Program-made: the position numbers and the translations under genes
IMG/VR virus record: IMGVR_UViG_3300045988_110999
Length of the DNA stretch: 64,000 nt
Strand: one strand, 5' to 3'
Source of the DNA: a virus
Shown here: in pieces, positions 1 through 64,000 of the stretch
How the letters are laid out: each line of letters opens with the position of its first letter
How positions within the stretch are numbered: position 1 is the stretch's first letter
Notes under the pieces: model-generated
What the model saw: the letters and a program-made list of their open reading frames with translations, nothing else
The model's database searches: none
Told to the model about the DNA's origin: nothing

Positions 1-154
1 CTAATGTCCTCTCTCTCATTAACAAATATTAGGTTATAACTAGGTTATTTTACCACATTAGCATCATATATGGAATAGTTTTCGGGAAATTTAGCTTATT
101 TTTTTTATTTCCGGATACAACATATACAACATTAAACACAATAACGTGATTCGC

Positions 155-177
155 GTTGCAGTAAATGTTGCAGTAAA
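155..177. repeat. Tandem direct repeat GTTGCAGTAAA x2, operator-like, upstream of the XRE regulator
   Basis: GTTGCAGTAAA at 155-165 and again at 167-177, in the AT-rich leader of the 291..623 gene. Confidence 0.45.
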
Positions 178-290
178 ATAGAATATTTGTTTGGTATGCT
201 TAATTTTGAGCACACCCCCTGATTGGGTGATTAAAATTTGCCTCTCCTATCCACTTTATGTTATTATTAACTAAAAAAGAGGTGATTAAT

Positions 291-623
291 TTGCCACTAT
301 CATTAGCCCAACGATTAACGAAACTAAGAAAAGACCACGACATGACACAAACAGAATTAGCAAAAAAGATGGGAGTAGGGCAATCCCTCATTTGGAGGTG
401 GGAATCAGGGGAGATAAAGAGGCTTCGCCCAGACAAGGTTGCAAAGCTAGCTGAAATATATGGAGTAAGTGAGGAGTACATAGCTACCGGGATAGATATC
501 GGCAACCTTCCCACTGAGGTTGAAGAGTGGCTCCATAAGCCGGAGAATCGTGAGAGGGTGATAGACTTCTACAAGCGATACAAACTCCTAGAGACCAAAG
601 AGAAATTAGATGATATAAAATAA
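291..623 (+). CDS. XRE/Cro-CI family helix-turn-helix transcriptional regulator
   Basis: ORF track 258..623. 'LAQRLTKLRKDHDMTQTELAKKMGVGQSLIWRWESGE' is a typical XRE HTH. TTG at 291 follows AAAGAGGTGA by 6 nt; ATG at 258 has no SD. Confidence 0.85.
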   Translation: MPLSLAQRLTKLRKDHDMTQTELAKKMGVGQSLIWRWESGEIKRLRPDKVAKLAEIYGVSEEYIATGIDIGNLPTEVEEWLHKPENRERVIDFYKRYKLLETKEKLDDIK

Positions 624-648
624 GAGCCCCAGCGGGGCTCTATTTTTT
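624..648. terminator. Bidirectional rho-independent terminator between convergent genes
   Basis: GAGCCCC-AGC-GGGGCTC stem-loop followed by a T-run, lying between the stop of the + gene (623) and the stop of dnaE (647). Confidence 0.7.
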
Positions 649-3600
649 ATGCCAATTTGGCTTCGGCGAAATCAAAGATTCGATTGTTGCGTACTTTCAT
701 GATATATACATTATGGGCTTTGATGTCTTTGTACCGGTCATTAAAGATGACCAAATCATGAACAGACTTATTATCCCGGACTTTTACGAAGGCCATGTTC
801 TTCCCGGTCTTAGTTTTTCTCCCTTTGACATTCAAGACTTCGTATCCGAAGATATCCACATTATTCACTAAGTCCATCTTGTATTTTGAGAATATATCTC
901 CAAAGCTCATGCCTAATACCTTAGACTCTTCCATCTGTTCATTATACATAGTGGGCGTATATTTAAACTCTCCTTTAGACTTCCTTTTATCTTTTGCCCA
1001 TACAATATATTGTAGCATCTCATCTCTGTTCCCTTTGAATACACCAGCTTTGACTAAGTTACTCAAGACTGTCTTATTCATGTTGATATTGGCTTCCAAA
1101 AACGTTTTGAAGTCTTCCGGGGAGTCTTTGGGAATCTGCGTGTTGCCTATTCCAGAGATACAGTTAAGCCCAAGAATAATATAGGACCCTTCTTCGTCGT
1201 AGTCCGAGTAACAGTTATGATGGGAAAGCTGGGGAGGGAGAATCTTAATCCCCATATGCATAGCTTCAAGAATGTAAGAGGCAAGTTTCGGTTTATCCTT
1301 GCAGTTAGAGTCCAACAAGGAAGCCATGAAGGCCGCTGGGTAATGAGCTTTTAAATAGGCTGTAGCCCATGCTGTCATGCCATAGGCCGCAGAATGGGAG
1401 TTAGAGACGACCAAGCCATTATTTACGACTACGGTATGGTTCGGAGCGGCCATCTCGATATCATAGACATCTTCTATGCCTACGTAGGTGATGCTTGAGA
1501 TTCTGGTTGTAAGCAATTCATATCCATTATCTCCCTTACGTTTTCTTCCCATTTTGTAGTGGGCTTTTTTGTGACAAGAGACGCAGAGCCATGCTAAGTT
1601 TTCTGGGTAATTATTGGTTCTATCACCATTGATGTGATGCATTTCAAAACGCGTATCTCCGTCATAAGCGGTTCCGCACATTTCGCAAGGTTCCTTAGAA
1701 CTAATAGCAGTAGCTCTTGCTGTTTCATAAGCTTCGTAATGACTACCTTCTATTTTCTGGAAACCTCTTTGCCCCTTTTGGGGAAGGTTAGAAGGAGATT
1801 TCCCATCCTTGTAGAGTCTATAGTCATACGAATTTTTCACCATGTTCCCTTTAACATATACCTCATCTCCCACCTTGAGGTCTTTCATGTATTTCATGCC
1901 GGAAGGAGTAGGGATTTTATGAAGGGATGTGCATTTAACGAACTTACCATCTTCGGTTTCTACCTTGTAGACCTTGTTCTTACCGGAGTAGAAAACATTA
2001 ACGATGTCGTTTTTCTTGATTCTATCTCCAGTGATGGATAACGCCTTTCCGTATCCGTAAGTACGATATTTAGATGAGAGGTCTTTGTGACCATTTGCTT
2101 TAGCCCATCCTACATCGTTCTTCGTAAGGTACATTTCTCTGATAGTTAATGGTTTATATTCATTTGCGTCTCTCATAATTATCGTATCTCCTGACAAGCA
2201 GTGGTTAAAACCATAGGCGGCAAAGGTAATAATGTTATCAGTCAGTCTCTTCATCTGGGCTTCTGAGTATCCATTTTTTACCCCTCTCACAATCATATCA
2301 TCGACAGCTGGTTTCATTTCGTCTACCACCTTACGACCAATGATTCGGCGGAGGTTATCGGCCTCCCCAAGGGAATAACCGCATATCTTCCGGGCAATCT
2401 GCATGATTTGTTCCTGATACAGGATGACGCCTTCTGTATCCCGGAGTATAGGTTCTAATTCTGGGATATCGTATACAGTCGGTTCTTGATGGTTACGGCG
2501 GCGGAGGAAAGTCTCTGCCATTCCAGAATCCAACGGCCCAGGTCTACCCAATGCTACAACAGCTGACATGTCTTCTACATTCTTGACATTCATCCTAATA
2601 ATGATACCGGTCATGACATTTGATTCAATCTGGAAGCAACCGCTTGTATCCCCCTTTCGTAGCATGGCCGCAGTTGTCTTGTCGTCTACGGGAATCTTGG
2701 CCACGTCGAGGTCAATGCCGGCACGGTGTTTAGTTTGCTCGATGATATCTAGAGTTTCAAGGCCGAGGATATCAAGCTTCAATAACCCCTGTGCTTCCAG
2801 CTGGTGGAAGTCGTGGCAGACAACCATGTTATCCCCTTGTTTCTCTATAGCTGTCCAGTTACATACATCCTCCGGACTTACCAATACTGCCGAAGCATGG
2901 CATCCATAAGAAATGATGTGGCCACGGAATTTCATAGCCAAGGCCTTCCATTTCTTTTGTAAGGAAGTCTTCTCTGGCATATCTTCGACTATGTTAATAT
3001 TTTTGCTCATCTTGGTATATTCAGCAGGTTTAATAAGCTCCTTGTTTCTACACTCTATAGAGGCATCGTGGTCAGCAAGGCGTTTATTTTCTTCCGCCTT
3101 CTTTCTGTACGAGTCTGTCTTTTTGTACTCACTAACCAAATCCAGATAATGTTTTCCGTTTATCGCCTGTGCGGCTCTTTGTACGGCTGATTTATCTTGG
3201 ACATAGCTGATAGTACGAACCTGATATACTTCCCCATATTTCTCTTTTACGTATTCGATAACGTCGTCTCTTCTAGGAGTAGACACATCAGTATCTATGT
3301 CCGGTGGGGTTACACGTTCCGGGTTGGCGAACCGTTCAAATACGAGGTTATACTTAATAGGGTCCAATTTCGTAATGCCCATGAGGTACGCAGTCAGGCT
3401 ACCAACTACAGAGCCACGTCCTAAACCTGTTGGAATCCCAGCTTCCCTGCAATGTCGAATCATGTCATCAATGATACAGAAGTAATTGAGATAACCAAGG
3501 TCGCTCAGGATTTTGAATTCATGCCGTACCTGTTCGATGTACTTAGCACGATCCGGGTAGTTGCTAATTCCCAAGGCTTTGAATCCTTCGTTACATTTCT

Positions 3601-4423
3601 GCTTTACGTAGGTAGCTGGGTCATCGCAGAATACCGGGTAGTGCTGACCACCAAACTCGATTTCTACATTACATTTATCGACGATTCCCTGTACGTTGTC
3701 AAGGTAAGGCCTTGCGTCAATGTTATAGCCTTTGAACCAGTCTAGTACCTCTTTCTCGCTCCGGAGGTAATAATCATCAGAAGCGTAATACTGAGAGTCG
3801 TCACCGAGTCCGAGCCATAACTTATGGGCCTGAATATCTTCCTCGTTAATGTAATGGCTATCTAAGGTAACGATAGTCTTTGTCCCGGGGAAATAGTCTT
3901 TCCACTTCTCATTATATTCAATCTGCTCTGGGAAATCATGTGGCTGAATCTCAATATACAAATCATCACCAAATATCTCTAATAAGTCATTGTAAAGGGA
4001 ATCCGGTTCCGGAGAACTTAACGGCCCGGCAATGCAGGCTGTGGTGCAGATGAGGCCTTCATGATACTGTTTGAGGGCTTCGATTCCGATTCTCGGCTTC
4101 CGATAAAAATGTTCATGAGCGTAGGTATCTAGTTTCATCATATTCTTATACCCTACGTTATCTTTAGCCAGAATCAAGAGATGGTATGTCGGAGCTTCCT
4201 TTACGGTGATTTCATTGGTATAATAGAATTCACAACCGAGGATAGGCTTGATACCCTGTTTCTTGCACTCTTCATAGAAGTCAATAAGCCCTGTCACGGT
4301 CCCATGGTCTGTGATAGCCAGTGCCGGATATCCAAGTTCTTTGGCTCTACTCACTAAATCAGGAATCTTGGCATATCCATCATGCAGACTATAGTCGGTA
4401 TGAGTATGTAGATTACTAAACAT
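647..4423 (-). CDS. dnaE: DNA polymerase III alpha subunit (DnaE-type, N-terminal PHP domain), interrupted by an intein
   Basis: PHP motif 'NLHTHTDYSLHDGYAKIPDLVSRAKELGYPALAITDHGTVTG'; 'GRGSVVGSL', 'PDIDTD'. ATG at 4423 is preceded by GGAAAGGAG; the track ORF extends spuriously to 4540. Confidence 0.95.
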   Translation of the reverse strand: MFSNLHTHTDYSLHDGYAKIPDLVSRAKELGYPALAITDHGTVTGLIDFYEECKKQGIKPILGCEFYYTNEITVKEAPTYHLLILAKDNVGYKNMMKLDTYAHEHFYRKPRIGIEALKQYHEGLICTTACIAGPLSSPEPDSLYNDLLEIFGDDLYIEIQPHDFPEQIEYNEKWKDYFPGTKTIVTLDSHYINEEDIQAHKLWLGLGDDSQYYASDDYYLRSEKEVLDWFKGYNIDARPYLDNVQGIVDKCNVEIEFGGQHYPVFCDDPATYVKQKCNEGFKALGISNYPDRAKYIEQVRHEFKILSDLGYLNYFCIIDDMIRHCREAGIPTGLGRGSVVGSLTAYLMGITKLDPIKYNLVFERFANPERVTPPDIDTDVSTPRRDDVIEYVKEKYGEVYQVRTISYVQDKSAVQRAAQAINGKHYLDLVSEYKKTDSYRKKAEENKRLADHDASIECRNKELIKPAEYTKMSKNINIVEDMPEKTSLQKKWKALAMKFRGHIISYGCHASAVLVSPEDVCNWTAIEKQGDNMVVCHDFHQLEAQGLLKLDILGLETLDIIEQTKHRAGIDLDVAKIPVDDKTTAAMLRKGDTSGCFQIESNVMTGIIIRMNVKNVEDMSAVVALGRPGPLDSGMAETFLRRRNHQEPTVYDIPELEPILRDTEGVILYQEQIMQIARKICGYSLGEADNLRRIIGRKVVDEMKPAVDDMIVRGVKNGYSEAQMKRLTDNIITFAAYGFNHCLSGDTIIMRDANEYKPLTIREMYLTKNDVGWAKANGHKDLSSKYRTYGYGKALSITGDRIKKNDIVNVFYSGKNKVYKVETEDGKFVKCTSLHKIPTPSGMKYMKDLKVGDEVYVKGNMVKNSYDYRLYKDGKSPSNLPQKGQRGFQKIEGSHYEAYETARATAISSKEPCEMCGTAYDGDTRFEMHHINGDRTNNYPENLAWLCVSCHKKAHYKMGRKRKGDNGYELLTTRISSITYVGIEDVYDIEMAAPNHTVVVNNGLVVSNSHSAAYGMTAWATAYLKAHYPAAFMASLLDSNCKDKPKLASYILEAMHMGIKILPPQLSHHNCYSDYDEEGSYIILGLNCISGIGNTQIPKDSPEDFKTFLEANINMNKTVLSNLVKAGVFKGNRDEMLQYIVWAKDKRKSKGEFKYTPTMYNEQMEESKVLGMSFGDIFSKYKMDLVNNVDIFGYEVLNVKGRKTKTGKNMAFVKVRDNKSVHDLVIFNDRYKDIKAHNVYIMKVRNNRIFDFAEAKLA
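1400..2200 (-). mobile_element. Class 1 intein (267 aa) with HNH endonuclease domain inside DnaE
   Basis: Extein junction 'AAYGFNH|CLSGDTIIM ... LVVSN|SHSAAYG' restores the DnaE 'GFNxSHSAAY' motif. Block B is 'CTSLHK'. HNH is 'HHINGDRTNNYPENLAWLCVSCHKKAH'. 801 nt, in frame. Confidence 0.9.
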
Positions 4424-4466
4424 ATATACGACTCCTTTCCCTATGTCAAAATTACTATATATGAGT

Positions 4467-4495
4467 ATTTTAACACATAAAGTGAGTATTTTCAA
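4467..4495 (-). promoter_or_regulatory. Sigma-70-like promoter upstream of dnaE
   Basis: Minus strand reads TTGAAA-ATACTCACTTTATGTGT(17 nt)-TAAAAT, about 45 nt upstream of the dnaE ATG. Confidence 0.55.
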
Positions 4496-4563
4496 CTGAG
4501 ACAAAAATAAGGCCACCCAAACGAGGGTGGCCATAAGCATAAAATGCTGTTTTTTGTCATTTG

Positions 4564-4587
4564 AGGCCCTCTCAAGGGCCTTTTTTT
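4564..4587 (+). terminator. Stem-loop plus T7 run (terminator-like; insulates the lysis cassette from dnaE)
   Basis: AGGCCCT-CTCA-AGGGCCT followed by TTTTTTT on the + strand. Confidence 0.4.
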
Positions 4588-4630
4588 ACATATAACAGGA
4601 TGGGCAGGTATAATTTGTAATGAAAGATTT

Positions 4631-4652
4631 AGTGGCCCAAAATTGGGCCACT
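4631..4652 (-). terminator. Stem-loop directly after the last lysis-cassette gene
   Basis: AGTGGCCCAA/TTGGGCCACT palindrome 6 nt downstream of the stop at 4658; only a weak U-tract follows. Confidence 0.45.
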
Positions 4653-4657
4653 CAGGG

Positions 4658-5104
4658 CTATTTTGAGGCAGCATACAGGATAGCTGTTCCCGCTACAATC
4701 CAAGCTATCTTATTCTGCCGGTTCTTGATTTCCAGTTTGTGTTTCAGTGATTCCGTTTGCTCGGTCAATGTCTGCAAATTCGTCTCTAATTTCTCCAAGG
4801 AGTCGCTGGCTGTCTTCGATGACTGTTCGGCTTTGCTCATTGCTGTCTTGCAGTCTTCCAGCTGTTTTTTCAGCGTCGTCAGCTCTTGCTTGTCCGTTTC
4901 GGAGTTCTGTTCTAGTGTTGTCAAGTTCAGTTCGAGCTGTGCTACTTTCATCTTTAATCTGCTGTATTGTTCGAGTGACATCTGCACCATCTGCGTCTGC
5001 GGAACTTCGGCTGTCGTGGAAGACGCAAAAGAGAACGACGCAAAGAACGGCAACAATGCCAAGCAAAACCCAACGGATAAGGTTTTTATTGGATTCCACA
5101 TCAT
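4658..5104 (-). CDS. Membrane-anchored coiled-coil protein of the lysis cassette (function unknown)
   Basis: Hydrophobic N-terminus 'LSVGFCLALLPFFASFSFA', long heptad-like middle, C-terminal TM 'IAWIVAGTAILYAA'. Start overlaps the endolysin stop (GGAGGCATGATG). Confidence 0.7.
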   Translation of the reverse strand: MMWNPIKTLSVGFCLALLPFFASFSFASSTTAEVPQTQMVQMSLEQYSRLKMKVAQLELNLTTLEQNSETDKQELTTLKKQLEDCKTAMSKAEQSSKTASDSLEKLETNLQTLTEQTESLKHKLEIKNRQNKIAWIVAGTAILYAASK

Positions 5105-5667
5105 GCCTCCATATAAGAAATATTGGAATCTAACTGATTTGCCCCGTACTGTTCCGAATCACTGTACTGCCAGATGTCACATTCAAGGGACGGAGAACTG
5201 TCGTACTGAGCCAGCCAGATAGAATATTTCCCTTTCAAATAGTCGTAATCCAAGATATTAGTAAACCAATCGTAGTTAGCATAAACACCGGTATTAAGAT
5301 TGAGAGCATCAGCAAAAGCATCGCACATAGCAGTGGCAGAACAAGAATCCCAACTGTTATTTTCACGCCATCTGCTATATTCTTGGTCAAAGAAGACAGG
5401 AAGTTCGAGCAGACCTCCCCAATTCTCGATAATGTCACGGCAGTATTCACCTTCCTTTCGAGCTTGGTCTACGTCCAGCGCATAGCTGAACCAGTAAGCC
5501 CCTACTTTGAAGCCACGGTTAAGGGCTTCGGTAGCATAGTCCTTAAACTTAGAATCTTCGTGACCTTGCCCGTACCCAGCTCGGACGATAACGAACTCGA
5601 CGCCAGCAGCCTGCAATGCGTCCCAATCAATGAAACTTTGGTTTTCAGAAATGTCTACACCTTTGAT
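5101..5667 (-). CDS. GH25 muramidase (endolysin); start codon unresolved
   Basis: 'KGVDISENQSFIDWDALQAAGVEFVIVRAGYG...GAYWFSY...LPVFFDQE' is a GH25 pattern. The track starts at TTG 5616, but the conserved N-terminus continues in frame up to a TGA at 5668-5670 with no ATG/GTG/TTG. Confidence 0.8.
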   Translation of the reverse strand: MKGVDISENQSFIDWDALQAAGVEFVIVRAGYGQGHEDSKFKDYATEALNRGFKVGAYWFSYALDVDQARKEGEYCRDIIENWGGLLELPVFFDQEYSRWRENNSWDSCSATAMCDAFADALNLNTGVYANYDWFTNILDYDYLKGKYSIWLAQYDSSPSLECDIWQYSDSEQYGANQLDSNISYMEA

Positions 5668-5948
5668 TCAACATCACTCCTATTCTTTGAACCGTCTACG
5701 GGCCGGGGAGGAATCGGATATTCACCGGAGGGACTGTTCTTCGTGGAATCTACCAACCATTTGAACAGACCAACCAAACCCATACCACAAGCAGAAATCC
5801 CTTGCCAGCATGAGTTAATCTCGAAATGAGTCCCCCACAGCCCATTAGACCAATAACCATATAACCAAGATAAAAGAACTACGAGAGCCGAAAAAAGCCC
5901 GAATGCCATACAGATGTACGACATATTGGACTTCATAGCTACAAACAT
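5655..5948 (-). CDS. Holin-like small multi-TM membrane protein
   Basis: Hydrophobic segments 'ICMAFGLFSALVVLLSWLYGYW' and 'ISACGMGLVGLFKWLV'. ATG at 5948 lies 1 nt after the upstream TAA. Sits immediately upstream of the endolysin. Confidence 0.65.
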   Translation of the reverse strand: MFVAMKSNMSYICMAFGLFSALVVLLSWLYGYWSNGLWGTHFEINSCWQGISACGMGLVGLFKWLVDSTKNSPSGEYPIPPRPVDGSKNRSDVESKV

Positions 5949-5949
5949 T

Positions 5950-6321
5950 TTATTTACTGTACGAGTCAACCCTTTTTTGAATATCATCCAATCTCCGTTC
6001 TACAGACTCGAAACGTTCATGGAACCGGGCTTCGTCGAGGGCCAGCTGTTGCTGTTCAGCACCGATACGGTTCACTAAACTATTTAGATTGGATATACTC
6101 TGCACGAGCTGGTCGTACTTATCTCCGAGCATCTTGGCCCGTTCCCTCTGACGCTCTTCCCTTTCGTTCTCCCTTTCTTCAATCACTTGATCGTATTTCT
6201 CTCTCCATTCCCGTTCCTTGTCACGATGTGAAAAATACGGCTTGAGGATGGCCTCTCGGAAGCCACCCAATGCCGTACAAATCAAAATCAAAGCTTCTAT
6301 AACTGTTGTGAAATTCTCCAT
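5950..6321 (-). CDS. N-terminal TM plus charged coiled-coil protein (lysis-associated?)
   Basis: 'TVIEALILICTALGGF' TM followed by an E/R-rich helix; sits between the giant protein and the holin-like gene. Confidence 0.6.
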   Translation of the reverse strand: MENFTTVIEALILICTALGGFREAILKPYFSHRDKEREWREKYDQVIEERENEREERQRERAKMLGDKYDQLVQSISNLNSLVNRIGAEQQQLALDEARFHERFESVERRLDDIQKRVDSYSK

Positions 6322-6331
6322 TCATACCCCC

Positions 6332-9300
6332 TTACTTCACGAATTCCTGAGCCGTCTTGGACAGGTCCCTGACTTCCTGTGCCGCCGGGCTCTTTGCTTT
6401 CTTCGGAACGGTCTTGACTGAGTTTTCCATAGCTGTTGTATCTTTCGTTTTCAGTAATTTCGCAATATCTCTGTCACTCATACCGTAAATCTTTAATGCC
6501 TCGTAGTTATCCGTATTCGGATTCTTGATATATTCTTTCTTCGCTTGGGACTTACATTCGTTATATTTCTGGGTAGCCAGTTTCATGACGCGGGTAGCAT
6601 CCGAAGAGTTCGTCTCTGCCATCGTCCGGAAACCGAAAACCTTAAGGAGCTGGTCGTAGGGGGTGTATTTCGCTGTGATTTGTCCGTATTTGTTTTCTTT
6701 CTTACCGGTTACAGCTTCTTCAAGAGCACCCAATCTCGGAGCCAGAGACCGAATGATTCCGTTTCCTTGTGCGATATTGGATACGGTCGATACAGTAGGC
6801 CCAAGGTCGAACTGGATAGCATCGCCAAGGCCAATATTACCGGAAAGGTTGATACCAGCCAATGACGGAGCCCCATACAGAGCTACGTTGACCAAGGCTT
6901 TCTTCGCAGAGGAGCCACCGGCCCAGTTAATCATACCTTTCTTCAAAGCCATGACAGGGCTGTGTCCCGTCGTCTTATCGAAGATGTCGTCTACTAGATT
7001 AGCACAAGGCATACCCAAAGCGCCAGCCATGATGAACATGGGAACGAGGAACCGGATATTCTCTTCTTTTGTATTGTGGAGTATAAAGTTCAACGTGAAC
7101 AGTGGATATTTCTTGAATTGGAGGAGGAGTTTACCTGTTACCCCGGCTTCGGTCATAGCTAACGGAGAGTCTGTTACCGAGTAGTTGAAGTTCGTTTCTG
7201 TAACCAAGTCTTTTGTTTTGTTGAATACAAATTCTTTCCGAACACTTTCCGTTGTAGGCTTAGGGGCTTTAAAAGGATAATGGTTCTGTCTAGCTCGTTC
7301 TTTCTTCGTCTGCCATGAAGTAATAGCTTCGTTCAGCATCATCTTCTTTTCGTCGTGAGTGAGGGCTTTGAAGTCATCCATGGCTTTCAGGTAGCCACCG
7401 ATTGCCGTTGCTTTACGCGCCCACTTATCACCAACGTTAAAGAACCACATAGACTTGTCTGTAAAGTCTTTGGCCGATTTGCCGAATAGGATTTTCTTAT
7501 CAAAGACACCCGTAGGACGACCGAGGATTTCCGAGTCGATAGCTACGCTTCTTTCGTTGATTCCGATATAGTCATAAAGCTCTTTCCATTTAGCATCGTT
7601 TTTCGATCCGGTTGCTTCTTTGAGACCCGTCCGGAAGTATTTAGACATACCGACGAACTTGTTACCACCGAGTTTTGCGTTGGCGTTCAAGACCTGAAAA
7701 GCCTGTACAGCCAGTGAAGCCGGTCGGAACAAACCAAGTTTCAAGAGGTTCTGTAAAGACAGCGTGTCTTTGGCAAGGCCCGTGTAAAGGTTATGACCGT
7801 ACCGTCTGCGGAGCAGGGAACCTATACCTGTCGGGTCTTTTTCTGCGAGCAGATTCATGTAGTCGTTAATCATCCGGTCGAGGGCTGTAACGGAAGTCGG
7901 GCGGTGATTAGCTTCGATGTACGTCTTTAAGAATTTCTGTTCGTTCGTCGTGGCTTCTTCCCGGATGTCTTTGTGGTACTTGCTCGTGTAGTAGGCTGTA
8001 GCTTCTGCGTAGAACTTCGCTTTACTGATGAAGTTGCCGGAGGTGATGAGGTAACGATATACCGAGTCTGCTACGTTCTGGCTGTAACCGCTGGCTCCGG
8101 AACGCTTCTGGAAGAACGGGTTGAACTGTTGTTTCATATTGGCACTGTTAATGATATTATTCAGTTCATCTTGGGAGATGGTAGCGTCCTTCTTCATCTT
8201 CTGGAGCTTTTTGTACAGACCCGTTACCCGAATCTGGGACTGGAGCTTTTTGACATAATTGTCATGGGCGGCACTGCCTGTATTACTCTTGTACCGGTTT
8301 ACCTTTTCGATATGGGCCATAACATCCTTGACAGCGACCGTATGATGTTCCTTGAACAGGGAATTGAATACCCTTTTGAGCGTTTCGTTATAGTTACCTG
8401 TATCATTGTTCGATTCACTGACGGAGATTAACCCTTCATCGTTCAGCTGTTTAAGCTGGTCTTCCGTCATCCGGTCGACCTTAGCCAATCTATCTCCGTG
8501 AGCCATAGCGTTGATAGGATTGATTTCTGCCCAGTAAGCTTCCTGCCCAGCTCGATTCAGTTCTTTTACTTTCTTAGAGGCTTCGGAGGCGTTATAGAAG
8601 CTGGCAGTGCGGACAAAGGTCTTAGTATCTTTATCTTTTATCCAGACGACATAAGGGAGGTGGATTTGCGGGAAATAACCGTTAAGCTTCTTCGGGAGCT
8701 TGTAGTTGGCCCCGGATTCTTTTGCGGCCTGTACAGACGTTTCGTAGACCTTATCCATCATATCCCGGTACTTCATAAAGGAATTCATGACGTTATCCAC
8801 CTGGGATGACTTCATCGGCTTATCCGAAAGGGACCGAATCATGGAAACATAAGCTTCTTTTTCGTGGACTTTTGCGTATTTCTGAGCAGCAGCCTCGGAT
8901 TTGAAAGCGGCACTGCCTTTGGGAAGAGCGAATACCGTGAATCCTTTGCCGAAACCAGCGTTTTCGTTTTCTTCCGATTCCTGAATCATCTTTGACAGAC
9001 GATATTTACCGGAGTTGCGGATTTCCTGCATCTTCTTGAGGGCTTCGGGAGCGCTGTCGTAGTGTTCGATAAATGCGTCGTGACGGACCGCAAGGTGGAT
9101 TCCATCGTCGAGGTTGATGACTTGCATCGGGTCTCGGTGCATTTCATTGGCTTTGAGGACGAGGGAGTCGAATACTTTCCGTTCGTCTTTGTCGAGGCCT
9201 TTGAATACGTCTAAGAATTTCTGAGAGTAATCACCAACGAACTTTTCCATCTTGCGGCGGGCTCCGTCTGCTAACCGGTAGATAGGCATACCATCGGGGA

Positions 9301-12300
9301 AGTATTTTTTAAAGATATGAAGGGGGTCTTCAAATTGGCGTTGAAGGATACTCATGCGCTCTTTGCCGGGCAGGACACCGGCGGCGTACAGGGCCGCTCT
9401 TTGAGCTGTTTCTTCGTGAGTTGGGATACCTACCTTGTGTAGTTGTTTGTCGATACGGTTTTTGAGAGATAAAGCGTCTGAGGAGGGGGTGTTCCTATTT
9501 TCAATAAAGTTGAGAAAAGCTTTAACAGCCTTATCTGTGAAAGTACCATTTGAGAATGGTTTTAGAACCTTCGCTTTTTCCAAGATAGAGGCTCTAGCAG
9601 AGCTCAATGTTCCAGCTCCGTCGATGGCTTTGTTTGCCATATTGATAATTCTGCCTTCTACACCTTTTCGCTGCGATTTGTATTGAGGAGATTCTAAAGA
9701 TAATTTAAGCTGGGATAAAGTTTTAGCTACAAAAAGTTCATCATACAACTCTCTATCTTTTCTCAATGAATTTTGTAAAGTTTTGCTTCTTGATATTTTA
9801 TCGCATACGTAGTCAATGAATTCCGGATTTATTATAGCATGGTCGTATACAAGCATTTTCCAACTATTAGTAAATCCATCACCGTCTCGAAGTTGTTTAA
9901 TCAATTTATTTATATATTTAACTTCAAAATCTTTTAGCGTGTCATTCTCTTTATCGACGAAATTATTAGACGTGATATAATTCATCCCGTATTCTTTATC
10001 GCCTAATCCCCGTTCAATAGCGGCGTGGAGAGAGTGAATAGTTTCATGGAGTATAGTAGGTGTATTTTTATCCCCGGATAATGCGTCTTGGAAGATTCTA
10101 ATTACGTTGTATTCGGAGTAAGTTCTGCCGAGAGCTCCAGTCTTTTCCTTTTGCCCATCATAAACAAACACGGTTGCCATATCGTCAAGAGCTTCCGCAA
10201 TTTTCGACTGCAACCGTGGTGGTAAATCCTCGAAGGAATCATTTATTAATTTGTTTAAAGTGGGGCCGTCAATATTTACCCCTTCTGGAGTGGCCAAATG
10301 GATGGCTTTCTTTAGTTTGTTGCCAAGCTTGGTTAATCTATATTCGGGTCCAAGCCCCCCACCGGCTTCATGTACTTGTCCAGAAATTTTCTGTCCCTTT
10401 TCCTGATTTTTTTGCCTACTTCTTCCTGCGTCATTCCTTTTGGGAGGGTAAGAATTCCGCTGCACCACATCCCCCTCCAAATGCTCGGGTCTGTTACCCC
10501 CTCTGGCATCGGAGGTAGCTTCGTCGGTCTGTACATTCCCATCTTCTCCTTTCACTGTATGTCCATCCGCTAGGAATTGTTCCTGGTCTTCCTTACTAAG
10601 TCGGTTGAAAATATCCTGAGATGTATCATCCGGGAAGAAAGACCGAGAAGCACCTGTAACATGGACTTCATTTTCCTTTGTAACCTTAATGTTATCTGGT
10701 TCTGTATCTATATTATAGTAGTCTGCGAGATAATCCGCAATATCCTGTTTATCGGCATCCTTTAATTTAACTTTATCCCCACCGAAGGTTTCAATTTCCC
10801 CTTTTGGAATTTTAACATCCATGTCAGAAACAGAAGAAGTTACCATTTCATCTTTATATTTGTAAGACAGTTGATTTGGAGTAGCTATTCTTTCTTCTTT
10901 GGTGTTTACTATATATTTCCCTTGATTATTTACCGTTTCTCTATCTTTGCTCTCCGTTGCTTCGGCTTTGGTCTTTGCATTCTCTGTGTCTGCTTGCTTC
11001 TTGTATTTTTCGTATTCAGCCTTAGCCTTACTTACTTCTTCTTGGGTGTATTTGCCAGATTTGACGAGGTTCTGAAGAGCTTTGCCACCAGGGAAATTCA
11101 CGGAATTAGCTACCTTGGTAGGACCGTCGTTAACCCAGCTAATAATGTCAGGTACGAGATGCTCTTTGACATTCCCTCTCTGTACATACATACCTTTGTA
11201 CTTATCCTTACTAAGGGTGGCGGCACGTTCCCCGTATTTCTTTTCTAGTTCTTCGTGATGAAGGAAATAGTGAATAGGGTCGTTATTAGCCAGGTGCTTA
11301 CCACGGATTTCCTTAGCAAGAGCCTTACCGGCGGAATGAACAGCTTTTATTTCCTCTTTTGTCCCTTTTGATTTAGCTTCGTTTATGGTAGTTCTTGTCT
11401 TTTTAGCCTTTGTAGCCGGGGAGAGTTCTTTAACAGGTTTCTCTTTTGGTTTGGATTCACTTTCTCCACCTTGAGCTTTCGACATGATATCCAACAAATC
11501 TTGAGAGCTACCTTCAACCGGCTTGAGTATTGTTCTTTGAGCTTCTTTTTTGTTTTCGTAGCTCCTCTTTGCCCGTTCTCTATTCTTTTCGTCGGATACC
11601 TGCTTTGCCTGTCTATCTACTTCGGCTATCTTCTGTTCGATGTTCTGGATGTGGTCCAGAGGGTCATATTTATCCTGTGTACGGGCGTTGACGTAGGAGG
11701 TAACAGCTTCCTTGACGGATTCACGATACTTCTTAGGGAACTTGGAGAGGAGTCGGTTCATACCGAGACCTTTCTTGTAGTTAAAGAAGTTTTCTACGAA
11801 GTTATGGAGCTCTGTGACAGCCTCCTTGTCCCTACCTTTGTTGGCATACTGGGACAGCTTTCGAGCGAACGGTGATTGAATCGTTATTTCGTGTGATTTA
11901 TCGACACGCTGTTTTTCAAAACCACGGACGGCATCTACTTCAGCAATCTTATCCCGTTTGGCAATCTTGGCATTGGCCATCTCGATCTGATGGCTCTGTT
12001 CCTTAACGGACAGGCCTTCCATCTTCTTAGCATCGAGTGTAACCCCCCTGTTTTTAGAGCTGGAGTTAATGTGCTGTACCGTATCCATGTGATTCTTTTT
12101 GCTGACGATAGCTTGTGTCTTATCCCTATTTTCGGTAAGAGCTTTCCCGGAGAGAGCTTTAATCTGATTACGGATTTTAGGGGGAACTTCCCCACCGGCG
12201 CTTTTAGTTATAACCTGTTTCACGTCGTTAGGAAGAGAATCGAAATTACCATCGGAGGTGTAATATTTAGAATGGACGCCATTCTTAGCAAAGTCGTCCT

Positions 12301-14371
12301 TGATAGTCTGTTCTGTTGCCTTTTGTTTCCCTTTCTTTTGGGTTTCGTAGGAACGTGTTGCGGCGGCAGAACTTGCTCTCAGGGTCTTAGAGATACCGGC
12401 GTCGTCCGGGGTAAGGCCTAATTTATTAAGCCGTGCTTTACCAGCGTCAGAAATATCTCCACCCTTGGGTTTGTAGAAGTCGCTATGAGTCCCATTCTGT
12501 TTGATATCCTCTTGGATAGTGTTTACGGCGGTAGCTACGTTCTTCGTATGCTGTTCTTTATCAGCTTTACGGTTCGCTACTTCCTGTACGTGGATTTCCT
12601 TGCGCTGTGCCGGGAAGAAACCGGTGTTCGGAGAGATGCTATTGGCATTATCTAATTCCTGTTGGGAAATAGGAAGGCCCAGTTCATTTTTCTTTTGGAT
12701 GAGAGCTTGAGCCGTAGCCTGACGGTAACGGTCGTTATTTCGTTGTTGGAGGATAGCGGCTACTGGCTGTGCGCTCTTATTGTCGGAGATGATAGGGATA
12801 TTCGGCGATTCTATCATAGCTTTAACGAGGTCATCCCGTTCCGGGCCCGTCATCATTGCTGTCCCATGTACTGGATTATAGCCAAGGACGCTCGCTTCCC
12901 CACTATCAATCAGGTTAGCAATCGCCTGATTAGCTGAATACTGGTCGTCGCTCTTCCCGTAAGCTTCCTGTTCAGCTAAATCATACTCCGTTGGGTTATT
13001 CATCTTGTCCATGAGCTGTTGCGTGAATTCTTTAGGGCCTGTTGGTACAGAAGGTTCACTGACTGGTTGAGTAGCTGGGGCTTCCTGAGAGTTCATGGGG
13101 ATGGCATCTAAATCCTGCTGAGTAAGTTCAGTTTCGTCAACGGGGATATTTTCTGTAACCGGAGCTTCGTCTTGAATAGACTCTTCGACATTATGGGTAT
13201 CATCCTGTGCGTGAACGGCATCATCAATCGGACTGGGAACAACCTTTTCTTCACCAGTAGTGTCTACCCGTCTTGCTCTACGATGGCCGATACCACCAAG
13301 GAGGCCCATCGGAATCATGCCCATACCAGCCATAAACATCTGGTCCTTGGATTCATCACCCATTTCAATAGGATTGTAGTTGATATCTTCCCCGGTAAGA
13401 GCATTATTCTGGAATTCATTCTGTAAGCCTTCTGTATAGGATTCCATAGCCATACCCGGGACACTATGAGTAAGGAGTCGAGTAGAATATCTCTTGTCCG
13501 CAAAGTCTGCTACCTTGCCCCCAAAGTCAGACAGGGAGCCGAGAAGTCCTTTCCCAGCTTCCTGTTCGGTTGATTCTGTCGCTCTACTAAGGAGTCTCTT
13601 AGGAGCGTTTGCGGCTCCTTTCAACATGCTCATAGATACGGCATTAGATGCTACCGACAATCCAATATTATCCATGAAGTCAGTATCCATAGCATTACGA
13701 GCTTCTTCTTGTGTAGCCCCGTTCTGAATAGCCTGATTATATGTATCGCCTGCTTCTGATGCGGCATCTAAATAACCACCAGCGATGTCACCTGCGATTT
13801 TTGGAGCGGCACTGAAAGCTGTTCTAGCAATCCTTGCCCCCGTACCCAATTCTCCAACATCAGACCCTACGGCAATAGCCTTCTCTAAGGTGGAAGCTGT
13901 CTTTGCCAATCTTGCGGCTCTGGCCGCTTTTAAACCAGCTCCTACTACCGCACCACCAATACCGCCGGTAGCGGCGCCGACGAGAGCAGTGGCGGCCATG
14001 TCAGGGGCGGAAGAACCAACAAGATTGAAGGCGGTGTAAGCAAGGCCGTTTGGGTCTGTGATGAAATCAAAGAGACTATCGTTGCGGGTGAACTGCCGTC
14101 TTGCCTGTCTACCTTGGGCAAGAGCATCCCCAAAATCCTCGAGACCTTGTCCGAACCCGAATTCCTGATTCATATAAGTACCGATAGAACCGAGACTTGA
14201 CCCCAAACCATTCATAGCGCCGTTAATGGCACTATCTAAGAATCCACCATCACCGAATGAATCATAAGTCCCTCCATCATCCGGGGCAATGACACTATCG
14301 AGGTATTGGTCATTTGCGGCGGCTCTATCGTATAAGGCCTGAAGGTAATCTTCTGTAGTTCTTCCTGCCAT
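6332..14371 (-). CDS. Giant (2679 aa) multidomain virion/ejection protein, polyvalent-protein-like, with an HExxH zincin motif and TM-rich termini
   Basis: Uninterrupted ORF with AGGAGGG SD. Gly/Ala-rich hydrophobic N-terminal region; 'TILHETIHSLH' (HETIH at 10034-10048); C-terminal hydrophobic region 'FLVPMFIMAGALGMP...ALYGAPSLAGINLSGNIGLG'. Confidence 0.75.
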   Translation of the reverse strand: MAGRTTEDYLQALYDRAAANDQYLDSVIAPDDGGTYDSFGDGGFLDSAINGAMNGLGSSLGSIGTYMNQEFGFGQGLEDFGDALAQGRQARRQFTRNDSLFDFITDPNGLAYTAFNLVGSSAPDMAATALVGAATGGIGGAVVGAGLKAARAARLAKTASTLEKAIAVGSDVGELGTGARIARTAFSAAPKIAGDIAGGYLDAASEAGDTYNQAIQNGATQEEARNAMDTDFMDNIGLSVASNAVSMSMLKGAANAPKRLLSRATESTEQEAGKGLLGSLSDFGGKVADFADKRYSTRLLTHSVPGMAMESYTEGLQNEFQNNALTGEDINYNPIEMGDESKDQMFMAGMGMIPMGLLGGIGHRRARRVDTTGEEKVVPSPIDDAVHAQDDTHNVEESIQDEAPVTENIPVDETELTQQDLDAIPMNSQEAPATQPVSEPSVPTGPKEFTQQLMDKMNNPTEYDLAEQEAYGKSDDQYSANQAIANLIDSGEASVLGYNPVHGTAMMTGPERDDLVKAMIESPNIPIISDNKSAQPVAAILQQRNNDRYRQATAQALIQKKNELGLPISQQELDNANSISPNTGFFPAQRKEIHVQEVANRKADKEQHTKNVATAVNTIQEDIKQNGTHSDFYKPKGGDISDAGKARLNKLGLTPDDAGISKTLRASSAAATRSYETQKKGKQKATEQTIKDDFAKNGVHSKYYTSDGNFDSLPNDVKQVITKSAGGEVPPKIRNQIKALSGKALTENRDKTQAIVSKKNHMDTVQHINSSSKNRGVTLDAKKMEGLSVKEQSHQIEMANAKIAKRDKIAEVDAVRGFEKQRVDKSHEITIQSPFARKLSQYANKGRDKEAVTELHNFVENFFNYKKGLGMNRLLSKFPKKYRESVKEAVTSYVNARTQDKYDPLDHIQNIEQKIAEVDRQAKQVSDEKNRERAKRSYENKKEAQRTILKPVEGSSQDLLDIMSKAQGGESESKPKEKPVKELSPATKAKKTRTTINEAKSKGTKEEIKAVHSAGKALAKEIRGKHLANNDPIHYFLHHEELEKKYGERAATLSKDKYKGMYVQRGNVKEHLVPDIISWVNDGPTKVANSVNFPGGKALQNLVKSGKYTQEEVSKAKAEYEKYKKQADTENAKTKAEATESKDRETVNNQGKYIVNTKEERIATPNQLSYKYKDEMVTSSVSDMDVKIPKGEIETFGGDKVKLKDADKQDIADYLADYYNIDTEPDNIKVTKENEVHVTGASRSFFPDDTSQDIFNRLSKEDQEQFLADGHTVKGEDGNVQTDEATSDARGGNRPEHLEGDVVQRNSYPPKRNDAGRSRQKNQEKGQKISGQVHEAGGGLGPEYRLTKLGNKLKKAIHLATPEGVNIDGPTLNKLINDSFEDLPPRLQSKIAEALDDMATVFVYDGQKEKTGALGRTYSEYNVIRIFQDALSGDKNTPTILHETIHSLHAAIERGLGDKEYGMNYITSNNFVDKENDTLKDFEVKYINKLIKQLRDGDGFTNSWKMLVYDHAIINPEFIDYVCDKISRSKTLQNSLRKDRELYDELFVAKTLSQLKLSLESPQYKSQRKGVEGRIINMANKAIDGAGTLSSARASILEKAKVLKPFSNGTFTDKAVKAFLNFIENRNTPSSDALSLKNRIDKQLHKVGIPTHEETAQRAALYAAGVLPGKERMSILQRQFEDPLHIFKKYFPDGMPIYRLADGARRKMEKFVGDYSQKFLDVFKGLDKDERKVFDSLVLKANEMHRDPMQVINLDDGIHLAVRHDAFIEHYDSAPEALKKMQEIRNSGKYRLSKMIQESEENENAGFGKGFTVFALPKGSAAFKSEAAAQKYAKVHEKEAYVSMIRSLSDKPMKSSQVDNVMNSFMKYRDMMDKVYETSVQAAKESGANYKLPKKLNGYFPQIHLPYVVWIKDKDTKTFVRTASFYNASEASKKVKELNRAGQEAYWAEINPINAMAHGDRLAKVDRMTEDQLKQLNDEGLISVSESNNDTGNYNETLKRVFNSLFKEHHTVAVKDVMAHIEKVNRYKSNTGSAAHDNYVKKLQSQIRVTGLYKKLQKMKKDATISQDELNNIINSANMKQQFNPFFQKRSGASGYSQNVADSVYRYLITSGNFISKAKFYAEATAYYTSKYHKDIREEATTNEQKFLKTYIEANHRPTSVTALDRMINDYMNLLAEKDPTGIGSLLRRRYGHNLYTGLAKDTLSLQNLLKLGLFRPASLAVQAFQVLNANAKLGGNKFVGMSKYFRTGLKEATGSKNDAKWKELYDYIGINERSVAIDSEILGRPTGVFDKKILFGKSAKDFTDKSMWFFNVGDKWARKATAIGGYLKAMDDFKALTHDEKKMMLNEAITSWQTKKERARQNHYPFKAPKPTTESVRKEFVFNKTKDLVTETNFNYSVTDSPLAMTEAGVTGKLLLQFKKYPLFTLNFILHNTKEENIRFLVPMFIMAGALGMPCANLVDDIFDKTTGHSPVMALKKGMINWAGGSSAKKALVNVALYGAPSLAGINLSGNIGLGDAIQFDLGPTVSTVSNIAQGNGIIRSLAPRLGALEEAVTGKKENKYGQITAKYTPYDQLLKVFGFRTMAETNSSDATRVMKLATQKYNECKSQAKKEYIKNPNTDNYEALKIYGMSDRDIAKLLKTKDTTAMENSVKTVPKKAKSPAAQEVRDLSKTAQEFVK

Positions 14372-14385
14372 TTAATCCCTCCTAA

Positions 14386-15741
14386 TTAATTGAACAAGCC
14401 CGAGAAAAATCTTGTAACTGGGTTATTCGTCCATGTATGGTCTTGGTCACTCAAGTCCTCCCCAAACTTATCCTTTAATTTGTTTACATAGTTGTCTTCT
14501 ACTTCTTGTCCGTATGCACTTCCCGGACCACCATCAGGTTCAAGCATAGACAAAGTGTTAATATTTTCGTACTCAGCGTTTTTGAGAGCTTCTCTAATTT
14601 CATCCCCCGTCATACTACCATCGGCGGCGGCATCATATACTTGCTGGAACGGAGCGCTGAGAGTTTCCTTAATCTTTGCAACATCACCGATAGAATAGTG
14701 AGGCGCCTTCCCGGAGCCTCTGCCACCCCCACCTCTGGCCGCACTTCTAGCCATGGAGAGAGCAAGTTTCTGTTCGTCCAGTTGAGCTTGTCTATCAGCA
14801 ATAGCCTTCTTGAGATCGAATTCCTTCTTCCAGTTGTCCTGAGCTTGTTTAGCTTGCTGTTGCTGGAAGTTGTAATTACGTTCAGCATTATTCATTTGTA
14901 CCTGCGTCTTCAACAGGTCACTGCTATTAACGAACTGGTCATCATTCGTCGGTAAGTTGATACCGAACATCTTACCAAGTGCCGCATAACCACGACGATT
15001 GTCTACACTGCCACTGCCATTGATAATCTGAGCTAACTGCATAGATTGCTTCAACCGAGTCTGCTGATTTGCTTGGTCAATTTGGTCTTTTAAATCTGCG
15101 TCACGATTACTATTAAGTTGTTTAGCACTATCCTTCATCCACCGGGAGACGTCTGGGTTTAAGAATAGAAGGTCGGTCTGATAATTGCGGTCTGTCAAGT
15201 AGTGGGTTCGTTTTTCGTGAGCGTATGACCGAGTCGGTTGGGATAGGATATCCATAACACTTTGTTGGTCGAACGGTTCATTCGGATTACTTGTTCTTAT
15301 CTTAGCGGCCAAGTTAATGAACGGATTCCCATTAGCATCCTTAGCTTGGAAATTGAAACTTCCTCCCTGACCACCAGTCTTAATGATAGCCGTAGGTTGA
15401 AGCCCACCCATCTGAGTAGCGTCACTACCGTGTACTATTTGGTTCTGTGAGCTGGAATTACCGTAATAACCACCATTGCCGTCAGCTAGAACAACGTGGT
15501 CGTTGTCGCCGTACACAATTACATCATTAGGATTGTCTGTTCCTGCTTGGTAAGGTACTACCGGAATTCCCGCCTGTTGGGCATCGGATACCATACCGGG
15601 TACTGAATATTGCCCATTATTATATTCATTTGCAAGAAACTTACTATTACCTGCCCCCATGAGGCCAACGGCTTCCACACATCCATTACTCCCATTCTTC
15701 ATTGTTTGGCCTAAAAAACCATCTGCGTAAGATATTATCAA
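14386..15741 (-). CDS. Virion-associated peptidoglycan hydrolase, CHAP/NlpC-P60-like N-terminal Cys-His domain
   Basis: 'NGSNGCVEAVG ... DHVVLADGNGGYYG'. C-terminal two-thirds is paralogous to the neighbouring SLT protein. The TTG start at 15741 is uncertain. Confidence 0.6.
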   Translation of the reverse strand: MIISYADGFLGQTMKNGSNGCVEAVGLMGAGNSKFLANEYNNGQYSVPGMVSDAQQAGIPVVPYQAGTDNPNDVIVYGDNDHVVLADGNGGYYGNSSSQNQIVHGSDATQMGGLQPTAIIKTGGQGGSFNFQAKDANGNPFINLAAKIRTSNPNEPFDQQSVMDILSQPTRSYAHEKRTHYLTDRNYQTDLLFLNPDVSRWMKDSAKQLNSNRDADLKDQIDQANQQTRLKQSMQLAQIINGSGSVDNRRGYAALGKMFGINLPTNDDQFVNSSDLLKTQVQMNNAERNYNFQQQQAKQAQDNWKKEFDLKKAIADRQAQLDEQKLALSMARSAARGGGGRGSGKAPHYSIGDVAKIKETLSAPFQQVYDAAADGSMTGDEIREALKNAEYENINTLSMLEPDGGPGSAYGQEVEDNYVNKLKDKFGEDLSDQDHTWTNNPVTRFFSGLFN

Positions 15742-16721
15742 GCACCTCCCATCATTGAGTACATCTTATTCATGTGATTCAGCTTATCTTGTAAAAGCCC
15801 TTGCTGGGCTGTTCTCTGTTGCTGTTCAAACTGAGCTTTCTGTACCTGCATATTATACTTACGTTCGTTATCTGCGTCCTGTATCATGCTATCGAGCATA
15901 CCGCTACTGTCAGCATATTGGTCGACGTTGCTAGGAACATCAACGCCAATGGATTTCATTAACCCTGAATACATTCCTTTGTTATCTACATTATTACTCT
16001 TATTAATTAGATTGATTGCGCTAATTCCTTTTCGTAAATTATTCTGGAGTATCTGCTGGCCAATATTATCCTTAATTTCGTCAAGCTTGTTCTGCATCAA
16101 AGTCTGAGACATTGGCTTGACCAGTTTGGCTACGTCCGGACTCATGAAGTTTGTGTCATTAACATAATCACGACTCGTCAACTTCTGTGAATCCATAACG
16201 TTCTTAACATCTGGATTAGTTTGAGCCATGATTTCAGAAATACTCTTGTAATCGAAAGGTTCATCAGGGTCACTTGTCCTCAAGTGAGTTAGGATATTTA
16301 AGAAAGGACGACTCTGAGCATCCTTTGCTTGAAAGTTGAATGTACCTTTCCCTGAACCACCGAGGTTATTATAGTTCTGCTGTACCTGGGCTAGGTACTG
16401 GTCAGCCATGGGGCCAGCGCCATTATAAGCTCTGACACCAGCCCATGTATCACCACCCTGTTCCTCAATCTTCTTCTTCAAGATGAGCATACCAGCTAGA
16501 GCATTTTGTTGCGGGTCTGTTGCCCAGTTTGGATATAATTCATTGGCCCCATAGTCTGCGGCTGAACCATCGGTAATTTGCATTAGACCGCCACCATCGG
16601 CCATATTGATTGCGTTCACATCGTCACCGCCAGTTTCACGAGCGGCGATAGCAAGAGCAATGTTAGGGTCTATCCCGTATTGGTTTGCCGCATCTATAAT
16701 GTAGCTTGCTAATTCTGCCAT
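15738..16721 (-). CDS. Virion-associated lytic transglycosylase (SLT domain)
   Basis: 'IALAIAARETGGDDVNAINMADGGGLMQITDGSAADYG' (catalytic Glu context, GLMQI); AGGAGGGG SD. Confidence 0.85.
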   Translation of the reverse strand: MAELASYIIDAANQYGIDPNIALAIAARETGGDDVNAINMADGGGLMQITDGSAADYGANELYPNWATDPQQNALAGMLILKKKIEEQGGDTWAGVRAYNGAGPMADQYLAQVQQNYNNLGGSGKGTFNFQAKDAQSRPFLNILTHLRTSDPDEPFDYKSISEIMAQTNPDVKNVMDSQKLTSRDYVNDTNFMSPDVAKLVKPMSQTLMQNKLDEIKDNIGQQILQNNLRKGISAINLINKSNNVDNKGMYSGLMKSIGVDVPSNVDQYADSSGMLDSMIQDADNERKYNMQVQKAQFEQQQRTAQQGLLQDKLNHMNKMYSMMGGA

Positions 16722-16730
16722 TAGCCCCTC

Positions 16731-17495
16731 CTACTGACTGACGTACTTCTGTAATCCACCAAAGTTGAAATAATTACCGAGAGGCTTTGCGTCCTGTAAA
16801 GCTAAGGTAGATGCACTCGGTGTATTCAGTTTTAGGTTTAAAGGCTGTGCCTGCGGAAGGTTCGCCTGTAAGGGGCCTTGGAGACCTGCATTATACGGGT
16901 TGGCACTATTATAATCAACGAACTTCTGATATTTTTTATCGCCCTTCCCGTTAATCGTTTTTCCTCTGTTCGATTCCTTAAAATTCTTCGTATAGTTGGC
17001 TCGGTTTAACCCCATGTTATAAGTTTCAGTCCCCCAATCAGAGGAGGAGAAATCTACATAAGGGTTGATAGCCTGTGCCGCACTCATTGCCGCCTGGCGA
17101 TACGGTTGCAAAGCGGCAGACTGTCCACTCTTTGAATAATTAAGGGCATCCGTCATAGCCGTATCGTTAATTTCAGCTCCGGGATGGACTTTATGAACGT
17201 AGTTGACTAATGCCTGATAGTTCTCAGGAGTTGGGTTATCATTGTAATTCTTTGCGGCTAACTGGCCTTCATCCTGTTCTCTCTGTTTAGCTTGAGCATA
17301 TGTGTTGTAAGCCCCTTGGAGAGCTTGGTTCTGCTGGTTCTGAATATCATAAAGTTCTTGAGCTGTCTGGTTTTCTATCTGTTTTCCGGCTTCACGGCTT
17401 GTTCTTGCTTCATAAGCTTTCCCCAAAGCAAGCCCAGCAATCTGACCAAGGTTGTACCAAGGGTCAGCTGTTTTATCATTTGGGATATATAACAT
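16731..17495 (-). CDS. Q/N-rich hypothetical virion protein
   Basis: ORF with AGGAGGT SD in the structural operon; no recognisable motif. Confidence 0.6.
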   Translation of the reverse strand: MLYIPNDKTADPWYNLGQIAGLALGKAYEARTSREAGKQIENQTAQELYDIQNQQNQALQGAYNTYAQAKQREQDEGQLAAKNYNDNPTPENYQALVNYVHKVHPGAEINDTAMTDALNYSKSGQSAALQPYRQAAMSAAQAINPYVDFSSSDWGTETYNMGLNRANYTKNFKESNRGKTINGKGDKKYQKFVDYNSANPYNAGLQGPLQANLPQAQPLNLKLNTPSASTLALQDAKPLGNYFNFGGLQKYVSQ

Positions 17496-17505
17496 TTGTT
17501 ACCTC

Positions 17506-18198
17506 CTATCGTCTACCGCCGAAGAAACTACTACCCATGCCGACTAAACCTCCCAAGAAGTTGCCAAATCCACCGCCTGACTGAGTAACATAGCCACGGT
17601 TGTTATTATTATTACCAATAGCTGTGAGAGCGTCCGTATTCGATTTCTGAGTACCTGTAGCGGCGCTAAAGTAATCTGTAGCTTGTCTACGGCTCTGTTC
17701 TGCGGCCTGAGCTTGTGTATTGAATCCATTTTGTAACCAATTTTCTCGTGTATTGAGAAGGTTATTGTAGAGATTTACATCGTTTGTGTAATCTTTACCC
17801 ATCTGAGCTGACAAATTCTTTTGCCAGTCATTTGTCGCTGTATTCAACCGGGAGCTACCAATAACTCCGTTCTTAGCCATCTGCTGAAGCCCCTGTCCCA
17901 TAGTATTTTCATACAATCGATTATAGTAATTCTGCCTAGCTGTTTGCCATTGAGAAGGTAAATTACCATCGAGAAGATTCGACTGTCGGTTAAGGATGTC
18001 CTGAATGTTCGTGGAGTAGGTGTCAAACACCTTTCCCCAGTCGGGGTCATACGTTTTTTTAATATTAGACATCCCTTTAGCAATTAGAGCGTCAATACCG
18101 GGCTGGATGGTTTGCATATATTTAACTTGTTGTGCATAAAGCTGTCTTTCTTCCGGTGACAACGGTCTTTCGTGGTACTCGGTTTTACTTTTCCCCAT
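17506..18198 (-). CDS. Hypothetical virion protein with Gly-rich C-terminus
   Basis: ORF with GGAGGT SD; ends 'GGGFGNFLGGLVGMGSSFFGGRR'. Confidence 0.6.
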   Translation of the reverse strand: MGKSKTEYHERPLSPEERQLYAQQVKYMQTIQPGIDALIAKGMSNIKKTYDPDWGKVFDTYSTNIQDILNRQSNLLDGNLPSQWQTARQNYYNRLYENTMGQGLQQMAKNGVIGSSRLNTATNDWQKNLSAQMGKDYTNDVNLYNNLLNTRENWLQNGFNTQAQAAEQSRRQATDYFSAATGTQKSNTDALTAIGNNNNNRGYVTQSGGGFGNFLGGLVGMGSSFFGGRR

Positions 18199-18556
18199 TT
18201 ATAACCTCCAATTCAAAAACATATTCTGTGGGCTGGCCATCTATCTTAATAGAGTCTACTAGGGTAGCACCGCTAAGTTTGGCATAAGCTACAGGGTTCC
18301 TTATTGTAAATGTTCTGATTTTCCCTATACCTACATGCTTTGCCATTCCTTCGTAGATAGATACTATCATTTTGAGATTTCCGCTGGTCGGCCCAACCTC
18401 TATAACATTTGGCTTAACTCCGTATGTAGAAAAACTCCCATCTGGCATCAATAGCAAAAATGGGAATCTATTTAAATCCCAATCCTCAAAGAAATGAGAT
18501 TTCAACTTCTTATCGTATTTTTCTATGTAGAACAATACATCTTTCGTATTAACCAT
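18185..18556 (-). CDS. Hypothetical protein
   Basis: ORF with GGGGAG SD; overlaps both neighbours by a few nt. Confidence 0.6.
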   Translation of the reverse strand: MVNTKDVLFYIEKYDKKLKSHFFEDWDLNRFPFLLLMPDGSFSTYGVKPNVIEVGPTSGNLKMIVSIYEGMAKHVGIGKIRTFTIRNPVAYAKLSGATLVDSIKIDGQPTEYVFELEVINGEK

Positions 18557-20084
18557 AAGGACTCCCCTCTGAGTTACTTACAACTCCGTCAAATGTCCCT
18601 TGCCCCCATTTACTTCCGTGGCTCCAACCGCCACCTCCACCGGATGAGGTTCCTTCCGATGTCATCGCTACGTATTGCTGGACGATAATGGCGGCCCACA
18701 AATGCCATGCAATGATATCATCCGTTTCAAAGGTGAACGTCATCTCATCGGCTCTTATTTGTGTCTTGAACTCTTCCTTTTGTTTCTCTTTTGTCCAGTT
18801 CCAATCCCAAGACACGTCATTAACCGTTAGTTTAGCTGTGCCTGCATCATCACTATCTATAATGAGGTGGGAGCGGTATAACGTCATGATATTCAAATCA
18901 CCGAGGATAGCGGAAACGATTTTCTGATGAATCTTAGTTTCTTTACCACTTACTACATCGGTATGGTTGGAGAATGACAATTCAAAGAGTTCCTTCCCAC
19001 ATCCAACTAAGGTTTCTTCTTTACCTTCGGCTATCGTCTGAATAGGGCTAGGGAAAATCCACTTTGTAAATGCTCCTAATTGGTAATGGTACACATATAC
19101 TATAGGACCATTATTTGGATTGATAAATAATTGGTGTGTTCTTTGGCTTTTGAATAACCATGGCGACCCGGTGTCCTTCTTCATCTCTGGGTTCATAGCT
19201 TCCCCGATTTCTTGAGTTTTGAAGTTACCGTAAGTTTCCGTAGTCTGGAGGGAACGAAGTCCTTGCCGGGAGAAATAAACGACATCTTCCCCAAGGTTCG
19301 TCATGGCATCCCGGGAAATGAAGTCACTATCCGTACCTACCAAAGTTACATTCCAGTTTTCCGGTTCATTGGCTATTTTGTAGATACGACCATTAGCTTT
19401 GAAGGCGATCAACTCGGAAGCCAGAGGGTAAATCCCAGTCACAGCCGAAACGTCGCCTACATCCAAATCCTTCATAGCAGATGGGTCGTTGCTGTTCTCT
19501 GTCCAGTTTGTCGGGTCAAGGACGCCTGAATATTTAATATTGTTCGTGCTGGAGTGCGTAACCAGCAAACGGCTGAATCGTTCCATTACCGTATCACATA
19601 CCGGGTACTTATCAGATGTATTTATGCTTGTTCCACTGTATTCGTAACTTTGTAAAGTGCTGCCACTCGCAATTAGCAATTTTGTCCCGTTGGAATTCGT
19701 GAACCGTGCTAATTGAGGCTTGTGGGTCACGTCTCCGTTGATAGTGCCTATGAACGTTGGGATCTTTCCGAATTCGTAAGTGTACACACTTTTGTTCTTG
19801 AGGAAGATGAGGTAGTTATTCAGTCCATAATCATACCAGATATAAAGAATATCAGCCGGGAAGGTATAGATAGGGGAACCTAATCCTCGGCGGGAGATGA
19901 GGCGTTCCCCTTCTGAATCGAATTCCATATTCTCGATAACCTGAGCTCGGTTTTCTTTGGAATGAAGGAGCCAAGGGTCAGTGGCTACATCCATCCCTCC
20001 TACCAGAGAACCGATATCAAACTCCTTGACCCTTTTTGATTTTCCTACTTGTTTAGCTATTTTCTTCGCCCCCCATATACACAA
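18549..20084 (-). CDS. Hypothetical structural protein (511 aa); start uncertain
   Basis: Long ORF ending 'SSGGGGGWSHGSKWGQG'. The only track start is a TTG directly after a terminator, with no SD. Confidence 0.6.
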   Translation of the reverse strand: MCIWGAKKIAKQVGKSKRVKEFDIGSLVGGMDVATDPWLLHSKENRAQVIENMEFDSEGERLISRRGLGSPIYTFPADILYIWYDYGLNNYLIFLKNKSVYTYEFGKIPTFIGTINGDVTHKPQLARFTNSNGTKLLIASGSTLQSYEYSGTSINTSDKYPVCDTVMERFSRLLVTHSSTNNIKYSGVLDPTNWTENSNDPSAMKDLDVGDVSAVTGIYPLASELIAFKANGRIYKIANEPENWNVTLVGTDSDFISRDAMTNLGEDVVYFSRQGLRSLQTTETYGNFKTQEIGEAMNPEMKKDTGSPWLFKSQRTHQLFINPNNGPIVYVYHYQLGAFTKWIFPSPIQTIAEGKEETLVGCGKELFELSFSNHTDVVSGKETKIHQKIVSAILGDLNIMTLYRSHLIIDSDDAGTAKLTVNDVSWDWNWTKEKQKEEFKTQIRADEMTFTFETDDIIAWHLWAAIIVQQYVAMTSEGTSSGGGGGWSHGSKWGQGTFDGVVSNSEGSPYG

Positions 20085-20116
20085 AAATAGGCCGTTACTG
20101 TTTATCAGTAACGGCC
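20083..20116 (-). terminator. Rho-independent terminator
   Basis: Minus strand: GGCCGTTACTG-ATAAA-CAGTAACGGCC followed by TTTTT, just after the stop at 20124. Confidence 0.8.
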
Positions 20117-20123
20117 TAAAAGG

Positions 20124-20576
20124 TTAGATTTCGTGTGTGGCTAGATATGTCCTAATAACTTTGTCGTCCGGGGCGTCAGGGTCTTCAATATATGCTTTAG
20201 CTAATCCAACATACATCGCAATATTATCGCCAATAACTTCAAAATAATCGCTTCTAACCATGTTTAACACGTACCACCAGTCATATTCATTAGCGTTACA
20301 GCCGTACTGGTTACGCACTGCTAACGCACTCTCAAATGACCAAAACCCGCCGTGGCTTCCATCTACATTTGTCATTTCTTCCACGGCTTTCTTTGCAAGA
20401 CATTCACAAAAATGATTCCCGTACACTTCTTTGTGAAGCTTTAAATACATATCTTTGTATTCTTCGGGACAACATCTTTTAATTGACTTCTCAAAATGTT
20501 CCAAAACCTCAAAGATTATATCTTGCTTTTTGGGGTCATTCGCTACTTTTTTATAAAGCTTTGAAATTTCTCCCAT
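20124..20576 (-). CDS. Hypothetical protein (moron-like; has its own terminator)
   Basis: ORF with AAGGAGGAG SD; no motif recognised. Confidence 0.6.
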   Translation of the reverse strand: MGEISKLYKKVANDPKKQDIIFEVLEHFEKSIKRCCPEEYKDMYLKLHKEVYGNHFCECLAKKAVEEMTNVDGSHGGFWSFESALAVRNQYGCNANEYDWWYVLNMVRSDYFEVIGDNIAMYVGLAKAYIEDPDAPDDKVIRTYLATHEI

Positions 20577-20586
20577 AGGCTCCTCC

Positions 20587-21228
20587 TTACGTTGTAGCGG
20601 TTGTTGTCGCTGTTGCGAACGGGCTTGCTACAATATACGCAGGAACCGGGGCTTTAGGTGTTAAGGAATTAATAATTTGAGAAGACATAACCTGACGGTC
20701 ACGTTCCGCAAGTCTATCTCTCAAATCCTGAATTTGCATTGCTGTCTGTACGGCTCTGGTTGCCTGTCCGTCAGCCTGAATTGCAGATGTGATTGCACAA
20801 GTGTTCTTGTAGTTTTCAGCCTGTAGAGCGGCAATAGCTTTCTGTGTTTCGCAACAACATTGCTGTGCTTGGAAAGCGTTCTGAGCCAACTGCATCTGTA
20901 AATCCTTGGTGTTATTCTGAGTAATAAAACCATTACGTGCTAATTCCATCTGCATACTCTGGCTCTGTTGCCAACCATCTTTTTGGGAAGCAAACTGTTG
21001 GCTAATCAGCTGTCCGAAGTCGTTATCCAACTTGCCACTCAAGTTTGTGTAGAGGAAATCATTGGTGACTTGATTAAGTCCTGAATTGTTACCACCAAAG
21101 AATCCGTTTCCGCCCCACATCATCATTGCGAAAATTAGGAACACCCAAATAAAACTACCGTTTCCCCAACCGTTGTTGCCAGCGTTGACATCGTAGGTTA
21201 CGGGAATACCTGTTTCCATCATGCCCAT
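20587..21228 (-). CDS. Hypothetical membrane protein (Gly/Asn/Gln-rich, one TM, CCC motif)
   Basis: 'SFIWVFLIFAMMMWGG' TM; AAAGGAGGT SD. Confidence 0.6.
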   Translation of the reverse strand: MGMMETGIPVTYDVNAGNNGWGNGSFIWVFLIFAMMMWGGNGFFGGNNSGLNQVTNDFLYTNLSGKLDNDFGQLISQQFASQKDGWQQSQSMQMELARNGFITQNNTKDLQMQLAQNAFQAQQCCCETQKAIAALQAENYKNTCAITSAIQADGQATRAVQTAMQIQDLRDRLAERDRQVMSSQIINSLTPKAPVPAYIVASPFATATTTATT

Positions 21229-21266
21229 AAATGACCTCCTTTGGAATATATAAACATAAACCCAAC

Positions 21267-21497
21267 TTAGGGCTTATAACCGAACATCCCAAGGATTTGA
21301 TTGATGTCTATTCCTCTTTCTTTATACATATTTCTACAGATTGTTTCCAACTGTTGGGGAGTATTACCTTGTACCATCTGCCCAAACATTTTAGCTTGAG
21401 GATTGTTCCCCATCATTCCCAACATTCCCTGTACTGGGTTCTGACTGTGAGTTAGTTGGTTGAATACCTGCATCATCTGTTGTATTCCTTGTACCAT
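21267..21497 (-). CDS. Hypothetical small Q/M-rich protein
   Basis: ATG preceded by AAGGAGG at ideal spacing; start lies inside the 3' end of the upstream ORF. Confidence 0.55.
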   Translation of the reverse strand: MVQGIQQMMQVFNQLTHSQNPVQGMLGMMGNNPQAKMFGQMVQGNTPQQLETICRNMYKERGIDINQILGMFGYKP

Positions 21498-21801
21498 CTA
21501 ATCGACCTCCTTGTAAAAATTTTTCTATACGGCTAACCCTAGATTCGAGGTCATTATCTAAATTTTTAACTTCTTTTTTGTATACACCTATTTCACTTAA
21601 CCCCGTAGCTGGATTAAACCGCTTTGAATAAATGATGTCTTCTCTGGGATTATAAAAATAAAAGGTTTCTACCAAAGATGTAACTGGCAACGCTTTAACT
21701 TCGTCTATACCAGACACAATCTTAACCGTGGACCGGGTATCCATAGTTGGTTCCCAAGGATTACCATACATCTGTGGCGGAGTCCAGTACATAAACATCA
21801 T
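21391..21801 (-). CDS. Hypothetical protein
   Basis: ORF track; its 3' 107 nt overlap the next gene in another frame. Confidence 0.55.
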   Translation of the reverse strand: MMFMYWTPPQMYGNPWEPTMDTRSTVKIVSGIDEVKALPVTSLVETFYFYNPREDIIYSKRFNPATGLSEIGVYKKEVKNLDNDLESRVSRIEKFLQGGRLDGTRNTTDDAGIQPTNSQSEPSTGNVGNDGEQSSS

Positions 21802-21957
21802 CCTTTCTATAAATAAAAACTCCCAAATAGGAGCTAGTGCTTAACATACGAAATATTTCTTCGATTCAAACATTCGAGATTTCCCTCTTTACTAGATTAG
21901 TAGTAATAAGTAGTTTTACACATGCAGGCGTGGCAAAATGACAAACGAGTGGTAGTT

Positions 21958-22401
21958 TTATTCAATAATATACCAATCCTCAGAAAGTAAATCAGCCTGT
22001 GACGCAAGCCACCCAAGCTGCACACCAGATGTACCAACAAAAGCTATAGCTTTATTTCCCATGGATTCATGATTCACATTTACTATCTCTCCATTAGAAT
22101 TAATGTAACTTACATTGTTAGCTAGTTCGATATATTGACCTTTGCCATTCCAGCATTTTCTTGCACATTTTTTACCCTGTTTAATAGCTTCAATAGCTTG
22201 GCCAATAGTCATTTCATCACTTTTAGCCGACTCATATGTTTTTTCGAAAATATCCGGTTTGCATGGATACTGTTCTCCATTTACACCAGTGATAATATAA
22301 TCACCAATACTGGCTTTCATATCACCCTCAAGTGTGTGAATAATTTTTTCTTCTTTCGTCTGATATGCTTCAATTACAACCGGTTTCTTTCTAAATTTCA
22401 T
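21958..22401 (-). CDS. Fusion of an N4-gp49/Sf6-gp66-like (PGDYG) domain and a DUF2829 (Tad2-family) domain
   Basis: '[13 protein letters not shown]...[26 protein letters not shown]' then '[30 protein letters not shown]...[18 protein letters not shown]'. ATG at 22401 follows GGTAGGAG. Confidence 0.7.
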
Positions 22402-22431
22402 AGTTATCACGCTCCTACCTTTTTTATTAAA

Positions 22432-23037
22432 TTATTGTTTTGCAATATCGACTTTTATCACATACTTCTTCCCGACGTTACTAGCCGAGAAAAAATCACG
22501 TAAATTGCCGCTATAGAGTGACTGTTCGCCAACAAATGCATTCCTGTAGCTCTGATAATACATGCCACTAAAATATATACTTCCTTTTTTATCCGTGTCG
22601 GTGTCTATTAGCGTGACATTAGCATTATAAGTTCCACTTGTTTCGCCGTCGATTTGCATAGCAAAATCGACATACTGGTTATAAAACTCAAAAGTTAGGA
22701 CGGTAACTGTTTTGCTGTTGTATGTAAATGTGCCGCTGATTGCTCCGAATTTTAAAGAACCGATATTGGAAAATCCGTACAGATCTGTGTACTTACCCAT
22801 CGTTAAGTAGACAGGTGGTATAATATTTGGTTGCCTTATAAAATATTTTTTTACACCGTTTTGCTTTATCCACAAGTCTGATGCATTAGCATCAGAACTT
22901 TCTCCGAGCATCGCATATCGAGTCACACCATCGGAGCATAAAACTGGGAACCAATCATACCCATATTCTTTTGTATCTACAAGTTTAATGTATTGTAAAC
23001 TACCATCCGCTTTCGTTACACTAATACATTTTGTCAT
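22432..23037 (-). CDS. Hypothetical protein downstream of the tail fibre (fibre accessory or receptor-binding?)
   Basis: ORF track; position only. Confidence 0.5.
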   Translation of the reverse strand: MTKCISVTKADGSLQYIKLVDTKEYGYDWFPVLCSDGVTRYAMLGESSDANASDLWIKQNGVKKYFIRQPNIIPPVYLTMGKYTDLYGFSNIGSLKFGAISGTFTYNSKTVTVLTFEFYNQYVDFAMQIDGETSGTYNANVTLIDTDTDKKGSIYFSGMYYQSYRNAFVGEQSLYSGNLRDFFSASNVGKKYVIKVDIAKQ

Positions 23038-23039
23038 TT

Positions 23040-24863
23040 TTAATCAACCCCAATCGTAACACTCCCGAACGAAATTGTATTCCCTGATACTGTAATAGCA
23101 GGGACATCTGTCTTTTTAGCATACTGTGATAAAGTTGCACTAACATCAGAGCTAGTCACGTAGTTGGATAATTCTGCTTTAATAACTTTATTCTGAACAG
23201 GATTTTCGGAGGTTGTGGACAATCTTGCGTCAACTTTAGGTATCTTTCCTTCTATTTCAGTCTTGGCTGTACTAACAGCAGTATTGACTTGTGCTTTGGT
23301 GTAGTAATTGCTGAAGTCTACTGTTTTTTCGTCAATCGCCTTTCTGACGCCATCCGATGTAACCGGGTTGGTACTACCGGCAGTAGGAATCTTATCAAAT
23401 GTAAGTTTGTCCTGTTTAGAGTTTATCTGGTTTTGGAATGATTGATGGATAGTAGAAGCGTCTGCTTTCTTATAGTACGTATCCGCAATAACATTACCTT
23501 CGCCGTCTTGGTCTGCCTGTATAGCGTGCGAAGTATCTCCAATCGTAGCTGTGGACTTTGTTCCATCTTTGTGAATAAAAGTAATTGTACCTCCAGAGTA
23601 GGTCGTATCAACTATTGCTTTTGCTACATCACTGTTCGTAGGGTAATTAGATAAATCAACGAAACCAGATAAGTTATCCCAAGTCTTGCCATTCCAGATA
23701 ACATTGTCCCCAGCTTTAATCTGATGGGCAACGTCGGCGTTTACGATATTCCAAACATCACCAGTGTTCATTCCCGTTAAAGGAAGGTCACTATAGTTAT
23801 CAACAGAACCGGAATATTTAGCAAACCCAGTGACTTTAGTTAATGCTGATTCTACTTCTTTCTGTATTTTCTTTGATTCTGTTAGAGCTTGTTTTGCATT
23901 TGTTTCACTAGTGGCTGCATGACCTTCTGATATGCCTGCGTTTGTTGCAGATGTGCTTGCAGACGTTGCCGATACAGAGGCGGAGTTCATACTTGCTTTT
24001 GCGTTTATTTCTGATTTAGCCGCATTTCTTTCGGAAGTTGCAGAAGCGGTTTTGCTTTCAAGGGCGGAGTCTTTATATTGCAATGCATTAGACTCTGAAT
24101 TTGCGGCATTGGTTTCGGAGGTCTTAGCCTTCTCTGCCGAGGTAGAAGCATTACTTGCGGAGGTAGAGGCTTCTGCGGCAAGTTTGCTTACTTCCTTAAA
24201 GCTATTACTTGCAGAAGTAGCCTGCGCCGTTGCAATACTGGCACTAGAACTAGCTCTTTGTGCGCTGTCTTTAGAGTTCAATGCCCACGACCGAGAACTC
24301 TGTGCCTGTCCGGTTGGGCTACTTGCATCGGTAATATTATCAGGTGATGTTGTGGACGATGCCCACGCTTCCGCAAGACTAGCAGAAACAAGGGAAAACC
24401 GTTCACTGTCACTAGCGTTTGTTTCAGATGTCTTTGCATTACTTGCACTCGTAGCAGAGGCGCTGGCACTAGCTTTGGCATTTGTTTCACTTACCTTGGC
24501 GGCTACTTTGGACTCATTTGCATTATTCGCATAAGTGGAGGCATTGGCTTCCGATGTTCTTGCATTTGTTTCAGAGGAAAGTGCTTTATCAGCATAATCC
24601 TTGGCATTGGCCTCTGAAATAGCCGCTTTCTTTGCTGATACAGACGCATTAGCAACGTAAGTAAGTTTAGTAACCTTTGTATTACCGTCATCAAAAGTAG
24701 TTACAGCGTTACCATCATCGTCCAAGGTAAAATCAGTGATAGATACGCCACGCCCCCCTTTTAGGCCGGTATTCAGTACAACCAGTTCTTTCTCTTTTGG
24801 AAGAATAACTTCAACCGTTTCTATTTGTCTCACCTCACCTATTCGATACAGACGGAGAAACAT
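23040..24863 (-). CDS. Tail fibre protein with a long Ser/Ala/Thr/Asn/Glu-rich repetitive shaft
   Basis: Repeated 'SETNA(K/S)xSAxxA' units, C-terminal globular part. Start is either ATG 24863 or GTG 24833. Confidence 0.7.
   Translation of the reverse strand: MFLRLYRIGEVRQIETVEVILPKEKELVVLNTGLKGGRGVSITDFTLDDDGNAVTTFDDGNTKVTKLTYVANASVSAKKAAISEANAKDYADKALSSETNARTSEANASTYANNANESKVAAKVSETNAKASASASATSASNAKTSETNASDSERFSLVSASLAEAWASSTTSPDNITDASSPTGQAQSSRSWALNSKDSAQRASSSASIATAQATSASNSFKEVSKLAAEASTSASNASTSAEKAKTSETNAANSESNALQYKDSALESKTASATSERNAAKSEINAKASMNSASVSATSASTSATNAGISEGHAATSETNAKQALTESKKIQKEVESALTKVTGFAKYSGSVDNYSDLPLTGMNTGDVWNIVNADVAHQIKAGDNVIWNGKTWDNLSGFVDLSNYPTNSDVAKAIVDTTYSGGTITFIHKDGTKSTATIGDTSHAIQADQDGEGNVIADTYYKKADASTIHQSFQNQINSKQDKLTFDKIPTAGSTNPVTSDGVRKAIDEKTVDFSNYYTKAQVNTAVSTAKTEIEGKIPKVDARLSTTSENPVQNKVIKAELSNYVTSSDVSATLSQYAKKTDVPAITVSGNTISFGSVTIGVD
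23900..24660 (-). repeat. Low-complexity coding repeat of the fibre shaft
   Basis: 'ASETNARTSEANASTYANNANESKVAAKVSETNAKASASASATSASNAKTSETNASDSE...'; it also generates long spurious antisense ORFs. Confidence 0.6.
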
Positions 24864-25224
24864 ATAAGTACCCGCAAAGGATTCTTTTTTCGAGTCCATC
24901 TGCATCTACTTCAAATACGTCATACGTGTACTTTGATAATTCCCCGTAATAAGCACCATCTAATTCTAAACTATCACTGTCATCTGATTTGAAATGGATT
25001 TCCACGATGCCGTTTACATTATCCATAATACGACAATCTGCTGTCATAGCCGGCGAATCATCGCCAGCTTCTTCTCTCACTTCACACCGGAACTTATACC
25101 CCGTTATGTTAATTGGCTGTTTATTAGCGTCGGTCCCGGTATATAATTTGAGCTGGAAAATAAAATCCTCACCCTGTGGAAGCACAAAATCATGGGTGGG
25201 GGTGGTTTGTTTTGCTTTCGCCAT
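24835..25224 (-). CDS. Hypothetical tail/baseplate-associated protein
   Basis: ORF track; overlaps the small upstream ORF in TAATG. Confidence 0.55.
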   Translation of the reverse strand: MAKAKQTTPTHDFVLPQGEDFIFQLKLYTGTDANKQPINITGYKFRCEVREEAGDDSPAMTADCRIMDNVNGIVEIHFKSDDSDSLELDGAYYGELSKYTYDVFEVDADGLEKRILCGYLYVSPSVSNR

Positions 25225-25355
25225 TATTCCTCCTTAACATATCCACGTTCTTTTAATATGGCGTCAATTCTATCCTTGTATTTGGGGAAGCGGGAAATAA
25301 CTTCGTTATATGTTAATTTGCCAAGAATAATTTGAAATGCTAAATATCTAGCCAC
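25224..25355 (-). CDS. Small hypothetical protein (43 aa, below the ORF-track cutoff)
   Basis: GTG 1 nt after the upstream TAG, behind GGGAGGTG. Reads 'ARYLAFQIILGKLTYNEVISRFPKYKDRIDAILKERGYVKEE'. Its stop overlaps the next ATG. Confidence 0.4.
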   Translation of the reverse strand: MARYLAFQIILGKLTYNEVISRFPKYKDRIDAILKERGYVKEE

Positions 25356-25356
25356 A

Positions 25357-25572
25357 CTATTCACCTCCCATAAGGATAGAGTTAACGGCATCATTTAATG
25401 CCGAAATTTGTTCCTGAGGGCTTGGGGTAGCATCTTCATATGGGTCTTTGTAGGTAATTAAATACCTGTCATCCGGGTGTTCGTCACGAGCCTGTTTAAT
25501 TAAATTATCTGCGTTAGCCCCTTCGTAAGAAGTAATTTTTACATTATCCGGATTGTAGACTACTAGAATCAT
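25357..25572 (-). CDS. Hypothetical protein
   Basis: ORF track; AGGAGGT SD. Confidence 0.6.
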   Translation of the reverse strand: MILVVYNPDNVKITSYEGANADNLIKQARDEHPDDRYLITYKDPYEDATPSPQEQISALNDAVNSILMGGE

Positions 25573-25581
25573 AAAAACCTC

Positions 25582-27798
25582 CTAACTAACTGTGTAATTT
25601 TGCGAAGCATTGTCGGTGACAAGGAACAAGGCTGTGCCATTTGCATCCAATACCTGCTCACTAGAGACGTTAACCGTAGCTGAGACTAAATCACAACTTA
25701 TATAAATTCTCCCTCTCCCCTCCTTTGCCTCTCCAAGAGAGTCGTATGTAGATTCTACTTTAATAGCATCATTAGGGGAAAAATTAAAAATTTGTGTAAA
25801 TTCCGCAGAAGTAGACAGCACCCCTACTATGAATCCAGACTCGTCAACGGATGAATTGATTAGTGAACCATTATCATATATCTTCGTTCTTATTCTTACA
25901 CTTGTTGTTCCCATATACTTGGAGCTTCTTGAATTTATCCTGTATCTTACCGTCATCCTATTCCCATTTGCTGGCGCCGTGAATGATGTTGAACCTACCG
26001 GATTTTTTATTACATCTACATTGGCATACCGAACTTGAAATTCCCCATTATAATAGGTTCTGTTATATGATAATAGCCCTTGCCCACCTTGGATACCACT
26101 ATAACACCTTACATAAAACCCTTCTTCCGTTACTTGGTCTGCATATGAATGTAAGGTAATTACAGATTGAGAGAAACTCTGACTACTAATAACCATAGAT
26201 AGTGGCGACACGATAACACTTGGAACGGTCGGCCATCTAGACCCAAACTTCACATACTGTCCATTTTTAGCAGTACCCATGATTGAACGAGTTACTACGT
26301 TGTAGCTAACCCCAGTAGAGTCAATAAAGACCATTCCGTTACCGTTGAATATGGTTTTGCCATCAGAACTATTAACGGAAAGTCCATTTTCGTCTAGTGT
26401 TACATTTCCCCCGACAATCTTTAAGGCACCAGCCATATCTATTTCATTAGCGGCTAATTTCTCTGCGGTAACGGCTCCAGATGTCAGTTTATCAGCAGTA
26501 ATAGCCCCTGCTCTAATAGTTTCAGCAGTAACAGCTCCAGACGCTATCCGGTCGGTAGTAATAGCTCCAGCTTCGATTTTATCCGTGGTAACAGAGTTGG
26601 AAGCTAATTCATTAGCAGTAACACATCCTGCGGCCAAGTTTTCGGTAGTAATCGTCCCGTCTTTAATTTTGGTACCGACAACCTCATGGTCTCCGATATA
26701 CTTACCTACGATAACTCCATCGTCGAATACCGTCTGTTCGGTAATATGAACAGCATCCGGAGGAATCTCTTCCAGAGTGCCGATGGTCTTTTCAGATGTC
26801 CATACGCCTTCACCAAAGCAGTCATAAAAACAGGCCTTGTAGGTATAGAAACCTGTTGAGCAGTAGTAATTAAACTTATCGTCCTTCGTGTAATGTTTCT
26901 TCCCATTAATAGAGATGCAGATGCCTTGGCAGTCCTCTGGAATCTGGGAATAGGTAAACTGCAACCCTTGGTAGGTGGATGTAGCAGTGATGCTCTGCGG
27001 GGCTGAGGGAACTGGTTTAGACCAAGGTTTAGATAATGGAGTAGAATACTTGCTCCCATACCCTTTGTTATACAGATAGGCTGTACCTTCACGAGTAGGG
27101 GGCATAACCGTCGATTTTGTATCCTGCGTGACTTCCAGAAGCCCTACCTTACTCCCTACATTGGTATCGGTACGAAGTTCGGCGTAAGCAGCATCCAGAT
27201 TCACCGGCTGTTTCCAAGTCCATAAGACACCATCTTTGTTGAAATAGACGTTGAACTCCAAGGGAGGGTCTGGGGAGTTGTTCATAGCACTGACTTCGTA
27301 CTGCAAAACCGGACATCCGCTCTTGCGTGACACGCTCCCAAAGGTATTCTTGGCCTGAAAAGTTATCTGATAGATATAACCGGCATTGATACCATCTACG
27401 GTTACGGTATCAGTCTTGGTCGTTCGTATCGTCCGCGACACCTCTACCTCGTCCCAGCTCTTGTGGTTAGCAATATTCCCTTTCGTCTCTTTAATATAGA
27501 TTTCGGCAGAGTCATAATTTTTTACGTTTGAGTAGTCCCACGTAAGGACAAAGGAAATATTAGTTCCTACCCGTACTTCCTGTATCTTGCAGTTTTGTAG
27601 CTGTTCGTCTATTTCTTCGGGAGCGTCCGTAACTGAGCTAGAAATTTTACTGATTTCCTCGAATTTGCTATCCAATTCTTCTTTCAAGTCGCCCAAAATG
27701 GTTTTTAGAAGGAAGATGAAATTCTGGCCGTTACCGTTAAGAGAGTTAGGGAGCTTTTTCCACGATTCCGCTAGTTTTTCAGATATCTTGTTTGCCAT
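25582..27798 (-). CDS. Tail protein / host-specificity protein with 10-aa tandem repeats
   Basis: 738 aa with AGGAGGGG SD. Central run 'AGAITTDRIASGAVTAETIRAGAITADKLTSGAVTAEKLA', as seen in phage tail/fibre proteins. Confidence 0.7.
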   Translation of the reverse strand: MANKISEKLAESWKKLPNSLNGNGQNFIFLLKTILGDLKEELDSKFEEISKISSSVTDAPEEIDEQLQNCKIQEVRVGTNISFVLTWDYSNVKNYDSAEIYIKETKGNIANHKSWDEVEVSRTIRTTKTDTVTVDGINAGYIYQITFQAKNTFGSVSRKSGCPVLQYEVSAMNNSPDPPLEFNVYFNKDGVLWTWKQPVNLDAAYAELRTDTNVGSKVGLLEVTQDTKSTVMPPTREGTAYLYNKGYGSKYSTPLSKPWSKPVPSAPQSITATSTYQGLQFTYSQIPEDCQGICISINGKKHYTKDDKFNYYCSTGFYTYKACFYDCFGEGVWTSEKTIGTLEEIPPDAVHITEQTVFDDGVIVGKYIGDHEVVGTKIKDGTITTENLAAGCVTANELASNSVTTDKIEAGAITTDRIASGAVTAETIRAGAITADKLTSGAVTAEKLAANEIDMAGALKIVGGNVTLDENGLSVNSSDGKTIFNGNGMVFIDSTGVSYNVVTRSIMGTAKNGQYVKFGSRWPTVPSVIVSPLSMVISSQSFSQSVITLHSYADQVTEEGFYVRCYSGIQGGQGLLSYNRTYYNGEFQVRYANVDVIKNPVGSTSFTAPANGNRMTVRYRINSRSSKYMGTTSVRIRTKIYDNGSLINSSVDESGFIVGVLSTSAEFTQIFNFSPNDAIKVESTYDSLGEAKEGRGRIYISCDLVSATVNVSSEQVLDANGTALFLVTDNASQNYTVS
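26441..26640 (-). repeat. About six tandem 30-nt (10-aa) coding repeats, xGA(I/V)T(A/T)(D/E)x(I/L)x
   Basis: Periodic GCAGTAA(C/T)AGC... units visible on the + strand; coordinates approximate. Confidence 0.6.
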
Positions 27799-27807
27799 CT
27801 ACCCCTC

Positions 27808-28269
27808 CTATTTGATAAGTTGTACAATAGCTTGAGCAAAGTCTGATTCTGTTTGCATATCGAAACCGTGATTACTCATTGCAAGCACAATCATAATCTG
27901 AGTAGCTAAGTCAAGCAACCCCCAATTTTCAAGAGGAATATTACTGTTTTCATTCTCTAAAAGAGGTGGTTCTTTATAGTACCGAAGGGTCTGTGGTAAA
28001 GAGCCATAACATTTTAACTTCTTATCTTGAATGATGACCGGGGCCTGATTAGTTATTTTATACAGGTCATCAGGTATAGGAGTCTCTGCCGCCGTTAAGG
28101 TGATGTCTCCTAGCACTTCGTAATACTTGTGAGCAATGAGTACGTGCCAGACAAAGTTCACGGCGTCGTTCAGATAGGCCACCAGCTCATCCATGTTATA
28201 GCCGGTCTCTAAGCTGTCACTGAGACGTTCTTGCACCGCCGCCTGACTGAGTAGTTCTTTGACTGTCAT
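27808..28269 (-). CDS. Neck/head-tail connector family paralogue
   Basis: ATG 28269 ('MTVKELLSQ...') aligns with the 'MTVNDMLVL...' start of the upstream paralogue; AAAGGGGG SD. Confidence 0.6.
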   Translation of the reverse strand: MTVKELLSQAAVQERLSDSLETGYNMDELVAYLNDAVNFVWHVLIAHKYYEVLGDITLTAAETPIPDDLYKITNQAPVIIQDKKLKCYGSLPQTLRYYKEPPLLENENSNIPLENWGLLDLATQIMIVLAMSNHGFDMQTESDFAQAIVQLIK

Positions 28270-28699
28270 CAGAATTGCCCCCTTTGATTTGCTGTACACA
28301 CTTTCTCATTAAGTTCTGCTGTTGAAGTAATGTACGGAATGGAATCGTATCTTTCAATGTTGTGAAATGAGTTTTATTTGCATAGTATTTCAGCTTCGGG
28401 GAATCACCGTCCCAGTTAGGCCCCATAAGGGATACCTGTGTTTTATTATTCTCGTCGGTGGCATAGTCCAACGGATACTGCCCTTGCCAAGAAATGAAGT
28501 CATCTGGGAGCGTGAAAGGTTCTGTTTCGGAAACTGTGATTTCCTTCAAGATTTCCGGTGAGTTCTGCTCTGCCAGCTCTTCACAAAGTTCATCCATTGC
28601 GTTATTCAGGCAATAAAGCAATTCTGCGTCACTAAACGTAATTTTCTGCATATCCCCTAAACGCTGACGGACGAGTACCAGCATATCATTTACGGTCAT
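28217..28699 (-). CDS. Neck/head-tail connector family paralogue
   Basis: AAAGGAGGT SD. 'SDAELLYCLNNAMDELCEELAE' resembles the neighbour's 'MDELVAYLNDAVNFVWHVL'. Confidence 0.6.
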   Translation of the reverse strand: MTVNDMLVLVRQRLGDMQKITFSDAELLYCLNNAMDELCEELAEQNSPEILKEITVSETEPFTLPDDFISWQGQYPLDYATDENNKTQVSLMGPNWDGDSPKLKYYANKTHFTTLKDTIPFRTLLQQQNLMRKCVQQIKGGNSDDSQRTTQSGGGARTSQ

Positions 28700-28765
28700 G
28701 TACTTACCTCCTTTGGAAGTGTTTTAAAAACACTTTACAAAGCTAAAGCATTTATAATGCTTTCC

Positions 28766-29299
28766 TTATACATAGAATTGCATCGGACGTTCGATAACCG
28801 GGTAGTTATCTGCCGAGCTTAGTTTGTCCACTTCATCAGAAATCAAACCGTCTAAAGCTGTCTTCCCAAAGGTTCCGTCGATAAGGCCTGTTGCATACCG
28901 AATGAATAACTGTAGGAAGATACTCGGAAGGTCAATCTCATCTTCCATCGTAGACACTTCCGGGATGACATAGAAGTAATCCATAGTCCCCGATTCATCT
29001 ATATAGATAACATCTTTTACAATGCGATATTCACCGTCATAGGCCTTAGTCTCCCCTTCCTTGGTTACATAGATGGCTTTCATCTTAGCGAAATCGTCAG
29101 GAAGGGTAGCCTTCCCATTCCGTTCCCGAAGCTTCGTTTCTTTTACAACCCAGTTAGAATCACGATTAATCAGAATCATATTTAGGACTCTCAGCACCGA
29201 GTTAATGGCTTCAATTAATTCTGGATCGCTATGTTTTCTGGCATACATTTCGTCGAGATTAAATAGGACAGCGATAGCTACTTGTTTAACCTCAATCAT
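28766..29299 (-). CDS. Hypothetical head/neck protein
   Basis: ATG 29299 overlaps the upstream TGA (ATGA coupling); the track start at 29353 lacks an SD. Confidence 0.55.
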   Translation of the reverse strand: MIEVKQVAIAVLFNLDEMYARKHSDPELIEAINSVLRVLNMILINRDSNWVVKETKLRERNGKATLPDDFAKMKAIYVTKEGETKAYDGEYRIVKDVIYIDESGTMDYFYVIPEVSTMEDEIDLPSIFLQLFIRYATGLIDGTFGKTALDGLISDEVDKLSSADNYPVIERPMQFYV

Positions 29300-29610
29300 T
29301 CGCTTCTGCCCCCAGGGTTGCACGTCCGAAATTCGGGATGCTTCCAGAGCCATTGGTCCAGAATCCGGTTTGCCTCGATATTATCTTTGCCACGGAGCTG
29401 TAAGTACCGGCGAAGCTCAATGTCGGTCGTGAAATAAATTCTAGGGATAGAGGCAATACGTTTAGCTTTCTTCCCTTCAATCCAGCCTTCTTTGCCACTC
29501 ATACGGGATTCATAGCACTCACGGAGGCAATCTCCTTCATCCCACGTATGTTTGATTCTGAATTCGTGAGTGTCCTTATCTACTTCTACATCACTATGGA
29601 TAATCGGCAT
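29296..29610 (-). CDS. Hypothetical protein downstream of the capsid gene
   Basis: ORF track; GAGGTGA SD. Confidence 0.6.
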   Translation of the reverse strand: MPIIHSDVEVDKDTHEFRIKHTWDEGDCLRECYESRMSGKEGWIEGKKAKRIASIPRIYFTTDIELRRYLQLRGKDNIEANRILDQWLWKHPEFRTCNPGGRSE

Positions 29611-29625
29611 ATACTCACCTCGTTA

Positions 29626-29661
29626 TAAAAAAAATAAGGGGCTATTCCGAAGAACAGCCCC
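29626..29661 (-). terminator. Rho-independent terminator after the major capsid gene
   Basis: Minus strand: GGGGCT-N12-AGCCCC followed by TTATTTTTTTT. Confidence 0.75.
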
Positions 29662-29723
29662 AAAGAAAAGCGCAGAAAGTACTTTAGCTCCGTAAAACGT
29701 ATTAAAATATGTTCTAGAGAGAC

Positions 29724-30890
29724 CTATTTAGAGATATTTTTGATACGAGCAGATGCAATCGGAGCTGTACATTCCAGAGTTACAGAACCAGTAATTACTT
29801 TCTGTTTGTAAGTACCAGTACGGGGCGGATTTTCCGTGTGGAACGGAATAAGATAACCAAGTTTCCAATACTGGAATTCCATAAGGTCTACGACATCGTC
29901 TGTGTACATACGATGAGCGTTGACATCAACACGACCGAAGTCCGTTTCTATGACATCAATTACCTCTGTGATGTTTCGTTTGTCAGCATCACGGGTTTTA
30001 GTTGTGTTCGGAGTCCACCCGGAAATCTTACGTTTGTTTTTACCAGAGCAAACGATAGTGTCGGGGGAACCGCCACGTTTCCATTCGAGTTGCATAGTGT
30101 CGTTAAGAAGGTCAAAGGTAAATTCACCTTTTGAAGCCGTAGCGGCATCAACAACGTTCTGATTGGAAACAACCATTTTACCAGTAGTTACCGCACCAGA
30201 CGGCTTAATAGCTGTGTCCGAAGTATTAGACATCATAGTTGCCTGCGGAGTATCATGTACCGTAAAGGTATTAGCGTCGATAACATGGACGTAATACGGG
30301 GTATTTGCTTTATAGCCACTATCCAGCGTACCACCAGCAGCCGCAGAGAAGATGACCGGGTCGCCATTAAAGAATTCATGCCCGTTTACCGTAATAACAC
30401 CTTTCGTGTCGATACCAGCTACGGGTTTCGTAGCTTCGAGGAAGAAGGACACACCACCAAAGCGAGCGGCTTCTGTATCCTCCGGTTTAGCTACTTTGTT
30501 ATTTACGATAGCATATTCAAGGTCACGAGCTGTTTCTTTACCGCATTTCGTAAACTGGTACGCGAGTTCATCACGGACACCATATTTCTTAATGGCCTGT
30601 GTGGTATCAGTAACAGAATAGCCGTTCATAAACTGCTGAACATAGTTTGCGGAACGGGTACGGGGACGGGCTTTCTGTACGTCGAAGTCAGTAGCTTCCA
30701 TCGTAGCGTTGTCACGAGCAGGACGAAGGTTATCGTTCAGCCATTCATGTTTCGTACTTGTAACGGAAGTGCGACCGAACCGATTAGTATAAAAAGTTTC
30801 GTCAGGGTCGAGGGCGGTGATGAAATCCGTAATGTCTTCGACCTTACCTACAACAGTACCAGATTTAACTGTTTTATCAATGATTGCCAA
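29724..30890 (-). CDS. Major capsid protein (HK97-fold type)
   Basis: Lies after scaffold and portal. TTG start behind AAGGAGGA. N-terminal 'AIIDKT...ITDFITALDPDETFYTNRFG' is typical of this capsid family. Followed by a terminator. Confidence 0.8.
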   Translation of the reverse strand: MAIIDKTVKSGTVVGKVEDITDFITALDPDETFYTNRFGRTSVTSTKHEWLNDNLRPARDNATMEATDFDVQKARPRTRSANYVQQFMNGYSVTDTTQAIKKYGVRDELAYQFTKCGKETARDLEYAIVNNKVAKPEDTEAARFGGVSFFLEATKPVAGIDTKGVITVNGHEFFNGDPVIFSAAAGGTLDSGYKANTPYYVHVIDANTFTVHDTPQATMMSNTSDTAIKPSGAVTTGKMVVSNQNVVDAATASKGEFTFDLLNDTMQLEWKRGGSPDTIVCSGKNKRKISGWTPNTTKTRDADKRNITEVIDVIETDFGRVDVNAHRMYTDDVVDLMEFQYWKLGYLIPFHTENPPRTGTYKQKVITGSVTLECTAPIASARIKNISK

Positions 30891-30902
30891 TTATTTTCCT
30901 CC

Positions 30903-31976
30903 TTAACCGAGACCGAGCTTACTGGCTAATTGAGCCTGCTGGTCTAACGTCAATTTACCCAGCTTCGAGTAGTCGATATTTTTCTGATTCGGCTGGGGTG
31001 TATTCTTGACGGCTCCTGTTGATTCCGCAAAGGGAGGTTTCTGTTTCGGTACGGGTTTTGCAGGTGTCGCAACCGGCTTATTCTGAGGAACCTGTTGTTC
31101 ACCAGCCGGTACATAACCTCTCGCTCTATAGAATTCGTCCCGTACTGCTCCCATGTATGCGTCAATTACACGAGCGTCATTGTTTCTAAGTGCCTGCTGA
31201 ATCTGTACAGCCTGCTGATACGGCAACTGCTGTAACCGCTGTGCGGCATACTGGTCAATCGCCTGAATATTGGGGTCTTGAGCGTACTTGTTGTACACCT
31301 TCTGAATTTCCTGCTGGCGAATGTTACGTTCATACATAGTAGCTTTAATGGTAGAAATTTCGTCTGCCAAAGCCGCCTGATGAACAGGGTTATATTCGTC
31401 GAAATCTTCCCCTAAATTTTCCGAAACCCTCTTAATCGCATAGTCGGAAAGAGTCTTGTAATACTCCTTAGGGTCAACCTGAGTCTGCTGTGTCTGAGGC
31501 TGGGCCGGTTGCTGAGGCGGTACAGATTGTCCCTGTTGCATATTCTGCTGGGGATTCTGCTGACTATGCTGGGCATACATGGCTTCCATGCGTCGTTTTT
31601 CTTCCGCAAGGGCCTGCGTCTTTGCCGTGTAGTCAGAGTGCATCATATAACCATTCCGAAGCTCATCCAAAGTGACTTCATGTTCTACACCATTGACCTT
31701 AACCTTGTATTTCTCCGGTTCGGGAGGAAGTTGTTCGTCTGCTGGTCCTTCTTCACCATCTTCGGAATCTTCATCGTCGAACATATGAGGATTTAAAGTA
31801 ACATCCCCACTTTCCGGATCAATTTTCCAGTCAAAGTCCTCTTCACCCCCGTTCTGCTCATTCGAGCCTTCGGGGTTTGCACCGGAGTCCTCTACAGGTT
31901 GTTCCAATGCTGTATTATCAGCTGTCGGTTCTTCACCTTCAGCAAATAATTGTAAATCAAATTTCAAATCTTCCAT
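30903..31976 (-). CDS. Scaffolding protein
   Basis: 'MEDLKFDLQLFAEGEEP', acidic N-terminus, Q-rich helical body; lies between portal and capsid. ATG 31976 follows GAAAGGAG. Confidence 0.7.
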   Translation of the reverse strand: MEDLKFDLQLFAEGEEPTADNTALEQPVEDSGANPEGSNEQNGGEEDFDWKIDPESGDVTLNPHMFDDEDSEDGEEGPADEQLPPEPEKYKVKVNGVEHEVTLDELRNGYMMHSDYTAKTQALAEEKRRMEAMYAQHSQQNPQQNMQQGQSVPPQQPAQPQTQQTQVDPKEYYKTLSDYAIKRVSENLGEDFDEYNPVHQAALADEISTIKATMYERNIRQQEIQKVYNKYAQDPNIQAIDQYAAQRLQQLPYQQAVQIQQALRNNDARVIDAYMGAVRDEFYRARGYVPAGEQQVPQNKPVATPAKPVPKQKPPFAESTGAVKNTPQPNQKNIDYSKLGKLTLDQQAQLASKLGLG

Positions 31977-32020
31977 GTTTTCTCCTTTCACTCCCAGTAA
32001 GGGTTGGTGAGAGTCTAAAT

Positions 32021-33055
32021 TTAACTAAACCAACGAGAATTTATAGAACGAATAATGTCCCCAACACTGGCGTCGCCCCACTCGTAGGGATTAGGAGTAT
32101 TATCTGGAGTGCCTACGGTAGCGGCATTTGCTCTGGCGTCCGATTCAGACGGGGTGTAATTGTAGGCGTCTGAGTCGTTACCTCCGCCCCCGTTATCGTC
32201 TCCTCCATACCCGGAACCGCCGCCATCTCCTCCACCGTAGGAAGAACCATCATCGGAATAACCAGAGTCATCACCGCTGTAATCTGCTTGAGCGGCCTGT
32301 GCCGCTGCTGCGGCGGCTTCGGCCTCTGCCTGACGCTGAAGTTCTGCCTGCCATGCAAGGTAGTTCGTCCAGTCTTTAGAAGCCTGTGTCGGCTCCCAAA
32401 CACCAGAATTCGTCAAGGCCTGGGCTGACTGCCAGTTGAAATTCTGGTTCATGTAATTATAAAGCGTGTTTGCATCCCAATCAGGATGGAGTTCTTTCAA
32501 CTTATTTAAATTCCATAGCATAGCCAATTCAGGATTTTTGCTCGGGTTCTGTAACTGTGAGCCATCCTTTAAGTCCTGGGTCTGATACTGCATCGCGGCA
32601 TTGGGTACATACTGTTCAAGCTGGGCTTCTGGTCGTTCACCGTTCAGAATTTTATAAACTCTTTCTTTGAAACCGGGTCTAAGTGAACTCTTGGAGTCCC
32701 AGTCACGGGCCGCTTGAAGACCTTTATCATACTGGTTTAGTGCGTCCTGATTGTATACCGTAGGCTTCCACGTATTACCATACTGACCTTTGTACTGATA
32801 AGTTTCCGGACTAACCGGATTAGAAGGAGCCGCTTTGTCTGCAAAGTTACCCAACAGACTATTTTTCAAAGCCTGACTTGCCATTGCCTGACCTACTGGG
32901 CCAGCAGTAACAGAATTTTTCTGAGCCTGACCAGTGGTAACTTCCTTAGCAGGGGTAGCACTAGCTGGGGCATTTGCCATAACATCCTGTGGTGAATATG
33001 TTGGGTTATACGCAAAATGCCCATCTGTAAACTGAATCCTATTAGTCTTTGCCAT
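32021..33055 (-). CDS. Hypothetical head-associated protein with Gly/Asp/Ser-rich C-terminal region
   Basis: ORF track; AGGAGGT SD; 'SGDDSGYSDDGSSYGGGDGGGSGYGGDDNGGGGND'. Confidence 0.6.
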   Translation of the reverse strand: MAKTNRIQFTDGHFAYNPTYSPQDVMANAPASATPAKEVTTGQAQKNSVTAGPVGQAMASQALKNSLLGNFADKAAPSNPVSPETYQYKGQYGNTWKPTVYNQDALNQYDKGLQAARDWDSKSSLRPGFKERVYKILNGERPEAQLEQYVPNAAMQYQTQDLKDGSQLQNPSKNPELAMLWNLNKLKELHPDWDANTLYNYMNQNFNWQSAQALTNSGVWEPTQASKDWTNYLAWQAELQRQAEAEAAAAAAQAAQADYSGDDSGYSDDGSSYGGGDGGGSGYGGDDNGGGGNDSDAYNYTPSESDARANAATVGTPDNTPNPYEWGDASVGDIIRSINSRWFS

Positions 33056-33063
33056 CAAACCTC

Positions 33064-33330
33064 CTATAATCTGCTATACCAATCTTCTGAGTTGGCATAA
33101 CTAACTTTCTTTTCCTCTAACTCTTCCAGCTCGCTCTTGGCAATCTTACCGTTATTTACCTTAGCTACGAGCCAGTCTCTAAAATCCTCCGACGCCACCA
33201 GCTTGTTTCGGAGGTCCATTACCTCTTTCACGGGGCACGTTTTGAGGTTGCCGATTATCAGTTCTTGATAATCCTCCAACCATTCCGCTATTAGGGTTTC
33301 CACCAGCTGCGCCTGTTCCGCTTTGTCCAT
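33064..33330 (-). CDS. Helical hypothetical protein, entirely overlapping the portal 3' end in the +1 frame
   Basis: ORF track. The frame stays open upstream to 33378 ('ELDKTELEYKKQLAQA' precedes the ATG). Confidence 0.45.
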   Translation of the reverse strand: MDKAEQAQLVETLIAEWLEDYQELIIGNLKTCPVKEVMDLRNKLVASEDFRDWLVAKVNNGKIAKSELEELEEKKVSYANSEDWYSRL

Positions 33331-35332
33331 AGCCTGCGCCAGTTGTTTCTTGTACTCCAGCTCCGTTTTGTCCAGTTCCTACACCTCCCCACATAGTTCT
33401 AGTAGCCGAACCGGAATCAAACAGCGCTTGGATTTCCGGGGGCAGTGACACTAAGATATCAGGCGGTAAAACACCTGTCTGCATGTAAAGCTGGGCCGCT
33501 TGAGGCGGTAACGAAGCTAATACTTGCATCTTCAACTGATATTCAGTAGCCATCCTCTGTTGTACAACAGCCGGATCGGTAATATAATCTGCGTAATTCT
33601 TAAAGCCAGCGGCTTCAATCCACTTCTTGAACAGATTATAGATATTATCCGGAGTAACAATAGGAATACCAGCATTTCTCACCTGCATCAGGGCTGTAAG
33701 CATGGATTGGAGCATCAACTGAGTGCTTTCCTTCGAGGCAATACTGATACCAGCATTGACAACCAAATCAAAATTACCTTGTAAATCGTCTGGGCTGATA
33801 GCCAGTTCCTTATTTGTAAGACGGATAACTGTATTCTGGTCAATGAATTTCTGGTTAAGACCAATCATGAACCGGAATAGTTCATAGACACCCGTTTCAG
33901 CGAACATCCGAGCAATCAGTTCAAGGCGCTGGGTGCTAGCTCCCATAATCTGAGAGATACCGGTAGCTGTCTTATTGAGGGTATTCGCATCAAGACCTTG
34001 GTTATACCGTGTAATACCCGTTCGGTTTTCCTTCTGAGACTCGATATATTCAAGGAACTGGTATGTATACGGACTCAACTGATTGACCGGCATCGACATA
34101 GCCACATCCTGCATTGGATGATTGGCTTTCTTTCGGATAACAGCACGACCTTTGACATAATCGTCGATATTGATAGCATCCTCAGCCAGAATCATCTTTG
34201 GGTCATTCGTCAAAGCAATATTCTGTACAATCTGACGGGTGAGAGCGACTTTTAAGTCCTGCAATTCACCAATCAGCTCTGCGTAAGACCGTTTCACCCA
34301 GATTCGGTGAGGGTCTTTCGTCGGACTGATAGCAAAGAACGGATGTCGACCCATATAGTTCGGTTCTACTCGTAAAACGACGTCATCTACGATGGTAATA
34401 ATCATATCTTCAAGAACACCATCGTTATTCCAGTCCAGCTTCGTATAACATTCATATAATGTTACCTCGGCTCTGGCGTCATCAGCTTCCTGGCTGCTTC
34501 CTTGGTAGTTATCTCCGATTACCTGCTCTACTTGGTCATCGCTCATAATTCCTGACTTAGGTTTCGGGGTAATCTGGTCTACGTTTGCGTAGATGCCCTG
34601 CTGTTCCCGTTCTCGGAGGTAGCTCATCGTCACTTTCTTCTTATGGGCAACGAAATTTGCCTCGTCCAAAGACTTTGCATCGGAGGAATATAACAGCTCA
34701 GACACCAGAATATTCTCGATGACCGGGGCGTTTTTTACGTAATACGGGGATAAATACTGTACACGCACGATACCGAACATGTCAGGGCCCTCTACAGACT
34801 GGATTTCAACGTTCTGCTGGGTAAGTTCTTGGAAAGCTCTCATATTCATGGACTGTTCAAGCAGTTGGTAATCCTCTTTCCGGTCCCAATAGCATTTAAT
34901 GATGCCCATGCCCGTAATCAAGGCGTCTTTCATCCAGTTGTAAAGGATTGGAAAGAACCGGTTCTGCCGCTGGAGCTGATAAACAAGGAGCTGTTGCATG
35001 ATTTCCGCGTTACGATCATCTTCTTCCGAGGACCCTTGTACCGTAACGACTTCATCACCGCCCGTAAAGACTTTAATTAGAGACGGCAACGCCCATTCAA
35101 TCGTATCTGTGACATCGGTAGATACTAAAGACGATACTTTCGACAGTCTAGGGAGCTTCCTTGCATAGTAATCCTTGTCTGCATAGTAGATTTCATATCG
35201 TTCCTTTACAGTAGGGAGGATAACCGTATCCTGATAGTTCTCTGCGTCGGAAATATCCCTCTGCAAGGCAGTCACAAGGCTTTTATCAATGTCATCCAGT
35301 GTCGGATTTTCCTTATTTTGGATGAAGCTCAA
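33179..35332 (-). CDS. Portal protein
   Basis: 717 aa, lies downstream of terL. TTG start behind GAAGGAGGTG. The C-terminal ~50 aa are Gly-rich low complexity and overlap another ORF. Confidence 0.8.
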   Translation of the reverse strand: MSFIQNKENPTLDDIDKSLVTALQRDISDAENYQDTVILPTVKERYEIYYADKDYYARKLPRLSKVSSLVSTDVTDTIEWALPSLIKVFTGGDEVVTVQGSSEEDDRNAEIMQQLLVYQLQRQNRFFPILYNWMKDALITGMGIIKCYWDRKEDYQLLEQSMNMRAFQELTQQNVEIQSVEGPDMFGIVRVQYLSPYYVKNAPVIENILVSELLYSSDAKSLDEANFVAHKKKVTMSYLREREQQGIYANVDQITPKPKSGIMSDDQVEQVIGDNYQGSSQEADDARAEVTLYECYTKLDWNNDGVLEDMIITIVDDVVLRVEPNYMGRHPFFAISPTKDPHRIWVKRSYAELIGELQDLKVALTRQIVQNIALTNDPKMILAEDAINIDDYVKGRAVIRKKANHPMQDVAMSMPVNQLSPYTYQFLEYIESQKENRTGITRYNQGLDANTLNKTATGISQIMGASTQRLELIARMFAETGVYELFRFMIGLNQKFIDQNTVIRLTNKELAISPDDLQGNFDLVVNAGISIASKESTQLMLQSMLTALMQVRNAGIPIVTPDNIYNLFKKWIEAAGFKNYADYITDPAVVQQRMATEYQLKMQVLASLPPQAAQLYMQTGVLPPDILVSLPPEIQALFDSGSATRTMWGGVGTGQNGAGVQETTGAGYGQSGTGAAGGNPNSGMVGGLSRTDNRQPQNVPRERGNGPPKQAGGVGGF

Positions 35333-35396
35333 TCTATCACCTCCTTCGGAAACGACTTTAGTCGTTTCACGATGCTAAAGCAAGTCTTACTTTCCA

Positions 35397-35672
35397 TTAG
35401 AGCTGTCGATTTATGATGGTATCGGGTTTAAAAGCCGACCCGATGATTTCTCCGTTATCCAAAAGGATAAGGGAACGCTTTGCCCGGCCTCTGGTTGCGT
35501 CAAAAAACATACCAGCATCCCGGCGTCTCTTATATAATCGTTCTACCATATTCCCGATAAACGGCATGATACAGGTGACTCGGGCCGTATTCACTACGAA
35601 ACCGAAGCCGATATCCATGAACACACCGTTTTCAGGGTTGATTTTCACTCTTTCTGTTGTTGCTGACTTCAT
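35397..35672 (-). CDS. RemA/DUF370-family DNA-binding protein homologue
   Basis: 'IGFGFVVNTARVTCIMPFIGNMVERLYKRRRDAGMFFDATRGRAKRSLILLDNGEIIGSAFKPDTIINR' aligns without gaps to the RemA pattern IGFG..NR...I.P......R......G...DAT.GR..R......D...I.SA..P.T...R. Confidence 0.8.
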   Translation of the reverse strand: MKSATTERVKINPENGVFMDIGFGFVVNTARVTCIMPFIGNMVERLYKRRRDAGMFFDATRGRAKRSLILLDNGEIIGSAFKPDTIINRQL

Positions 35673-35680
35673 ATATACCC

Positions 35681-35821
35681 CTAACTATAAAATTTAGGAG
35701 CTTCGCCCTCTTCGGTATCATTCTCATAAGTGGCGATACCCATAAGGACGAACAACTCCTGTAATTCTGAAACTTGTTCTTCAAGGAGTTCTATACGCTT
35801 TTCTAACTCTTCTTTGCTCAT
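35681..35821 (-). CDS. Small acidic helical protein (46 aa, below the ORF-track cutoff)
   Basis: ATG behind AAGGAGGG; 'MSKEELEKRIELLEEQVSELQELFVLMGIATYENDTEEGEAPKFYS'. Confidence 0.5.
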   Translation of the reverse strand: MSKEELEKRIELLEEQVSELQELFVLMGIATYENDTEEGEAPKFYS

Positions 35822-35840
35822 ATACCCTCCTTATAGATTA

Positions 35841-35915
35841 TGGCGGCGGTACTTAGAATCGAACTAAGACTAGCAGAGTCAAAGTCTGCTGTACTGACCG
35901 TTATACGATACCGCT
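35841..35915 (-). tRNA. tRNA-Gln (anticodon UUG)
   Basis: Cloverleaf by eye: anticodon stem GCAGA/TCTGC with loop CTTTGAC; T-arm CTTAG-TTCGATT-CTAAG; encoded 3' GCCA. Confidence 0.8.
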
Positions 35916-35918
35916 ATG

Positions 35919-35992
35919 TGGCATGGGTACAAGGACTCGAACCAAGATTGACGGTTTTGGAGACCGTAGTCTTTCCATTAGACGATACCCAC
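35919..35992 (-). tRNA. tRNA-Trp (anticodon CCA), with two U-U mismatches in the T-stem
   Basis: Acceptor GTGGGTA/TACCCAT; anticodon stem ACGGT/ACCGT with loop CTCCAAA; T-arm CTTGG-TTCGAGT-CCTTG is imperfect; encoded CCA. Confidence 0.6.
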
Positions 35993-35993
35993 A

Positions 35994-36081
35994 TGGCAGA
36001 GGAGGTGGGATTTGAACCCACGGTGCTGCTACGCACAGCTGTTTTCAGGACAGCCACCTTAATCCACTCGGACACTCCTCT
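35994..36081 (-). tRNA. Type II tRNA-Ser (anticodon UGA) with a long variable arm
   Basis: Acceptor AGAGGAG/CTCCTCT; anticodon stem GCTGT/ACAGC with loop CCTGAAA (C at position 33); variable arm GTGC-GTAGCA-GCAC; T-arm GTGGG-TTCAAAT-CCCAC; encoded CCA. Confidence 0.7.
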
Positions 36082-36085
36082 AATC

Positions 36086-36159
36086 TGGTTGCGGGGGATA
36101 GAGTCGAACTATCGTAACTGGGGAATGAGCCCAGCGTCCTACCTTTAGACGACCCCGCC
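36086..36159 (-). tRNA. tRNA-Met (anticodon CAU) with initiator-like features
   Basis: Anticodon stem CTGGG/CCCAG (three G-C pairs next to the loop) with loop CTCATTC; 1-72 is a G-A mismatch; T-arm GATAG-TTCGACT-CTATC; encoded CCA. Confidence 0.65.
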
Positions 36160-36837
36160 ATGCATCGGTTCTTTTCTCTCTTCGTGGAGCATCTCACTTC
36201 AAGAACCGGAAAGCGGTCGCCCTCGCAAGGGCGTGTACATCAAAAACCAGCGTCGATATCCACACCGTAGGACGATGCACGTGGTCCTTCCTAATATCCT
36301 ACAAAACTAAGCCAGGCACAGTCGAAGCTATCTAGAATCGTCTCCGCTGTGTACCCGGTATCCAAACATCGGATACTCGGAAACGCTTTTTTCAAAGCGT
36401 TTAGCAAAGCTAAAGCATTTAGAGTGCTCTCCATATGTTTCAATTCCTACTCACTAACCGGGAATTAGGCATATTCTTTTGGGAGCCTGCCTAGGCTACC
36501 GACCAACACCCAGAGCGTGTTGAAGTCTTTTCACGCGCCGTTACGAAACCCTCTATACATAGGGAACTTCACGGTATGGTTTTTCCGGTGATTTCTGACC
36601 GGGCCAGCATCAAAATAGTCTTTCCAGTATTAACAGGCCGACACTGTACCTGCCCCGGAGTTTAACGTCCTCCTGAGCGACGAGATATGGATGTTTAACG
36701 TCCTCCCGGACATCACCCCCTTTAGGTCATTTATGGCAACCTTTCTTTTTCAGAGGGCCTCACCTCCATCCTGAAACGTTTCAAAGAAACGTTTTGCGGT
36801 GCTGAAACACTTCGTGTTTCCCACTCGGAGTTATTTT
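36160..36837 (-). ncRNA. Candidate large structured non-coding RNA between terL and the tRNA array (GOLLD/ROOL-like context)
   Basis: ~680 nt with no ORF of 60 aa or more in any frame, in a gene-dense operon. More than 12 consecutive stem-loops with A-rich loops when read on the minus strand. Internal 14-nt direct repeat. Confidence 0.55.
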
Positions 36838-39294
36838 TTACATAGAACCGGCCAACGGGATTTCGTCTGTGACGACCTTCTCGTAAGAAGCGACCGGAGC
36901 AAAATAAATCTGGTCCTGATAGGCAAGTGCGTCAATCAGGTCATCATGCAAGGACTTCGGGAAAGCAAGGAATTCGCTTTCCAATTCCCCAAGAAAGGAC
37001 GCTCCCATCGGGAACCATACGGTGCCAGCTTTGAACCGGGGCTGTACGGCTTTGATACGCTCTTCTTTCTTTTCCTTGGCTTCCAAATCCTTGACCGTGA
37101 ACCAGATATTCCTCTTTGGCATTTCCTTTTCTATGAAGTGGGATAACGCCGCTTGGTAAGCGACCTTTTCCATACCCACATAGACAGGATGGTATCGAGT
37201 GACCGCCTCGAAGATAGCGTCTATCGTCTGGGTCGGATCGAACCTCCCATACTTTATATCCAATACGAACCAATGGTTTTCACTATTGACCCCCACAGTG
37301 CAGACTACGGTATAGTCCGCGGTTTCTTTCTGGGAAATAGCTAGGTCTACCGTAGTGAAGATGTTCATATCCTTCACATCAAGCTCTTCTTGCTTGTAGT
37401 ATTTGAAGTATTCTTTCTTGAACAGCTGGGTTTCCGGGGAAATAGCAATACACATCTTTTCCCGTTCCCATACATCCAGATTCCCGATTCGTCTAAAAGC
37501 TTCCCTTTCCGCTTTTATCTCTTCGGAGCTCCATCTTTCGGGCCATACACTGTTTCCTTCTGCGTCTAGGATAGGGATACGGACACCGGTAAACTTCAAA
37601 TCTTTCTGGTTCTCTATGACTCGTTCTATCAGGCATTTTTCACCCAGATTGTTCCCGATCATGAAGATTCTCGTCTTCTTCCCTAAGAACAATACGTCGG
37701 ACAGGAACCATTCCCAGTCCCCTTCCTGTACGGTATCTGACTTCGCATCTTCCAAGTCTTGTGGGTCGTCAATCAGGACAATAGACGGTCGGGCATCGTG
37801 AACGTTCAAACCACGGATAGCAGCCCCTTTGCCGTAAGCTTCAAAACGGACCCACATCTCTTCGTCATCTTTATCTTTTACGATGACCTCGAAACCGTTC
37901 TGGGACTGTTCTACGATACGTACCAGGTTCATGGATAGTAGCTCATTATTGAGCCATTCATCCTCAATTTCCTTTAACCGCTTACTGGCAGCTCTCTGCG
38001 TAGCCATGATAAAGACTACGTACTGCCTATCCTTGGAAGGATATGTCAGGCAGTGCATCGGGAAGGCTCTTAGTACGACGCCGCTATTATGGGTAACGAT
38101 GCAGCCAGTACCACATAAAAACAGCCCCGTAGGGCTGTCTACCTTGATACACATGGTGGGGACGGACTCACATTTAGAGACTTTCTTGACACTCCTCATC
38201 AGAGTGCGTTTATCCTGAGTATCACAAATCAAATCCCTCTTCCTTTTTAACTGAGGGAATTTAACTGTGGTCTTGAACGACACATCATAATGTGGCTTAC
38301 ATTCTTTGCCGTAGAGCTTAGATGGTTTCTTTATAATAGTAGCCTTAATACCTAAGCTTCTGACTAAATATAAAGTCCCCATAGCCAATCTTTCATTGGT
38401 GTTTGTGAAAGTAACCGTCCCAGCCTTGCTACCAGCCTTGGCAATCGTACCGTCACTATCAATGAGACCGGCCAATAATTGCCACCTGTTTTCCTCGCTG
38501 TCGTAGTAATACTCTTCCGGGATGTGCTTGTCGTATATCAACCCAAGGGATTTAAGCTCTTTCAAGAACCCTCCTTGGAACTTTATCGTCATTGCCGTTT
38601 TATCTTTGCGGCATGTCTTGGTTCCCCAGTCGATGTTCAGGAATGTCTCTTCAAAATCTTCCCCACCGCAAGTGATTTCGGCTGCTTTTGAATGACCATC
38701 TCCAAGCCATAACCCCAAATCATACGGAGAAATGATATGTTCTTTCCGAGGGTATTGTAAGGGCATAGCTAATGGTATACGGTATGCCTTTTCTTGATAT
38801 CCTTTTTTAGGTTTTCCCAAATCCTGCTTTGCGTACATCTCCAGTGTGGTTACGATATTCCATCTACGTTTGTGCTTGTCCCATACGCTCCACAGATGTT
38901 CTGCATCAGCAGTGATTTCCTCCCCGTCGTCAAATTCGACTTTGAAGCAAGGATGATCGTAAAAAATCTCGGAGGTGCTACCAACTAACACTGGGTTCCC
39001 ATTCTCATCAAATACGTAGTCCCCCGGCTTGATTTCCCCCATCAGCTTATATCCACTAGGGGTCGGGATAGGGGTGAAAATCGAGATTGCTTTTCCTGAC
39101 TCACGAAAGCCCTCTACAGCGTAGTGGTGCTTGCCTTTTAACAGTATCTTTCCCCATTCCTCTTGGAATGAAGGGGTCTTTACTTCATCTTCGACGGGGA
39201 GGAATACTCTTCTGAATAACATAAGGTCATCTTTGGCGTCACGGAACAGCTTCGCCATCATTACTTTCTTGTCCATATCTCTCTCCCCTTTCAT
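36838..39294 (-). CDS. terL: Terminase large subunit, interrupted by an intein in the Walker A P-loop
   Basis: 'VEGFRESGK|[intein]|SGVVLRAF' restores the G....GKS P-loop. Nuclease half includes 'DLAISQKETADYTV'. ATG 39276 (behind GGGGAG) is a likelier start than 39294. Confidence 0.9.
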   Translation of the reverse strand: MKGERDMDKKVMMAKLFRDAKDDLMLFRRVFLPVEDEVKTPSFQEEWGKILLKGKHHYAVEGFRESGKAISIFTPIPTPSGYKLMGEIKPGDYVFDENGNPVLVGSTSEIFYDHPCFKVEFDDGEEITADAEHLWSVWDKHKRRWNIVTTLEMYAKQDLGKPKKGYQEKAYRIPLAMPLQYPRKEHIISPYDLGLWLGDGHSKAAEITCGGEDFEETFLNIDWGTKTCRKDKTAMTIKFQGGFLKELKSLGLIYDKHIPEEYYYDSEENRWQLLAGLIDSDGTIAKAGSKAGTVTFTNTNERLAMGTLYLVRSLGIKATIIKKPSKLYGKECKPHYDVSFKTTVKFPQLKRKRDLICDTQDKRTLMRSVKKVSKCESVPTMCIKVDSPTGLFLCGTGCIVTHNSGVVLRAFPMHCLTYPSKDRQYVVFIMATQRAASKRLKEIEDEWLNNELLSMNLVRIVEQSQNGFEVIVKDKDDEEMWVRFEAYGKGAAIRGLNVHDARPSIVLIDDPQDLEDAKSDTVQEGDWEWFLSDVLFLGKKTRIFMIGNNLGEKCLIERVIENQKDLKFTGVRIPILDAEGNSVWPERWSSEEIKAEREAFRRIGNLDVWEREKMCIAISPETQLFKKEYFKYYKQEELDVKDMNIFTTVDLAISQKETADYTVVCTVGVNSENHWFVLDIKYGRFDPTQTIDAIFEAVTRYHPVYVGMEKVAYQAALSHFIEKEMPKRNIWFTVKDLEAKEKKEERIKAVQPRFKAGTVWFPMGASFLGELESEFLAFPKSLHDDLIDALAYQDQIYFAPVASYEKVVTDEIPLAGSM
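38086..39090 (-). mobile_element. Intein (335 aa) with Ala1 and the W/C/T triplet (class 3 type) plus a LAGLIDADG homing endonuclease domain
   Basis: Block A 'AISIFTPIPTPSG'; block B 'DAEHLW'; block F 'TMCIKVD...GLFLCGTG'; block G 'CIVTHN|S'; LAGLIDADG motifs 'LGLWLGDGHS' and 'LLAGLIDSDGTI'. 1005 nt, in frame. Confidence 0.85.
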
Positions 39295-39331
39295 CCTATT
39301 CGGTTTCGTTTCTTCATTTGCTTTTCTACCT

Positions 39332-39347
39332 TTGTCAAATTGTCAAA
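39332..39347. promoter_or_regulatory. Tandem TTGTCAAA x2 (two -35-like TTGACA hexamers on the minus strand) upstream of terL
   Basis: TTGTCAAATTGTCAAA at 39332-39347. No good -10 hexamer at 17 nt, so this may be an activator or alternative-sigma site. Confidence 0.3.
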
Positions 39348-39509
39348 ATACCTCTTGATTTTTCAAAATTTTTTTCGTTTTCCTATTTTACGGTTATAGT
39401 ACCCCCTTTTATTTTTTATTAATACTCACTTATATGAATAAATCTATCATACAAAGCCGTATTTGAACCATTAAAAGCGAATAAAACTAACAAAAAGGTC
39501 AAAAAAATG

Positions 39510-40300
39510 ACGTACAAGAGAGGGGTAACTTCCCTAATTTCCGCCCGGCCAGCCAAGTACCCGAAAAAGCGAAGCCCCACCCTCTAGATCTATGTACACT
39601 GCACGAGAACCATTAGAATCCGTGGGAAAGGCCAGACGATGCCGATAAATGGCTCAACCATGCGGTTTTAAGGCCATCCAACGGCTATGCTATGATACAG
39701 TTGTCCCAAGGGAAAGGGCCAAGGGGAAAGCTCATAAGTGAGTCGATTACTCGGGTTCTAACCTTAGACCCCTAGCACGGGTCGCGGGACATCAGAACTT
39801 TGACAACTGCATATAGTAGGGCCGTGCGGCACGGCCGCCCCCTATAGTCCTCATTAGAAGGACGATAAGGAAGTCGATTGAGGGGACGACGACAGTGCCG
39901 CACGGTAGCACGAGGCAAGGGCCTATTGGCAAGGCCCGATATGCCCGATAAAAACGGGCCAGCCTTAATTGCTCTGCCTAGGAACACCTCGAAAATGATA
40001 TTGAGAGGTGGGCATGTGGCGACGTCGATGTACAGGCGGACGTGAAGAGCGTCCACGTAATGCCGGTGTGAAGACGAGAAGCGGCCTAAAGCCCTACCCT
40101 AGCCGGTAGGTGCTTCACAAGGTGGTTAGAGCGGTTAAAATCCTCCGCACCCATATGGGGAAAGAGGCAATACGTGCGTACCTGCTATGGGACGAAAATC
40201 CCATGACGTGAATCCTTGAATCGGCTGAAACAATGCCGATTCCTATAACGTCGAAAAGGGGCTTTCAGGCCCCTATACAAGGGAAGGAAGTTAGTTTTTA
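39510..40300 (+). ncRNA. Candidate large structured RNA / long structured 5' leader of the rightward early operon
   Basis: ~0.8 kb, visibly G+C-richer than its flanks. The only ORF is a spurious R/P/C-rich 94-aa antisense one. Dense series of stem-loops with A-rich loops on the + strand. Confidence 0.5.
40268..40292. repeat. Left arm of the 25-bp inverted repeat flanking the first early gene
   Basis: GGCCCCTATACAAGGGAAGGAAGTT matches the reverse complement of 40611-40635 at 22 of 25 positions. Confidence 0.7.
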
Positions 40301-40333
40301 CCCTCTAAAGGGGATTGCATGGAGGTATGCTGC

Positions 40334-40603
40334 ATGTACAAATTGGTTAAAAAGTTCAAGAGTATTAGTGGAGAAATCCACATCAAAGAAAAGACTTATG
40401 AAGTTAATCGCAAGACCATTCTAAAAGTCGTCCGACAGGCGGCTAAAAAATACCGCCGTGATGAGGGCTGGGAAAATCTCCTGGCCGTTCCTAGGAAACA
40501 AGGGCGTGCTAAGGTATCGGGCCATTGTGAAATGAACCGCACCTATATTGCTCGTCAATGCGCCGGTATCGGGCGCATTGATATCTATGTAGTAGAGTTA
40601 TAA
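40334..40603 (+). CDS. Hypothetical basic early protein
   Basis: ATG 40334 lies 7 nt after GGAGGT; ORF track 40319..40603. Confidence 0.6.
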   Translation: MYKLVKKFKSISGEIHIKEKTYEVNRKTILKVVRQAAKKYRRDEGWENLLAVPRKQGRAKVSGHCEMNRTYIARQCAGIGRIDIYVVEL

Positions 40604-40610
40604 TTTATTC

Positions 40611-40635
40611 AACTTCCTTCCTTTATATAAGGGCC
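40611..40635. repeat. Right arm of the 25-bp inverted repeat flanking the first early gene
   Basis: AACTTCCTTCCTTTATATAAGGGCC. Confidence 0.7.
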
Positions 40636-40721
40636 TGAATATCCCTATAGGGGGATTGAAGACTAGAATGTTCAACATTTCCCCGCTCACGGTTTTGATT
40701 TTCAAAGAAAGAAGGTATATT

Positions 40722-40994
40722 ATGCTTACGTCAAAGAACAACTATAAAATTCCCGGTGTTATGATCCAAGGTCTTATCTTGCGTCAAATGCGCATGGCGG
40801 CCCTTGATACTCGTGAATGGTATAAAGCCATGAATAACGGAGACGAAAACGGGGATTATACATACTGTAAGTTAAAGAACTATGAACAAGCTGAAATATG
40901 GCCTTTGTTAGAGGTTCAAGGTATTGAAAGAGACTCTAAAGAGTTTGATATGGTTATGGAATATATCGTCGACATGATTGAATACATGGACTAA
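40722..40994 (+). CDS. Hypothetical early protein
   Basis: ATG 40722 behind the AGAAAGAAGGTATAT leader shared with the next gene. Confidence 0.6.
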   Translation: MLTSKNNYKIPGVMIQGLILRQMRMAALDTREWYKAMNNGDENGDYTYCKLKNYEQAEIWPLLEVQGIERDSKEFDMVMEYIVDMIEYMD

Positions 40995-41107
40995 GTGTTT
41001 GTTTTGTCCTACTCCATGACATTAAACTGGAGTCCATAATTGGAACGTGTAGCATTTCCCCCGCTCACGTTCTTTTATTTTGGGGAATTTTAGAAAGAAG
41101 GTATATC

Positions 41108-41428
41108 ATGGCTAAAGTCGGACAAGAAATTAATGTCAGCACGGTACAGACTATCAACCGTTCTAAGGGGACGTTCTCCGCTATGTCGGGGATTACTGTA
41201 CATGATGAGGGCGGCTTCCATAACTTTTATTTAGGGGTCTATGGTTCGTTGAAAAACGGGTACGTAAACCTTAACGATTGTGGTACTATGTACTGCCTAA
41301 ATCGTTCTAGGGGACATATTATGGCCTTATTAGACCTGTTGGGACACACATCCTATAGGGTTATTAAGAGTGAGAAGGAAGTTAATGAGTTTATCGACTT
41401 TCTCGTAAACTTCCGGCATGACTTCTAA
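41108..41428 (+). CDS. Hypothetical early protein
   Basis: ORF track; same conserved leader and SD as the previous gene. Confidence 0.6.
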   Translation: MAKVGQEINVSTVQTINRSKGTFSAMSGITVHDEGGFHNFYLGVYGSLKNGYVNLNDCGTMYCLNRSRGHIMALLDLLGHTSYRVIKSEKEVNEFIDFLVNFRHDF

Positions 41429-41528
41429 ATGTTTGTGGTTTGGTCACGGCCACGTAAAAAGTAGCGCGACTGCCAGCGGAAACGTCAAAGACGTTTAGCG
41501 ATGTATAAGAACTTTGTTCTTCACATAT

Positions 41529-41557
41529 GACCTAACTTATCTGTTAGGTCTTTTTTT
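41529..41557 (+). terminator. Rho-independent terminator
   Basis: GACCTAAC-TTATCT-GTTAGGTC followed by TTTTTTT. Confidence 0.75.
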
Positions 41558-41581
41558 AGTGCAAGAAAAGAGGTGTATACC

Positions 41582-41848
41582 ATGCGTAAAGAAAGGTATA
41601 TCATTGACGGGATTACCTATACCCGTGTTACAAAAGCGACCGCAAGGAAGCTTTTCGACGATGGGGAATGTGTTGGCATTTGCCCCGTCAAGATTGACCC
41701 GTCTTCTATTTGGGGCGGCATGGCTGAATTTCAGAAAGGCCATAAATGCGAAAATTGGTCTTTCGACGATTTTGTAAACTGCTTCATTTATTACAACTGT
41801 CAGCTAAACGAAACTGGCAAGTATCCGAAATTCTTTAGAAAGGGGTGA
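41582..41848 (+). CDS. Hypothetical protein
   Basis: ATG 41582 behind AAGAGGTG; ORF track 41573..41848. Confidence 0.6.
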   Translation: MRKERYIIDGITYTRVTKATARKLFDDGECVGICPVKIDPSSIWGGMAEFQKGHKCENWSFDDFVNCFIYYNCQLNETGKYPKFFRKG

Positions 41849-41852
41849 TTGT

Positions 41853-41969
41853 ATGCCTTACAAAGACTGGGAAGAGGATAAAAAGTTTCTCAAGGAAGCG
41901 TTACCTGTTATCCTCGCTATTCCTCTCATCTATATTATTCTCGTAATTCTGTTTTCATTCGCTGATTAG
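41853..41969 (+). CDS. Small single-TM protein (38 aa, below the ORF-track cutoff)
   Basis: ATG behind AAAGGGGTGA; 'MPYKDWEEDKKFLKEALPVILAIPLIYIILVILFSFAD'. Confidence 0.45.
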   Translation: MPYKDWEEDKKFLKEALPVILAIPLIYIILVILFSFAD

Positions 41970-41982
41970 GTGGTGATCCAGG

Positions 41983-42210
41983 ATGAGGATATTGTTTAAA
42001 AAGGCAAATACGCTCTATTGGCGTAAATGCCTCAGACTTACAAGAGAATTAAGAGTCCATGGTTTGGTTGCCGAAAACAAAGGCAACCATTTTTTAGTGC
42101 GGAGAATTAACGGCGGCCATGAAGTAAAATTCTTGACTGCCGAAAAACTTTACAGATATCTTCTGAGCCGTTCTAAGAATTTCGATGAACTGACTTATCA
42201 TTTAATGTAA
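41983..42210 (+). CDS. Hypothetical basic protein
   Basis: ORF track; GGTGATCCAGG precedes the ATG. Confidence 0.55.
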   Translation: MRILFKKANTLYWRKCLRLTRELRVHGLVAENKGNHFLVRRINGGHEVKFLTAEKLYRYLLSRSKNFDELTYHLM

Positions 42211-42230
42211 TTTGAAAGGGGTTCTGCTTT

Positions 42231-43538
42231 ATGGGTAAACGTATTATTTGCATCGACAGTAAGGACAATAAGGTATGTTTCTATGATAAGAACGACAATC
42301 TTTTTGTTCTGGATATTGGCAACGAAATGCTTATGGGAAAGACTTTCCCCTGCCCTCATTGTGGGAAAGAACACGAGGTAAAGGATTTTGTACAGATCGG
42401 GGATGAGCTACTATGCTCTGATTGCTATGACCCTAGCTTCTATGATAAATGCTCAGAATGTGGGGAATACTTTAAGAAGGATGAGCTGTTTGACATAGAC
42501 GGTAAACGGCTCTGCAAGTCCTGTTTCAACAATAATTATTTTACCTGTGATAATTGCGGAGCGGTTTATCCAAAATCAGAAGCCGTCTATGTTGGATATG
42601 ACAGATTTTGCCAGGATTGTGTCGACCAGCTTCTAGACGAAGGAGAACTCATCCAGTGCGTCTGCTGTGATGAAATCTTGCGGGCTGAGGATGCTTATGA
42701 GCTGGATGGAAATTTCTACTGCTCGTCCTGCTATGACCAGGAACGTGAAGAAGAATATGGAGACTCCATCGTAGGATACCACTGTAACCGTCCATTCCGG
42801 TTCAAGAGTTTGGCCAGCGATGTAGATTACCCGAAAAAAGGTAATCTTTACCTAGGTTTAGAACATGAACTGTCTAACGCCGGGGAAGATAACTACAAGC
42901 TGGCAAAAGAGCTTGTAGATGATTATGACCGTGTTTGCGAACACGACTCGTCAATCAGTGATGGGTTTGAAGTCATCTCAGACGCATTGACATTTGATTA
43001 TTGGAGAAAGAAGGAAGATTTGCAGGCTTATATGAATACCATTAACAGATTGTCGGATTTCGATCCGGACGACTCTAGCGGTATCCATGTCCATATTTCT
43101 AGAGGCCCTCTCTCCGACAATGCTGTCATTGAAATGGCGTGGTTCGTCATGCAACATTACGACGACTGCATTAAATTTGGTCGTCGCGACCCCGACGAAT
43201 GTGAGTATTGTGAACGGGTCACGAGAGGCGACAAGGAAGACTTATGGGATTATGCTACGGGTCATGGTGTAGCCGTCAACCTCGAACATGAATCGAACCT
43301 CGAATTGCGGTTCTTTAAGACGACCGACGATGTCGACCACATGTGGGCCATCTTAGAATTTAGCTACGCATTGGCTATGGTAGCGAAAGGGGGTGTCATT
43401 GATATTGAATGGGCGGATATCCGTAAATTCTGTGAAGAAGATGGGAAAGAAGAACATTTCCTCGCCGAATTGAACGAAGGATTCGATTGCGAAGAGAATG
43501 AGGATTATGAATATAACCTCACCGAATACTTTGCTTGA
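42231..43538 (+). CDS. Amidoligase (Amidoligase_2 / glutamine-synthetase-like COOH-NH2 ligase family) with four N-terminal LIM-like CxxC zinc-ribbon pairs
   Basis: N-terminus has CPHC..CSDC, CSEC..CKSC, CDNC..CQDC, CVCC..CSSC. C-terminus has 'YLGLEHELS...HDSSISDGFEVISDALT...SSGIHVHISRG...NLELRFFKTT'. Confidence 0.7.
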   Translation: MGKRIICIDSKDNKVCFYDKNDNLFVLDIGNEMLMGKTFPCPHCGKEHEVKDFVQIGDELLCSDCYDPSFYDKCSECGEYFKKDELFDIDGKRLCKSCFNNNYFTCDNCGAVYPKSEAVYVGYDRFCQDCVDQLLDEGELIQCVCCDEILRAEDAYELDGNFYCSSCYDQEREEEYGDSIVGYHCNRPFRFKSLASDVDYPKKGNLYLGLEHELSNAGEDNYKLAKELVDDYDRVCEHDSSISDGFEVISDALTFDYWRKKEDLQAYMNTINRLSDFDPDDSSGIHVHISRGPLSDNAVIEMAWFVMQHYDDCIKFGRRDPDECEYCERVTRGDKEDLWDYATGHGVAVNLEHESNLELRFFKTTDDVDHMWAILEFSYALAMVAKGGVIDIEWADIRKFCEEDGKEEHFLAELNEGFDCEENEDYEYNLTEYFA

Positions 43539-43591
43539 TTTTTAACCAAAATTACTTACTTTACATTGTCTTTATTACAGGAGGTATATAT

Positions 43592-44482
43592 ATGTGTGTT
43601 ATCGCTGTCTATGAAAAAGGTTTGGTTTTGAACGAAAATGAATTAAAGAACTGCTTTACAGGCAATTCCAACGGGGCTGGACTCATGTATCAGAAAGACG
43701 GCAAAGTCCATATTGAAAAAGGCTTCATGAAATGGGATACATTCTGGGAGGCGGCTAAACATCTCCCCTCTGATGTAGATAGGGTCTTTCATTTCCGGAT
43801 TGCTACTAGTGGTAAAATCAGTGCCGCTTGTTGTCATCCCTTCCCTATCTGTGATGACTATAAGAAAATGAGCTTGGCTAGTTGTGATACCCCCATGGGA
43901 TTCGCCCATAACGGGGTTCTTGGCGATTTCGAGCCGAAGAAAGGAATGAAGTCCACTTATTCAGATTCTATGAAGTTCGGTAAAGAAGTCCTGTTCCATT
44001 TAGGTAATCTCTTAAATGAACGTAGTGTACGGGATTTGATTGAATTGTACACAACTTCCCGGTTTGCCATTATGACTCCCAAGAATACCTATATGATTGG
44101 CTCATGGGAACAGTCAAGAGAGTCGGGAGCGTTTTATAGTAACACGTCCTATGAAGGATACCGTTATTTAAATTGTTTCGACGATTCGTTCGTCAGAAGT
44201 TATTATTCCGACTTTGTTTATGGTGGATATACACAAGATGATTATACGGAAGGTATTCTCATTGAAAGATTCCCAAACAACGAAAAAATAGAAAATGAAA
44301 TTGCCGAAGCTATCGAGGAACAGTTGGGCGTGTTCATCTACGATACCGACGACTCCAATGTAGGAAAATTCAAAGATACCACATTCTTCATTGAAAGGGA
44401 ATTAGGCAAACGACTGCCAGAGAGTGGAATTATTAAAGTTGGCAAGCGTGATGTCAAATGGAGAAGAATCAGTTTAAAATAA
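43592..44482 (+). CDS. Class II (Ntn-type) glutamine amidotransferase-like protein
   Basis: Mature N-terminus 'MCVIAVYEKG' (Cys2 nucleophile), 'FHFRIATSGKISAACCHPFPI', 'FAHNGVLGDF'. ATG 43592 follows AGGAGG. Confidence 0.7.
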   Translation: MCVIAVYEKGLVLNENELKNCFTGNSNGAGLMYQKDGKVHIEKGFMKWDTFWEAAKHLPSDVDRVFHFRIATSGKISAACCHPFPICDDYKKMSLASCDTPMGFAHNGVLGDFEPKKGMKSTYSDSMKFGKEVLFHLGNLLNERSVRDLIELYTTSRFAIMTPKNTYMIGSWEQSRESGAFYSNTSYEGYRYLNCFDDSFVRSYYSDFVYGGYTQDDYTEGILIERFPNNEKIENEIAEAIEEQLGVFIYDTDDSNVGKFKDTTFFIERELGKRLPESGIIKVGKRDVKWRRISLK

Positions 44483-44495
44483 TAATAAAGTTAAA

Positions 44496-44520
44496 GGGCC
44501 TGCTTAGACAGGCCCTTTTC
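44496..44520 (+). terminator. Rho-independent terminator
   Basis: GGGCCTG-CTTAGA-CAGGCCC followed by TTTT. Confidence 0.7.
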
Positions 44521-44547
44521 TTATCCCAAAAAGAGGTGATGTTGCTT

Positions 44548-44784
44548 ATGACAAGGTTAGAGATGTATTTGACAGAAGCTACGAGGATGTATGCATTTTA
44601 TCCTTTATGGGATCGTAATGACACTCCGAGTGTAATAAGAAGGTTTATCGAGGATAGAACGAGATGTTTCGACAGGCCATACCCCCTTTTATTCGATTGT
44701 CCGAAAGTTTTGTCTTGTTACGACGATTGCGAGGCTTGCTGGAATCGTTTCTTTAAGAACTTTAGTGAGGTGCCTGCCTTATGA
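44548..44784 (+). CDS. Cys-rich small protein, paralogue 1 of 5 (C...C..CW family)
   Basis: '...CPKVLSCYDDCEACWNRFFKNF'. ATG 44548 behind AAGAGGTGA. Its stop overlaps the next ATG (ATGA). Confidence 0.6.
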   Translation: MTRLEMYLTEATRMYAFYPLWDRNDTPSVIRRFIEDRTRCFDRPYPLLFDCPKVLSCYDDCEACWNRFFKNFSEVPAL

Positions 44785-45026
44785 ATGAAGAGGAAAGGAT
44801 TTTAACAATAAGAGTAAGGAACGTCTGTAAAGATATGGGCGCAGATAATTTAAGTGTTTTCGCATCTGGATTGATAGAGTATGCGTTGGAACATGGTGGT
44901 ACAGATACCATATCAGGACTACCTCGAATCTGTTCCGGTTCTAACTGTATCGTTGGCAAGACTTGTAAAAGATGCTGGGGAAAGGAATTCGATAAGCTAC
45001 AGGAAGGTGGTGAACCATTATTATGA
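44781..45026 (+). CDS. Cys-rich small protein, paralogue 2 of 5
   Basis: 'MNEEERILTIRVRN...CSGSNCIVGKTCKRCWGKEF'; ATGA coupling on both sides. Confidence 0.65.
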   Translation: MNEEERILTIRVRNVCKDMGADNLSVFASGLIEYALEHGGTDTISGLPRICSGSNCIVGKTCKRCWGKEFDKLQEGGEPLL

Positions 45027-45280
45027 ACAGAGAAGAATTAGTATTGACCTTACGGATTAGATATGTAATGAGTATACGCAACGGGGCCAATATCACACTT
45101 GTCATAGATGACATGAGGAGATGTTGCGAAAAGCTTAATTATCAGAAGGCTTATGGATTTTCCCTTTTTTGCGCATGTCCGTGCTCCTGTACTAGGAATT
45201 GTTCCTGCTCAGAATGTTGGGAAGAAGCAATAACCAAATTCCTTATCCTTAGCAGCGGAGATGTTGATATTTCTTTGTAA
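45023..45280 (+). CDS. Cys-rich small protein, paralogue 3 of 5
   Basis: 'MNREELVLTLRIRY...CACPCSCTRNCSCSECWEEAI'. Confidence 0.65.
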   Translation: MNREELVLTLRIRYVMSIRNGANITLVIDDMRRCCEKLNYQKAYGFSLFCACPCSCTRNCSCSECWEEAITKFLILSSGDVDISL

Positions 45281-45291
45281 CGGAGGCGAAA

Positions 45292-45540
45292 ATGATGAAT
45301 AACGACGAAATGGTATTGACGATGAATATTAGGTATCTACTCACGATGAATGCAAAAGAAACGGCCCTTTTGGGGGTCATTAAAAATCGTGTTAATGTCA
45401 TCAACAACCGGAGAGAGAATAATTGCGAACCCTATGCCGGTTGTCCTTGTGACTGCCCCATAAACATAACTTGCACACAATGTTGGTCCAGGGCAATAGC
45501 CAGGTTTGTGTGTATAGAAGACAATGCGCCCGTTTTATGA
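45292..45540 (+). CDS. Cys-rich small protein, paralogue 4 of 5
   Basis: 'MMNNDEMVLTMNIRY...GCPCDCPINITCTQCWSRAI'; GGAGG SD. Confidence 0.65.
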   Translation: MMNNDEMVLTMNIRYLLTMNAKETALLGVIKNRVNVINNRRENNCEPYAGCPCDCPINITCTQCWSRAIARFVCIEDNAPVL

Positions 45541-45551
45541 GAGGTGATACT

Positions 45552-45803
45552 ATGATAGAATGTGAAATCTATATGACACTGGCAATGAGAAATGTTTACG
45601 ATAACGACTTCGTAAGGCCTTTAAAAATCAAGGACAGGGTTAAATACTTTGCCTCAGCGTACAAAGAAAGAAAGGCTACTAAAAGCTGGGTATATTGCGG
45701 GCATCCGGTTACACTATCATTTTGCCACTTTTCGTGCCCTGATTGTTGGAGACATTGGACAAAAGAATTTACAGACAATAAACAAGACCATTGCGATTTA
45801 TAA
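45552..45803 (+). CDS. Cys-rich small protein, paralogue 5 of 5
   Basis: '...YMTLAMRNVY...YCGHPVTLSFCHFSCPDCWRHW'; ATG 45552 behind GAGGTGA. Confidence 0.6.
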   Translation: MIECEIYMTLAMRNVYDNDFVRPLKIKDRVKYFASAYKERKATKSWVYCGHPVTLSFCHFSCPDCWRHWTKEFTDNKQDHCDL

Positions 45804-45817
45804 GGAGGAAACTGCCT

Positions 45818-46222
45818 ATGAAGCAAATCAACAGTTTTGCAAAGAAGATGGTAAACCGATTAAAGAAAGAAGGTTTTACGATTCAATACTACCATGCCCG
45901 AAGTACGAACAGTGTGTATCTTAAATTAGATTATGGTATGGGGCATAGTATCCGTATCAGCGACCACAAAGGGAAACACCATTTAAAGTATCGGTACAAC
46001 ATGGTTATGTATGGAACCAAACCTAGGAAGTGTATCTCTAAATTCGGCCCCCGCTATTTTGCCCCATTCAAGAACATGGAGTATATGGTGGGGATTATTA
46101 AAAAGGAGAAAGTAGGCTTAATTAATCGAATTGGAACTGATAAGTATGAAGAGGGTATGAAACTTAACTTCCTGATTAACGATGGCAAGCCTGGGTTTTG
46201 GGCGAATTATAAATTAGTATAG
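45818..46222 (+). CDS. Hypothetical protein
   Basis: ATG 45818 behind TAAGGAGGA; 'STNSVYLKLDYGMGHSIRISDHKGK' not assignable by eye. Confidence 0.6.
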   Translation: MKQINSFAKKMVNRLKKEGFTIQYYHARSTNSVYLKLDYGMGHSIRISDHKGKHHLKYRYNMVMYGTKPRKCISKFGPRYFAPFKNMEYMVGIIKKEKVGLINRIGTDKYEEGMKLNFLINDGKPGFWANYKLV

Positions 46223-46234
46223 GAGGTGTATCCA

Positions 46235-46531
46235 ATGACGTTCTATATGCTGGTAGAAAAGAATGATGCTTTGAATACGTCCGAGGTTGCCGTATATAGG
46301 GATTTCTCAAAGGCAGATGAAGCATTTAAAAGAAGACTCTCCTCCTGTTGGGATGCTTATTTAGGGAAGTATACCAAGACAGAGTTTTTCCGCGGCTTAC
46401 CCTATACCGACAGTGGCGGACGTTCTTACAAGGAGTGTATGAAAGACCACATCTTTGTCGCCTCTAGGAAAGAAGGTACTTTTTCTTATGAAATGGCTGT
46501 AGTTGACGAAGGGTCTAGTTTCCAATTCTAA
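46235..46531 (+). CDS. Hypothetical protein
   Basis: ATG 46235 behind TAGGAGGTG. Confidence 0.6.
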   Translation: MTFYMLVEKNDALNTSEVAVYRDFSKADEAFKRRLSSCWDAYLGKYTKTEFFRGLPYTDSGGRSYKECMKDHIFVASRKEGTFSYEMAVVDEGSSFQF

Positions 46532-46544
46532 GGAGGTATGATTT

Positions 46545-47300
46545 ATGGAATTAGTAAAAGTCGTAAACAATCAGTTAGTAACGGATAGCAGGCAGGTAGC
46601 AGGAGCTTTTGGGAAACGACATGACAATGTTATAGCTACTGTTAGGGGTCTCCTTAAAAATAAGGATACCCAACAGATGTTCTATGAAACGACTTACCAT
46701 AACGAACAGAACGGGCAAGACTACAAGATGTACCTCATGAACCGTGACGGGTTCTCTCTCCTTGTTATGGGGTTTACAGGGCCAGAGGCTTTAGAGTGGA
46801 AGATTAAGTATATCAATGCTTTCAATGAGATGGAAAAGAAGTTACAGGAATCTTCCTCCCCCGCCCTCCCCGACTTCAGCGATCCGGTTATCGCTGCTCG
46901 TGCATGGGCCGACCAGTACGAGGCAAGAAGGAAAGCAGAAAAGGCTATTGAGGAAAATAAACCAAAAGTCATTCTTGCTGAATCCATCGAGGTAAGCGAT
47001 ACAGATATCTCAATCGGTGCGCTGGCAAAGATTTTAAAACAGAATGGTGTAGATATTGGTAGGAATCGTCTGTATAGCTGGATGAGAGAAAATGGCTACC
47101 TCATCAAGACAGCTAAGAGTTGGAACCAGCCTAAACAGATTTATATGGACGCTGGCTATTTCCGGATTACAGAGACAGTCCATGACAGCGGTTACGGTTA
47201 TACTCCCAAGATTTATGTCACCACCTACGTAACAGGCAAAGGACAGAAATATTTCATCAATAAGTTCTTAGCTAGCAAAGATTTGAAACCAGTTGGTTAA
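46545..47300 (+). CDS. Rha-family regulatory domain fused to a KilAC/ANT antirepressor domain
   Basis: 'VVNNQLVTDSRQVAGAFGKRHDNVIATVRGL...YLMNRDGFSLLVMGFTGPEALEWKIKYINAFNEME', then 'ISIGALAKILKQNGVDIGRNRLYSWMRENGYL...YVTGKGQKYF'. Confidence 0.8.
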   Translation: MELVKVVNNQLVTDSRQVAGAFGKRHDNVIATVRGLLKNKDTQQMFYETTYHNEQNGQDYKMYLMNRDGFSLLVMGFTGPEALEWKIKYINAFNEMEKKLQESSSPALPDFSDPVIAARAWADQYEARRKAEKAIEENKPKVILAESIEVSDTDISIGALAKILKQNGVDIGRNRLYSWMRENGYLIKTAKSWNQPKQIYMDAGYFRITETVHDSGYGYTPKIYVTTYVTGKGQKYFINKFLASKDLKPVG

Positions 47301-47318
47301 AAAGGAGGAGGAGTAAGT

Positions 47319-47576
47319 ATGAAGCAAGTCAAACAAAGTAAACAGAAAACGACTCAAGAAGTTGTAGCCTATATGCGTCGGCAATCAAGGATAGACGCCC
47401 GTTACATGAACATGGAATACGAGGATTACCGGTTCCGTTGGAGGAACTGGCTCAAGGAAAAGGATAAGAGGCAGGCTGGATACATGTCTGCCTTCCTGTC
47501 CGATAGCCCGAACCTTGATAACCTCTATGTTTGCGAGGCTATTTACTCGTACAAGAAAAGCGGGTTCATGCAATAA
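47319..47576 (+). CDS. Hypothetical protein
   Basis: ORF track; AAGGAGGAGGAG SD. Confidence 0.6.
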   Translation: MKQVKQSKQKTTQEVVAYMRRQSRIDARYMNMEYEDYRFRWRNWLKEKDKRQAGYMSAFLSDSPNLDNLYVCEAIYSYKKSGFMQ

Positions 47577-47617
47577 GGTTGCTTTGATATTTATACAATG
47601 ATATGGGAGGTATTGTT

Positions 47618-47875
47618 ATGAGTAGTTATTCAGAAAAATATAAATATATATACAAAACATTCAAAAAGGCTCATTTAAAGAGGTCTTTGGGGGATGAGTA
47701 CCTAGACAGCATTGGAGAAACCACAAGGCTTCACTCCCCTATGGTATACGAGGCAGAATATGGTATACTATACTTACGAGATGACGCAGTATTTGATTTA
47801 TTGAACTATATAGAGGAGTTGAAAGCTAATGCAACTAAAACCGTACCAGCAGGTAGCCGCCGACAGGATTTCTAA
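47618..47875 (+). CDS. Hypothetical protein
   Basis: ATG 47618 behind GGGAGGT; its 3' end overlaps the helicase start by 47 nt. Confidence 0.55.
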   Translation: MSSYSEKYKYIYKTFKKAHLKRSLGDEYLDSIGETTRLHSPMVYEAEYGILYLRDDAVFDLLNYIEELKANATKTVPAGSRRQDF

Positions 47876-49010
47876 ATCTTATCAGCTTATCCTTGCCGAT
47901 GAAATGGGGCTTGGGAAGACAGCAGAGTTATTGAGAGGATTGTGGCCGACATTCGTTAGCTATCGGACAAGGAAGATACTCGTAGTCTGCCCGGCCTCAT
48001 TGAAATGGAACTGGGTACGGGAAATAAAACGGTGGTTCGGGCCATTCATAGCCAAACCGGATGACATGCGGCTCCGTATCGTCGTCACGAACTACGAACG
48101 GTTAAAGAACTACGTAGATTATGCGAGGAAGGGCCTTTTCGGAACAGTAGTATTCGATGAGGCCCATTACCTCAAAAATCCCAAATCACAACGGTTCTAC
48201 TATGCGAATGTCATTGCCACTTACGCCGAAAAACGTTTCCTCCTCACGGGTACGCCCATGGTGTCCGGCCCTTGTGACTTAGCTCCCTTACTGGACATCT
48301 TAGGTCTGCTCCCCCTCTTTGGAGGATATGAAGGCTTCTACAAACGATACTGTAATCCGATCTGGAATGGTTATGGCTGGGACTACTCCGGTTCCTCCAA
48401 TAAGGACGAGTTGAAAGAAAAGTTAAAAGAGTATATGATAAGAAGGACAAAGAAAGAATGTGGTATCAAACTTCCCCCGAAAAAGATAGTTGATGTACCT
48501 GTCATAGAGTGCAAGCAGAGTTTCGCTGAATCCCTACAGGAAATCGAGGAACAGACACAGGTAGTCAATAGACTTAAATTCCCCTATTCTATCAAGTTCA
48601 TAGATGACTTATTGGCTAAAGGGAAACGACCTGTCGTATTCGTTCACCACCGGGACTTAATGAGGAAGCTAGCAAAACACTACGGAAAGAAGGCGGTAAA
48701 GATAACCGGAGGCCAATCCATGGAGAATAGGCAGAAAGCAATAGACGCATTTCAGGACGAGGATGTTCCTTTGATTTTCTGTTCCCTCCAAGCTTCTGCT
48801 ACAGGGATTACCTTGACCAGTAGTGATACAGCTGTATTCCTCGAATACTTGTGGTCTCCGTCCGTATCTCAGCAGGCACAGGATAGGATTCACCGGTTAT
48901 CACAGACGAAACCTGTTACGATTTATAATCTGTATTGTCCTAAGTCAATCGAAATGCAGAAAGGCATGAGGTCTTATGCAAAAGAGCTGGACATGAAAGG
49001 TATTTTGTAA
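47829..49010 (+). CDS. SNF2-family (DEAD-like) helicase, compact form
   Basis: 'LKPYQQVAADRI...LILADEMGLGKTAE', 'VVFDEAHYLKN', 'LLTGTP', 'QAQDRIHRLSQTKPVTIYNLY'. Confidence 0.85.
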   Translation: MQLKPYQQVAADRISKSYQLILADEMGLGKTAELLRGLWPTFVSYRTRKILVVCPASLKWNWVREIKRWFGPFIAKPDDMRLRIVVTNYERLKNYVDYARKGLFGTVVFDEAHYLKNPKSQRFYYANVIATYAEKRFLLTGTPMVSGPCDLAPLLDILGLLPLFGGYEGFYKRYCNPIWNGYGWDYSGSSNKDELKEKLKEYMIRRTKKECGIKLPPKKIVDVPVIECKQSFAESLQEIEEQTQVVNRLKFPYSIKFIDDLLAKGKRPVVFVHHRDLMRKLAKHYGKKAVKITGGQSMENRQKAIDAFQDEDVPLIFCSLQASATGITLTSSDTAVFLEYLWSPSVSQQAQDRIHRLSQTKPVTIYNLYCPKSIEMQKGMRSYAKELDMKGIL

Positions 49011-49024
49011 AAGGAGGATTTATT

Positions 49025-49225
49025 ATGAAAAAAATCGCTATGGTATTGCTGTTAATGTTGACTTTAGGTATGGCAAGCATATCCGCATACGGTGGTAATC
49101 CTAGAAATGAATGTCCATATTGTGGTGCCCCCTCTCACTTCACTGGACAACGAGGCTATTACTATAGTAACTCGTGGGATGTGTACGAATGCTCGAATGG
49201 CCACAGATACGACGTTCCCGACTAG
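49025..49225 (+). CDS. Small secreted Cys-containing protein
   Basis: Signal peptide 'MKKIAMVLLLMLTLGMASISAYG', then CPYC...C..H. Confidence 0.6.
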   Translation: MKKIAMVLLLMLTLGMASISAYGGNPRNECPYCGAPSHFTGQRGYYYSNSWDVYECSNGHRYDVPD

Positions 49226-49229
49226 GTAC

Positions 49230-49270
49230 AAAAAAAGAGCCGGGGTTATTCTTCCCCGGCTTCTTTATTT
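49230..49270. terminator. Bidirectional terminator between the convergent blocks
   Basis: A-run, GCCGGGG-N8-CCCCGGC, then a T-rich run. The terS stop codon lies in the loop. Confidence 0.75.
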
Positions 49271-49704
49271 TCCAGTTCCTTTTCATATCGTTCCAAAGCA
49301 CCTCTTGATACTCTGGATTCGATAGATACGTACTTGGCAGATTCGGTCTGGTTCTTGTTGATAGGATTCAGACCAGCACGGTCAAGCATATCTTTCGTAG
49401 CTTGGAAGCGGACCGACTCCGAGTCTGCATTCCTAGCTAAGTCCAGCATATTCTCTTTCATTTCTTCGGCATTATCCATAAAACGTTTCATCATTTCTTT
49501 TTGACGTTCTGCTAAGGCGTCTTTAACGACTTGTAATTTCTCTGGCTGGCTACTAGGACTATAACCAGCTACTTCAAGTGCTTTCTTTTTACTGCCTGTC
49601 GTCATTAGGGTATCTACGAATTTAGCCTGCTTTTCGGTGGCAGTCTTCTTTCTTTTTCTCCCCGGCTTCCTCCGGCAGTCGTGCTGAGGTTTATTATTTG
49701 CCAT
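49246..49704 (-). CDS. terS: Terminase small subunit (HTH type)
   Basis: 'RKRKKTATEKQAKFVDTLMTTGSKKKALEVAGYSPSS' matches the terS pattern 'kQ..F...y...g....A...AGYS'. ATG 49704 behind GAGAGGAGGT. Confidence 0.6.
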   Translation of the reverse strand: MANNKPQHDCRRKPGRKRKKTATEKQAKFVDTLMTTGSKKKALEVAGYSPSSQPEKLQVVKDALAERQKEMMKRFMDNAEEMKENMLDLARNADSESVRFQATKDMLDRAGLNPINKNQTESAKYVSIESRVSRGALERYEKELENKEAGEE

Positions 49705-49792
49705 TTTACCTCCTCTCAAGGCCGTTTTTCGACCTTTGTATTTCCACAGGATAAATTGCACGTGCAATGGTTGTTATACCCGTCAGAGGCCC

Positions 49793-49999
49793 TCACAAGG
49801 GCTTCTTTTTAGATTTTTGGGCAAGATATGTAGCTGGCATCACCCCGAATCGGTATGGGTGAAGAGAGCATTTCCTTAAAGGACATTCCTCTACCATTTT
49901 ACTTGTCCCGTCTCCACAGGCTAGGCAGTGTTTCCGGATGGCTTTTAAGGGGGACGGATTCTTGGGAACGTCTACAGATGGGAGTTTCTTTCTCGGCAT
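49793..49999 (-). CDS. Small zinc-ribbon protein
   Basis: 'AIRKHCLACGDGTSKMVEECPLRKCSLHPYRFG' (CxxC...C....C). Confidence 0.6.
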   Translation of the reverse strand: MPRKKLPSVDVPKNPSPLKAIRKHCLACGDGTSKMVEECPLRKCSLHPYRFGVMPATYLAQKSKKKPL

Positions 50000-50003
50000 G
50001 GAA

Positions 50004-50447
50004 TCACCCTTTCAAATATTCATACAAATCACCGAACTGTTCTGTATAATAAGGGATAGCCTGTTTAATCTTATGATGGATGACAGATAAGCGGCGGTAC
50101 AATTCGTTACGGGAGATGCCGGCATCTTCGGCCATTTTTGTTGCCGTACCTGTTCTCAAGGTGTATTTGCTGAAGATTTCCCATTCCCTCTCGGTAAGGA
50201 TAGAGCGTATCCAATCAATGAAATGAAGTATCTTTTCCGATTCTTCCCAGCCAATCACAATATCTTCTGGGGATTTCCCCAGCTTCACGTACTGGTATTT
50301 ATTCGTAAGCTTTTCTTTTTTCCGGTTTTCGTTTACGTCGTTGATGTATTCTTCTCGTTTTGTAAGTCTGGTGATGTTATCGCAGACATCTTCTCCGCTA
50401 ATCAAGCCCTGTTCATAGCGGTCGATCAAGTCATCTAAGTATCCCAT
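50004..50447 (-). CDS. Sigma-70 region-4-like HTH protein (putative late-gene activator or sigma factor)
   Basis: 'LTEREWEIFSKYTLRTGTATKMAEDAGISRNELYRRLSVIHHKIKQAI'; lies just upstream of terS, as RinA/ArpU/sigma-type activators do. Confidence 0.55.
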   Translation of the reverse strand: MGYLDDLIDRYEQGLISGEDVCDNITRLTKREEYINDVNENRKKEKLTNKYQYVKLGKSPEDIVIGWEESEKILHFIDWIRSILTEREWEIFSKYTLRTGTATKMAEDAGISRNELYRRLSVIHHKIKQAIPYYTEQFGDLYEYLKG

Positions 50448-50686
50448 CAGGCTAAATGATGCCTCCGGTCTACTTCCAATCCTCTAGGGAGTTTGCTTCC
50501 GTAATAGTTATATTGACGGAGAACTCCACAGGGGATTTTTTTATTGACAAATCGCTTCACGGTCTCGATACCTTTATATCGGACCTCACGGGAAATACCT
50601 TCCAAGTAAGTTTGGGCTTCTTCCTTACTATCGGCAGAGATAGCTGCTTTATAATATTCCCCGGCTGTATCTATGTAGAAAACATA
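50447..50686 (-). pseudogene. 79-codon ORF whose only SD+ATG is out of frame by one T in a T4 run (frameshifted start, or a sequencing indel)
   Basis: GGAGGTATATGTTTTCTAC: the ATG frame stops after 4 codons. The adjacent frame encodes 'YVFYIDTAGEYYKAAISADSKEEAQTYLEGISREV...' and ends in a TGATG overlap with the next gene. Confidence 0.5.
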
Positions 50687-50711
50687 TACCTCCGTTTTAC
50701 GTCACCTCTTA

Positions 50712-51026
50712 TCATTCTTCAACCTCCAGCTCCATGTATTGAACTCCAAAATCTATGGCAGAATCATAATCATTGAACACAATGTCGATATGGTTATCAC
50801 TACCTTCTCCTATCCTATCCCCTACTACATACCTCTGGCCGTTCAAGTAAATAACCGTACCCAGAGGAAGGAAGTCACAAGCTACGTAACCTTCTTGTAT
50901 CTCCATCCCGTTCGCCATGACCGGGCCGCTCTCGTAGGCAGTGTAAGCAGTACACATGACCTGCCAAGCGGATACCGGCATAGCAAAGGAAACTAGCAGG
51001 AGGAGGATTGCCAATAACTTCGGCAT
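50712..51026 (-). CDS. Secreted 3D-domain (MltA/RlpA-like double-psi beta-barrel) protein
   Basis: Signal peptide 'MPKLLAILLLLVSFAMPVSA', then 'CTAYTAYESGPVMANGMEIQEGYVACDFLPLGTVIYLNGQRYVVGDRIGEGSDNHIDIVF'. Confidence 0.7.
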   Translation of the reverse strand: MPKLLAILLLLVSFAMPVSAWQVMCTAYTAYESGPVMANGMEIQEGYVACDFLPLGTVIYLNGQRYVVGDRIGEGSDNHIDIVFNDYDSAIDFGVQYMELEVEE

Positions 51027-51053
51027 CTAACGCCTCCCATCGTCATTCACGAA

Positions 51054-51239
51054 TTACATAACATTAAGCAGAAAACCGATTAACATAACCATAATCCCCC
51101 AGAACATGACACCCACGGTAGCACCGGCGTAAGAGGATATATAGATAGACATGCTACTACCGAATATGAAGGCCCCTAGAAAAAAGATGGCCCAGCTGAT
51201 TTCCGGTGTAGAGAAAAAAGCTTTAATCTTTTCGAGCAT
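51054..51239 (-). CDS. Small two-TM membrane protein
   Basis: ATG 51239 behind GGAGGTGA; 'ISWAIFFLGAFIFGS...VGVMFWGIMVMLIGFLL'. Confidence 0.55.
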   Translation of the reverse strand: MLEKIKAFFSTPEISWAIFFLGAFIFGSSMSIYISSYAGATVGVMFWGIMVMLIGFLLNVM

Positions 51240-51825
51240 CGAATTCACCTCCGGTACACCATTCCTTGAAATGAGGAAGTTCCAGCATTTCGTCCCGGAA
51301 CCACTTCCATTCCGGCAAAGGATGCTTGTCACGCTGCTTGTAAATATTCTTGAGCTGTAAATAGTTCGTCGTGATACGAGCCGTGAGAATCAATCCAGAT
51401 GGGTAACTGTAAATCATACGGAGCCAGTTATCATGGGACGGGTCGTGGTTGAAATCTTTCACAACATCCTCAAAGGCTTTGATTACCTTCTTATCGGTGT
51501 ACTTGATATACTCGGTGGTCATCTTGGGGATCATATGGACCGTACTCATAGAGGATACGAAATCAGCAAACGTGTACCGCTGGAACTGAGGCCATACCTT
51601 TTCTGTAATGGTTAAGTCGAACTGTACGACTATCCCTTTTAAGAAACAATCATGACCGGAAGCTGGAGGTGTGTTTGCTAAATTCCTCGCCCGCTTCCAA
51701 TCGTTCTTGGTGGGACTGCTTTCCATCAATTCGGGATTGTATGACTTTCTCATTGGATAGCCAGAGGCTATAACGGACTCATCGAGTCCGTATACCCTGA
51801 CGTTGTGCATTACTTTATTTTCCAT
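51223..51825 (-). CDS. ThyX-fold (flavin-dependent thymidylate synthase-like) protein with a substituted active-site motif
   Basis: Aligns without gaps to ThyX: 'GHDCFLKGIVVQFDLTITEKVWPQFQRYTFADFVSSMST' versus '[39 protein letters not shown]'. C-terminal 'NYLQLKNIYKQR...PEW' also matches. RHR is replaced by RYT. Confidence 0.5.
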   Translation of the reverse strand: MENKVMHNVRVYGLDESVIASGYPMRKSYNPELMESSPTKNDWKRARNLANTPPASGHDCFLKGIVVQFDLTITEKVWPQFQRYTFADFVSSMSTVHMIPKMTTEYIKYTDKKVIKAFEDVVKDFNHDPSHDNWLRMIYSYPSGLILTARITTNYLQLKNIYKQRDKHPLPEWKWFRDEMLELPHFKEWCTGGEFDARKD

Positions 51826-51834
51826 GGCTTCCTC

Positions 51835-53037
51835 CTATTTTACATAAAAGCGTCTTGCGGCTTCCGACTGACGTTCTTTGGAATACGAGCTGATACGTTT
51901 CAAGTAGCCGATAACTCGTGTACCATAATCAACGTCATGAGAACCACATTCCGTGCAATGGTCTTCTGTGTTTACGTTGATATAACCACAATCATTGCAA
52001 ATGGTAACTAAGCAATTATATGTCCAGTAATTTACTCCTAATCTCCCGGCCACACAAATTAAATCATATGCCTGATTCTTGCTGAACAGCTGGGCGATGT
52101 TAAGATGACATGCGCTACCACCATCGAGGTACTTAGTGGTTTCTTTCCCATGAAGGAACAACTTATCGAGAATGGTTAAAGAATCGTTTTCAACTGGGAA
52201 GAAATAAGAGTTATAGCAGTCACGGGGTACGGACAACCCATCATGCTTATCCCACTGAGCATTTTTAACGCCAAGGCCCTCCGCAGGCACATATTCGGTG
52301 TTAAATCGGAACCCATATACAGCCCTATCTGCCTTATTGAGGTCGTAAATAACTTTCAAGTACTTGGATACTTCTTTCTGATATGCTTCTTTATCAACTA
52401 CGGGGGAGAATCCTTTATATTCCATAGCTTCAAGCATACCGTTGATACCAATAGTACCAAACTGAGTATCGAAGTTAATAAACTGAGCTGTGTAAGCCGG
52501 TAACATACCAAGCTCGATGTAATGTTTGATAACGGCTCTGTGAGCGGCAAGGTATTTATGAATACGAGAAATCAAGTCACCGAACGGTAACTTACCTTCA
52601 TACTGCTGTACGTACCGGTTCATGTTGATGGTAATTACTCGGAAAGAGCCAGTTGATACACCGCCAGCCCCCAACGTGTAAGAGAAGGTATTGTCAGCCA
52701 GTTCGTTGCGGAGCCGGCAACACGATGCGAGAGAGTCAGCACTACGAGACTCATAGATGAAGAAGGACAGGCCCTTAGACATTTCTTCGGCAAGGAACCA
52801 TGCAAAGTCCTTATCTTTCGGTTTCTTATCCTCGTCCAGCAACACGGCGGCGGTAAGTACCGGATAGGTAAGGAGTTCTTTTTTGCGCTCCATGCGGAAC
52901 CATTCCATAAAGAATTCCTGTAACCGACTCAGACTCTTGTAATCTGGTTCGGTGCCATCAGGGAAACGGAAACCGCCAAAGATACCATCAAAGTAGTATT
53001 TATCGAATACAGAGATATTCCAAAACACGGATTGATT
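51835..53037 (-). CDS. nrdD: Anaerobic ribonucleoside-triphosphate reductase NrdD, exon 2
   Basis: Begins 'NQSVFWNISVFD'. C-terminal Zn ribbon 'CNDCGY...CTECGS' and glycyl-radical motif 'TRVIGYLKR'. Confidence 0.9.
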   Translation of the reverse strand, partial: NQSVFWNISVFDKYYFDGIFGGFRFPDGTEPDYKSLSRLQEFFMEWFRMERKKELLTYPVLTAAVLLDEDKKPKDKDFAWFLAEEMSKGLSFFIYESRSADSLASCCRLRNELADNTFSYTLGAGGVSTGSFRVITINMNRYVQQYEGKLPFGDLISRIHKYLAAHRAVIKHYIELGMLPAYTAQFINFDTQFGTIGINGMLEAMEYKGFSPVVDKEAYQKEVSKYLKVIYDLNKADRAVYGFRFNTEYVPAEGLGVKNAQWDKHDGLSVPRDCYNSYFFPVENDSLTILDKLFLHGKETTKYLDGGSACHLNIAQLFSKNQAYDLICVAGRLGVNYWTYNCLVTICNDCGYINVNTEDHCTECGSHDVDYGTRVIGYLKRISSYSKERQSEAARRFYVK

Positions 53038-53346
53038 CGAGCGCCCTATGCTTTCACATAGGCTCTGACTATCTCTTACTAACGAATGTTAGCACACCAT
53101 TTCGAGGAACGTATCAATAGTTCCCCTACTCCCCCACAATAGGGGATAGTCGATACACCTTCTAAACTGTAATGTTGGCATAACTTATACCTGCCTTTAT
53201 ATTATATATCGTATGGTAGGTAACTCCATAAAGTTTAGCTTGGCTCGGGATTGGCATACCTGAATGGCTTTAGCTTTCCCCGACAGCCGTTGAATAATCA
53301 ACGACCTCGCTGATAAACGATTAGATGTGTAGTGGCAATATTACTT
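53038..53346 (-). mobile_element. ORF-less group I intron (309 nt) splitting nrdD
   Basis: Exon 1 ends ...CGUGGU. The intron starts AAGUAAUAUUGCCAC, so P1 is GUGGU/GCCAC with a U-G pair at the splice site. The intron ends ...CUCG. The spliced junction reads 'NQPAAARG|NQSVFWNISVFD'. Confidence 0.75.
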
Positions 53347-53958
53347 ACCACGTGCCGCGGCTGGCTGGTTGAGGGCATAAACAACGCCCTGTAATTCCTG
53401 TGCGATACGGTCTTTAGCTACAGAGAGGTAATTATTCCCATACTGTTTACGAGCAAAATAGTCGAAGTACATAAGGAACTCTACGGTTGCCGTTGCCCCG
53501 GCCCAATTCGTAGCCAGTTGGTATACGAGATTCACAAAGGAACCGCAGAAGGACTGGAGATTCTTAGGAGCTTTACTCGTGCCCCCTAAACACTTTGTAC
53601 CATTCAGCAAAAACGGGTACATAGTAACAGAGGCGCAGTAAGGAAGAAAAGCAGCTAATGTTTCGTCATGGCAATACAGAAGATGACTTTCAATATCTTC
53701 CTCGTACTGGTCGGCTAAATCCTCTCCAAACATTTCCGTGATTTTGTCTTTGACGATTTTACGGCTGACCTGGATGTTCTCGAACTTGTACATCTCTTCC
53801 TTGAGTGTGCCCATGTTCTTTTCGGAAACATTGGAGTTAGGGTCTACTAAGGAAGCCGAGGCGTTATTGGTGGCCCCGATATAAAAATTAATGAAATCTA
53901 CCTTTTTCTGAATCTGTTCCGGTGTAAGATAGTTAAAGAACGATTTCTTATTTGTCAT
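53347..53958 (-). CDS. nrdD: Anaerobic ribonucleoside-triphosphate reductase NrdD, exon 1
   Basis: '...WAGATATVEFLMYFDYFARK...QGVVYALNQPAAARG'. ATG 53958 behind GAGGAGG. The unspliced frame stops 2 codons into the intron. Confidence 0.9.
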
Positions 53959-54221
53959 CAAAGAGCCTCCTCAACAAAATCTTTTAATACTTCCGGAGGG
54001 ATAACCCCTTCAATCCGGCTAATCTCTTTGTCGTCATCATAGACAACAACTGTAGGGTAAATGTGCAGATTGTATTTTTTCTCCATTAGGGAGGATTCTA
54101 CCCTTTTATTCTCAAAATCAATCTCATTTTTATACTTTTCAGCCAGCTCTTTAAATGTGCCACTGATTCGATTGCAATGGAAGCAGTTGTCGATATAGAA
54201 CTTACAGATTTTCTTACTCAT
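53958..54221 (-). CDS. Thioredoxin/glutaredoxin-fold protein (CxxC)
   Basis: 'KFYIDNCFHCNRISGTFKELAEKY...YPTVVVYDD'; ATG 54221 behind AAGGGGTGA. Confidence 0.75.
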   Translation of the reverse strand: MSKKICKFYIDNCFHCNRISGTFKELAEKYKNEIDFENKRVESSLMEKKYNLHIYPTVVVYDDDKEISRIEGVIPPEVLKDFVEEAL

Positions 54222-54732
54222 CGCTATCACCCCTTTGGAAATACTCTTTAGTCTTGTCTTCCCACGTCTGGTAAACAGGGTTAAATTCGTAGAACCGCTG
54301 ATTGGTCGTCGGAGAATCAAGACCACCTTTATCTCTTTCGTATCTGCCAGCCTTTATCCATTTAATCGGTAGCCTAGGGAGGACTCCCAAACCATCATCG
54401 CCAACATAAATACCAACCTGGAACATACACGATAGGTCCAATAAAAGAAGTTCTAATGCAGTTCTAGATACCCCTTCATTATTCCAGCCACCCATAATGA
54501 CGACGGCGTTTGCCCCAAGCTTATATTGCTCATGAACATAATCAATCATTTCTTGGGCTGTCATATTCGGCCGGGTGTGGTTTGTATCCCAAAGCTCCGG
54601 ACTGTGACATCCTTCGCAATGGCAGGTACAGTTACCTATTTCAAAAAACACAGAGATACGATTAGGTATCTCTATAAGGGTAATTCCTTTATTTACAACG
54701 GGAAATTTATCATCATATTCTAAATCAGCCAT
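54214..54732 (-). CDS. nrdG: Anaerobic RNR activating enzyme NrdG (radical SAM)
   Basis: 'VFFEIGNCTCHCEGCHSPELW' cluster motif; adjacent to nrdD; ATG 54732 behind GGAGGAG. Confidence 0.8.
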   Translation of the reverse strand: MADLEYDDKFPVVNKGITLIEIPNRISVFFEIGNCTCHCEGCHSPELWDTNHTRPNMTAQEMIDYVHEQYKLGANAVVIMGGWNNEGVSRTALELLLLDLSCMFQVGIYVGDDGLGVLPRLPIKWIKAGRYERDKGGLDSPTTNQRFYEFNPVYQTWEDKTKEYFQRGDSDE

Positions 54733-55198
54733 TGAAAAACTCCTCCATTTTCTTTTTATTTTCAACATACTTGTTACATTCTTTTCGGAAAGCTTTGTAT
54801 TGTTCGATGAGTTTTTTCTTGCCTTTACGGGCCTCTTCACGAGTCCGGAAGAAGTTACTGCTTAGGCTTTGTTTAAAGCTTTGGACACTACCAAAGATAG
54901 CACTCTCTTCCGTGTGGTTAGGAAGAGGAATGTACCAATATCGTTCCCCGACCCGAGGTTTGAATGTTTCCTTCTTCGCTTCCGGTTCGGTATCTTTGTC
55001 GATATAATATTCGCCATCCAGCAGTTTCAACAGTACATTTTTAGAGACATCGTTATTAGAGGCATTTCGCAGACCCTTATCAGGGTCGAAAAAGAAGAAT
55101 CCCACGAGGTCGTTTCCGTTATTAAAATGACGGACAGCAAACGGTTTATTGAATTCCATATCGAAAATTCGTGCAATATCAGGAGCATACAACATCAT
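54725..55198 (-). CDS. Hypothetical protein
   Basis: ORF track. Confidence 0.55.
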   Translation of the reverse strand: MMLYAPDIARIFDMEFNKPFAVRHFNNGNDLVGFFFFDPDKGLRNASNNDVSKNVLLKLLDGEYYIDKDTEPEAKKETFKPRVGERYWYIPLPNHTEESAIFGSVQSFKQSLSSNFFRTREEARKGKKKLIEQYKAFRKECNKYVENKKKMEEFFNG

Positions 55199-55205
55199 AT
55201 ATTAT

Positions 55206-55475
55206 CTAGTCCTTTCTGGGGTCTATTTTCTTCCCTTCACAATGGTCTACGAGCCATTCGGCATACCGAAGAATCTTTTTGGCATCCTTGATAGGCTCAT
55301 CTTTCTTACCGAACCGGGTTGCATATTTAATGATATTGAACAGGATACCCCCGGTGAACTCTTCGGCATCGAACTGCGCCTGCATAAGCTCGATAGGCTG
55401 AATATCACCCTCATAATGTTCCCCGTACCATTCCGGCTTCGGAGTTCCTTCTGCTAAATCAACCTGTCGTTTCAT
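55206..55475 (-). CDS. DUF3310-family protein
   Basis: 'GDIQPIELMQAQFDAEEFTGGILFNIIKYATRFGKKDEPIKDAKKILRYAEWL'; ATG 55475 behind AAGGAGGAAG. Confidence 0.65.
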   Translation of the reverse strand: MKRQVDLAEGTPKPEWYGEHYEGDIQPIELMQAQFDAEEFTGGILFNIIKYATRFGKKDEPIKDAKKILRYAEWLVDHCEGKKIDPRKD

Positions 55476-55702
55476 TCTTCCTCCTTGTTGTGCTTGTAAT
55501 AGAAGCACTTGTCTTTCCGACTCCATCTCCAATTAACGCCGAACAGCTTGGCAATCAAAGCAGCTGAGAGCAACCCCAAAATGCTGAGTACAGCTAAAGC
55601 AATGGTCGGGGTAAAGATAACCGGCCAGCTCCAAACAAGAATCCCTACAGCCTTCAGGATAATGAACACAATCTGTACCGTTAAGATAGCGGTAGTTACC
55701 AT
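55472..55702 (-). CDS. Small three-TM membrane protein
   Basis: ORF track; 'AILTVQIVFIILKAVGILVWSWPVIFTPTIALAVLSILGLLSAALIA'. Confidence 0.55.
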   Translation of the reverse strand: MVTTAILTVQIVFIILKAVGILVWSWPVIFTPTIALAVLSILGLLSAALIAKLFGVNWRWSRKDKCFYYKHNKEEE

Positions 55703-55709
55703 GTTTTAA

Positions 55710-55811
55710 TCACTTCTTTCTGTTAGCTATTTCTATAACGAGGTCGCATATCATAACACCAACCCACATTCCGACTAATACGCCTGTGACATATTCTTCT
55801 AAGGTAAACAT
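55710..55811 (-). CDS. Small single-TM protein (33 aa)
   Basis: ATG 55811 behind AAAGGAGTAGGG; 'MFTLEEYVTGVLVGMWVGVMICDLVIEIANRKK'. Confidence 0.4.
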   Translation of the reverse strand: MFTLEEYVTGVLVGMWVGVMICDLVIEIANRKK

Positions 55812-55824
55812 ATCCCTACTCCTT

Positions 55825-56061
55825 TTAGATAGCTTCGTTAAGAGGGGTTTGCCATTCCGGAATGATTTCCCAATCATCAGCGGCACAGTTAGAAAGGGTG
55901 TAGAGAATATCCTTTGTATTACGAATATCTTGTTCCTTGCCGTCGTGCATACGCATGACAACAGTCTTTTTATCCTTATCGTAATACCAGTAACCAGTCC
56001 AATGGTGACGTTTAACTTTATGTCCTCTCATAAGAGCAAATACAGCACATGCAAAACTCAT
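55825..56061 (-). CDS. DUF2829 (Tad2-family)-like small protein
   Basis: 'MSFACAVFALMRGHKVKRHHWTGYW...ILYTLSNCAADDWEII' matches the DUF2829 pattern (f.eAl.alk.Gkkv.R..W...... ....l...DDWeI). Confidence 0.55.
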   Translation of the reverse strand: MSFACAVFALMRGHKVKRHHWTGYWYYDKDKKTVVMRMHDGKEQDIRNTKDILYTLSNCAADDWEIIPEWQTPLNEAI

Positions 56062-56064
56062 AAT

Positions 56065-56175
56065 TTATTTCCCCTGACTATTAGAAGTTTTTACTTTTAC
56101 AGCGGCATCTGAAATTTTATCAACGAGCTCTGTCTGATATGCTTCGATAATAACTGGCTTCTTTTTATACTTCAT
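56065..56175 (-). CDS. 36-aa ORF equal to the first strand of a gp49/gp66 (PGDYG) domain; truncated remnant?
   Basis: 'MKYKKKPVIIEAYQTELVDK...' versus '[19 protein letters not shown]...' at 21958..22401; AGGGGTGA SD. Confidence 0.4.
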   Translation of the reverse strand: MKYKKKPVIIEAYQTELVDKISDAAVKVKTSNSQGK

Positions 56176-56204
56176 AATATATTCACCCCTATTTATGTAC
56201 GACT

Positions 56205-56651
56205 TTATTTACCTGTACTGCCAATGCCTCCGACTCGTTCACCTTCAGCGCAATCATCGTCGCAAGTCAAATACTTCATAAAAATACCTTGAGCGATACG
56301 GTCTCCCTTCTTAATAGATACCGGTTTATCACTGGTGTTGTATAAGCCAACCATAATATGGCCTTCATTATCAGGATTGTTATAGTAATCACTGTCAATA
56401 ATCCCTGTGTTGTTGGCCAGCATAAGACCATCCTTGAAAGCCAAACTAGAACGGATAAAAATAGACAGATATTCGTCATCCATCATATAAGCATTGAGTC
56501 CCGTAGTAACAGCCCTCACTTCGTGAGGCCAAACAGTAGCGTCCTCAGCGGCCTCTAAATCATACCCCGAACTGCCAGAGGTCTTACGTTCTGGGATATG
56601 GATGCCTTTACCTATATAAGCCGAAACTACTTCAAATCCTCTCTTTCTCAT
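56205..56651 (-). CDS. dut: dUTP diphosphatase (trimeric dUTPase)
   Basis: 'GSSGYDLEAAED', 'NNTGIIDSDYYNNPDNEGHI', 'GDRIAQG', C-terminal 'RVGGIGSTGK'. Confidence 0.9.
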   Translation of the reverse strand: MRKRGFEVVSAYIGKGIHIPERKTSGSSGYDLEAAEDATVWPHEVRAVTTGLNAYMMDDEYLSIFIRSSLAFKDGLMLANNTGIIDSDYYNNPDNEGHIMVGLYNTSDKPVSIKKGDRIAQGIFMKYLTCDDDCAEGERVGGIGSTGK

Positions 56652-56656
56652 ATTGC

Positions 56657-57121
56657 TTAGGTCCTCCCTACGATTCTGTCGTTACCAACCGGGGGCCGTT
56701 CCTTCCGGTAGCAATTCTCGACAATCATCTTCGCATCAAAATATACCCGGCTCAAGAATCTGGCGTTGGCCTCTACGTATTTCTGCCTCGTGACGCTTTC
56801 TACGTAGTCCTGCCATGCCTTGATTACCTCTTCATTGGAAGCCGCTCTCCTTGCCCCATCCGTAGGCTTATTGGAAAGTTCGAGGCTCTTCCTCGCTTCC
56901 GTTGCCTTTGCATTACGTTCGAGCAATGCTGACATTTTATAGGCGTCTGCGGCTAGCGTGTCATAACTGGCCAAGAGAGAGGAGGAATCTCTCATCAGAG
57001 AGAAAGCCTCCAGCACATCGGTATCGTTCAAATCTTCATACCGTAGCCTCACCTCGTCGAACATGGTCAGTATTTCATCATAAGTTGTTGATGATATCGA
57101 CCCCATGGAAAGCATCTCCAA
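56657..57121 (-). CDS. Hypothetical protein (start uncertain)
   Basis: ORF track; candidate starts at 57121, 57106 and 57064, none with a clear SD. Confidence 0.5.
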   Translation of the reverse strand: MEMLSMGSISSTTYDEILTMFDEVRLRYEDLNDTDVLEAFSLMRDSSSLLASYDTLAADAYKMSALLERNAKATEARKSLELSNKPTDGARRAASNEEVIKAWQDYVESVTRQKYVEANARFLSRVYFDAKMIVENCYRKERPPVGNDRIVGRT

Positions 57122-57323
57122 TCCGGCTAAGGACTTCCTGTGCGTCTTTCAAGCTATCTTCCCCGATGAAGGTTCTCAGGACTGCCGGGCGGGGGCTTGT
57201 TTCACAGGAACCTAAGATACGGTAGCCGTCAATCAGGTTCTTGTCTTCCTTGTTCTTGATTTCAGAAATGAAGATGGATTTGGCATCAATCAAAACTTTG
57301 CCATTTTCACTAAGTACGATCAT
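57078..57323 (-). CDS. Hypothetical protein
   Basis: ATG 57323 behind TGGAGGGA. Confidence 0.55.
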   Translation of the reverse strand: MIVLSENGKVLIDAKSIFISEIKNKEDKNLIDGYRILGSCETSPRPAVLRTFIGEDSLKDAQEVLSRIGDAFHGVDIINNL

Positions 57324-57324
57324 G

Positions 57325-57969
57325 TTATTTCCCTCCAAATAATTTGTATGTATCTTCTTTCAAAAAGAATAATGGTTCATGGTAAGGTCTTGTTACGACT
57401 ACCATATCCGAGTTATCTTGGTCAAAATACTTATGAAGTAATTTGAACCTACTATCTGGAATATCATGGACTTCCCCGTCGAGAAGCCCATTTACCAGAT
57501 ATCCAAAAAGGTCTTTCCGAAGTCCGTAGCAGAATCCTTCGATATGAACAATCCCGGTGTCCAACAGGTTGTACCAGCGGTCACTCCTTATGTTCCTTTT
57601 ACACTCTACGATAAGCTCTTTTCCTTTGAACTGAATCCGAATATCACCGGACACGTGGTCTTTGAGCTGAGGAATCAAATGGGCTGCTTTTAATGCCCCC
57701 GACATCGGGGTTCTTTGAGCATCCAGCCCCATATCCTTCAAGAGGTTCTCAATGTCTCGTTCTGCTTTTCTTCCATTCCTTCGGTTTGCCTTACCTCTCT
57801 TTGAGGCGTTGCTTAATTTCTTGACCTTTCTTTCCTTTTTCTTCTCCTCTTTCTTGGCTAACTGTCTGGGAGATTTAATGGACCGGTCGACCGGGACGTA
57901 CTCGTCGTAATCCCGGCACCAGTCACAATCATACCTTCGGAGGCAGTTATCCCTTACTTCACATTTCAT
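57325..57969 (-). CDS. PD-(D/E)XK nuclease, Holliday-junction-resolvase-like, with an N-terminal Cys cluster
   Basis: 'GRKAERDIENLLKDMGLDAQRTPMSGA...SGDIRIQFKGKELIVECKR' follows the pattern G..aE.....L...G......SG...DI....... .E.K. ATG 57969 overlaps the upstream stop. Confidence 0.55.
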   Translation of the reverse strand: MKCEVRDNCLRRYDCDWCRDYDEYVPVDRSIKSPRQLAKKEEKKKERKVKKLSNASKRGKANRRNGRKAERDIENLLKDMGLDAQRTPMSGALKAAHLIPQLKDHVSGDIRIQFKGKELIVECKRNIRSDRWYNLLDTGIVHIEGFCYGLRKDLFGYLVNGLLDGEVHDIPDSRFKLLHKYFDQDNSDMVVVTRPYHEPLFFLKEDTYKLFGGK

Positions 57970-58375
57970 CTTTAAATGATACTTCGTCTTTAAGGGCTTT
58001 TGCGATGAGTTTTGCCAGTTCTTCAATCTCTTCGTCCTCATCGTCGTCTTCCTTGTCATCAGACACCTGTTTTACTTCGATACCGAGGTCTTTCAATGTT
58101 TCCCGAAGTTCTTCCGGTACTTCATCTTCGCAATCAGGCTCTTTGAGCTTCGGCACGTTATCTGCCAGAACATCAATCAAATCAATGGCATCAACATTAA
58201 TGAGCTGTGCCAAACTAGAAATGATAGCGAGGCCAATCAGAGAACGGTCGTTTACCGAACCTTTGATAGAGCAGGCTACCTGACCGCCGCCGATTTTCTT
58301 CATCGACAACGATACTTCAAGACCTTCCGTAATAGCTTTTTCAAATTTCCCAAAAGCGGCTTCAAAATTTTCCAT
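57959..58375 (-). CDS. Hypothetical protein with a strongly acidic C-terminal half
   Basis: ATG 58375 behind ACGGAGGT; 'EPDCEDEVPEEL...SDDKEDDDEDEEIEE'. Confidence 0.55.
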   Translation of the reverse strand: MENFEAAFGKFEKAITEGLEVSLSMKKIGGGQVACSIKGSVNDRSLIGLAIISSLAQLINVDAIDLIDVLADNVPKLKEPDCEDEVPEELRETLKDLGIEVKQVSDDKEDDDEDEEIEELAKLIAKALKDEVSFKDEM

Positions 58376-58401
58376 ATTATTTACCTCCGTTAATACATAA
58401 C

Positions 58402-59286
58402 CTACTTGCAAGTATAAGCATCACACCATTTATTTACTGGGCAGAATTTTTCGCATTTATTACCTCCCCAACACTCATGGCTTTTACATGGTGGAGGAAC
58501 CGTTTTGCTGTCCAGAGCTTTTACCAAAGACTCCGACTTCTTTTTCATATATCTCTCCATCCACCAATCTGAAATCTTGCCTACCTCTATAAGATATGCT
58601 CTTTCTGTTACCCCTCGGCTCGTTGCCATATATGTACCGCCATCCCTGACGATCATCTCACATACCATATGACTTACCGGGAGCTTTAAGCATTTCTCAA
58701 TCTTCATCCGGTAATCATTCATTTGAACCGCTAAATCAAAGTCCAAACGAGCATTGCCTTGGGTATATACGGTTTTATATCTGGGCTTACCATTCTTGTA
58801 ATGCCCGACTAAAACCTTGTGCGATTTAATTCCAAGATATTTCCCGACTACGTAGGATGAGTACGTTTTATAATCGAACAGCGTCCCCCCATTTTCTGGA
58901 GAGTAGAAGTCGAAGGCTCCTGTGGAAACCCCGTCATCTAATCTCTGTTCTCCCAAGTCATCATCATCCATGCCATGTTCTAGGTTGGCGTGGGTTTGGG
59001 TGCCAAGGAGAGCGAACATCATGCTCTTAGGGTCTATGGCGTAATTATGGGTCAGCATTAGATACGCCTCCCGGGTCCCTCGAAGACATTGTGTTGTAGA
59101 AGGTTTTCCCGTCCATTCCCTTTGTTCAGCTATCTTCCGTAACGTAGGGGCTGACAAGCATCTGCCACACGGTACATAGGGCATCCCAGTCACGGGATTC
59201 ATCTTCCCGACTAGCCTACACTGCTTCAGGCAATCTTCAATTTTGATAACGCCCCCATCGGGGCATTTGTAAGAATCGTAGGGCAT
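58402..59286 (-). CDS. Cas4/RecB-like PD-(D/E)XK exonuclease with terminal Cys clusters (Fe-S type)
   Basis: N-terminal 'CPDGGVIKIEDCLKQC', 'LFDYKTYSSY' (D.K motif), C-terminal 'CKSHECWGGNKCEKFCPVNKWC'. Confidence 0.7.
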   Translation of the reverse strand: MPYDSYKCPDGGVIKIEDCLKQCRLVGKMNPVTGMPYVPCGRCLSAPTLRKIAEQREWTGKPSTTQCLRGTREAYLMLTHNYAIDPKSMMFALLGTQTHANLEHGMDDDDLGEQRLDDGVSTGAFDFYSPENGGTLFDYKTYSSYVVGKYLGIKSHKVLVGHYKNGKPRYKTVYTQGNARLDFDLAVQMNDYRMKIEKCLKLPVSHMVCEMIVRDGGTYMATSRGVTERAYLIEVGKISDWWMERYMKKKSESLVKALDSKTVPPPCKSHECWGGNKCEKFCPVNKWCDAYTCK

Positions 59287-59397
59287 TTTATCTCTCCTTT
59301 GTTTTTTATTACTTTAAGTGAGTATTGTAAGATAAAATTTTTGGGAGCCTCCTCGGAGCTGTTGTTCGGAAACTCCCTTGCCTCACCTTACGTATTT

Positions 59398-59426
59398 ATT
59401 ATAACTCTAAGTAAGTATTTTGTCAA
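59398..59426 (-). promoter_or_regulatory. Consensus sigma-70 promoter for the nuclease/recombination operon
   Basis: Minus strand reads TTGACA-AAATACTTACTTAGAGT(17 nt)-TATAAT. Confidence 0.65.
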
Positions 59427-59429
59427 GTG

Positions 59430-61409
59430 CTACTCCAGATATTTCTCTTCCAAACGGGACGTAGACTTATTGTAGTAATACTCAGATACCGGATTCCCGT
59501 ACATGCCGTCACGGGTTTTGTCAATCTTGATACGGGTTACGTTCTCTAACTGGTCTTTCTCTTCAAGGGATAAGTTGGGGTCTTTCCCCGGTCTCCATAA
59601 GAGCATGATAACATCTGCCGAAGCTTCTAAGTCGCCAGTCAGTTTTAACTGTTGCATGTTCGGTTCGCCATAAGGATTACCACCTCGGTTCAGCTGGCTC
59701 AACATAACAAAGATGAGGTCGTTCTCCTTAGCTACGGCTTTCATCTTTGTAGCCGCCGCAGAAGCCCCCTCGAACTCAGAAGTTCCTTTCATATACCCGA
59801 AGTAGTCGACGAACACCATGTCAACAGGGCCACCCAAGACATTCTTCGTGTTGACAAGTTCTATACGCTTTTGGATATCCCCCATGGAGTAATCATTACC
59901 ATCGAATACGACAAGGCGGTTCTGGAGTTTCGTAATGACCTTCTGTACGGCTATATCATTGCTGGCGATGTATCCCTCTACTTCCGGAGTAGAACATTTG
60001 ATGAGTTTCGCCAAACAACGTTCGATGAGCTTCCCTTTCGGCATCTCTAAGGAGAAAAACGCTACCCTCATATTATCCTGACAAATGGCCCGTAGCATAT
60101 ACTCAATAGCGAAATCGGTTTTGCCAACCCCACTATAAGCCCCTATGACGACAACCTGTTTCTTCTCTATTTTGCGGATACAGTTGTCAATCTGCTGGAA
60201 GTGTGTCTTGTATCCCCCGATAGAGTAAATCTTCCGGAGGTCATTGATACAGCCAGTAATGTCAGAGGCCTCACTCAGGATGTCGTTGCTGTCTTCCCCT
60301 ACTGTATTGAAATACTTCTTGAGGTCTTCTACATCCTTGTTCCAGCGTTCTGCGAGATACTTAATGATATCGAGGCGAATCATCTCCGACTTGACAGTCT
60401 TCAAATATTCCTCAGCCCTCTGATATTCTTCCTCAATGGTCTTACAAGCCCCGATAATGAGTCGTGCGACATATTTGTCGATGTGCTCTGTAGGAAGCGT
60501 CTGAGCGTCGATACCGGCCAATAACAGGTCGTTCATATCCTTGTAGCCGTCAGGCATAAGGACGACTCGTACCTGACGGGAAGGAGAAATAGCTTTGAAG
60601 TAATCACGGACCCTCGGAATCCGTTTCTTACCAGCTTCATCATTGTCCGGGCAGATGACAACCGTCGTATCCCTGCGGAGGTAACTGTTCAGCATCCGGA
60701 TCTGGTCACGGTGAAGCTCATTGGAGCAATAGGCTACCGTAGGAATACCCATCTGATAGCCGCTGATTGCGTCCATATAGCCTTCTACGACGTAGACGGC
60801 ATTCTTTATAAGGCGACGTGCCTTATCGAGGCCAAAGAGGAACTCAGACTTATCATAGAGGATATTGTTACGGCTGTTCATGTACTTCGGCTTGGCGTCG
60901 AACTGCCGTACTGCCATGCCTACCGTCCGACCATTGGCATCCAGCAACGGGATTGTCATTTTACCGTCCCACATACCCAGCTCGAACGTCTGGATGGTTC
61001 CCTCGGTGAGCCCTCTCTTCTCCGTCAAATACTGCTTTACATTATCTACCCCAGCCAATCCTCTCTTCTTATAACCGTTGAATTTATCCTCCAACCGTTT
61101 CTGGTCCTGGTACTCGGCGTCGTCTTTAAGGTTGATATTCAGCATGGAGGCAAGACGTTCTGTGGCGGCACTGTAACTGATATGCTCGTAATCAGAAAGG
61201 AAGTTGATGACATTCCCTCCCGAGTTGCAGGCGAAGCAGTAGTAACCGCCACGGTCGTCAACGTACATAGCCTCTGGATTGACAGAGTTCTCATGGATGG
61301 GGCATTTACAACGCCAGCCATTCCCTTTGCGTACAAGTTCCACATGAGCGTAATCTTTAATGAACTGTGGTAAATCTATTTTCTGGATGATGATATTTTG
61401 AATGTCCAT
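59430..61409 (-). CDS. Bifunctional DNA primase (zf-CHC2 + TOPRIM) / DnaB-like helicase
   Basis: 'CKCPIHENSVNPEAMYV...YYCFACNSGGNVINF', TOPRIM 'VYVVEGYMDAISGYQMG', Walker A 'IGAYSGVGKTDFA'. Confidence 0.9.
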   Translation of the reverse strand: MDIQNIIIQKIDLPQFIKDYAHVELVRKGNGWRCKCPIHENSVNPEAMYVDDRGGYYCFACNSGGNVINFLSDYEHISYSAATERLASMLNINLKDDAEYQDQKRLEDKFNGYKKRGLAGVDNVKQYLTEKRGLTEGTIQTFELGMWDGKMTIPLLDANGRTVGMAVRQFDAKPKYMNSRNNILYDKSEFLFGLDKARRLIKNAVYVVEGYMDAISGYQMGIPTVAYCSNELHRDQIRMLNSYLRRDTTVVICPDNDEAGKKRIPRVRDYFKAISPSRQVRVVLMPDGYKDMNDLLLAGIDAQTLPTEHIDKYVARLIIGACKTIEEEYQRAEEYLKTVKSEMIRLDIIKYLAERWNKDVEDLKKYFNTVGEDSNDILSEASDITGCINDLRKIYSIGGYKTHFQQIDNCIRKIEKKQVVVIGAYSGVGKTDFAIEYMLRAICQDNMRVAFFSLEMPKGKLIERCLAKLIKCSTPEVEGYIASNDIAVQKVITKLQNRLVVFDGNDYSMGDIQKRIELVNTKNVLGGPVDMVFVDYFGYMKGTSEFEGASAAATKMKAVAKENDLIFVMLSQLNRGGNPYGEPNMQQLKLTGDLEASADVIMLLWRPGKDPNLSLEEKDQLENVTRIKIDKTRDGMYGNPVSEYYYNKSTSRLEEKYLE

Positions 61410-61425
61410 GTGTGCCTCCTGAATA

Positions 61426-61638
61426 TCAGTCTCTCAACCCCGGGAACTGGATGATGTTGTCATTCTTCTTTTCCAGTAAATCTAACAAGCTATCCTTCCG
61501 TTTCCGGATGAGCCCCTTGAGGATGACGAGTTCACCCTTCTCAGCTCCAGCATCTTCCCGTTCAAAGTATTTATCGACTTGCATCAATAACATGACCAAT
61601 CCTTTGAAAATCTTATCCTGTCTTTCCTGTTCTGTCAT
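61426..61638 (-). CDS. Hypothetical protein
   Basis: ORF track; AAGGGGGT SD. Confidence 0.55.
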   Translation of the reverse strand: MTEQERQDKIFKGLVMLLMQVDKYFEREDAGAEKGELVILKGLIRKRKDSLLDLLEKKNDNIIQFPGLRD

Positions 61639-61642
61639 AATA

Positions 61643-61951
61643 TTACCCCCTTAATTTCATCAGCATGTCGATGGAGTAAGCCACCTCGTCAGTCAGCTTG
61701 GGACGAGGCTGTTCCTTGTAGTAATCGAAAGCTCTCCACGAGGAAGCTTTATGATACAGTTCCCGTAGAGGCGTCCCTAGAGGCATCACATGGGTCTGTA
61801 GATAGTTTATCATATTCGTGATGTCCCCGTCAGGACTCTTGTCGAAAGCTTCCATCACATTCTCGTAGTTCTGGTATCCCCAACATTCTTTCCCAACCGT
61901 CTGGTCGAGGTAGAGTTGAGCTAACCGGCCCTGTTCAGTGTCTCTGTTCAT
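61643..61951 (-). CDS. Hypothetical protein
   Basis: ORF track; TAGGAGGT SD. Confidence 0.55.
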   Translation of the reverse strand: MNRDTEQGRLAQLYLDQTVGKECWGYQNYENVMEAFDKSPDGDITNMINYLQTHVMPLGTPLRELYHKASSWRAFDYYKEQPRPKLTDEVAYSIDMLMKLRG

Positions 61952-61974
61952 TTACTACCTCCTATATTAATTAC

Positions 61975-62016
61975 TTGGTATGATTCATTCACGGGCGGTA
62001 GAACGAACCATACCAA
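61975..62016 (-). repeat. Copy 1 of the repeated 16-bp-stem hairpin (TTGGTATGATTCATTC-N10-GAACGAACCATACCAA)
   Basis: 14 Watson-Crick pairs plus 2 A-C mismatches on the + strand, which become G-U pairs on the minus strand. Confidence 0.7.
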
Positions 62017-62185
62017 CTCATCTAATGATGAGTAAAACATTAACCGGAAGAAAATGAGGAGATTAAAAACATTCATTTAATTAATATCTATCCCCCGCCC
62101 GTGGTTGGGGATACATCTTCTTTAACTAATCTTTTAACCGGTTAAGAATTTCTCTATTCAACATCTAACATATACAAGATATTAC

Positions 62186-62226
62186 TTGGTATGGTTCATT
62201 CTTCTGTGAGGAACGAATCATTCCAA
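62186..62226 (-). repeat. Copy 2 of the repeated hairpin (TTGGTATGGTTCATTC-N9-GAACGAATCATTCCAA)
   Basis: Preceded by the same ATTAC as copy 1. Confidence 0.65.
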
Positions 62227-62249
62227 CTAATATATTTAATTAATTAAGA

Positions 62250-62278
62250 TAACTCATTCGCCTGTGGTGAACGAGCTA
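62250..62278 (-). repeat. Copy 3 (shorter) of the TCATTC-N9-GAACGA hairpin core
   Basis: ATAACTCATTC-GCCTGTGGT-GAACGAGCTAT. Confidence 0.5.
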
Positions 62279-62598
62279 TTATAAGATTGTAATTCTAGAG
62301 TTAAGATGAAACTTTAGAATTTCAATTAATTGATTAACTAGTATGTAATACTAGAGAGATGAGAGAACGAAAGTGAACGAATCTCTTAAACTAAAAGATT
62401 AATATGGCTCCCCCGCTCTATCTTTGGTTATACACAATATTCTGAGTCGGGAGAGCTTTACCATCTCGTATACTAAAGACACTATAAACACTAATAGTGG
62501 GTAACTACTCCCTACACACCAATCACTTTTCGTTCCATCCTGTAGGAATTATGTTCTCTTGCATAAATTTACTTGGCCTAGACTATAATATTGGGGAG

Positions 62599-63069
62599 TT
62601 ATTCCCCTTCGTCATTTGTATATTTAATCACTTCTGCTGGGATATTTCCGGAGACTGTCATTCTACTGTTTTCCGGAAGGCTCCAACCTTTGTAATCGTT
62701 GATAAAGTATTGGTAAGAGGCGTGCTTCCCAGTGTAAATCTTTAATTCTGTGATTATATTATTGTCTTCTAATTCTTTCAGGGCTTTTCTGGCAGTCTTA
62801 TTCGCACACCCATACATTTTTGCGATTGATGTCTGGCCATATAGACATACCCTTGTCGGCAAAAATCTATTGAACAGAATGAACGAAAATATTCCCTTAG
62901 CCGCACTTGATAAGCCGGATTCATACAAGTTTCTTATCATTCCACAATCATACTTAAATTCGTCTTTGGGTGCATCTACAGAGATATACCAAGAAAATTT
63001 CTCTCCACCTCCATTGGTTACCCAAAGATCAACCCATTTATCTTTTTTGTAAACCTTGATTTCGCTCAT
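62599..63069 (-). CDS. Winged-HTH protein (replication initiator or organiser candidate)
   Basis: 'QTSIAKMYGCANKTARKALKELEDNNII'. ATG 63069 behind GGAGGAG, in an ATGA overlap with the upstream gene. Confidence 0.5.
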   Translation of the reverse strand: MSEIKVYKKDKWVDLWVTNGGGEKFSWYISVDAPKDEFKYDCGMIRNLYESGLSSAAKGIFSFILFNRFLPTRVCLYGQTSIAKMYGCANKTARKALKELEDNNIITELKIYTGKHASYQYFINDYKGWSLPENSRMTVSGNIPAEVIKYTNDEGE

Positions 63070-63326
63070 AAAGCTCTCCTCCATTTCGTTGTTCCTACGA
63101 ATGTCCTATTCTCTACCAGCCCTTTTGCTTCGAGCCGGTCCAATGCTCTTGTTATCGTCCTTGCCGAAAGGAACGGTATCTTACGGTTAATATCTCCAAT
63201 GGACATGCGAGCGAACCGGTGCCCCTCGAAAGGGACACCTTTCACTTCGCACTGCTTACGAATGACCGAATGGACAATAGCCGCGCTTACGCCTACTTTC
63301 TGGCAAAGTCTTACGTCTAACTCCAT
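63066..63326 (-). CDS. Winged-HTH protein
   Basis: 'SIGDINRKIPFLSARTITRALDRLEAKGLVENR'; TAGGAGGT SD. Confidence 0.55.
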   Translation of the reverse strand: MELDVRLCQKVGVSAAIVHSVIRKQCEVKGVPFEGHRFARMSIGDINRKIPFLSARTITRALDRLEAKGLVENRTFVGTTKWRRAL

Positions 63327-63336
63327 AGGCTACCTC

Positions 63337-64000
63337 CTAAGCCGGTTCATCATACATAGCCGCCTGCTGGTCAGCCAGCACTTTCGCTGCGGCGTTCTTG
63401 ACTTCTTCCGAGAATCTGGACTTATTGACTACCCAAGTCAGATAACCGAAGTCCGTGACCGAAGACACCGGTTTGCCTGCGTACTTCGTGTTCGGCGGCA
63501 TCATGACTTCCCCATTCGAGGAGGCCTGCGGCCGAGGTTCTTCATAAGAAGCTTCCCGATGGTACGACTGTCTCGGTTCCGGTTCGTCCTGAACGGTGCC
63601 TTCCGGTAAAGCCCAGTTCGGGAGTTTCGGACGTTCTGTGAAGTTACCCCACTGGTCGATAGGGACCCACTGGCGAGGCAGGTTGTACAAGTAACGGCCA
63701 ATACCGAAAGCAGAAGCGACACGACGCATAGCTCCGGTGATACCACCTTTGAACGGGCTGAAGTCTGTGCAGTTAGCCCCATCCATTCTCGATACATCAC
63801 CATCCGGTAAGTGCAACGTCATCTTGGCCAAGAAACCTTTGATGATATAGGTCTCTTCCCCTTTATACGTCGTCCGGGTCGCTGTACCCATATCAGCTGG
63901 GATGTATTCGACTTCCCATTTATCGGGGCCTACTACTTCATCAAGACGTTCCATGACCGCCCGGGAGCTGATGTAAGCCATGGCTTCGGCTTTGCTCTTG
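63337..64000 (-). CDS. Rad52/Sak-type single-strand annealing protein (5' end may lie beyond the window)
   Basis: 'AYISSRAVMERLDEVVGPDKWEVEY...FKGGITGAMRRVASAFGIGRYLYNLP'. The frame stays open upstream of ATG 63981 to the window edge. Confidence 0.75.
   Translation of the reverse strand, partial: KSKAEAMAYISSRAVMERLDEVVGPDKWEVEYIPADMGTATRTTYKGEETYIIKGFLAKMTLHLPDGDVSRMDGANCTDFSPFKGGITGAMRRVASAFGIGRYLYNLPRQWVPIDQWGNFTERPKLPNWALPEGTVQDEPEPRQSYHREASYEEPRPQASSNGEVMMPPNTKYAGKPVSSVTDFGYLTWVVNKSRFSEEVKNAAAKVLADQQAAMYDEPA

Follow-up and report, generated by a model that had tools for sequence, protein, structure and literature searches.

A fast-changing, non-coding hairpin segment between terL and a tRNA array of a gut phage as a possible structured leader of the tRNA cluster

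Of the bacterial and phage RNAs that have no known function, ROOL and GOLLD rank with the largest, and their only common link is to phage tRNA islands. [quoted passage not shown] Both assemble into closed homo-oligomers, as seen by cryo-EM. The leaders and spacers of tRNA operons are trimmed by RNase P and RNase Z, and ordinary tRNA leaders are short and unstructured. The polypurine stabiliser of phage SP82 is reportedly a 5' mRNA stabiliser. Two smaller types of element also bear on the locus described here: STAB-SD, an orphan Shine-Dalgarno (SD) sequence that binds the 30S subunit and acts as a 5' stabiliser against 5'-to-3' decay by RNase J1 (PMC4113751), and PeSL, the stem-loop cassettes behind indels in T4-type phages (PMC2839356).

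The stretch of phage DNA analysed here (the window, 64,000 nt of record IMGVR_UViG_3300045988_110999) contains a segment that the initial annotation described as an ORF-free, hairpin-dense candidate for a large ornate RNA, belonging to ROOL, GOLLD or a new class. The segment and its neighbours are as follows.

36160-36837, minus strand: the segment, 678 nt, from the terL stop codon, which forms its upstream edge, to tRNA-Met
36838-39294, minus strand: terL, large terminase, 818 aa, with Pfam domains Hom_end, LAGLIDADG_3 and Terminase_6C
38086-39090, minus strand: LAGLIDADG intein in TerL (aa 69-403)
35841-36159, minus strand: tRNA array Met(CAU)-Ser(UGA)-Trp(CCA)-Gln(UUG), found by ARAGORN and the Rfam tRNA model

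TerL of the intein-free relatives is 477-480 aa long; portal inteins and a terL group I intron are further selfish elements nearby. The ROOL/GOLLD-like setting noted by the initial annotation is real: a phage segment on the same strand as, and beside, a four-tRNA array. Its account of the surroundings needs two corrections. Genes elsewhere are not uniformly 0-15 nt apart, as there are spacers of ~65 nt at 28.7 kb and 35.35 kb, both containing the two-hairpin repeat listed below; and the RemA-like gene is not an insertion between terL and portal, since portal is its neighbour in all relatives with contigs that extend so far.

The segment is non-coding. The longest ORF lying fully within 36160-36837 has 50 aa (36291-36443, minus strand, TTG start), so that the ORF-free description holds between the terL stop codon and tRNA-Met; Pfam and PHROGs searches of the segment's small ORFs gave no match, and indels between relatives have lengths that three does not divide, such as one of 13 nt in module M6. 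The segment thus has neither the conserved frame nor the family similarity of a protein-coding gene or pseudogene, and a small-protein reading was rejected on its short longest ORF, the absence of Pfam or PHROGs matches and the frame-shifting indels. No promoter-like site was found on the minus strand in 36160-36837, nor any promoter or terminator of the segment's own in the window; more distant relatives possess clear TTGACA-17-TATAAT-type promoters directly after terL. We infer that the segment is probably co-transcribed on the minus strand with terL and the tRNA array.

A blastn search of the region against 50,697 phage records gave no match, no cultured phage has a portal protein more than 31% identical to the one encoded here, and a 17-mer scan of IMG/VR and an 18-mer scan of GTDB genomes gave only chance matches beyond two known contigs. 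Approximately 340 of the 678 nt recur in ~15 related contigs of gut phages, from human and pig samples, with TerL 88-98% identical. This conserved part, designated X, consists of modules M1, M2, M3, M4 and M6; the other half is phage-specific or dispersed repeat, comprising two repeat copies, orphan SD-like sequences and a stretch of ~190 nt unique to this phage. The parts of the segment, in the order of the minus strand, and the remaining repeat copies are as follows.

36770-36822, minus strand: repeat copy A, ~55 nt, directly after the terL stop codon, aligned to the other copies; hairpins GAAACAC-GAA-GUGUUUC, then AAACGUUUC-UUU-GAAACGUUU
36758-36767, minus strand: orphan SD-like GGAGGUGAGG, followed by no usable start codon
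36689-36723, minus strand: M1a, extended SD-like AAAGGGGGUGAU and hairpin AUGUCC-GGGA-GGACGU, from conservation in relatives
36653-36677, minus strand: M1b, hairpin with conserved loop GACGUUAAA and variable stem, from the stem variants of relatives
36617-36654, minus strand: M2, hairpin then motif UGGAAAGACU, present in relatives L025, L029, L006, L044 and L059
36581-36612, minus strand: 32-nt insertion unique to this phage (a gap in all relatives), with hairpin CCGGU-CAGAAAUC-ACCGG at 36585-36602
36538-36575, minus strand: M3, nested helices CCGU/ACGG and CCCU/AGGG, from covariation
36482-36527, minus strand: M4, hairpin GAC-UU-CAACAC...GUGUUG-GUC, then hairpin AGCCU-AGGC-AGGCU, from covariation
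36293-36481, minus strand: M5, phage-specific stretch with several hairpins, from alignment to relatives
36376-36431, within M5: repeat copy B, aligned to the other copies
36160-36292, minus strand: M6, the 3' domain, with P_b/P_c, P_d, P_e and a 6-nt tail abutting tRNA-Met, from covariation in 10 sequences
28722-28769, 35335-35400 and about 41479-41520: other repeat copies in the window, aligned to copy A

The segment is neither ROOL nor GOLLD: both models were unmatched at gathering score in the whole window and at E<=10 in 36000-37000, no other Rfam family matches the segment at either threshold, and a search for GOLLD in relatives L059 and L004 at E<=5 was negative. A decayed ROOL was rejected on a local alignment score of 21 to the ROOL of sister phage L046, against 20.3±2.1 in shuffles, and degenerate tRNAs were rejected because the Rfam tRNA model was unmatched inside the segment at E<=10. 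As a separate observation, GGAAAGACU motifs in the segment resemble the D-loop region of the phage tRNA-Trp. Phage L046 (TerL 88% identical) carries a full-length ROOL (RF03087) at L046:4693-5272, scoring 217.7 bits where the Rfam gathering score is 99.1 bits, between tRNA-Met and tRNA-Ser of the same array (6 nt after the former and 13 nt before the latter). The locus is thus able to host large ornate RNAs.

Every hairpin listed by the initial annotation is present in the sequence, but GCGTG/CACGC conflicts with the covariation-supported CAACAC/GUGUUG of M4, and AGGAC/GTCCT with the covariation-supported helix P_b of M6; three others (GAAACAC..., AAACGTTTC... and AAACGCTTT...) belong to copies of the dispersed repeat. 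The 14-nt direct repeat that it reported is exact, with its first copy (36693-36706) in M1a and its second (36660-36673) in M1b. Compared with 100 dinucleotide shuffles, the minus strand has a folding z of -2.13 (2 of the 100 shuffles fold equally well) and the plus strand -2.56, a modest excess that one control window of terL coding sequence surpasses with -2.98. The region is thus not distinguished by its hairpin density, and the folding-energy z-score was set aside as evidence, whereas covariation does distinguish it.

In the covariation statistics, which cover 7-10 closely related sequences and test structures taken from the same alignments, so that the shuffle counts overstate significance, M1 has 95.9% of cells paired (88.1±1.5 in shuffles) and 5 pairs changed on both sides (2.6 in shuffles); M3/M4 has 96.5% paired (90.8) and 7 such pairs (3.7); and M6, in 10 sequences, has 96.5% paired (94.5) and 5 such pairs (1.8±1.0, with 0-1 in slid controls). 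Sliding the 3' partners of M1, M3/M4 and M6 lowers pairing to 34-50%. Altogether there are 17 double-sided pair changes in stems that are 96-97% paired, among modules 70-86% identical in DNA. M1a has two stem pairs in which both partners differ (AUGUCC/GGACGU versus AGGGCC/GGCCCU); part of AAAGGGGGUGAU is predicted to pair as GGGUG/CAUCC, stacking on this hairpin, and these pairs never vary, so this additional helix is itself unproven. The M1b stem is found as GGAG/CUCC, AGC/GCU, CCGUA/UACGG and CCGGG/CCCGG. M3 has three double-sided changes, as in CCCU/AGGG versus CCAC/GUGG, and M4 has four, with 98-100% of its cells paired and its stem found as CAACAC/GUGUUG, CAGUGC/GCACUG and CAGUAC/GUACUG. 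Within M6, P_b encloses P_c in one long hairpin and is 100% paired with 3 compensatory pairs; P_d (GCCCU-UGCG-AGGGC) and P_e (CGGUUCUU...AAGAACCG) are kept in every relative having M6, and L043 is without it. A covariance model of M6 matches X-bearing loci only; neither the rest of the window nor distant relatives yielded another copy. The stems of the two-hairpin repeat also covary between copies.

The sense of the structure is that of terL and the tRNAs, as the initial annotation had proposed. The minimum free energy is lower on the minus strand (-220 versus -193 kcal/mol on the plus strand), and for many G·U pairs the minus sense is the only one possible, as they would be A·C mismatches on the plus strand; invariant examples in M6 include columns 5/116, 22/66, 29/59 and 31/57. 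Selection therefore works on the minus-sense RNA, and each module of X may be a small local stem-loop under selection at the RNA level.

What is not found is the architecture of a single large RNA. Several hairpins are kept through compensatory changes in related phages, which upholds one part of the structured-RNA proposal, but covariation is confined to local hairpins: there is no supported long-range helix or firm multistem junction, and no pseudoknot was seen. Long-range helices drawn by RNAalifold for full-length L006-type sequences were rejected, as they consist of invariant columns and have mismatches in some sequences. It is unlikely, in our estimate, that X is a dedicated phage RNA of a new class, acting in trans and tied to the tRNA array, which does a job like that of ROOL or GOLLD with M1 and M6 as its core and M2-M5 as variable outer domains. 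Such an RNA would account for the setting (in a phage, on the tRNA strand, adjoining tRNA-Met), for the sister phage's ROOL in the next slot of the array with no locus among those examined having both X and ROOL, for covariation in every conserved module, and for insertions that fall at hairpin tips like expansion segments (those of L044 and L059 at one position of M6); a closing helix from 5' end to 3' end, AAGGGGGU/ACCGCUUU, can even be drawn. It is opposed by the local character of the covariation, by the breakage in L066 and L067 of P_a, a weak possible closing helix of M6 that would form the one candidate three-way junction, by a length of X that ranges from ~220 to 680 nt among near-identical phages, by the loss of whole modules, including half of M6, in L071, L074, L076 and L080, by the confinement of X to one narrow clade, by the many relatives that have neither X nor ROOL, and by the presence within the 678 nt of a generic dispersed repeat.

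The same features separate X from the described RNAs. ROOL, like X, is phage-borne, non-coding, several hundred nucleotides long and tight against a same-strand tRNA array, but it has junctions, pseudoknots and a steady length where X has local hairpins and a variable one, and it lies downstream of tRNA-Met whereas X lies upstream. GOLLD (RF01998), like X, occurs in phages near tRNA islands and joins a conserved 3' part to a variable upstream part, but its 3' domain is large and pseudoknotted whereas the constant 3' part of X is the small hairpins P_d and P_e. We regard as rather improbable the further idea that X is an undescribed modular RNA class, cut out by tRNA-processing enzymes beside an initiator-like tRNA-Met and sharing the purpose of ROOL and GOLLD; if true, one hot spot would hold X, ROOL or neither in related phages, and the clade would be a natural swap series for learning the role of these RNAs.

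Nor does the segment have a fixed fold, as would be expected of the large ornate RNA initially proposed, because modules are gained and lost among phages with identical TerL. Among contigs that encode one and the same TerL (P0125), the gap measures 305, 460 or 471 nt and differs in content, and contigs with intein-bearing TerL have a further, 442-nt mosaic. M2 is absent from L001, L026, L042 and L066-L080; M3 from L006 and L059; M4 from L025 (TerL 96% identical), which also lacks repeat copy A; and M5 from L025, L042 and L066-L080; L042 is without all of M2 to M5. M5 shares no homology with what L006-type relatives have at that position, a stretch that forms one long hairpin without compensatory changes. 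Of all the hairpins, just the first and the last two persist throughout, with the exception of L043, which has M1 only; M1a is the sole module present in every X-bearing relative. Scaffold gaps (runs of N) occur in this region in L070 and L071.

This turnover might suggest that the segment is mostly non-functional filler at a recombination hot spot, made of selfish or neutral mini-hairpin repeats and remnants of lost genes or tRNAs, with its shared stretches due to recent ancestry and its compensatory changes to template-switch repair of near-palindromes. Consistent with filler are the extreme indel mosaicism beside identical TerL, the L042 deletion, which joins M1 to M6 at a shared TAGG, the insertion of repeat copies inside M1 of L042 between 5-nt and 9-nt direct repeats, a folding z no better than that of the coding control, the richness of the neighbourhood in selfish elements, the N runs, which hint at assembly trouble, and the likeness of the GGAAAGACU motifs to part of tRNA-Trp. 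We nevertheless find this account doubtful: the number of double-sided changes in stems so fully paired, at the observed divergence of the modules, is against it, as is the conserved loop of M1b on a variable stem; strand-specific G·U pairs persist where template-switch repair would yield perfect palindromes; and nothing tRNA-like is detected in the segment by the Rfam model.

A role as a DNA site, such as a pac site or replication origin whose GGAGGACGTTAAAC motifs are bound by the RemA-like protein or the terminase, appears highly improbable. The adjoining terL, the conserved RemA-like gene nearby and the exact 14-nt repeat, spaced at 33 nt (~three helix turns) within the most conserved module, M1, would suit such a site. 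In L006-type relatives, however, the first repeat copy reads GGCCC instead of GGACG, and the facing side of its hairpin has changed with it; what is constrained is therefore pairing and not the identity of the repeat. Insertions of 45-55 nt interrupt the repeat spacing in L042 and L066, the G·U pairs are strand-specific, and no skew or composition break marking an origin was seen.

We consider it about an even chance that the segment, composite, non-coding and quick to change, forms a structured leader for the tRNA cluster and acts in RNA stability and processing; the interpretation of the initial annotation is thus partly supported. Like the leaders of tRNA operons, X stops at a constant distance from the mature tRNA, with 6 nt between P_e and the 5' end of tRNA-Met in all relatives; unlike them, it extends for several hundred nucleotides and contains covarying hairpins. 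RNase P would cut at the 5' end of tRNA-Met, 6 nt past P_e, and so, as we propose, define the 3' end of the leader. Its hairpins and orphan SD sequences may serve as processing and stability elements, in the manner of 5' stabilisers that act against RNase J1 and of 3' hairpins that act against exonucleases. Two points speak against this reading: the lack of a promoter or terminator for the unit in the window, and the conservation of pairing through compensatory changes across TerL identities of 88-98%, which points to a function more specific than generic stability.

The putative stabilisers resemble STAB-SD and other 5' stabilisers of Bacillota in being strong SD-like sequences in untranslated RNA without a usable start codon. 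No start codon lies 5-9 nt after GGAGGUGAGG (36758-36767) or AAAGGGGGUGAU (36712-36723), and the frames after the related SD-like motif differ among relatives; GGAGGUGAGG is conserved in L025, L042, L043 and L066-L080. The SD-like sequence of M1a, unlike STAB-SD, is predicted to be partly base-paired, which would fit poorly with free binding of the 30S subunit. By analogy with STAB-SD, the host would need to possess RNase J1; the strong SD sequences of the phage only hint that it does.

The two-hairpin repeat is dispersed: the window has at least five copies, and an SD sequence closely follows three of them. Elsewhere in this phage the repeat is placed after a stop codon and ahead of the next ribosome-binding site. 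The layout of repeat then SD recurs at 28.7 kb and, before the portal gene (35337-35347), at 35.35 kb; in both places a gene follows the SD, and at 36758-36767 no ORF comes next. Copies also occupy new sites in L042 and L066. Like PeSL (PMC2839356, PMC4122927), the repeat is an intergenic stem-loop cassette, gathered in hyperplastic regions and found at the edges of stretches that have been inserted, deleted or replaced between close relatives. PeSL combine a strong sigma-70 promoter with a terminator hairpin, whereas in the two-hairpin repeat no sigma-70 promoter was seen and the hairpins are without the U-tracts of terminators; the two are unrelated in sequence and belong to different phage groups. 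Recombination between short repeats may drive the gain and loss of modules in the leader.

Accordingly, a long, ORF-free, hairpin-rich tract beside tRNAs is not necessarily one ornate RNA. Phage annotation gains new candidate RNA motifs in M1a, M3/M4, M6 and the two-hairpin repeat, narrow in spread; phage genomes already supply many thousands of such candidates. The clade also offers a compact comparison set for asking whether the large RNAs found beside tRNAs work as dedicated machines or are leaders and spacers of tRNA transcripts that have overgrown under selection: its hot spot between terL and portal holds a full ROOL, a leader of hairpin modules, a short promoter with a small motif, or almost nothing.

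The 678 nt between the terL stop codon and tRNA-Met have about an even chance of being a rapidly changing, structured, non-coding leader that precedes the tRNA array and combines selected small RNA modules with intercistronic repeat copies and orphan Shine-Dalgarno (SD) sequences. The phage, represented by a gut-metagenome contig of 65,984 bp (ENA ERZ28572813), has no close relative among cultured phages. The segment (36160-36837) adjoins or shares its strand with the following features:

36838-39294, minus strand: terL, an 818-aa ORF
38086-39090, minus strand: terL intein (TerL aa 69-403; Pfam Hom_end, LAGLIDADG_3)
36086-36159, minus strand: tRNA-Met, adjoining the segment
35841-36159, minus strand, as terL: tRNA array (Met, Ser, Trp, Gln)
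35397-35672, minus strand: RemA-like gene (PF04025, E = 2e-16)
6332-14371, minus strand: giant single ORF of 2679 aa in the late region

The initial annotation described the gap as ORF-free; its longest ORF is indeed only 50 aa, and neither Pfam nor PHROGs yields a match for its small ORFs. About 60 loci of related phages (from human and pig gut, among other sources) were collected by means of the C-terminal part of TerL, the neighbouring 128-aa ORF and members of the TerL cluster. All have the gene order terL, variable spacer, tRNAs, followed, where the contig extends far enough, by a small ORF, the RemA-like gene and the portal gene. The RemA-like gene, earlier taken for an insertion, immediately precedes the portal gene wherever a relative's contig extends to this point, which makes it one of the core genes of the phage group; a small terminase gene is not evident, and the RemA-like protein could therefore conceivably take part in DNA packaging. 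Parts of the segment recur in about 15 distinct relatives (TerL 88-98% identical); the conserved part, X, consists of hairpin modules M1 to M4 and M6.

Modules of the segment (minus sense; position 1 is window 36837)
1-113: two-hairpin repeat and orphan SD; window-type relatives only
114-183: M1; all relatives
184-225: M2; some relatives
226-257: insertion; this phage only
258-305: M3; some relatives
306-356: M4; some relatives
357-545: M5; this phage only, with an unrelated stretch there in L006-type relatives
546-678: M6 (helices P_a to P_e); nearly all relatives

In alignments of few related sequences, from which the tested structures were themselves taken, M1 (8 sequences) had 95.9% of cells paired versus 88.1 ± 1.5 in shuffled controls and 5 both-side pairs, in which both partners have changed, versus 2.6 ± 0.9 (reached by 6 of 500 shuffles); M3/M4 (7 sequences) had 96.5% versus 90.8 ± 1.3 and 7 pairs versus 3.7 ± 1.1 (3 of 500); and M6 (10 sequences) had 96.5% versus 94.5 ± 0.5 and 5 pairs versus 1.8 ± 1.0 (2 of 500). 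Moving the 3' partners by 1-3 columns in the same modules left 34-50% pairing and 0-3 both-side pairs. Covariation is clear in the M4 stem (CAACAC/GUGUUG, CAGUGC/GCACUG, CAGUAC/GUACUG), in the M1a stem (AUGUCC/GGACGU versus AGGGCC/GGCCCU) and at three places along P_b, the 8-bp helix of M6. Several G·U pairs are invariant in the minus sense, where the plus-strand equivalent would be an A·C mismatch; the selected structure is therefore minus-sense RNA, which bears out the proposed strand, that of terL and the tRNAs. A DNA-level pac or origin site, which the position beside terL might suggest, is very improbable beside such strand-specific pairing.

Hairpin density alone is weak evidence, since the folding excess is modest (minus-strand z = -2.13, 100 dinucleotide shuffles) and a coding control window within terL reaches z = -2.98, stronger than the segment on either strand. 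Both strands fold beyond the shuffle mean, the plus strand (z = -2.56) more so than the minus strand. Every hairpin originally listed is present, as are both exact copies of the 14-nt direct repeat, at 36660-36673 and 36693-36706, but GCGTG/CACGC and AGGAC/GTCCT clash with supported helices and three others are parts of a dispersed repeat. RNAalifold on full-length L006-type sequences supports local hairpins only, the columns of its long-range helices being invariant, with mismatches in some sequences.

The modules turn over among very close relatives, so that the idea of one large RNA with a fixed fold is not sustained. L025 (TerL 96% identical) is without M4 and M5, L042 (98%) without M2 to M5, L006 without M3 and L001 without M2, and L043 keeps M1 alone; among contigs that share one identical TerL protein the gap measures 305, 460 or 471 nt and its content differs. 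P_a to P_c are missing from L071 and L074, while in L076 an unrelated insert of about 140 nt, found in L059 within an otherwise complete M6, replaces M2-M5 and P_a to P_c. Contigs with an intein-bearing TerL have a different 442-nt mosaic. Only M1a, P_d and P_e are retained in all but one relative, and P_e always ends 6 nt upstream of tRNA-Met. The M6 covariance model has no matches elsewhere, and M1-M4 and M6 are candidate new motifs with nothing similar in Rfam; they are narrowly distributed, and thousands of such candidates are already known from phage genomes.

Selfish elements crowd the terL-portal neighbourhood of the relatives. The terL intein of this phage holds a LAGLIDADG homing endonuclease (junctions GK|AISIF...THN|SGVV), close relatives having an intein-free TerL of 477-480 aa. 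The portal protein has 1058 aa and a faint LAGLIDADG match in L066-L068, L070, L071, L075-L077, L079 and L081, versus 717 aa in the window, which suggests a portal intein in these relatives. The 3' part of terL in one relative contains a further element:

L032:4395-4725: group I intron (RF00028, 78 bits)

Such surroundings and turnover would suit a segment that is mostly neutral or selfish filler, a reading that the covarying helices make doubtful.

The dispersed repeat, about 55 nt long, has the form hairpin 1, UUAGC..G, then an AAACG-stem-loop-stem-CGUUUC hairpin:

28722-28769, 35335-35400, 36376-36431, 36770-36822 and about 41479-41520: two-hairpin repeat copies, in gene spacers

The AAACG...CGTTTC pattern occurs 6 times versus 0.6 expected, and the stems covary among copies. 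Repeats usually separate a stop codon from the SD that follows, as at 28.7 kb and 35.35 kb, ahead of a gene; after terL the same layout ends in an orphan SD, GGAGGUGAGG, with no ORF behind it. TerL and X are separated in L006-type relatives by an ORF of 128-132 aa that includes an HEMLH motif (L006:4637-5035, L044:4535-4921; weak SprT-like match, E = 0.014; JGI label 'predicted metal-dependent peptidase'); at that place the window holds the two-hairpin repeat and orphan SD and nothing else. L042 and L066 carry repeat copies inserted within M1, bordered by 5-nt and 9-nt direct repeats. The repeat may act in RNA processing or stability, or it may serve as a cassette for recombination. The leader would be co-transcribed from the minus strand and cut by RNase P at tRNA-Met, and its elements could act in stabilisation or processing; the stabiliser role is proposed by analogy with STAB-SD, an orphan SD acting as 5' stabiliser, and repeat-driven indels by analogy with the PeSL cassettes of T4-type phages.

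At the gathering score Rfam 15 found only tRNA in the window, and at E <= 10 no family besides tRNA in 36000-37000; the segment is therefore neither GOLLD nor ROOL, the large ornate RNAs first proposed for it. Full-length ROOL is present in the sister phages L046 to L049 (TerL 88% identical):

L046:4693-5272: ROOL (RF03087; 217.7 bits versus a gathering score of 99.1; model positions 1-574)

There it lies within an array of ten tRNAs, 6 nt past tRNA-Met and 13 nt ahead of tRNA-Ser, and in this group a TTGACA-17-TAAAAT promoter stands directly after terL, ahead of ROOL. X and the L046 ROOL have no common sequence and occur together in no locus examined; many relatives have neither. X-bearing L006-type relatives have an extra 250-385 nt in the slot that ROOL occupies in L046, with no ORF in the source annotation and no Rfam family match:

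L006:5584-5830, L044:5497-5880, L059:4084-4468: extra stretch between tRNA-Met and tRNA-Ser

A dedicated new tRNA-linked RNA working like ROOL or GOLLD would fit the position and covarying helices of the segment, but is unlikely given its exchangeable modules. In more distant relatives the stretch directly upstream of the first tRNA holds a promoter and, after an extended orphan SD (AAAGGAGGUGAU), a covarying hairpin around GAACUUUGUAUCC...GAGUUUGG:

L002:4650-4714, L004:3270-3340, L011:4670-4750, L046:4520-4612: small motif, upstream of the first tRNA or a small ORF

Its closing stem covaries (UGUCC/GGACA versus UCUCU/AGAGA), and reading frames over it differ among relatives, so that it is non-coding. 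The locus is valuable chiefly as a natural series in which a single hot spot holds X, ROOL, the small motif or nothing.

The first tRNA is tRNA-Met in most relatives with several tRNAs. That of the window, read directly, resembles an initiator tRNA: G1·A72 atop the acceptor stem is unpaired, the anticodon stem has three G-C pairs at its foot, and the CCA end is encoded. Two recurring motifs, UGGAAAGACU (end of M2, 36616-36629) and GUGAAAAGACU (start of M4, 36524-36544), neither of them recognised by the Rfam tRNA model, are similar to the D-loop/D-stem region of the phage's own tRNA-Trp (35967-35988; 13/14 nt match), a hint that decayed copies of tRNAs gave rise to some of the modules.

Follow-up and report, generated by a model that had tools for sequence, protein, structure and literature searches.

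A putative replication and early-control hub with an origin-type core and a large structured RNA at the late/early gene junction of an IMG/VR phage

The locus and its composition

The window analyzed here is a 64-kb stretch of phage DNA (64,000 nt; IMG/VR virus record IMGVR_UViG_3300045988_110999), and the region of interest, 39510-40318, lies at a divergent late/early junction. The terL gene and the structural genes run leftward from this junction, and the early genes run rightward from 40334. The gap between the two divergent clusters has no credible ORF and in this resembles an origin of the Ceduovirus type, a non-coding stretch with neither ORFs nor ribosome-binding sites that separates divergent early and late clusters. 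The features on either side of the region are the following:

39300..39490, no strand assigned: divergent AT-rich zone that separates terL (- strand, start 39294) from the conserved boxes
39332-39369: three 10-nt repeats resembling TTGTCAAAAT (repeat family D2), in the AT-rich zone
39340-39369 (+ strand) and 39366-39339 (- strand): promoter-like sites in the AT-rich zone
~39396-39407: reduced upstream copy of the AGTACCCC element, seen in the alignment with distant members
40334..40603, + strand: first early gene, encoding an 89-aa protein of no known family and bracketed by an inverted repeat

The original prediction described the region as ORF-free and rich in G+C, and both descriptions hold. 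All ORFs of at least 30 aa in 39510-40318 are short or antisense, including a 94-aa antisense frame at 39772..40056. The G+C content is 0.495-0.565 across 39500-40199, higher than in the zone to the left (0.275 at 39300-39499) and in most early genes to the right (0.36-0.44). Within the region the + strand is purine-rich (AT skew and GC skew are both positive), and the cumulative GC skew reaches its minimum at 39500-39700; this minimum is explained equally well by divergent transcription and is therefore ambiguous as support for an origin. The indels that distinguish relatives in the region have lengths that are not multiples of three and this phage has a private 58-nt insertion, which together make a coding function unlikely. 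Folding of the single sequence gives MFE z-scores of -3.5 for the + strand and -4.9 for the - strand (20 shuffles per strand), a stability that is suggestive of structure and does not in itself identify the strand.

A PHROGs scan of ten larger ORFs of the window identified a primase-helicase, a helicase, an exonuclease, RusA, and NrdD. The primase-helicase is of the T7 gp4-like type, and no classical initiator, including Rep_3, is present among these ten ORFs. Elsewhere in this genome, terL contains an intein and nrdD is split, and a tRNA cluster is located 3.5 kb from the region.

Relatives of the region

GenBank phages include no DNA relative of the region, and terL identity there is only ~25%. 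TerL-based retrieval from IMG/VR yielded 17 related contigs with TerL identities of 54-80%, and an ORF-poor gap of 0.75-1.5 kb is found upstream of terL in all 17. DNA similarity between these contigs and the region of this phage is limited to ~90 nt, a segment that holds two short conserved elements, boxA and boxB. A scan of metagenomes for this two-box pattern added L043, L051, and L050, the first of which is ~80% identical over the whole region. Further contigs (L108-L115) were reached through homologues of the adjacent 89-aa early protein. This protein has eight homologues at 75-100% identity and no Pfam domain; a related-locus search of IMG/VR returned no match to it.

Alignment A1 comprises eight sequences, some of them near-identical, and covers 39495-40318. 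An nhmmer profile of A1 finds L051 over profile positions 2-630, at ~73% identity, and its addition gives an alignment of nine sequences. The alignment of a sister sub-clade (L072, L089, and L050) consists of three sequences.

An origin-type DNA module

The segment 39490-39670 contains three conserved boxes, the third of which includes a 19-nt core:

39526..39538, + strand: boxA, TAACTTCCCTAAT, invariant or one base off in every clade member
39557..39582, + strand: boxB, GTACCC...CGAAGCCCCACCC (the CGAAGCCCCACCC part at 39570-39582), clade-specific
39647..39668, + strand: boxC, the putative origin core, AA-ATGGCTCAACCATGCGGTT-T, with an exact 19-mer common to many loci
39649-39667, + strand: the 19-nt core itself, ATGGCTYAACCATGCGGTT

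Conservation of boxA extends to members at 54-64% TerL identity, and close clade members do not vary in any of the three boxes. BoxA and boxB are each present in a single copy in the 64-kb window. In L002, L051, L007, and L011 boxB occurs twice, in iteron-like fashion, with the extra copy ~200 nt upstream; the alignment also reveals in distant clade members a full upstream copy, AGTACCCC...GAAGCCCYACCCCT, of the element that is reduced in this phage. Inspection of the alignment found no covarying helix around boxes A and B in the distant members, nor does boxC show a helix there. Since they have no such helix and boxB is duplicated in distant members, these two boxes are treated here as DNA-level elements that may bind a protein. 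Folding of the single sequence also suggested a helix between boxA and 40280-40286 that would close the whole 0.8 kb; its sequence does not vary among close relatives and L072-type members lack it, so that it is unsupported.

The exact core 19-mer is found in 54 IMG/VR contigs that represent ~34 distinct contexts, nearly all of them intergenic. Nothing beyond the core is common to these contexts, and the flanks consist of lineage-specific short repeats, both direct and inverted (inverted repeats flank the core in about one-third of the matching contigs). The orientation of the core with respect to neighboring genes differs among loci. The commonest PHROG families among 50 larger neighboring proteins are DNA primase/helicase, integrase, and replication proteins, although the enrichment of replication genes is modest; in one contig, L063, a Rep_3 gene adjoins the core. 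Matches to the core in GenBank are restricted to Firmicutes phages or satellites. The core adjoins a DUF927/Cch-HTH gene in Anaerostipes phages and lies 195 nt after a 537-aa gene in Streptococcus satellite phages; the Ceduovirus phage bIBBp6/4 has an 18/19-nt match to it within the 658 bp that separate its early from its late genes. Published primer sequences place this core inside the cloned 923-type Ceduovirus ori fragment, and the p6/4 fragment replicated a plasmid in L. lactis without phage proteins (PMC7150918). The 923-type ori and the region described here have no sequence similarity beyond the core, and the relation and orientation of the p6/4 core to the early genes differ from those in this phage.

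The core is also found in Rep_3 plasmids, whose iteron origins were identified by annotation and architecture. Its place there is 193 nt upstream of the Rep_3 gene, with 11-bp repeats on one side and four 22-bp iterons on the other, and in the two plasmids examined the iteron sequences differ while the core is common to both. The core of this phage is identical to that of NZ_CP012293 (AAAATGGCTCAACCATGCGGTTT) and one base off from that of pPLA4. The published layout of pUCL287-type theta origins consists of 11-bp repeats, a 37-bp spacer, and 22-bp iterons (PMC7117683), and, judging by its placement in these plasmids, the core corresponds to the unnamed spacer of that layout. The pUCL287-type (Rep_3, class A) theta origins of lactic acid bacteria thus resemble the phage region in their 19-22-nt core, their AT-rich neighborhood, and the presence of short repeats nearby. 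In contrast to these origins, the phage region has no adjacent Rep_3 (PF01051) gene (its neighbors are terL and the gene for the 89-aa protein), and downstream of the core are a predicted promoter and then a long structured RNA. Origins of this type carry three to five iterons of 20-22 bp; a repeat search of 39300-40450 found no 22-bp iterons or 11-bp direct repeats, only short families of two or three copies. Because the Rep_3 gene, the 22-bp iterons, and the 11-bp repeats are all lacking, the region is not a pUCL287-type origin as such.

Several other identities of the core were considered. The sigma-54 consensus has a GG-GC spacing of 12, whereas the spacing in the core is 11, so that a sigma-54 promoter (TGGC-N7-TGC) was rejected. 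An attP site or tRNA fragment was rejected in the absence of tRNA features, and a coding sequence because ATG-GCT-TAA gives a stop in the T variant. Outside the clade the core is not a general promoter element, as its distance to -10-like hexamers is variable. A single-strand origin (sso) of rolling-circle plasmids was dropped once the plasmids proved to be iteron/Rep_3 theta replicons. Finally, the flanks of the core pair beyond shuffled expectation in just 11 of 36 loci and without strand bias, which makes a DNA-level site at least as likely as an RNA hairpin with the core at its tip. Searches of core-bearing loci against Rfam gave no family that includes the core, and in the literature searched the core sequence is neither found nor named, nor is its role within any origin described.

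The original prediction had considered a DNA-level packaging or replication site. The replication form of this proposal is supported for the first ~180 nt, which hold a core known from plasmid and phage origins, and nothing supports the packaging form. The region does adjoin terL, with no small-terminase gene evident between the two, and the single-copy boxes would also suit a pac or cos site. Such a site is nevertheless highly improbable: the core adjoins Rep, primase, and integrase genes and sits in plasmid origins rather than in packaging modules, the G.U-rich covariation described below is the mark of an RNA and not of a DNA site, and related contigs are assembled through the region with no ends there. 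The origin reading draws further support from the adjacent AT-rich zone, the late/early junction (as in Ceduovirus), and the gp4-like primase-helicase. From the company that its core keeps elsewhere, the core module is probably an origin element in this phage.

A predicted early promoter

Downstream of the core is a short promoter-like element:

39688-39696, + strand: predicted extended -10 promoter, TGcTATGAT (TGCTATGAT)

The signature TGnTAnnnT is kept in 11 of 11 clade members, with substitutions of the kind that a -10 element tolerates (TATGAT, TATTAT, TATACT). It always lies 22-24 nt after the core, even beside a degenerate second copy of boxC in L002, and L003, which has no boxC, carries TGGTAAGAT at the aligned -10 position. 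No good -35 element is found upstream of the extended -10. The conserved signature and the + strand covariation described below imply transcription of the region. Rightward transcription is predicted to use this extended -10, with a transcript start at about 39700-39704, which coincides with the beginning of the first predicted helices. A promoter-like match at 40114-40141 was rejected because relatives have C for its -10 T, and the base that pairs with it in the helix changes in compensation (columns 590/765).

A large structured RNA

The predicted transcript begins with a folded RNA, the main parts of which are the following:

39700..40292, + strand: structured non-coding RNA of ~590 nt (~530 nt in relatives), leader of the early operon
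~39825-39882, + strand: 58-nt insertion private to this phage, which holds the CCGTGCGGCACGG hairpin and is absent from 8 of 8 aligned relatives
39904..40182, + strand: core domain, the best-supported part, with closing helix 39904-39912/40173-40182, kept in L051 with its own compensations
39965-39978/40124-40138, + strand: 15-bp long-range helix, five pairs changed on both sides
39943-59, 39985-40010, 40011-86, 40038-54, and 40089-115, + strand: core-domain hairpins from the covariation alignment
40187-92/40199-204 and 40257-63/40268-74, + strand: 3' hairpins, in the segment 40187..40274
40205-09/40248-52, + strand: 3' hairpin that encloses 40218-25/40235-42

The RNAalifold consensus of the eight sequences in A1 contains 140 pairs, 26 of which have compensatory double changes, as counted on the very alignment from which the structure was derived. 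When this structure is fixed on A1, 98.1% of cells are standard pairs. Shuffled columns give 10.2 +/- 2.2 double-changed pairs, and none of 500 shuffles reaches 26; sliding the 3' partners by 1-3 columns gives just 1-7. The structure contains 98 G.U cells versus 12 A.C cells, an excess that identifies the RNA as the + strand. Covariation is concentrated at ~39730-40274. When L051 is added the architecture is kept, the number of covarying pairs becomes 34, and several helices have L051-specific compensations. The region thus combines compensatory substitutions with a strand-specific excess of G.U, the two features of the generic test for structured RNA. This covariation on the + strand, over ~39700-40292, supports the functional-RNA reading offered in the original prediction, and a real structured RNA is very probably encoded here.

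The 5' closing helix of the RNA depends on the alignment. It is 39704-07/40281-84 in A1, and with L051 added it consists instead of 39702-07/39787-92 and 39799-803/40277-81. Clusters of G are present at the 5' end of the RNA (39705-39730).

The local helices listed in the original prediction are all present roughly where they were placed, although not all are conserved in relatives. Those formed by GCCCG/CGGGC, CACCTC/GAGGTG, GGACG/CGTCC, ATGGGA/TCCCAT, and AATCGGC/GCCGATT are kept with compensatory changes, and AGGGGC/GCCCCT is conserved with one G.U change. The helix CTACC/GGTAG is kept mainly by one-sided A-U/G-U changes, and its outer AAGC/GCTT pairs change on both sides. By eye, the closing pair of GGGCC/GGCCC is G-C or A-U depending on the member; this helix is not, however, the pairing that RNAalifold predicts. 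The hairpin GCCGTG-CGG-CACGGC does not count as evidence, as it lies in the private insertion and is lacking in all relatives.

Members of the sister sub-clade share with this phage all three boxes and the initial ~40 nt of the predicted transcript, followed by a different sequence of ~520 nt. This second RNA has 17 double-changed pairs in its three sequences, versus 7.5 +/- 2.0 when shuffled (0 of 500 shuffles reach the observed number) and 0-2 when slid. Since the sister RNA is unlike in sequence and yet covaries, length and foldedness appear to be conserved while the sequence turns over.

In a search of the 64-kb window against Rfam 15, four tRNAs are the sole gathering-level matches, and the region itself matches no family. 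At E <= 10, the segment 39300-40400 gives only four chance-level matches of 10-19 bits. No Rfam match was found to GOLLD, ROOL, OLE, HEARO, raiA, group I/II introns, RNase P, tmRNA, 6S, or self-cleaving ribozymes, and relatives of the region were likewise negative. Another non-coding stretch of the window, 36160-36837, also gave a blank Rfam 15 search; it is partly conserved in L111 and L072. No published description of the RNA was found either. What appears to be new is the RNA family, the way it is coupled to the core, and how widely the core occurs; the kind of element, whether a large structured phage RNA or an origin-region transcript, is already known.

The size of the structure, in a genome that also carries the terL intein and the split nrdD, might suggest a decayed group I/II intron or other mobile ribozyme remnant, or unrecognized small coding genes. 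Absence of any intron or ribozyme family match even at E <= 10, the lack of flanking exons, a constant syntenic position in all relatives, and the gradual decay of similarity argue against a mobile RNA, which the original prediction had also raised; small genes are contradicted by the indel lengths and by the ATG of the core that is followed by TAA in the T variant. All of these origins are very hard to credit.

A more serious alternative is a stand-alone, trans-acting “ornate” RNA in the sense of GOLLD and ROOL, which would be cut out of the early transcript and would have a target in the host or the phage, or assemble into a higher-order particle. Like those RNAs, the one described here is large, multi-helix, and phage-encoded, and it resembles large phage-associated RNAs (PMC12286853) in its loops rich in A, its closing helices of long range, and a sequence that turns over fast while the structure is retained. 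The nearby tRNA cluster fits this comparison. In contrast to GOLLD and ROOL, which are separate genes beside tRNAs, the RNA occupies a leader position at the predicted early promoter, has neither a terminator nor a defined 3' end in view, and matches no covariance model of GOLLD, ROOL, OLE, HEARO, or raiA even at the relaxed threshold. A trans-acting RNA of this kind is therefore unlikely.

The 3' end and the first early gene

The RNA is followed, with neither a terminator-like site nor another promoter in between, by the strong GGAGG ribosome-binding site of the first early gene, and so serves at minimum as leader of the early operon. The 3' end of the RNA is one arm of an inverted repeat:

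40264..40292, + strand: proximal arm of the 29-nt inverted repeat, overlapping the 3' half of the last hairpin
40611..40639, + strand: distal arm, a short way past the first early gene's stop codon

Across 10 sequences the arms contain 247 Watson-Crick cells, four covarying positions, and two conserved C.A mismatches. They contain 14 G.U versus 21 A.C cells, and so have no strand bias. Because the proximal arm overlaps the last hairpin (40257-63/40268-74), the two pairings are mutually exclusive. The inverted repeat could be either an RNA switch or processing duplex, or a DNA-level repeat.

These observations bear on the main rival of the origin reading, a purely regulatory 5' leader. Here the ~590-nt fold would control the early operon through translation, stability, processing, or antitermination, with no role in replication, and the core would be coincidental or otherwise used. 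The RNA runs directly into the first early gene and its strong GGAGG, and the choice at the 3' end between a local hairpin and a 29-nt duplex, which resembles a switch or a site of RNase III-type processing, fits a leader well. Against this reading, 590 nt is far above the size of known bacterial cis-regulators, and it gives no reason for the constant 22-24 nt that tie the promoter signature to the origin core in every member. Moreover, the RNA is kept in L051, where no homologue of the 89-aa protein is detected among the homologues listed, all of at least 75% identity. A leader with regulation as its only function is a reasonable but minority possibility; the origin and leader readings are also compatible with each other.

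Comparison with known origin transcripts

Close parallels to the region are found in the c2-like phages. The published account describes a c2 ori with a non-coding transcript, PE1-T, whose length and structure matter, and three ori types among c2-like phages whose sequences are unrelated between sub-groups while length and structure are important (PMC7150918). The Ceduovirus (c2-like) ori and the region described here are both non-coding, several hundred nucleotides long, and located between divergent late and early blocks. The Ceduovirus ori is transcribed from an early promoter, and the region has a predicted one. In the ori types of c2-like phages, as in the RNAs of this clade, sequence turns over and length and structure are retained. 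In contrast to the Ceduovirus transcript, the RNA of this phage is longer, G+C-rich, and covarying.

In ColE1, RNA II is a transcript of ~550 nt that must fold correctly to act at the origin, and this type of primer involves a persistent RNA-DNA hybrid, RNase H processing, and a Pol I start. A promoter adjoins the origin both for ColE1 RNA II and at the primary origin of phage T7, as is predicted here, and T7 has the gp4 primase-helicase of which this phage encodes a counterpart. The RNA shares no sequence or structural homology with ColE1 RNA II or the T7 origin, and whereas RNA II is transcribed towards its origin, the RNA here runs away from the core.

A composite replication and early-control region

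The original prediction recognized neither the composite make-up of the region nor its internal promoter. The explanation favored here makes the region a three-part hub for replication and early control in the phage. The first part (39490-39670) would be an origin-of-replication-type DNA module in which boxes A and B may be binding sites of a clade-specific protein, and the 19-nt core would be a component common to the origins of theta plasmids in Firmicutes, to those of c2-like phages, and to the replication modules of many phages or satellites. The second part would be the extended -10 early promoter, 23 nt downstream of the core and firing rightward. From it would come the third part, a transcript with the ~590-nt multi-helix RNA first and then the early genes, with no recognizable terminator between them; the 3' end of the RNA would pair either locally or with the segment just past the first early gene. 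The folded leader may act in cis at the origin, by transcriptional activation and/or by formation of an RNA-DNA hybrid or primer, and the same leader may also set expression of the early operon.

The observed basis of this explanation consists of the conservation of the boxes and the RNA, the + strand covariation, the identity of the core with origin sequences, and the fixed spacing of core and promoter. That the promoter is used, that the module is the origin of this phage, and that the folded leader acts there in cis, is what we infer from these observations. The composite anatomy with a cis role at the early/replication control region has about an even chance of being correct. A role of the RNA fold in the initiation of replication is rather doubtful. 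A conserved fold would also be expected of a purely regulatory leader or a trans-acting RNA. The boldest form of the proposal is more speculative still. Here the RNA would be the first of a class of origin RNAs from phages that infect Gram-positive anaerobes, an early transcript that starts 23 nt from a near-universal core, a counterpart of ColE1 RNA II whose fold is needed to open or prime the origin; the core would be an unrecognized origin element, widespread in plasmids, phages, and satellites of Firmicutes, that recruits a conserved host factor.

Implications

Large bacterial or phage RNAs with covariation and no known family are rare, and GOLLD, ROOL, and OLE each opened new biology. The context of the RNA described here makes it testable, as its predicted start adjoins a 19-nt sequence that is found in a cloned phage origin, in Rep_3 iteron origins, and in dozens of replication modules of phages and satellites. 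If the RNA is only a leader, it would still be among the largest structured leaders known. If it does have a role at the origin, it would reveal how replication begins in phages without a classical initiator, and the core could serve as a sequence marker with which to predict the origins of uncultivated phages, satellites, and plasmids of Firmicutes.

Position of the core and its flanking sequences

In several unrelated elements (L082, L087, L098, L094, L099, and L117, the last being Javan138), the core, a 19-nt box shared with plasmid and phage replication origins, follows the preceding gene at a nearly constant distance of 195-206 nt, and iteron-like repeats that are lineage-specific are found immediately ahead of it. 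The preceding gene is primase-helicase-like in L082, L087, and L098 and is an integrase gene in L099; no family was found for the gene in L094 or L117. In Lactococcus phage 1706 (NC_010576; L119), orf75 adjoins the core and carries the annotation RNA-dependent RNA polymerase; in Pfam it has HTH domains and a weak RdRP match below threshold (22.4 bits versus a cutoff of 23.8).

In the contig L002 (IMGVR_UViG_3300013382_000002) the core is present twice in tandem, about 90-190 nt past the contig's boxA, a conserved box of the clade. The first copy is exact and is followed 19 nt further on by the -10-like hexamer TATAGT. The second is degenerate (ATGGCTTAGTTATGCTGTT); TGATATACT comes after it, and the hexamer TATACT lies 23 nt past this copy. 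In the degenerate copy CC is changed to TT opposite GG, and an AUGG/CCAU hairpin would be retained through G.U pairs. The contig L111 has an insertion of ~75 nt immediately upstream of boxA (positions about 2165-2240), which is a partial duplicate of the sequence preceding that box (...gaaatgacatacaagagaggt...).

The first early gene

The structured non-coding RNA leads into the early genes, the first of which encodes a protein of 89 aa that belongs to no known family and is bracketed by a covarying inverted repeat:

40264-40292 and 40611-40639, arms of a 29-nt inverted repeat

The proximal arm of this repeat competes with the last hairpin of the RNA, and two C.A mismatches are kept in all or most of 10 sequences.

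terL and its neighborhood

Two features occupy the minus strand in this region:

36838-39294, minus strand, terL (818 aa), with an insertion at roughly 38060-39075
35841-36159, minus strand, four tRNA genes (Gln-TTG, Trp-CCA, Ser-TGA, and Met-CAT), downstream of terL

The terL product is 818 aa long in the window versus 478-490 aa in the relatives L005 and L072. The ~335 extra residues, which begin directly behind the P-loop motif GFRESGK and are also present in L001-L004, look like an intein. At the position of the tRNA cluster, relatives carry from one to seven tRNA genes. The other ORF-free stretch beside terL named in the original prediction (36160-36837) had no match in an Rfam search and is only partially conserved, in L111 (one piece of 170 nt at 98% and one of 87 nt at 84%) and in L072 (two pieces at 84-86%).

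A split ribonucleotide reductase gene

An NrdD-like anaerobic ribonucleotide reductase is encoded in two ORFs separated by 312 nt:

51835-53028 and 53341-53961, minus strand, NrdD-like ORFs

The split could be due to an intron, intein, or frameshift; Rfam identified no intron at this site. The presence of NrdD suggests that the host is anaerobic.

Follow-up and report, generated by a model that had tools for sequence, protein, structure and literature searches.

The window, by which we mean the whole stretch of 64,000 nucleotides of viral DNA that was analysed, carries on its plus strand two adjacent genes, ORF1 (42231..43538; 435 aa) and ORF2 (43592..44482; 296 aa), and the coordinates of both agree exactly with those of the original prediction. 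ORF1, which we studied from the reading frame and its translation, 21 homologues (alignment A1), an AF2 model and Foldseek searches, has AAAGGGG upstream as ribosome-binding site and encodes a short N-terminal beta-meander (residues 1-30), followed by a four-finger zinc array (42351..42731, plus strand) and an Amidoligase_2 (GS/GCS-fold) domain (residues 180-405; 42768..43445, plus strand). ORF2, for which 389 homologues (alignments A2 and A3), an AF2 model and Foldseek matches were used, starts with the ATG at 43592, with GGAGG in front as ribosome-binding site, and comprises a glutaminase domain (residues 1-190; 43592..44161, plus strand), a low-confidence linker (residues 191-216) and a C-terminal domain (residues 217-296; 44240..44479, plus strand). 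The terminator that had been predicted behind the pair was recovered by a consensus scan and RNA folding as an intrinsic-terminator-like hairpin (44493..44518, plus strand), which closes the transcription unit behind ORF2; its folding energy is -18.4 kcal/mol (z = -4.4, with 0 of 200 shuffles equally stable), UUUUCUU lies directly 3' of it and a triple stop codon is found 11 nt ahead.

The pair lies within a rightward operon together with Ant, SNF2 and replication genes, the terminase being divergent, and this position suggests that both genes are expressed early. The best explanation of ORF1 and ORF2 is that they constitute a self-contained cassette among the early genes of an uncultured phage of the human gut, ~66 kb in size. 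None of the ten ORFs around the pair gave a meaningful Pfam or PHROG match, the larger ORFs scanned elsewhere in the window were replication/repair genes or without match, and genes for GGCT, ATP-grasp and COOH-NH2 ligase enzymes, sought on both sides of the pair and in the remainder of the window, were not found. Neither ORF1 nor ORF2 matched the PADLOC defence models, and NCBIfam returned only weak zinc-finger noise. An Rfam search found no intron in the split nrdD. Directly downstream of the pair (44548-45803) are five tandem genes for small Cys-rich proteins, each with a terminal Leu; these were considered as substrates or tags and rejected, since the family is limited to the window and the loci L004 and L011, and the terminal Leu is lost in L011.

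Catalytic domain and zinc-finger array of ORF1

The motifs GLEHE (209-213), DSSISDGFEVIS (239-250), GIHVH (284-288) and ELRF (358-361), which had been read as landmarks of an amidoligase, were all located in the C-terminal part of ORF1. Alignments A1 and A8 show G209, E211, E213, D239, E247, G284, H286, H288, N350, E358, R360 and F362 to be invariant and R319 nearly so, and the acidic, His and Arg set expected of a GS-fold acyl-phosphate-forming site is kept without change down to ~20% identity. Because homologues down to ~25% identity keep the finger cysteines and catalytic motifs with little or no change, the motifs of ORF1 and ORF2 are not due to chance. The order ExE, D, E, HxH, R, N, ExR presumably fits an ATP/Mg acyl-phosphate mechanism, as we understand the active sites of glutamine synthetases.

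Against Pfam PF12224 (Amidoligase_2), ORF1 itself scores 16.7 bits, the gathering threshold being 22; the family was matched by 19 of 22 ORF1-family members at E <= 0.01 (best E-value 1.6e-8) and by 49 of 96 relatives of the zinc module at E <= 0.001 (best 3.7e-22). The AF2 model (pLDDT 88) retrieved, using Foldseek, GmaS (9qur), GS-III (3o6x), YbdK (1r8g/1tt4), Dop/PafA and GCL (2gwc), with E-values of ~1e-3 to 1e-2, probabilities of 0.9-1.0 and modest TM-scores (0.25-0.34), which are explained by the model being multi-domain. Searched against all PDB sequences, the profile made from just the amidoligase domain (A8) matched nothing, no solved GS included, the full-length profile matched only LIM proteins, and a profile search of genome contigs with amidoligase alignment A6 gave no relatives. 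As the PDB profiles provided no correspondence, the comparison of ORF1 with GS, GCL and PafA is one of fold similarity. The proposed placing of the C-terminal domain in the amidoligase/GS-like fold nevertheless holds for the family and for the model, and ORF1 is predicted to be an ATP-dependent carboxylate-amine ligase of the glutamine-synthetase/GCS fold, Pfam Amidoligase_2.

All four CxxC pairs described earlier (CPHC/CSDC, CSEC/CKSC, CDNC/CQDC and CVCC/CSSC) are present in ORF1. Their 16 cysteines (C41/C44/C62/C65, C74/C77/C95/C98, C106/C109/C127/C130 and C143/C146/C164/C167) form four independent CxxC-x17-CxxC units that resemble a treble clef or half of a LIM domain, are separated by linkers of 8, 7 and 12 residues and use Cys for every one of the 16 ligands. 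The qualification of these fingers as LIM-like was sustained as far as general resemblance goes: Pfam LIM (PF00412) matched ORF1 with 33.4 bits, above its GA of 22.9, over three stretches, the best of which covers the second half of the model only (positions 27-56 of 58); PDB profile matches of the array were LIM domains of paxillin and CRP2, and Foldseek matches were LMO2, CRP1 and PINCH1. It failed for the canonical pattern C-x2-C-x16-23-H-x2-C-x2-C-x2-C-x16-21-C-x2-(C/H/D), with its two-residue spacer between fingers and its His/Asp-containing ligands, so that, judged by their residues and spacing, the fingers of ORF1 are not canonical LIM domains.

The array (C41-C167) has a net charge of -17 and a pI of 4.17; among its relatives, the median net charge is -24 and the median pI 4.05 (pI > 7 in 6 of 98), and acidic positions are conserved within the finger. 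Since the array is both conserved and strongly acidic, the suggestion that it recognises nucleic acids is disfavoured, and binding of DNA or RNA by it is unlikely. Fusion of fingers and amidoligase occurs in 82 of the best 148 relatives of the zinc module and is thus common, not rare, and among these relatives Pfam found no other enzyme partner. The array therefore appears to be a dedicated appendage of the ORF1-type ligase, linked almost exclusively to it. The same array is also fused to a domain, called here domain X, to which PDB profiles, PHROGs and Pfam gave no identity, and stand-alone finger-only proteins exist.

ORF2 and the pairing of the two genes across genomes

The N-terminus MCVIAV and the motifs HFRIATSG (67-74), HPF (82-84) and HNG (106-108), from which an Ntn-type amidotransferase had been predicted, are all present in ORF2. 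Residues C2, N25, G28, G30, H67, R69, T72, H82, P83, N107, G108 and D125 are invariant in A2/A3, M1 and C2 being so in the 43 sequences of A2, and the GATase genes of paired loci begin with MC in nearly all cases (all but one of the 60 listed). In HMM alignments with GlmS (1xff) and PurF (1ao0), the HxRxATxG, HP, HNG and SDT motifs line up with ORF2, HfRiATsG falling on HTRWATHG of GlmS, HNG on HNG and SDt on SDTE of PurF. ORF2 residues R69, T72, N107, G108 and D125 thereby take the places of Arg73, Thr76, Asn98-Gly99 and Asp123 of GlmS, which we take to be its glutamine-binding and oxyanion residues, and ORF2 appears to retain the Arg and the Asp that bind glutamine, or a gamma-glutamyl group, through its alpha-carboxylate and alpha-amino group.

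The AF2 model of ORF2 (pLDDT 88 overall, > 90 over residues 1-190) has the four-layer alpha-beta-beta-alpha Ntn fold and was matched by Foldseek to GlmS (3ooj, E = 5.7e-7) and to the glutaminase domains of GFAT-1, PurF and AsnB, which supports, together with the alignment of the catalytic motifs, the assignment to the Ntn-GATase fold made originally. The nearest Pfam family is GATase_4 (YafJ/EgtC type), with a score below threshold (12.3 bits, E = 0.079, cut-off 23), and ORF2 does not reach the gathering threshold of GATase_6 or GATase_7 either; only 14 of 43 ORF2-family members match it (E <= 0.01), and ORF2 belongs to a divergent sub-family, phrog_25883. The C-terminal domain, a beta-alpha-beta unit of ~80 aa delimited from AF2 secondary structure and pLDDT, is variable in sequence between homologues (A2) and has weak ACT-like structural matches only (Foldseek 2zho, 1sc6). 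From alignments and model, ORF2 is predicted to be a stand-alone class-II Ntn glutamine amidotransferase, the probable nucleophile Cys1 being exposed once the Met is removed.

Co-occurrence of the two genes in related genomes, as anticipated, is the rule. By HMM, 52 of 80 viral loci have a GAT-II gene immediately downstream of the amidoligase and in the same orientation; by BLAST cluster, it adjoins the amidoligase in 67 of the 80, nearly always immediately downstream, and in six of the 13 remaining loci the sequence ends less than 400 bp downstream. In the reverse test from the GATase side, an amidoligase is directly upstream in 8/9 bacterial-genome loci. The gap between the two genes is 6 nt or less, or an overlap, in 37 of 72 pairs, and in UFV-P2 (LUZ24-like) the amidoligase-then-GATase order is kept with an HNH homing endonuclease as the sole interruption. 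ORF1- and ORF2-type genes are thus inherited together, as neighbours and often with translational coupling, in phages of very different kinds, including those of mycobacteria (cluster S), Gram-negatives and Firmicutes/Negativicutes; gp108 and gp109 of Tesla are direct but distant homologues of ORF1 and ORF2 (24-28% identity). No third gene family common to the lineages stands beside the pair in the 80 viral loci, so that the two genes seem sufficient on their own, and a cluster of COOH-NH2 ligase, ATP-grasp and gamma-glutamyl cyclotransferase genes recurs in none of them.

The amidoligase/GATase pair has already been described for phiEco32, LUZ24-like phages, Marvin (cluster S) and OM43 phages. 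Both the pair and the finger fusion are known and common, and the window adds no new kind of system; what is new here is that the finger array is conserved and strongly acidic, that its fingers are not canonical LIM domains, that the array is shared with the domain X family, and that no third partner is found across lineages, which leaves the two genes alone as the conserved core.

Possible activities of the pair

We propose, tentatively and with a probability of roughly 45%, that ORF1 and ORF2 form a two-subunit, glutamine-dependent, ATP-driven amide synthase whose fingers hold a basic target. The two proteins would interact physically and share an ammonia channel: ORF2 would hydrolyse glutamine and pass the ammonia to ORF1, which would use ATP to turn a carboxylate of the target into an acyl-phosphate and then an amide, and the acidic finger array would dock the basic target (a protein tail or polyamine-like amine) and not DNA or RNA. 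Functional coupling is suggested by the adjacency, the short gaps or overlaps, the reverse test and the order kept in UFV-P2, and a docking role by an array that is acidic, conserved in its acidic positions and almost exclusive to the ligase. As a precedent, adjacent genes are the typical arrangement for two-subunit amidotransferases, among them GatD/MurT, CarA/CarB and PabA/PabB. Against such a synthase we count that about 10% of the viral loci with enough flank have no GAT-II, that the related phage L006 has an amidoligase and no GAT-II within 6 kb, that no amidoligase/GAT-II fusion protein occurs among ~110 amidoligase-bearing ORFs, and that the literature searched holds no experimentally characterised member of this family, in agreement with the initial description of the pair as recurring and uncharacterised at the bench. 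EgtC, presumably the one characterised member of GATase_4, is a gamma-glutamyl amidohydrolase and no ammonia donor, which also counts against it.

In another reading, possible though doubtful, ORF1 would write a gamma-glutamyl or peptide tag, joining glutamate or another amino acid by an amide or isopeptide bond to an amine, for instance a lysine of a basic protein, a polyamine or a metabolite. ORF2, as an Ntn amidohydrolase, would trim the gamma-glutamyl group, take it off or pass it on. EgtA/EgtC in ergothioneine biosynthesis and PafA/Dop in pupylation are precedents, and Foldseek ranks PafA/Dop, YbdK and GCL as near to ORF1 as true glutamine synthetases. The ORF2 family matches GATase_4, with 1te5 among its best sequence matches, while the best structural matches of ORF2 donate ammonia and EgtC/YafJ-type structures are absent from the best 50 (Foldseek); the conserved R69 and D125 suit gamma-glutamyl-X equally well as free glutamine. 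Extended cassettes of other phages contain a gamma-glutamyl cyclotransferase, a 'gamma-glutamyl amidoligase' and an ATP-grasp ligase, which is more in line with gamma-glutamyl peptide chemistry than with simple amidation and so counts against a two-subunit amide synthase; the two tandem finger-amidoligase paralogues of L007/L008, served by a single GAT-II, suggest stepwise ligation, and a basic, amine-bearing target would suit the acidic docking array. A two-subunit enzyme is, however, more parsimonious than a writer and an eraser that are tightly and often translationally coupled on a single early transcript, no small tag protein accompanies the pair across lineages, and the small Cys-rich proteins nearby belong to a family confined to this lineage. 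We think it improbable that the array, possibly DNA-mimic-like, captures a basic host protein that the pair then amidates or gamma-glutamylates, as a phage 'writer' of post-translational modifications. Candidate targets would be a nucleoid-associated, ribosomal or defence protein, the use would be host take-over or counter-defence, and domain X fusions and finger-only proteins would be alternative effectors or decoys for the same target; a host protein as target would, if true, make this a new class of phage-encoded protein modification.

For phiEco32/LUZ24/RIO-1-type cassettes, the proposal of a cell-wall role is attributed to Iyer et al. 2009 and Hardies et al. 2013. On this view, the pair would act in the cytoplasm on peptidoglycan precursors and change their peptide stem, by amidation or an unusual amide linkage for instance, which would impair the adsorption of later phages (superinfection exclusion). 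The literature searched contains no test of this hypothesis, which we regard as unlikely. The rest of the seven-gene cassette is absent from the window, the hosts (mycobacteria, Gram-negatives, Firmicutes/Negativicutes) differ in wall chemistry, and a lipid-linked muropeptide is no obvious fit for an acidic multi-finger array. MurT/GatD, which carries out glutamine-dependent amidation of a peptidoglycan carboxylate, speaks for it. Both proteins are probably cytoplasmic, as Cys4 fingers need a reducing environment and the predicted folds are soluble and globular, and this was counted against a wall function. Poseidoniales archaea have no murein, yet the pair is annotated in viruses assigned to them; as these hosts are predicted, this argues only weakly against a role confined to peptidoglycan. 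It is very improbable that the genes are an auxiliary metabolic pair, as several genome papers list them (an eLife Planctomycetes paper was among the literature matches), with ORF1 converting free glutamate and ammonia in the manner of GS and ORF2 being a general glutaminase, so as to boost host nitrogen or glutamine metabolism. The fold of ORF1 is related to that of glutamine synthetase, but its family is very far from true GS, its catalytic-domain profile matches no solved GS and its model has the zinc-finger array in place of a separate GS-type N-terminal domain; a targeting module and strict pairing would make no sense for bulk metabolism, and a synthetase working together with a glutaminase on free glutamine would run a futile cycle. 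tRNA-dependent transamidation of Glu to Gln, considered because of a phage tRNA-Gln, was rejected in view of the acidic finger array and of the presence of the cassette in phages whose hosts have GlnRS.

As two-enzyme modules of phage early regions go, the amidoligase/GAT-II cassette is one of the more widespread, and it was first noticed more than fifteen years ago. Its carriers are phages of mycobacteria, Pseudomonas, E. coli, marine bacteria and gut Firmicutes/Negativicutes, with the annotation in archaea-assigned viruses in addition; the culturable Marvin-like mycobacteriophages and LUZ24-like or phiEco32-like phages offer a better experimental entry than an uncultured gut phage.

Relation to known systems

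The phages phiEco32 and LUZ24/PaP3/tf/UFV-P2, the RIO-1-like podoviruses, the OM43 phages and Marvin share with the window the same adjacent enzyme families as early genes, and the amidoligase is upstream of the GATase in UFV-P2, Tesla and the window alike. By contrast, the window has the two-gene core only, to which a COOH-NH2 ligase, an ATP-grasp enzyme and a gamma-glutamyl cyclotransferase are added in the cassettes of LUZ24 and RIO-1; ORF1 belongs to a sub-group with a multi-finger acidic array, unlike the Christensenellales phage amidoligase, which is without fingers, and ORF2 differs from the GATases of phiEco32/LUZ24/Marvin-type pairs in being short and in having its own C-terminal domain of ~80 aa. 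Eukaryotic LIM domains (PF00412) have, like the fingers of ORF1, a zinc-knuckle plus helix geometry and a similar CxxC-x17-CxxC spacing, but their fingers are 2 residues apart (7-12 in ORF1) and include His or Asp ligand positions where ORF1 is all-Cys, and the ORF1-type arrays, unlike LIM, are strongly acidic and run to 3 to 9 fingers among relatives.

The predicted fold of ORF1 residues 180-405 matches the GS/gamma-glutamylcysteine ligase/PafA-Dop superfamily, although it shares no sequence-profile similarity with it and its domain is much smaller (~230 aa); compared with GS, the N-terminal domain is missing and the zinc-finger array is fused instead. In EgtA/EgtC of ergothioneine biosynthesis, a GS/GCS-fold ligase and a stand-alone class-II GATase-like Ntn hydrolase likewise serve one pathway, but neither is closely homologous to ORF1 or ORF2, egtB, egtD and egtE are absent here and the setting is a phage early operon. 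GatD/MurT, which amidates the iso-glutamate of peptidoglycan, resembles the arrangement proposed for ORF1 and ORF2 in that a glutaminase feeds ammonia to an ATP-using activator of a carboxylate and the genes are adjacent, whereas GatD is a class-I GATase and MurT has a Mur-ligase fold, with no homology to ORF1. The fused enzymes AsnB, GlmS and PurF follow the same glutaminase-to-synthase logic as that proposed here, and the catalytic residues of ORF2 can be aligned with their counterparts in GlmS and PurF; fusion to the synthase is usual for class-II GATases, whereas ORF1 and ORF2 are separate proteins.

The two proteins and their predicted active sites

ORF1 (42231-43538, + strand, 435 aa) and ORF2 (43592-44482, + strand, 296 aa) are real genes, since full-length homologues of both span identities from 97% to about 25%. 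In ORF1, four zinc-binding units of the form CxxC-x17-CxxC (C41/44/62/65, C74/77/95/98, C106/109/127/130 and C143/146/164/167) are followed by the amidoligase motifs GLEHE, DSSISDGFEVIS, GIHVH and ELRF, so that all 16 cysteines and every landmark named in the original prediction were located. When compared with Pfam, the finger region exceeds the LIM cut-off (33.4 bits, cut-off 22.9) and the C-terminal domain falls just under that of Amidoligase_2 (16.7 bits, cut-off 22); PF12224 is matched by 19 of 22 ORF1 homologues and, judged from these profiles, the family-level assignment of ORF1 to Amidoligase_2 appears clear. Residues G209, E211, E213, D239, E247, G284, H286, H288, N350, E358, R360 and F362 are invariant, also in a broad alignment with mycobacteriophage and environmental members. 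A sequence search of solved structures gave no match for the catalytic domain. In the AlphaFold model (pLDDT 88), structure comparison relates this C-terminal part to ligases of the glutamine synthetase (GS)/gamma-glutamylcysteine ligase (GCS) fold (gamma-glutamylmethylamide synthetase, type III GS, YbdK, Dop/PafA and plant GCL), in agreement with the amidoligase placement first proposed, and the predicted active site is intact and of the GS-fold acyl-phosphate type. The N-terminal part of the model resembles the LIM proteins LMO2, CRP1 and PINCH1. The fingers are therefore LIM-like, as had been suggested, but not canonical LIM, in which the linker has 2 residues whereas those of ORF1 have 8, 7 and 12, and from which they also differ in that their ligands are all Cys.

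ORF2, which starts with MCVIAV and has an upstream GGAGG ribosome-binding site, contains the expected HFRIATSG, HPF and HNG. The invariants of its family alignment (M1-C2, N25, G28, G30, H67, R69, T72, H82-P83, N107-G108 and D125) fall, in profile alignments, on the GlmS/PurF glutaminase-domain motifs HxRxATxG, HP, HNG and SDT(E). The ORF2 model (pLDDT 88) matches the structures of GlmS, GFAT-1, PurF and AsnB (best E = 5.7e-7), which, together with the invariant C2, bears out its description as an Ntn class-II amidotransferase (GAT-II) with a Cys nucleophile. The protein is barely detected by Pfam (GATase_4, marginal E = 0.079), which points to a divergent sub-family. The predicted Cys1 glutaminase site is intact and would recognise a free alpha-amino acid moiety. 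After a low-confidence linker (residues 191-216), the model shows a small beta-alpha-beta domain (residues 217-296) that is variable among homologues and has ACT-like structural matches, all weak. The GAT-II partner of mycobacteriophage Tesla, gp109 (locus L001, 5456-6355), has a C-terminal extension with a Cys-rich zinc-finger-like motif, CLICN...CDSCGTCQDC, and zinc sites are therefore putatively present on both partners in the mycobacteriophage lineage.

Pairing and genomic context

Using independent ORF1 relatives retrieved together with their contigs, we found a GAT-II homologue directly downstream in the phages with proteins P0008, P0013 and P0016, and the same adjacency in Tesla (gp108/gp109) and in one environmental podovirus; in a Christensenellales phage the GAT-II gene lies 1.1 kb from the amidoligase. 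The sole clear exception among close relatives is contig L006, where the 6 kb on each side of the amidoligase gene (6001-7314; protein identity with ORF1 37%) contain no GAT-II homologue. In a related gut phage (L007, 4690-5979 and 6001-7803, and L008), one GAT-II gene is preceded by a tandem of zinc-finger amidoligase paralogues of 429 and 600 aa. Among 80 IMG/VR loci collected using the amidoligase alignment, GAT-II stands beside the amidoligase in 52 by HMM and in 67 by BLAST clustering, nearly always as the next gene downstream and in the same orientation, and 6 of the 13 loci without it have almost no downstream sequence. The reverse search, starting from the GATase, recovered an amidoligase directly upstream in 8 of 9 loci of bacterial genome assemblies (Veillonella, Phascolarctobacterium, Prevotella, a Clostridia MAG, Ignavibacteria and others). 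The recurring neighbourhood of the original prediction is thus real in both search directions. In 37 of 72 pairs the two genes overlap or have at most 6 nt between them, and their genetic coupling looks obligate. As no third gene family is common to the lineages among the 80 loci, the amidoligase and GAT-II genes form the conserved core.

The sequence of the window is matched by a 65,984-bp contig of human-gut metagenomic origin. The pair stands early in a rightward operon that is divergent from the terminase gene and goes on with genes for an anti-repressor-like protein and an SNF2 helicase. Genes for a primase-helicase, Rad52, a PD-(D/E)XK nuclease and an anaerobic ribonucleotide reductase are located beyond these; the ten small ORFs flanking the pair gave no meaningful family match. 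A terminator had been placed after the pair at 44496-44520, and a hairpin folds at 44493-44518 (-18.4 kcal/mol, z = -4.4), 11 nt past the triple stop codon after ORF2, followed by UUUUCUU.

Several other features of the region were recorded. Five tandem paralogous small ORFs (44548-45803, + strand; 78-85 aa, 20-26% identical) share N-terminal M..E..LT...R and C-terminal P...C..CW motifs, without a match in Pfam or PHROG; Leu is the last residue in all five, and is not kept in their relatives, found only in the closest phage contigs, L004 and L011. The large terminase gene (36838-39294, - strand) is interrupted by an intein; its protein sequence includes a LAGLIDSDG motif and has Pfam matches to Hom_end and LAGLIDADG_3 as well as to Terminase_6C. 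Four tRNA genes (Gln-TTG, Trp-CCA, Ser-TGA and Met-CAT; 35841-36159, - strand) lie in the portal/terminase interval. The gene for NrdD, the anaerobic ribonucleotide reductase, seems to be split, its two ORFs (51835-53028 and 53341-53961, - strand) lying some 310 nt from each other; Rfam detected no intron at its gathering threshold, and a radical-SAM/4Fe-4S activase-like gene is nearby (54217-54840, - strand). The structural region holds two very large ORFs (6332-14371, 2,679 aa, and 647-4540, 1,297 aa, both - strand).

The acidic finger array

When 1.8 billion representative proteins were scanned in full by HMMER, with ORF1 residues 1-178 as the query, 1,239 clusters came up at E <= 1e-3. Because 82 of the best 148 relatives have 3-9 fingers (mode 5) and then an amidoligase domain, and Pfam shows no other enzymatic partner of the array, the fusion is a common architecture and no peculiarity of the window phage. 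There are also relatives made up of fingers alone, and in 22 others (including P0146, P0149, P0159 and P0160) the same acidic fingers follow an N-terminal domain of about 300 residues with the motifs LSxNPxDxL, WxSCH and SRxYP, which matches only phrog_18912, a family of unknown function, and no solved structure by sequence search. The charge of the array was computed for 98 finger-amidoligase proteins: the median is -24 net (-17 per 100 residues), and the pI, above 7 in only six, has a median of 4.05. The acidic residues occupy conserved finger positions, and the catalytic domain is near neutral. Since the array is conserved and polyanionic, it would be a poor candidate for DNA or RNA binding, so that the nucleic-acid recognition first suggested is disfavoured, and it would seem better suited to a basic ligand.

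Possible function and comparison with known pairs

Amidoligase and glutamine amidotransferase genes are repeatedly mentioned in genome papers on phiEco32, LUZ24/PaP3/tf/UFV-P2, RIO-1-like and OM43 phages, mycobacteriophage Marvin, C. clostridioforme prophages and Poseidoniales viruses. All of these papers go back to Iyer et al. 2009 and Hardies et al. 2013, who reportedly predicted, by comparative genomics, a modification of the cell wall or of peptides and a role in superinfection exclusion. Literature searches reaching to 2026 turned up no functional study of the pair, in line with the original prediction.

The most economical reading, to which we give a probability of about 0.45, makes the pair a glutamine-dependent amide synthase of two subunits: ORF2 would release ammonia from glutamine, ORF1 would activate a carboxylate with ATP and then amidate it, and the acidic array would hold a basic target. 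Its main rival, which we hold to be rather unlikely, is that ORF1 would catalyse gamma-glutamyl or peptide ligation and ORF2 act as a gamma-glutamyl amidohydrolase or transferase, by analogy with EgtA/EgtC and PafA/Dop; the GATase_4 affinity of the ORF2 family, the gamma-glutamyl cyclotransferase of extended cassettes and the tandem amidoligases of some loci argue for it. Peptidoglycan modification, the hypothesis of the literature, seems improbable; the host breadth, which includes predicted archaeal hosts, and the presumably cytoplasmic, zinc-finger nature of ORF1 weaken it. A service in bulk nitrogen metabolism seems very improbable indeed.

The sequence features stand as first described, and the first reading of the gene pair is supported. 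LUZ24-like and RIO-1-like podoviruses have larger cassettes with gamma-glutamyl cyclotransferase, ATP-grasp and COOH-NH2 ligase genes, whereas none was found in the window, where the ten ORFs flanking the pair and the larger ORFs of the remainder were scanned. The window pair belongs to a known and widespread phage gene pair in which the finger fusion is common; what this analysis adds is that the core can be reduced to two genes, that the acidity of the finger array is conserved and that an unknown domain family shares this array. For the question of function, culturable phages that carry the pair offer a better starting point than the window phage.
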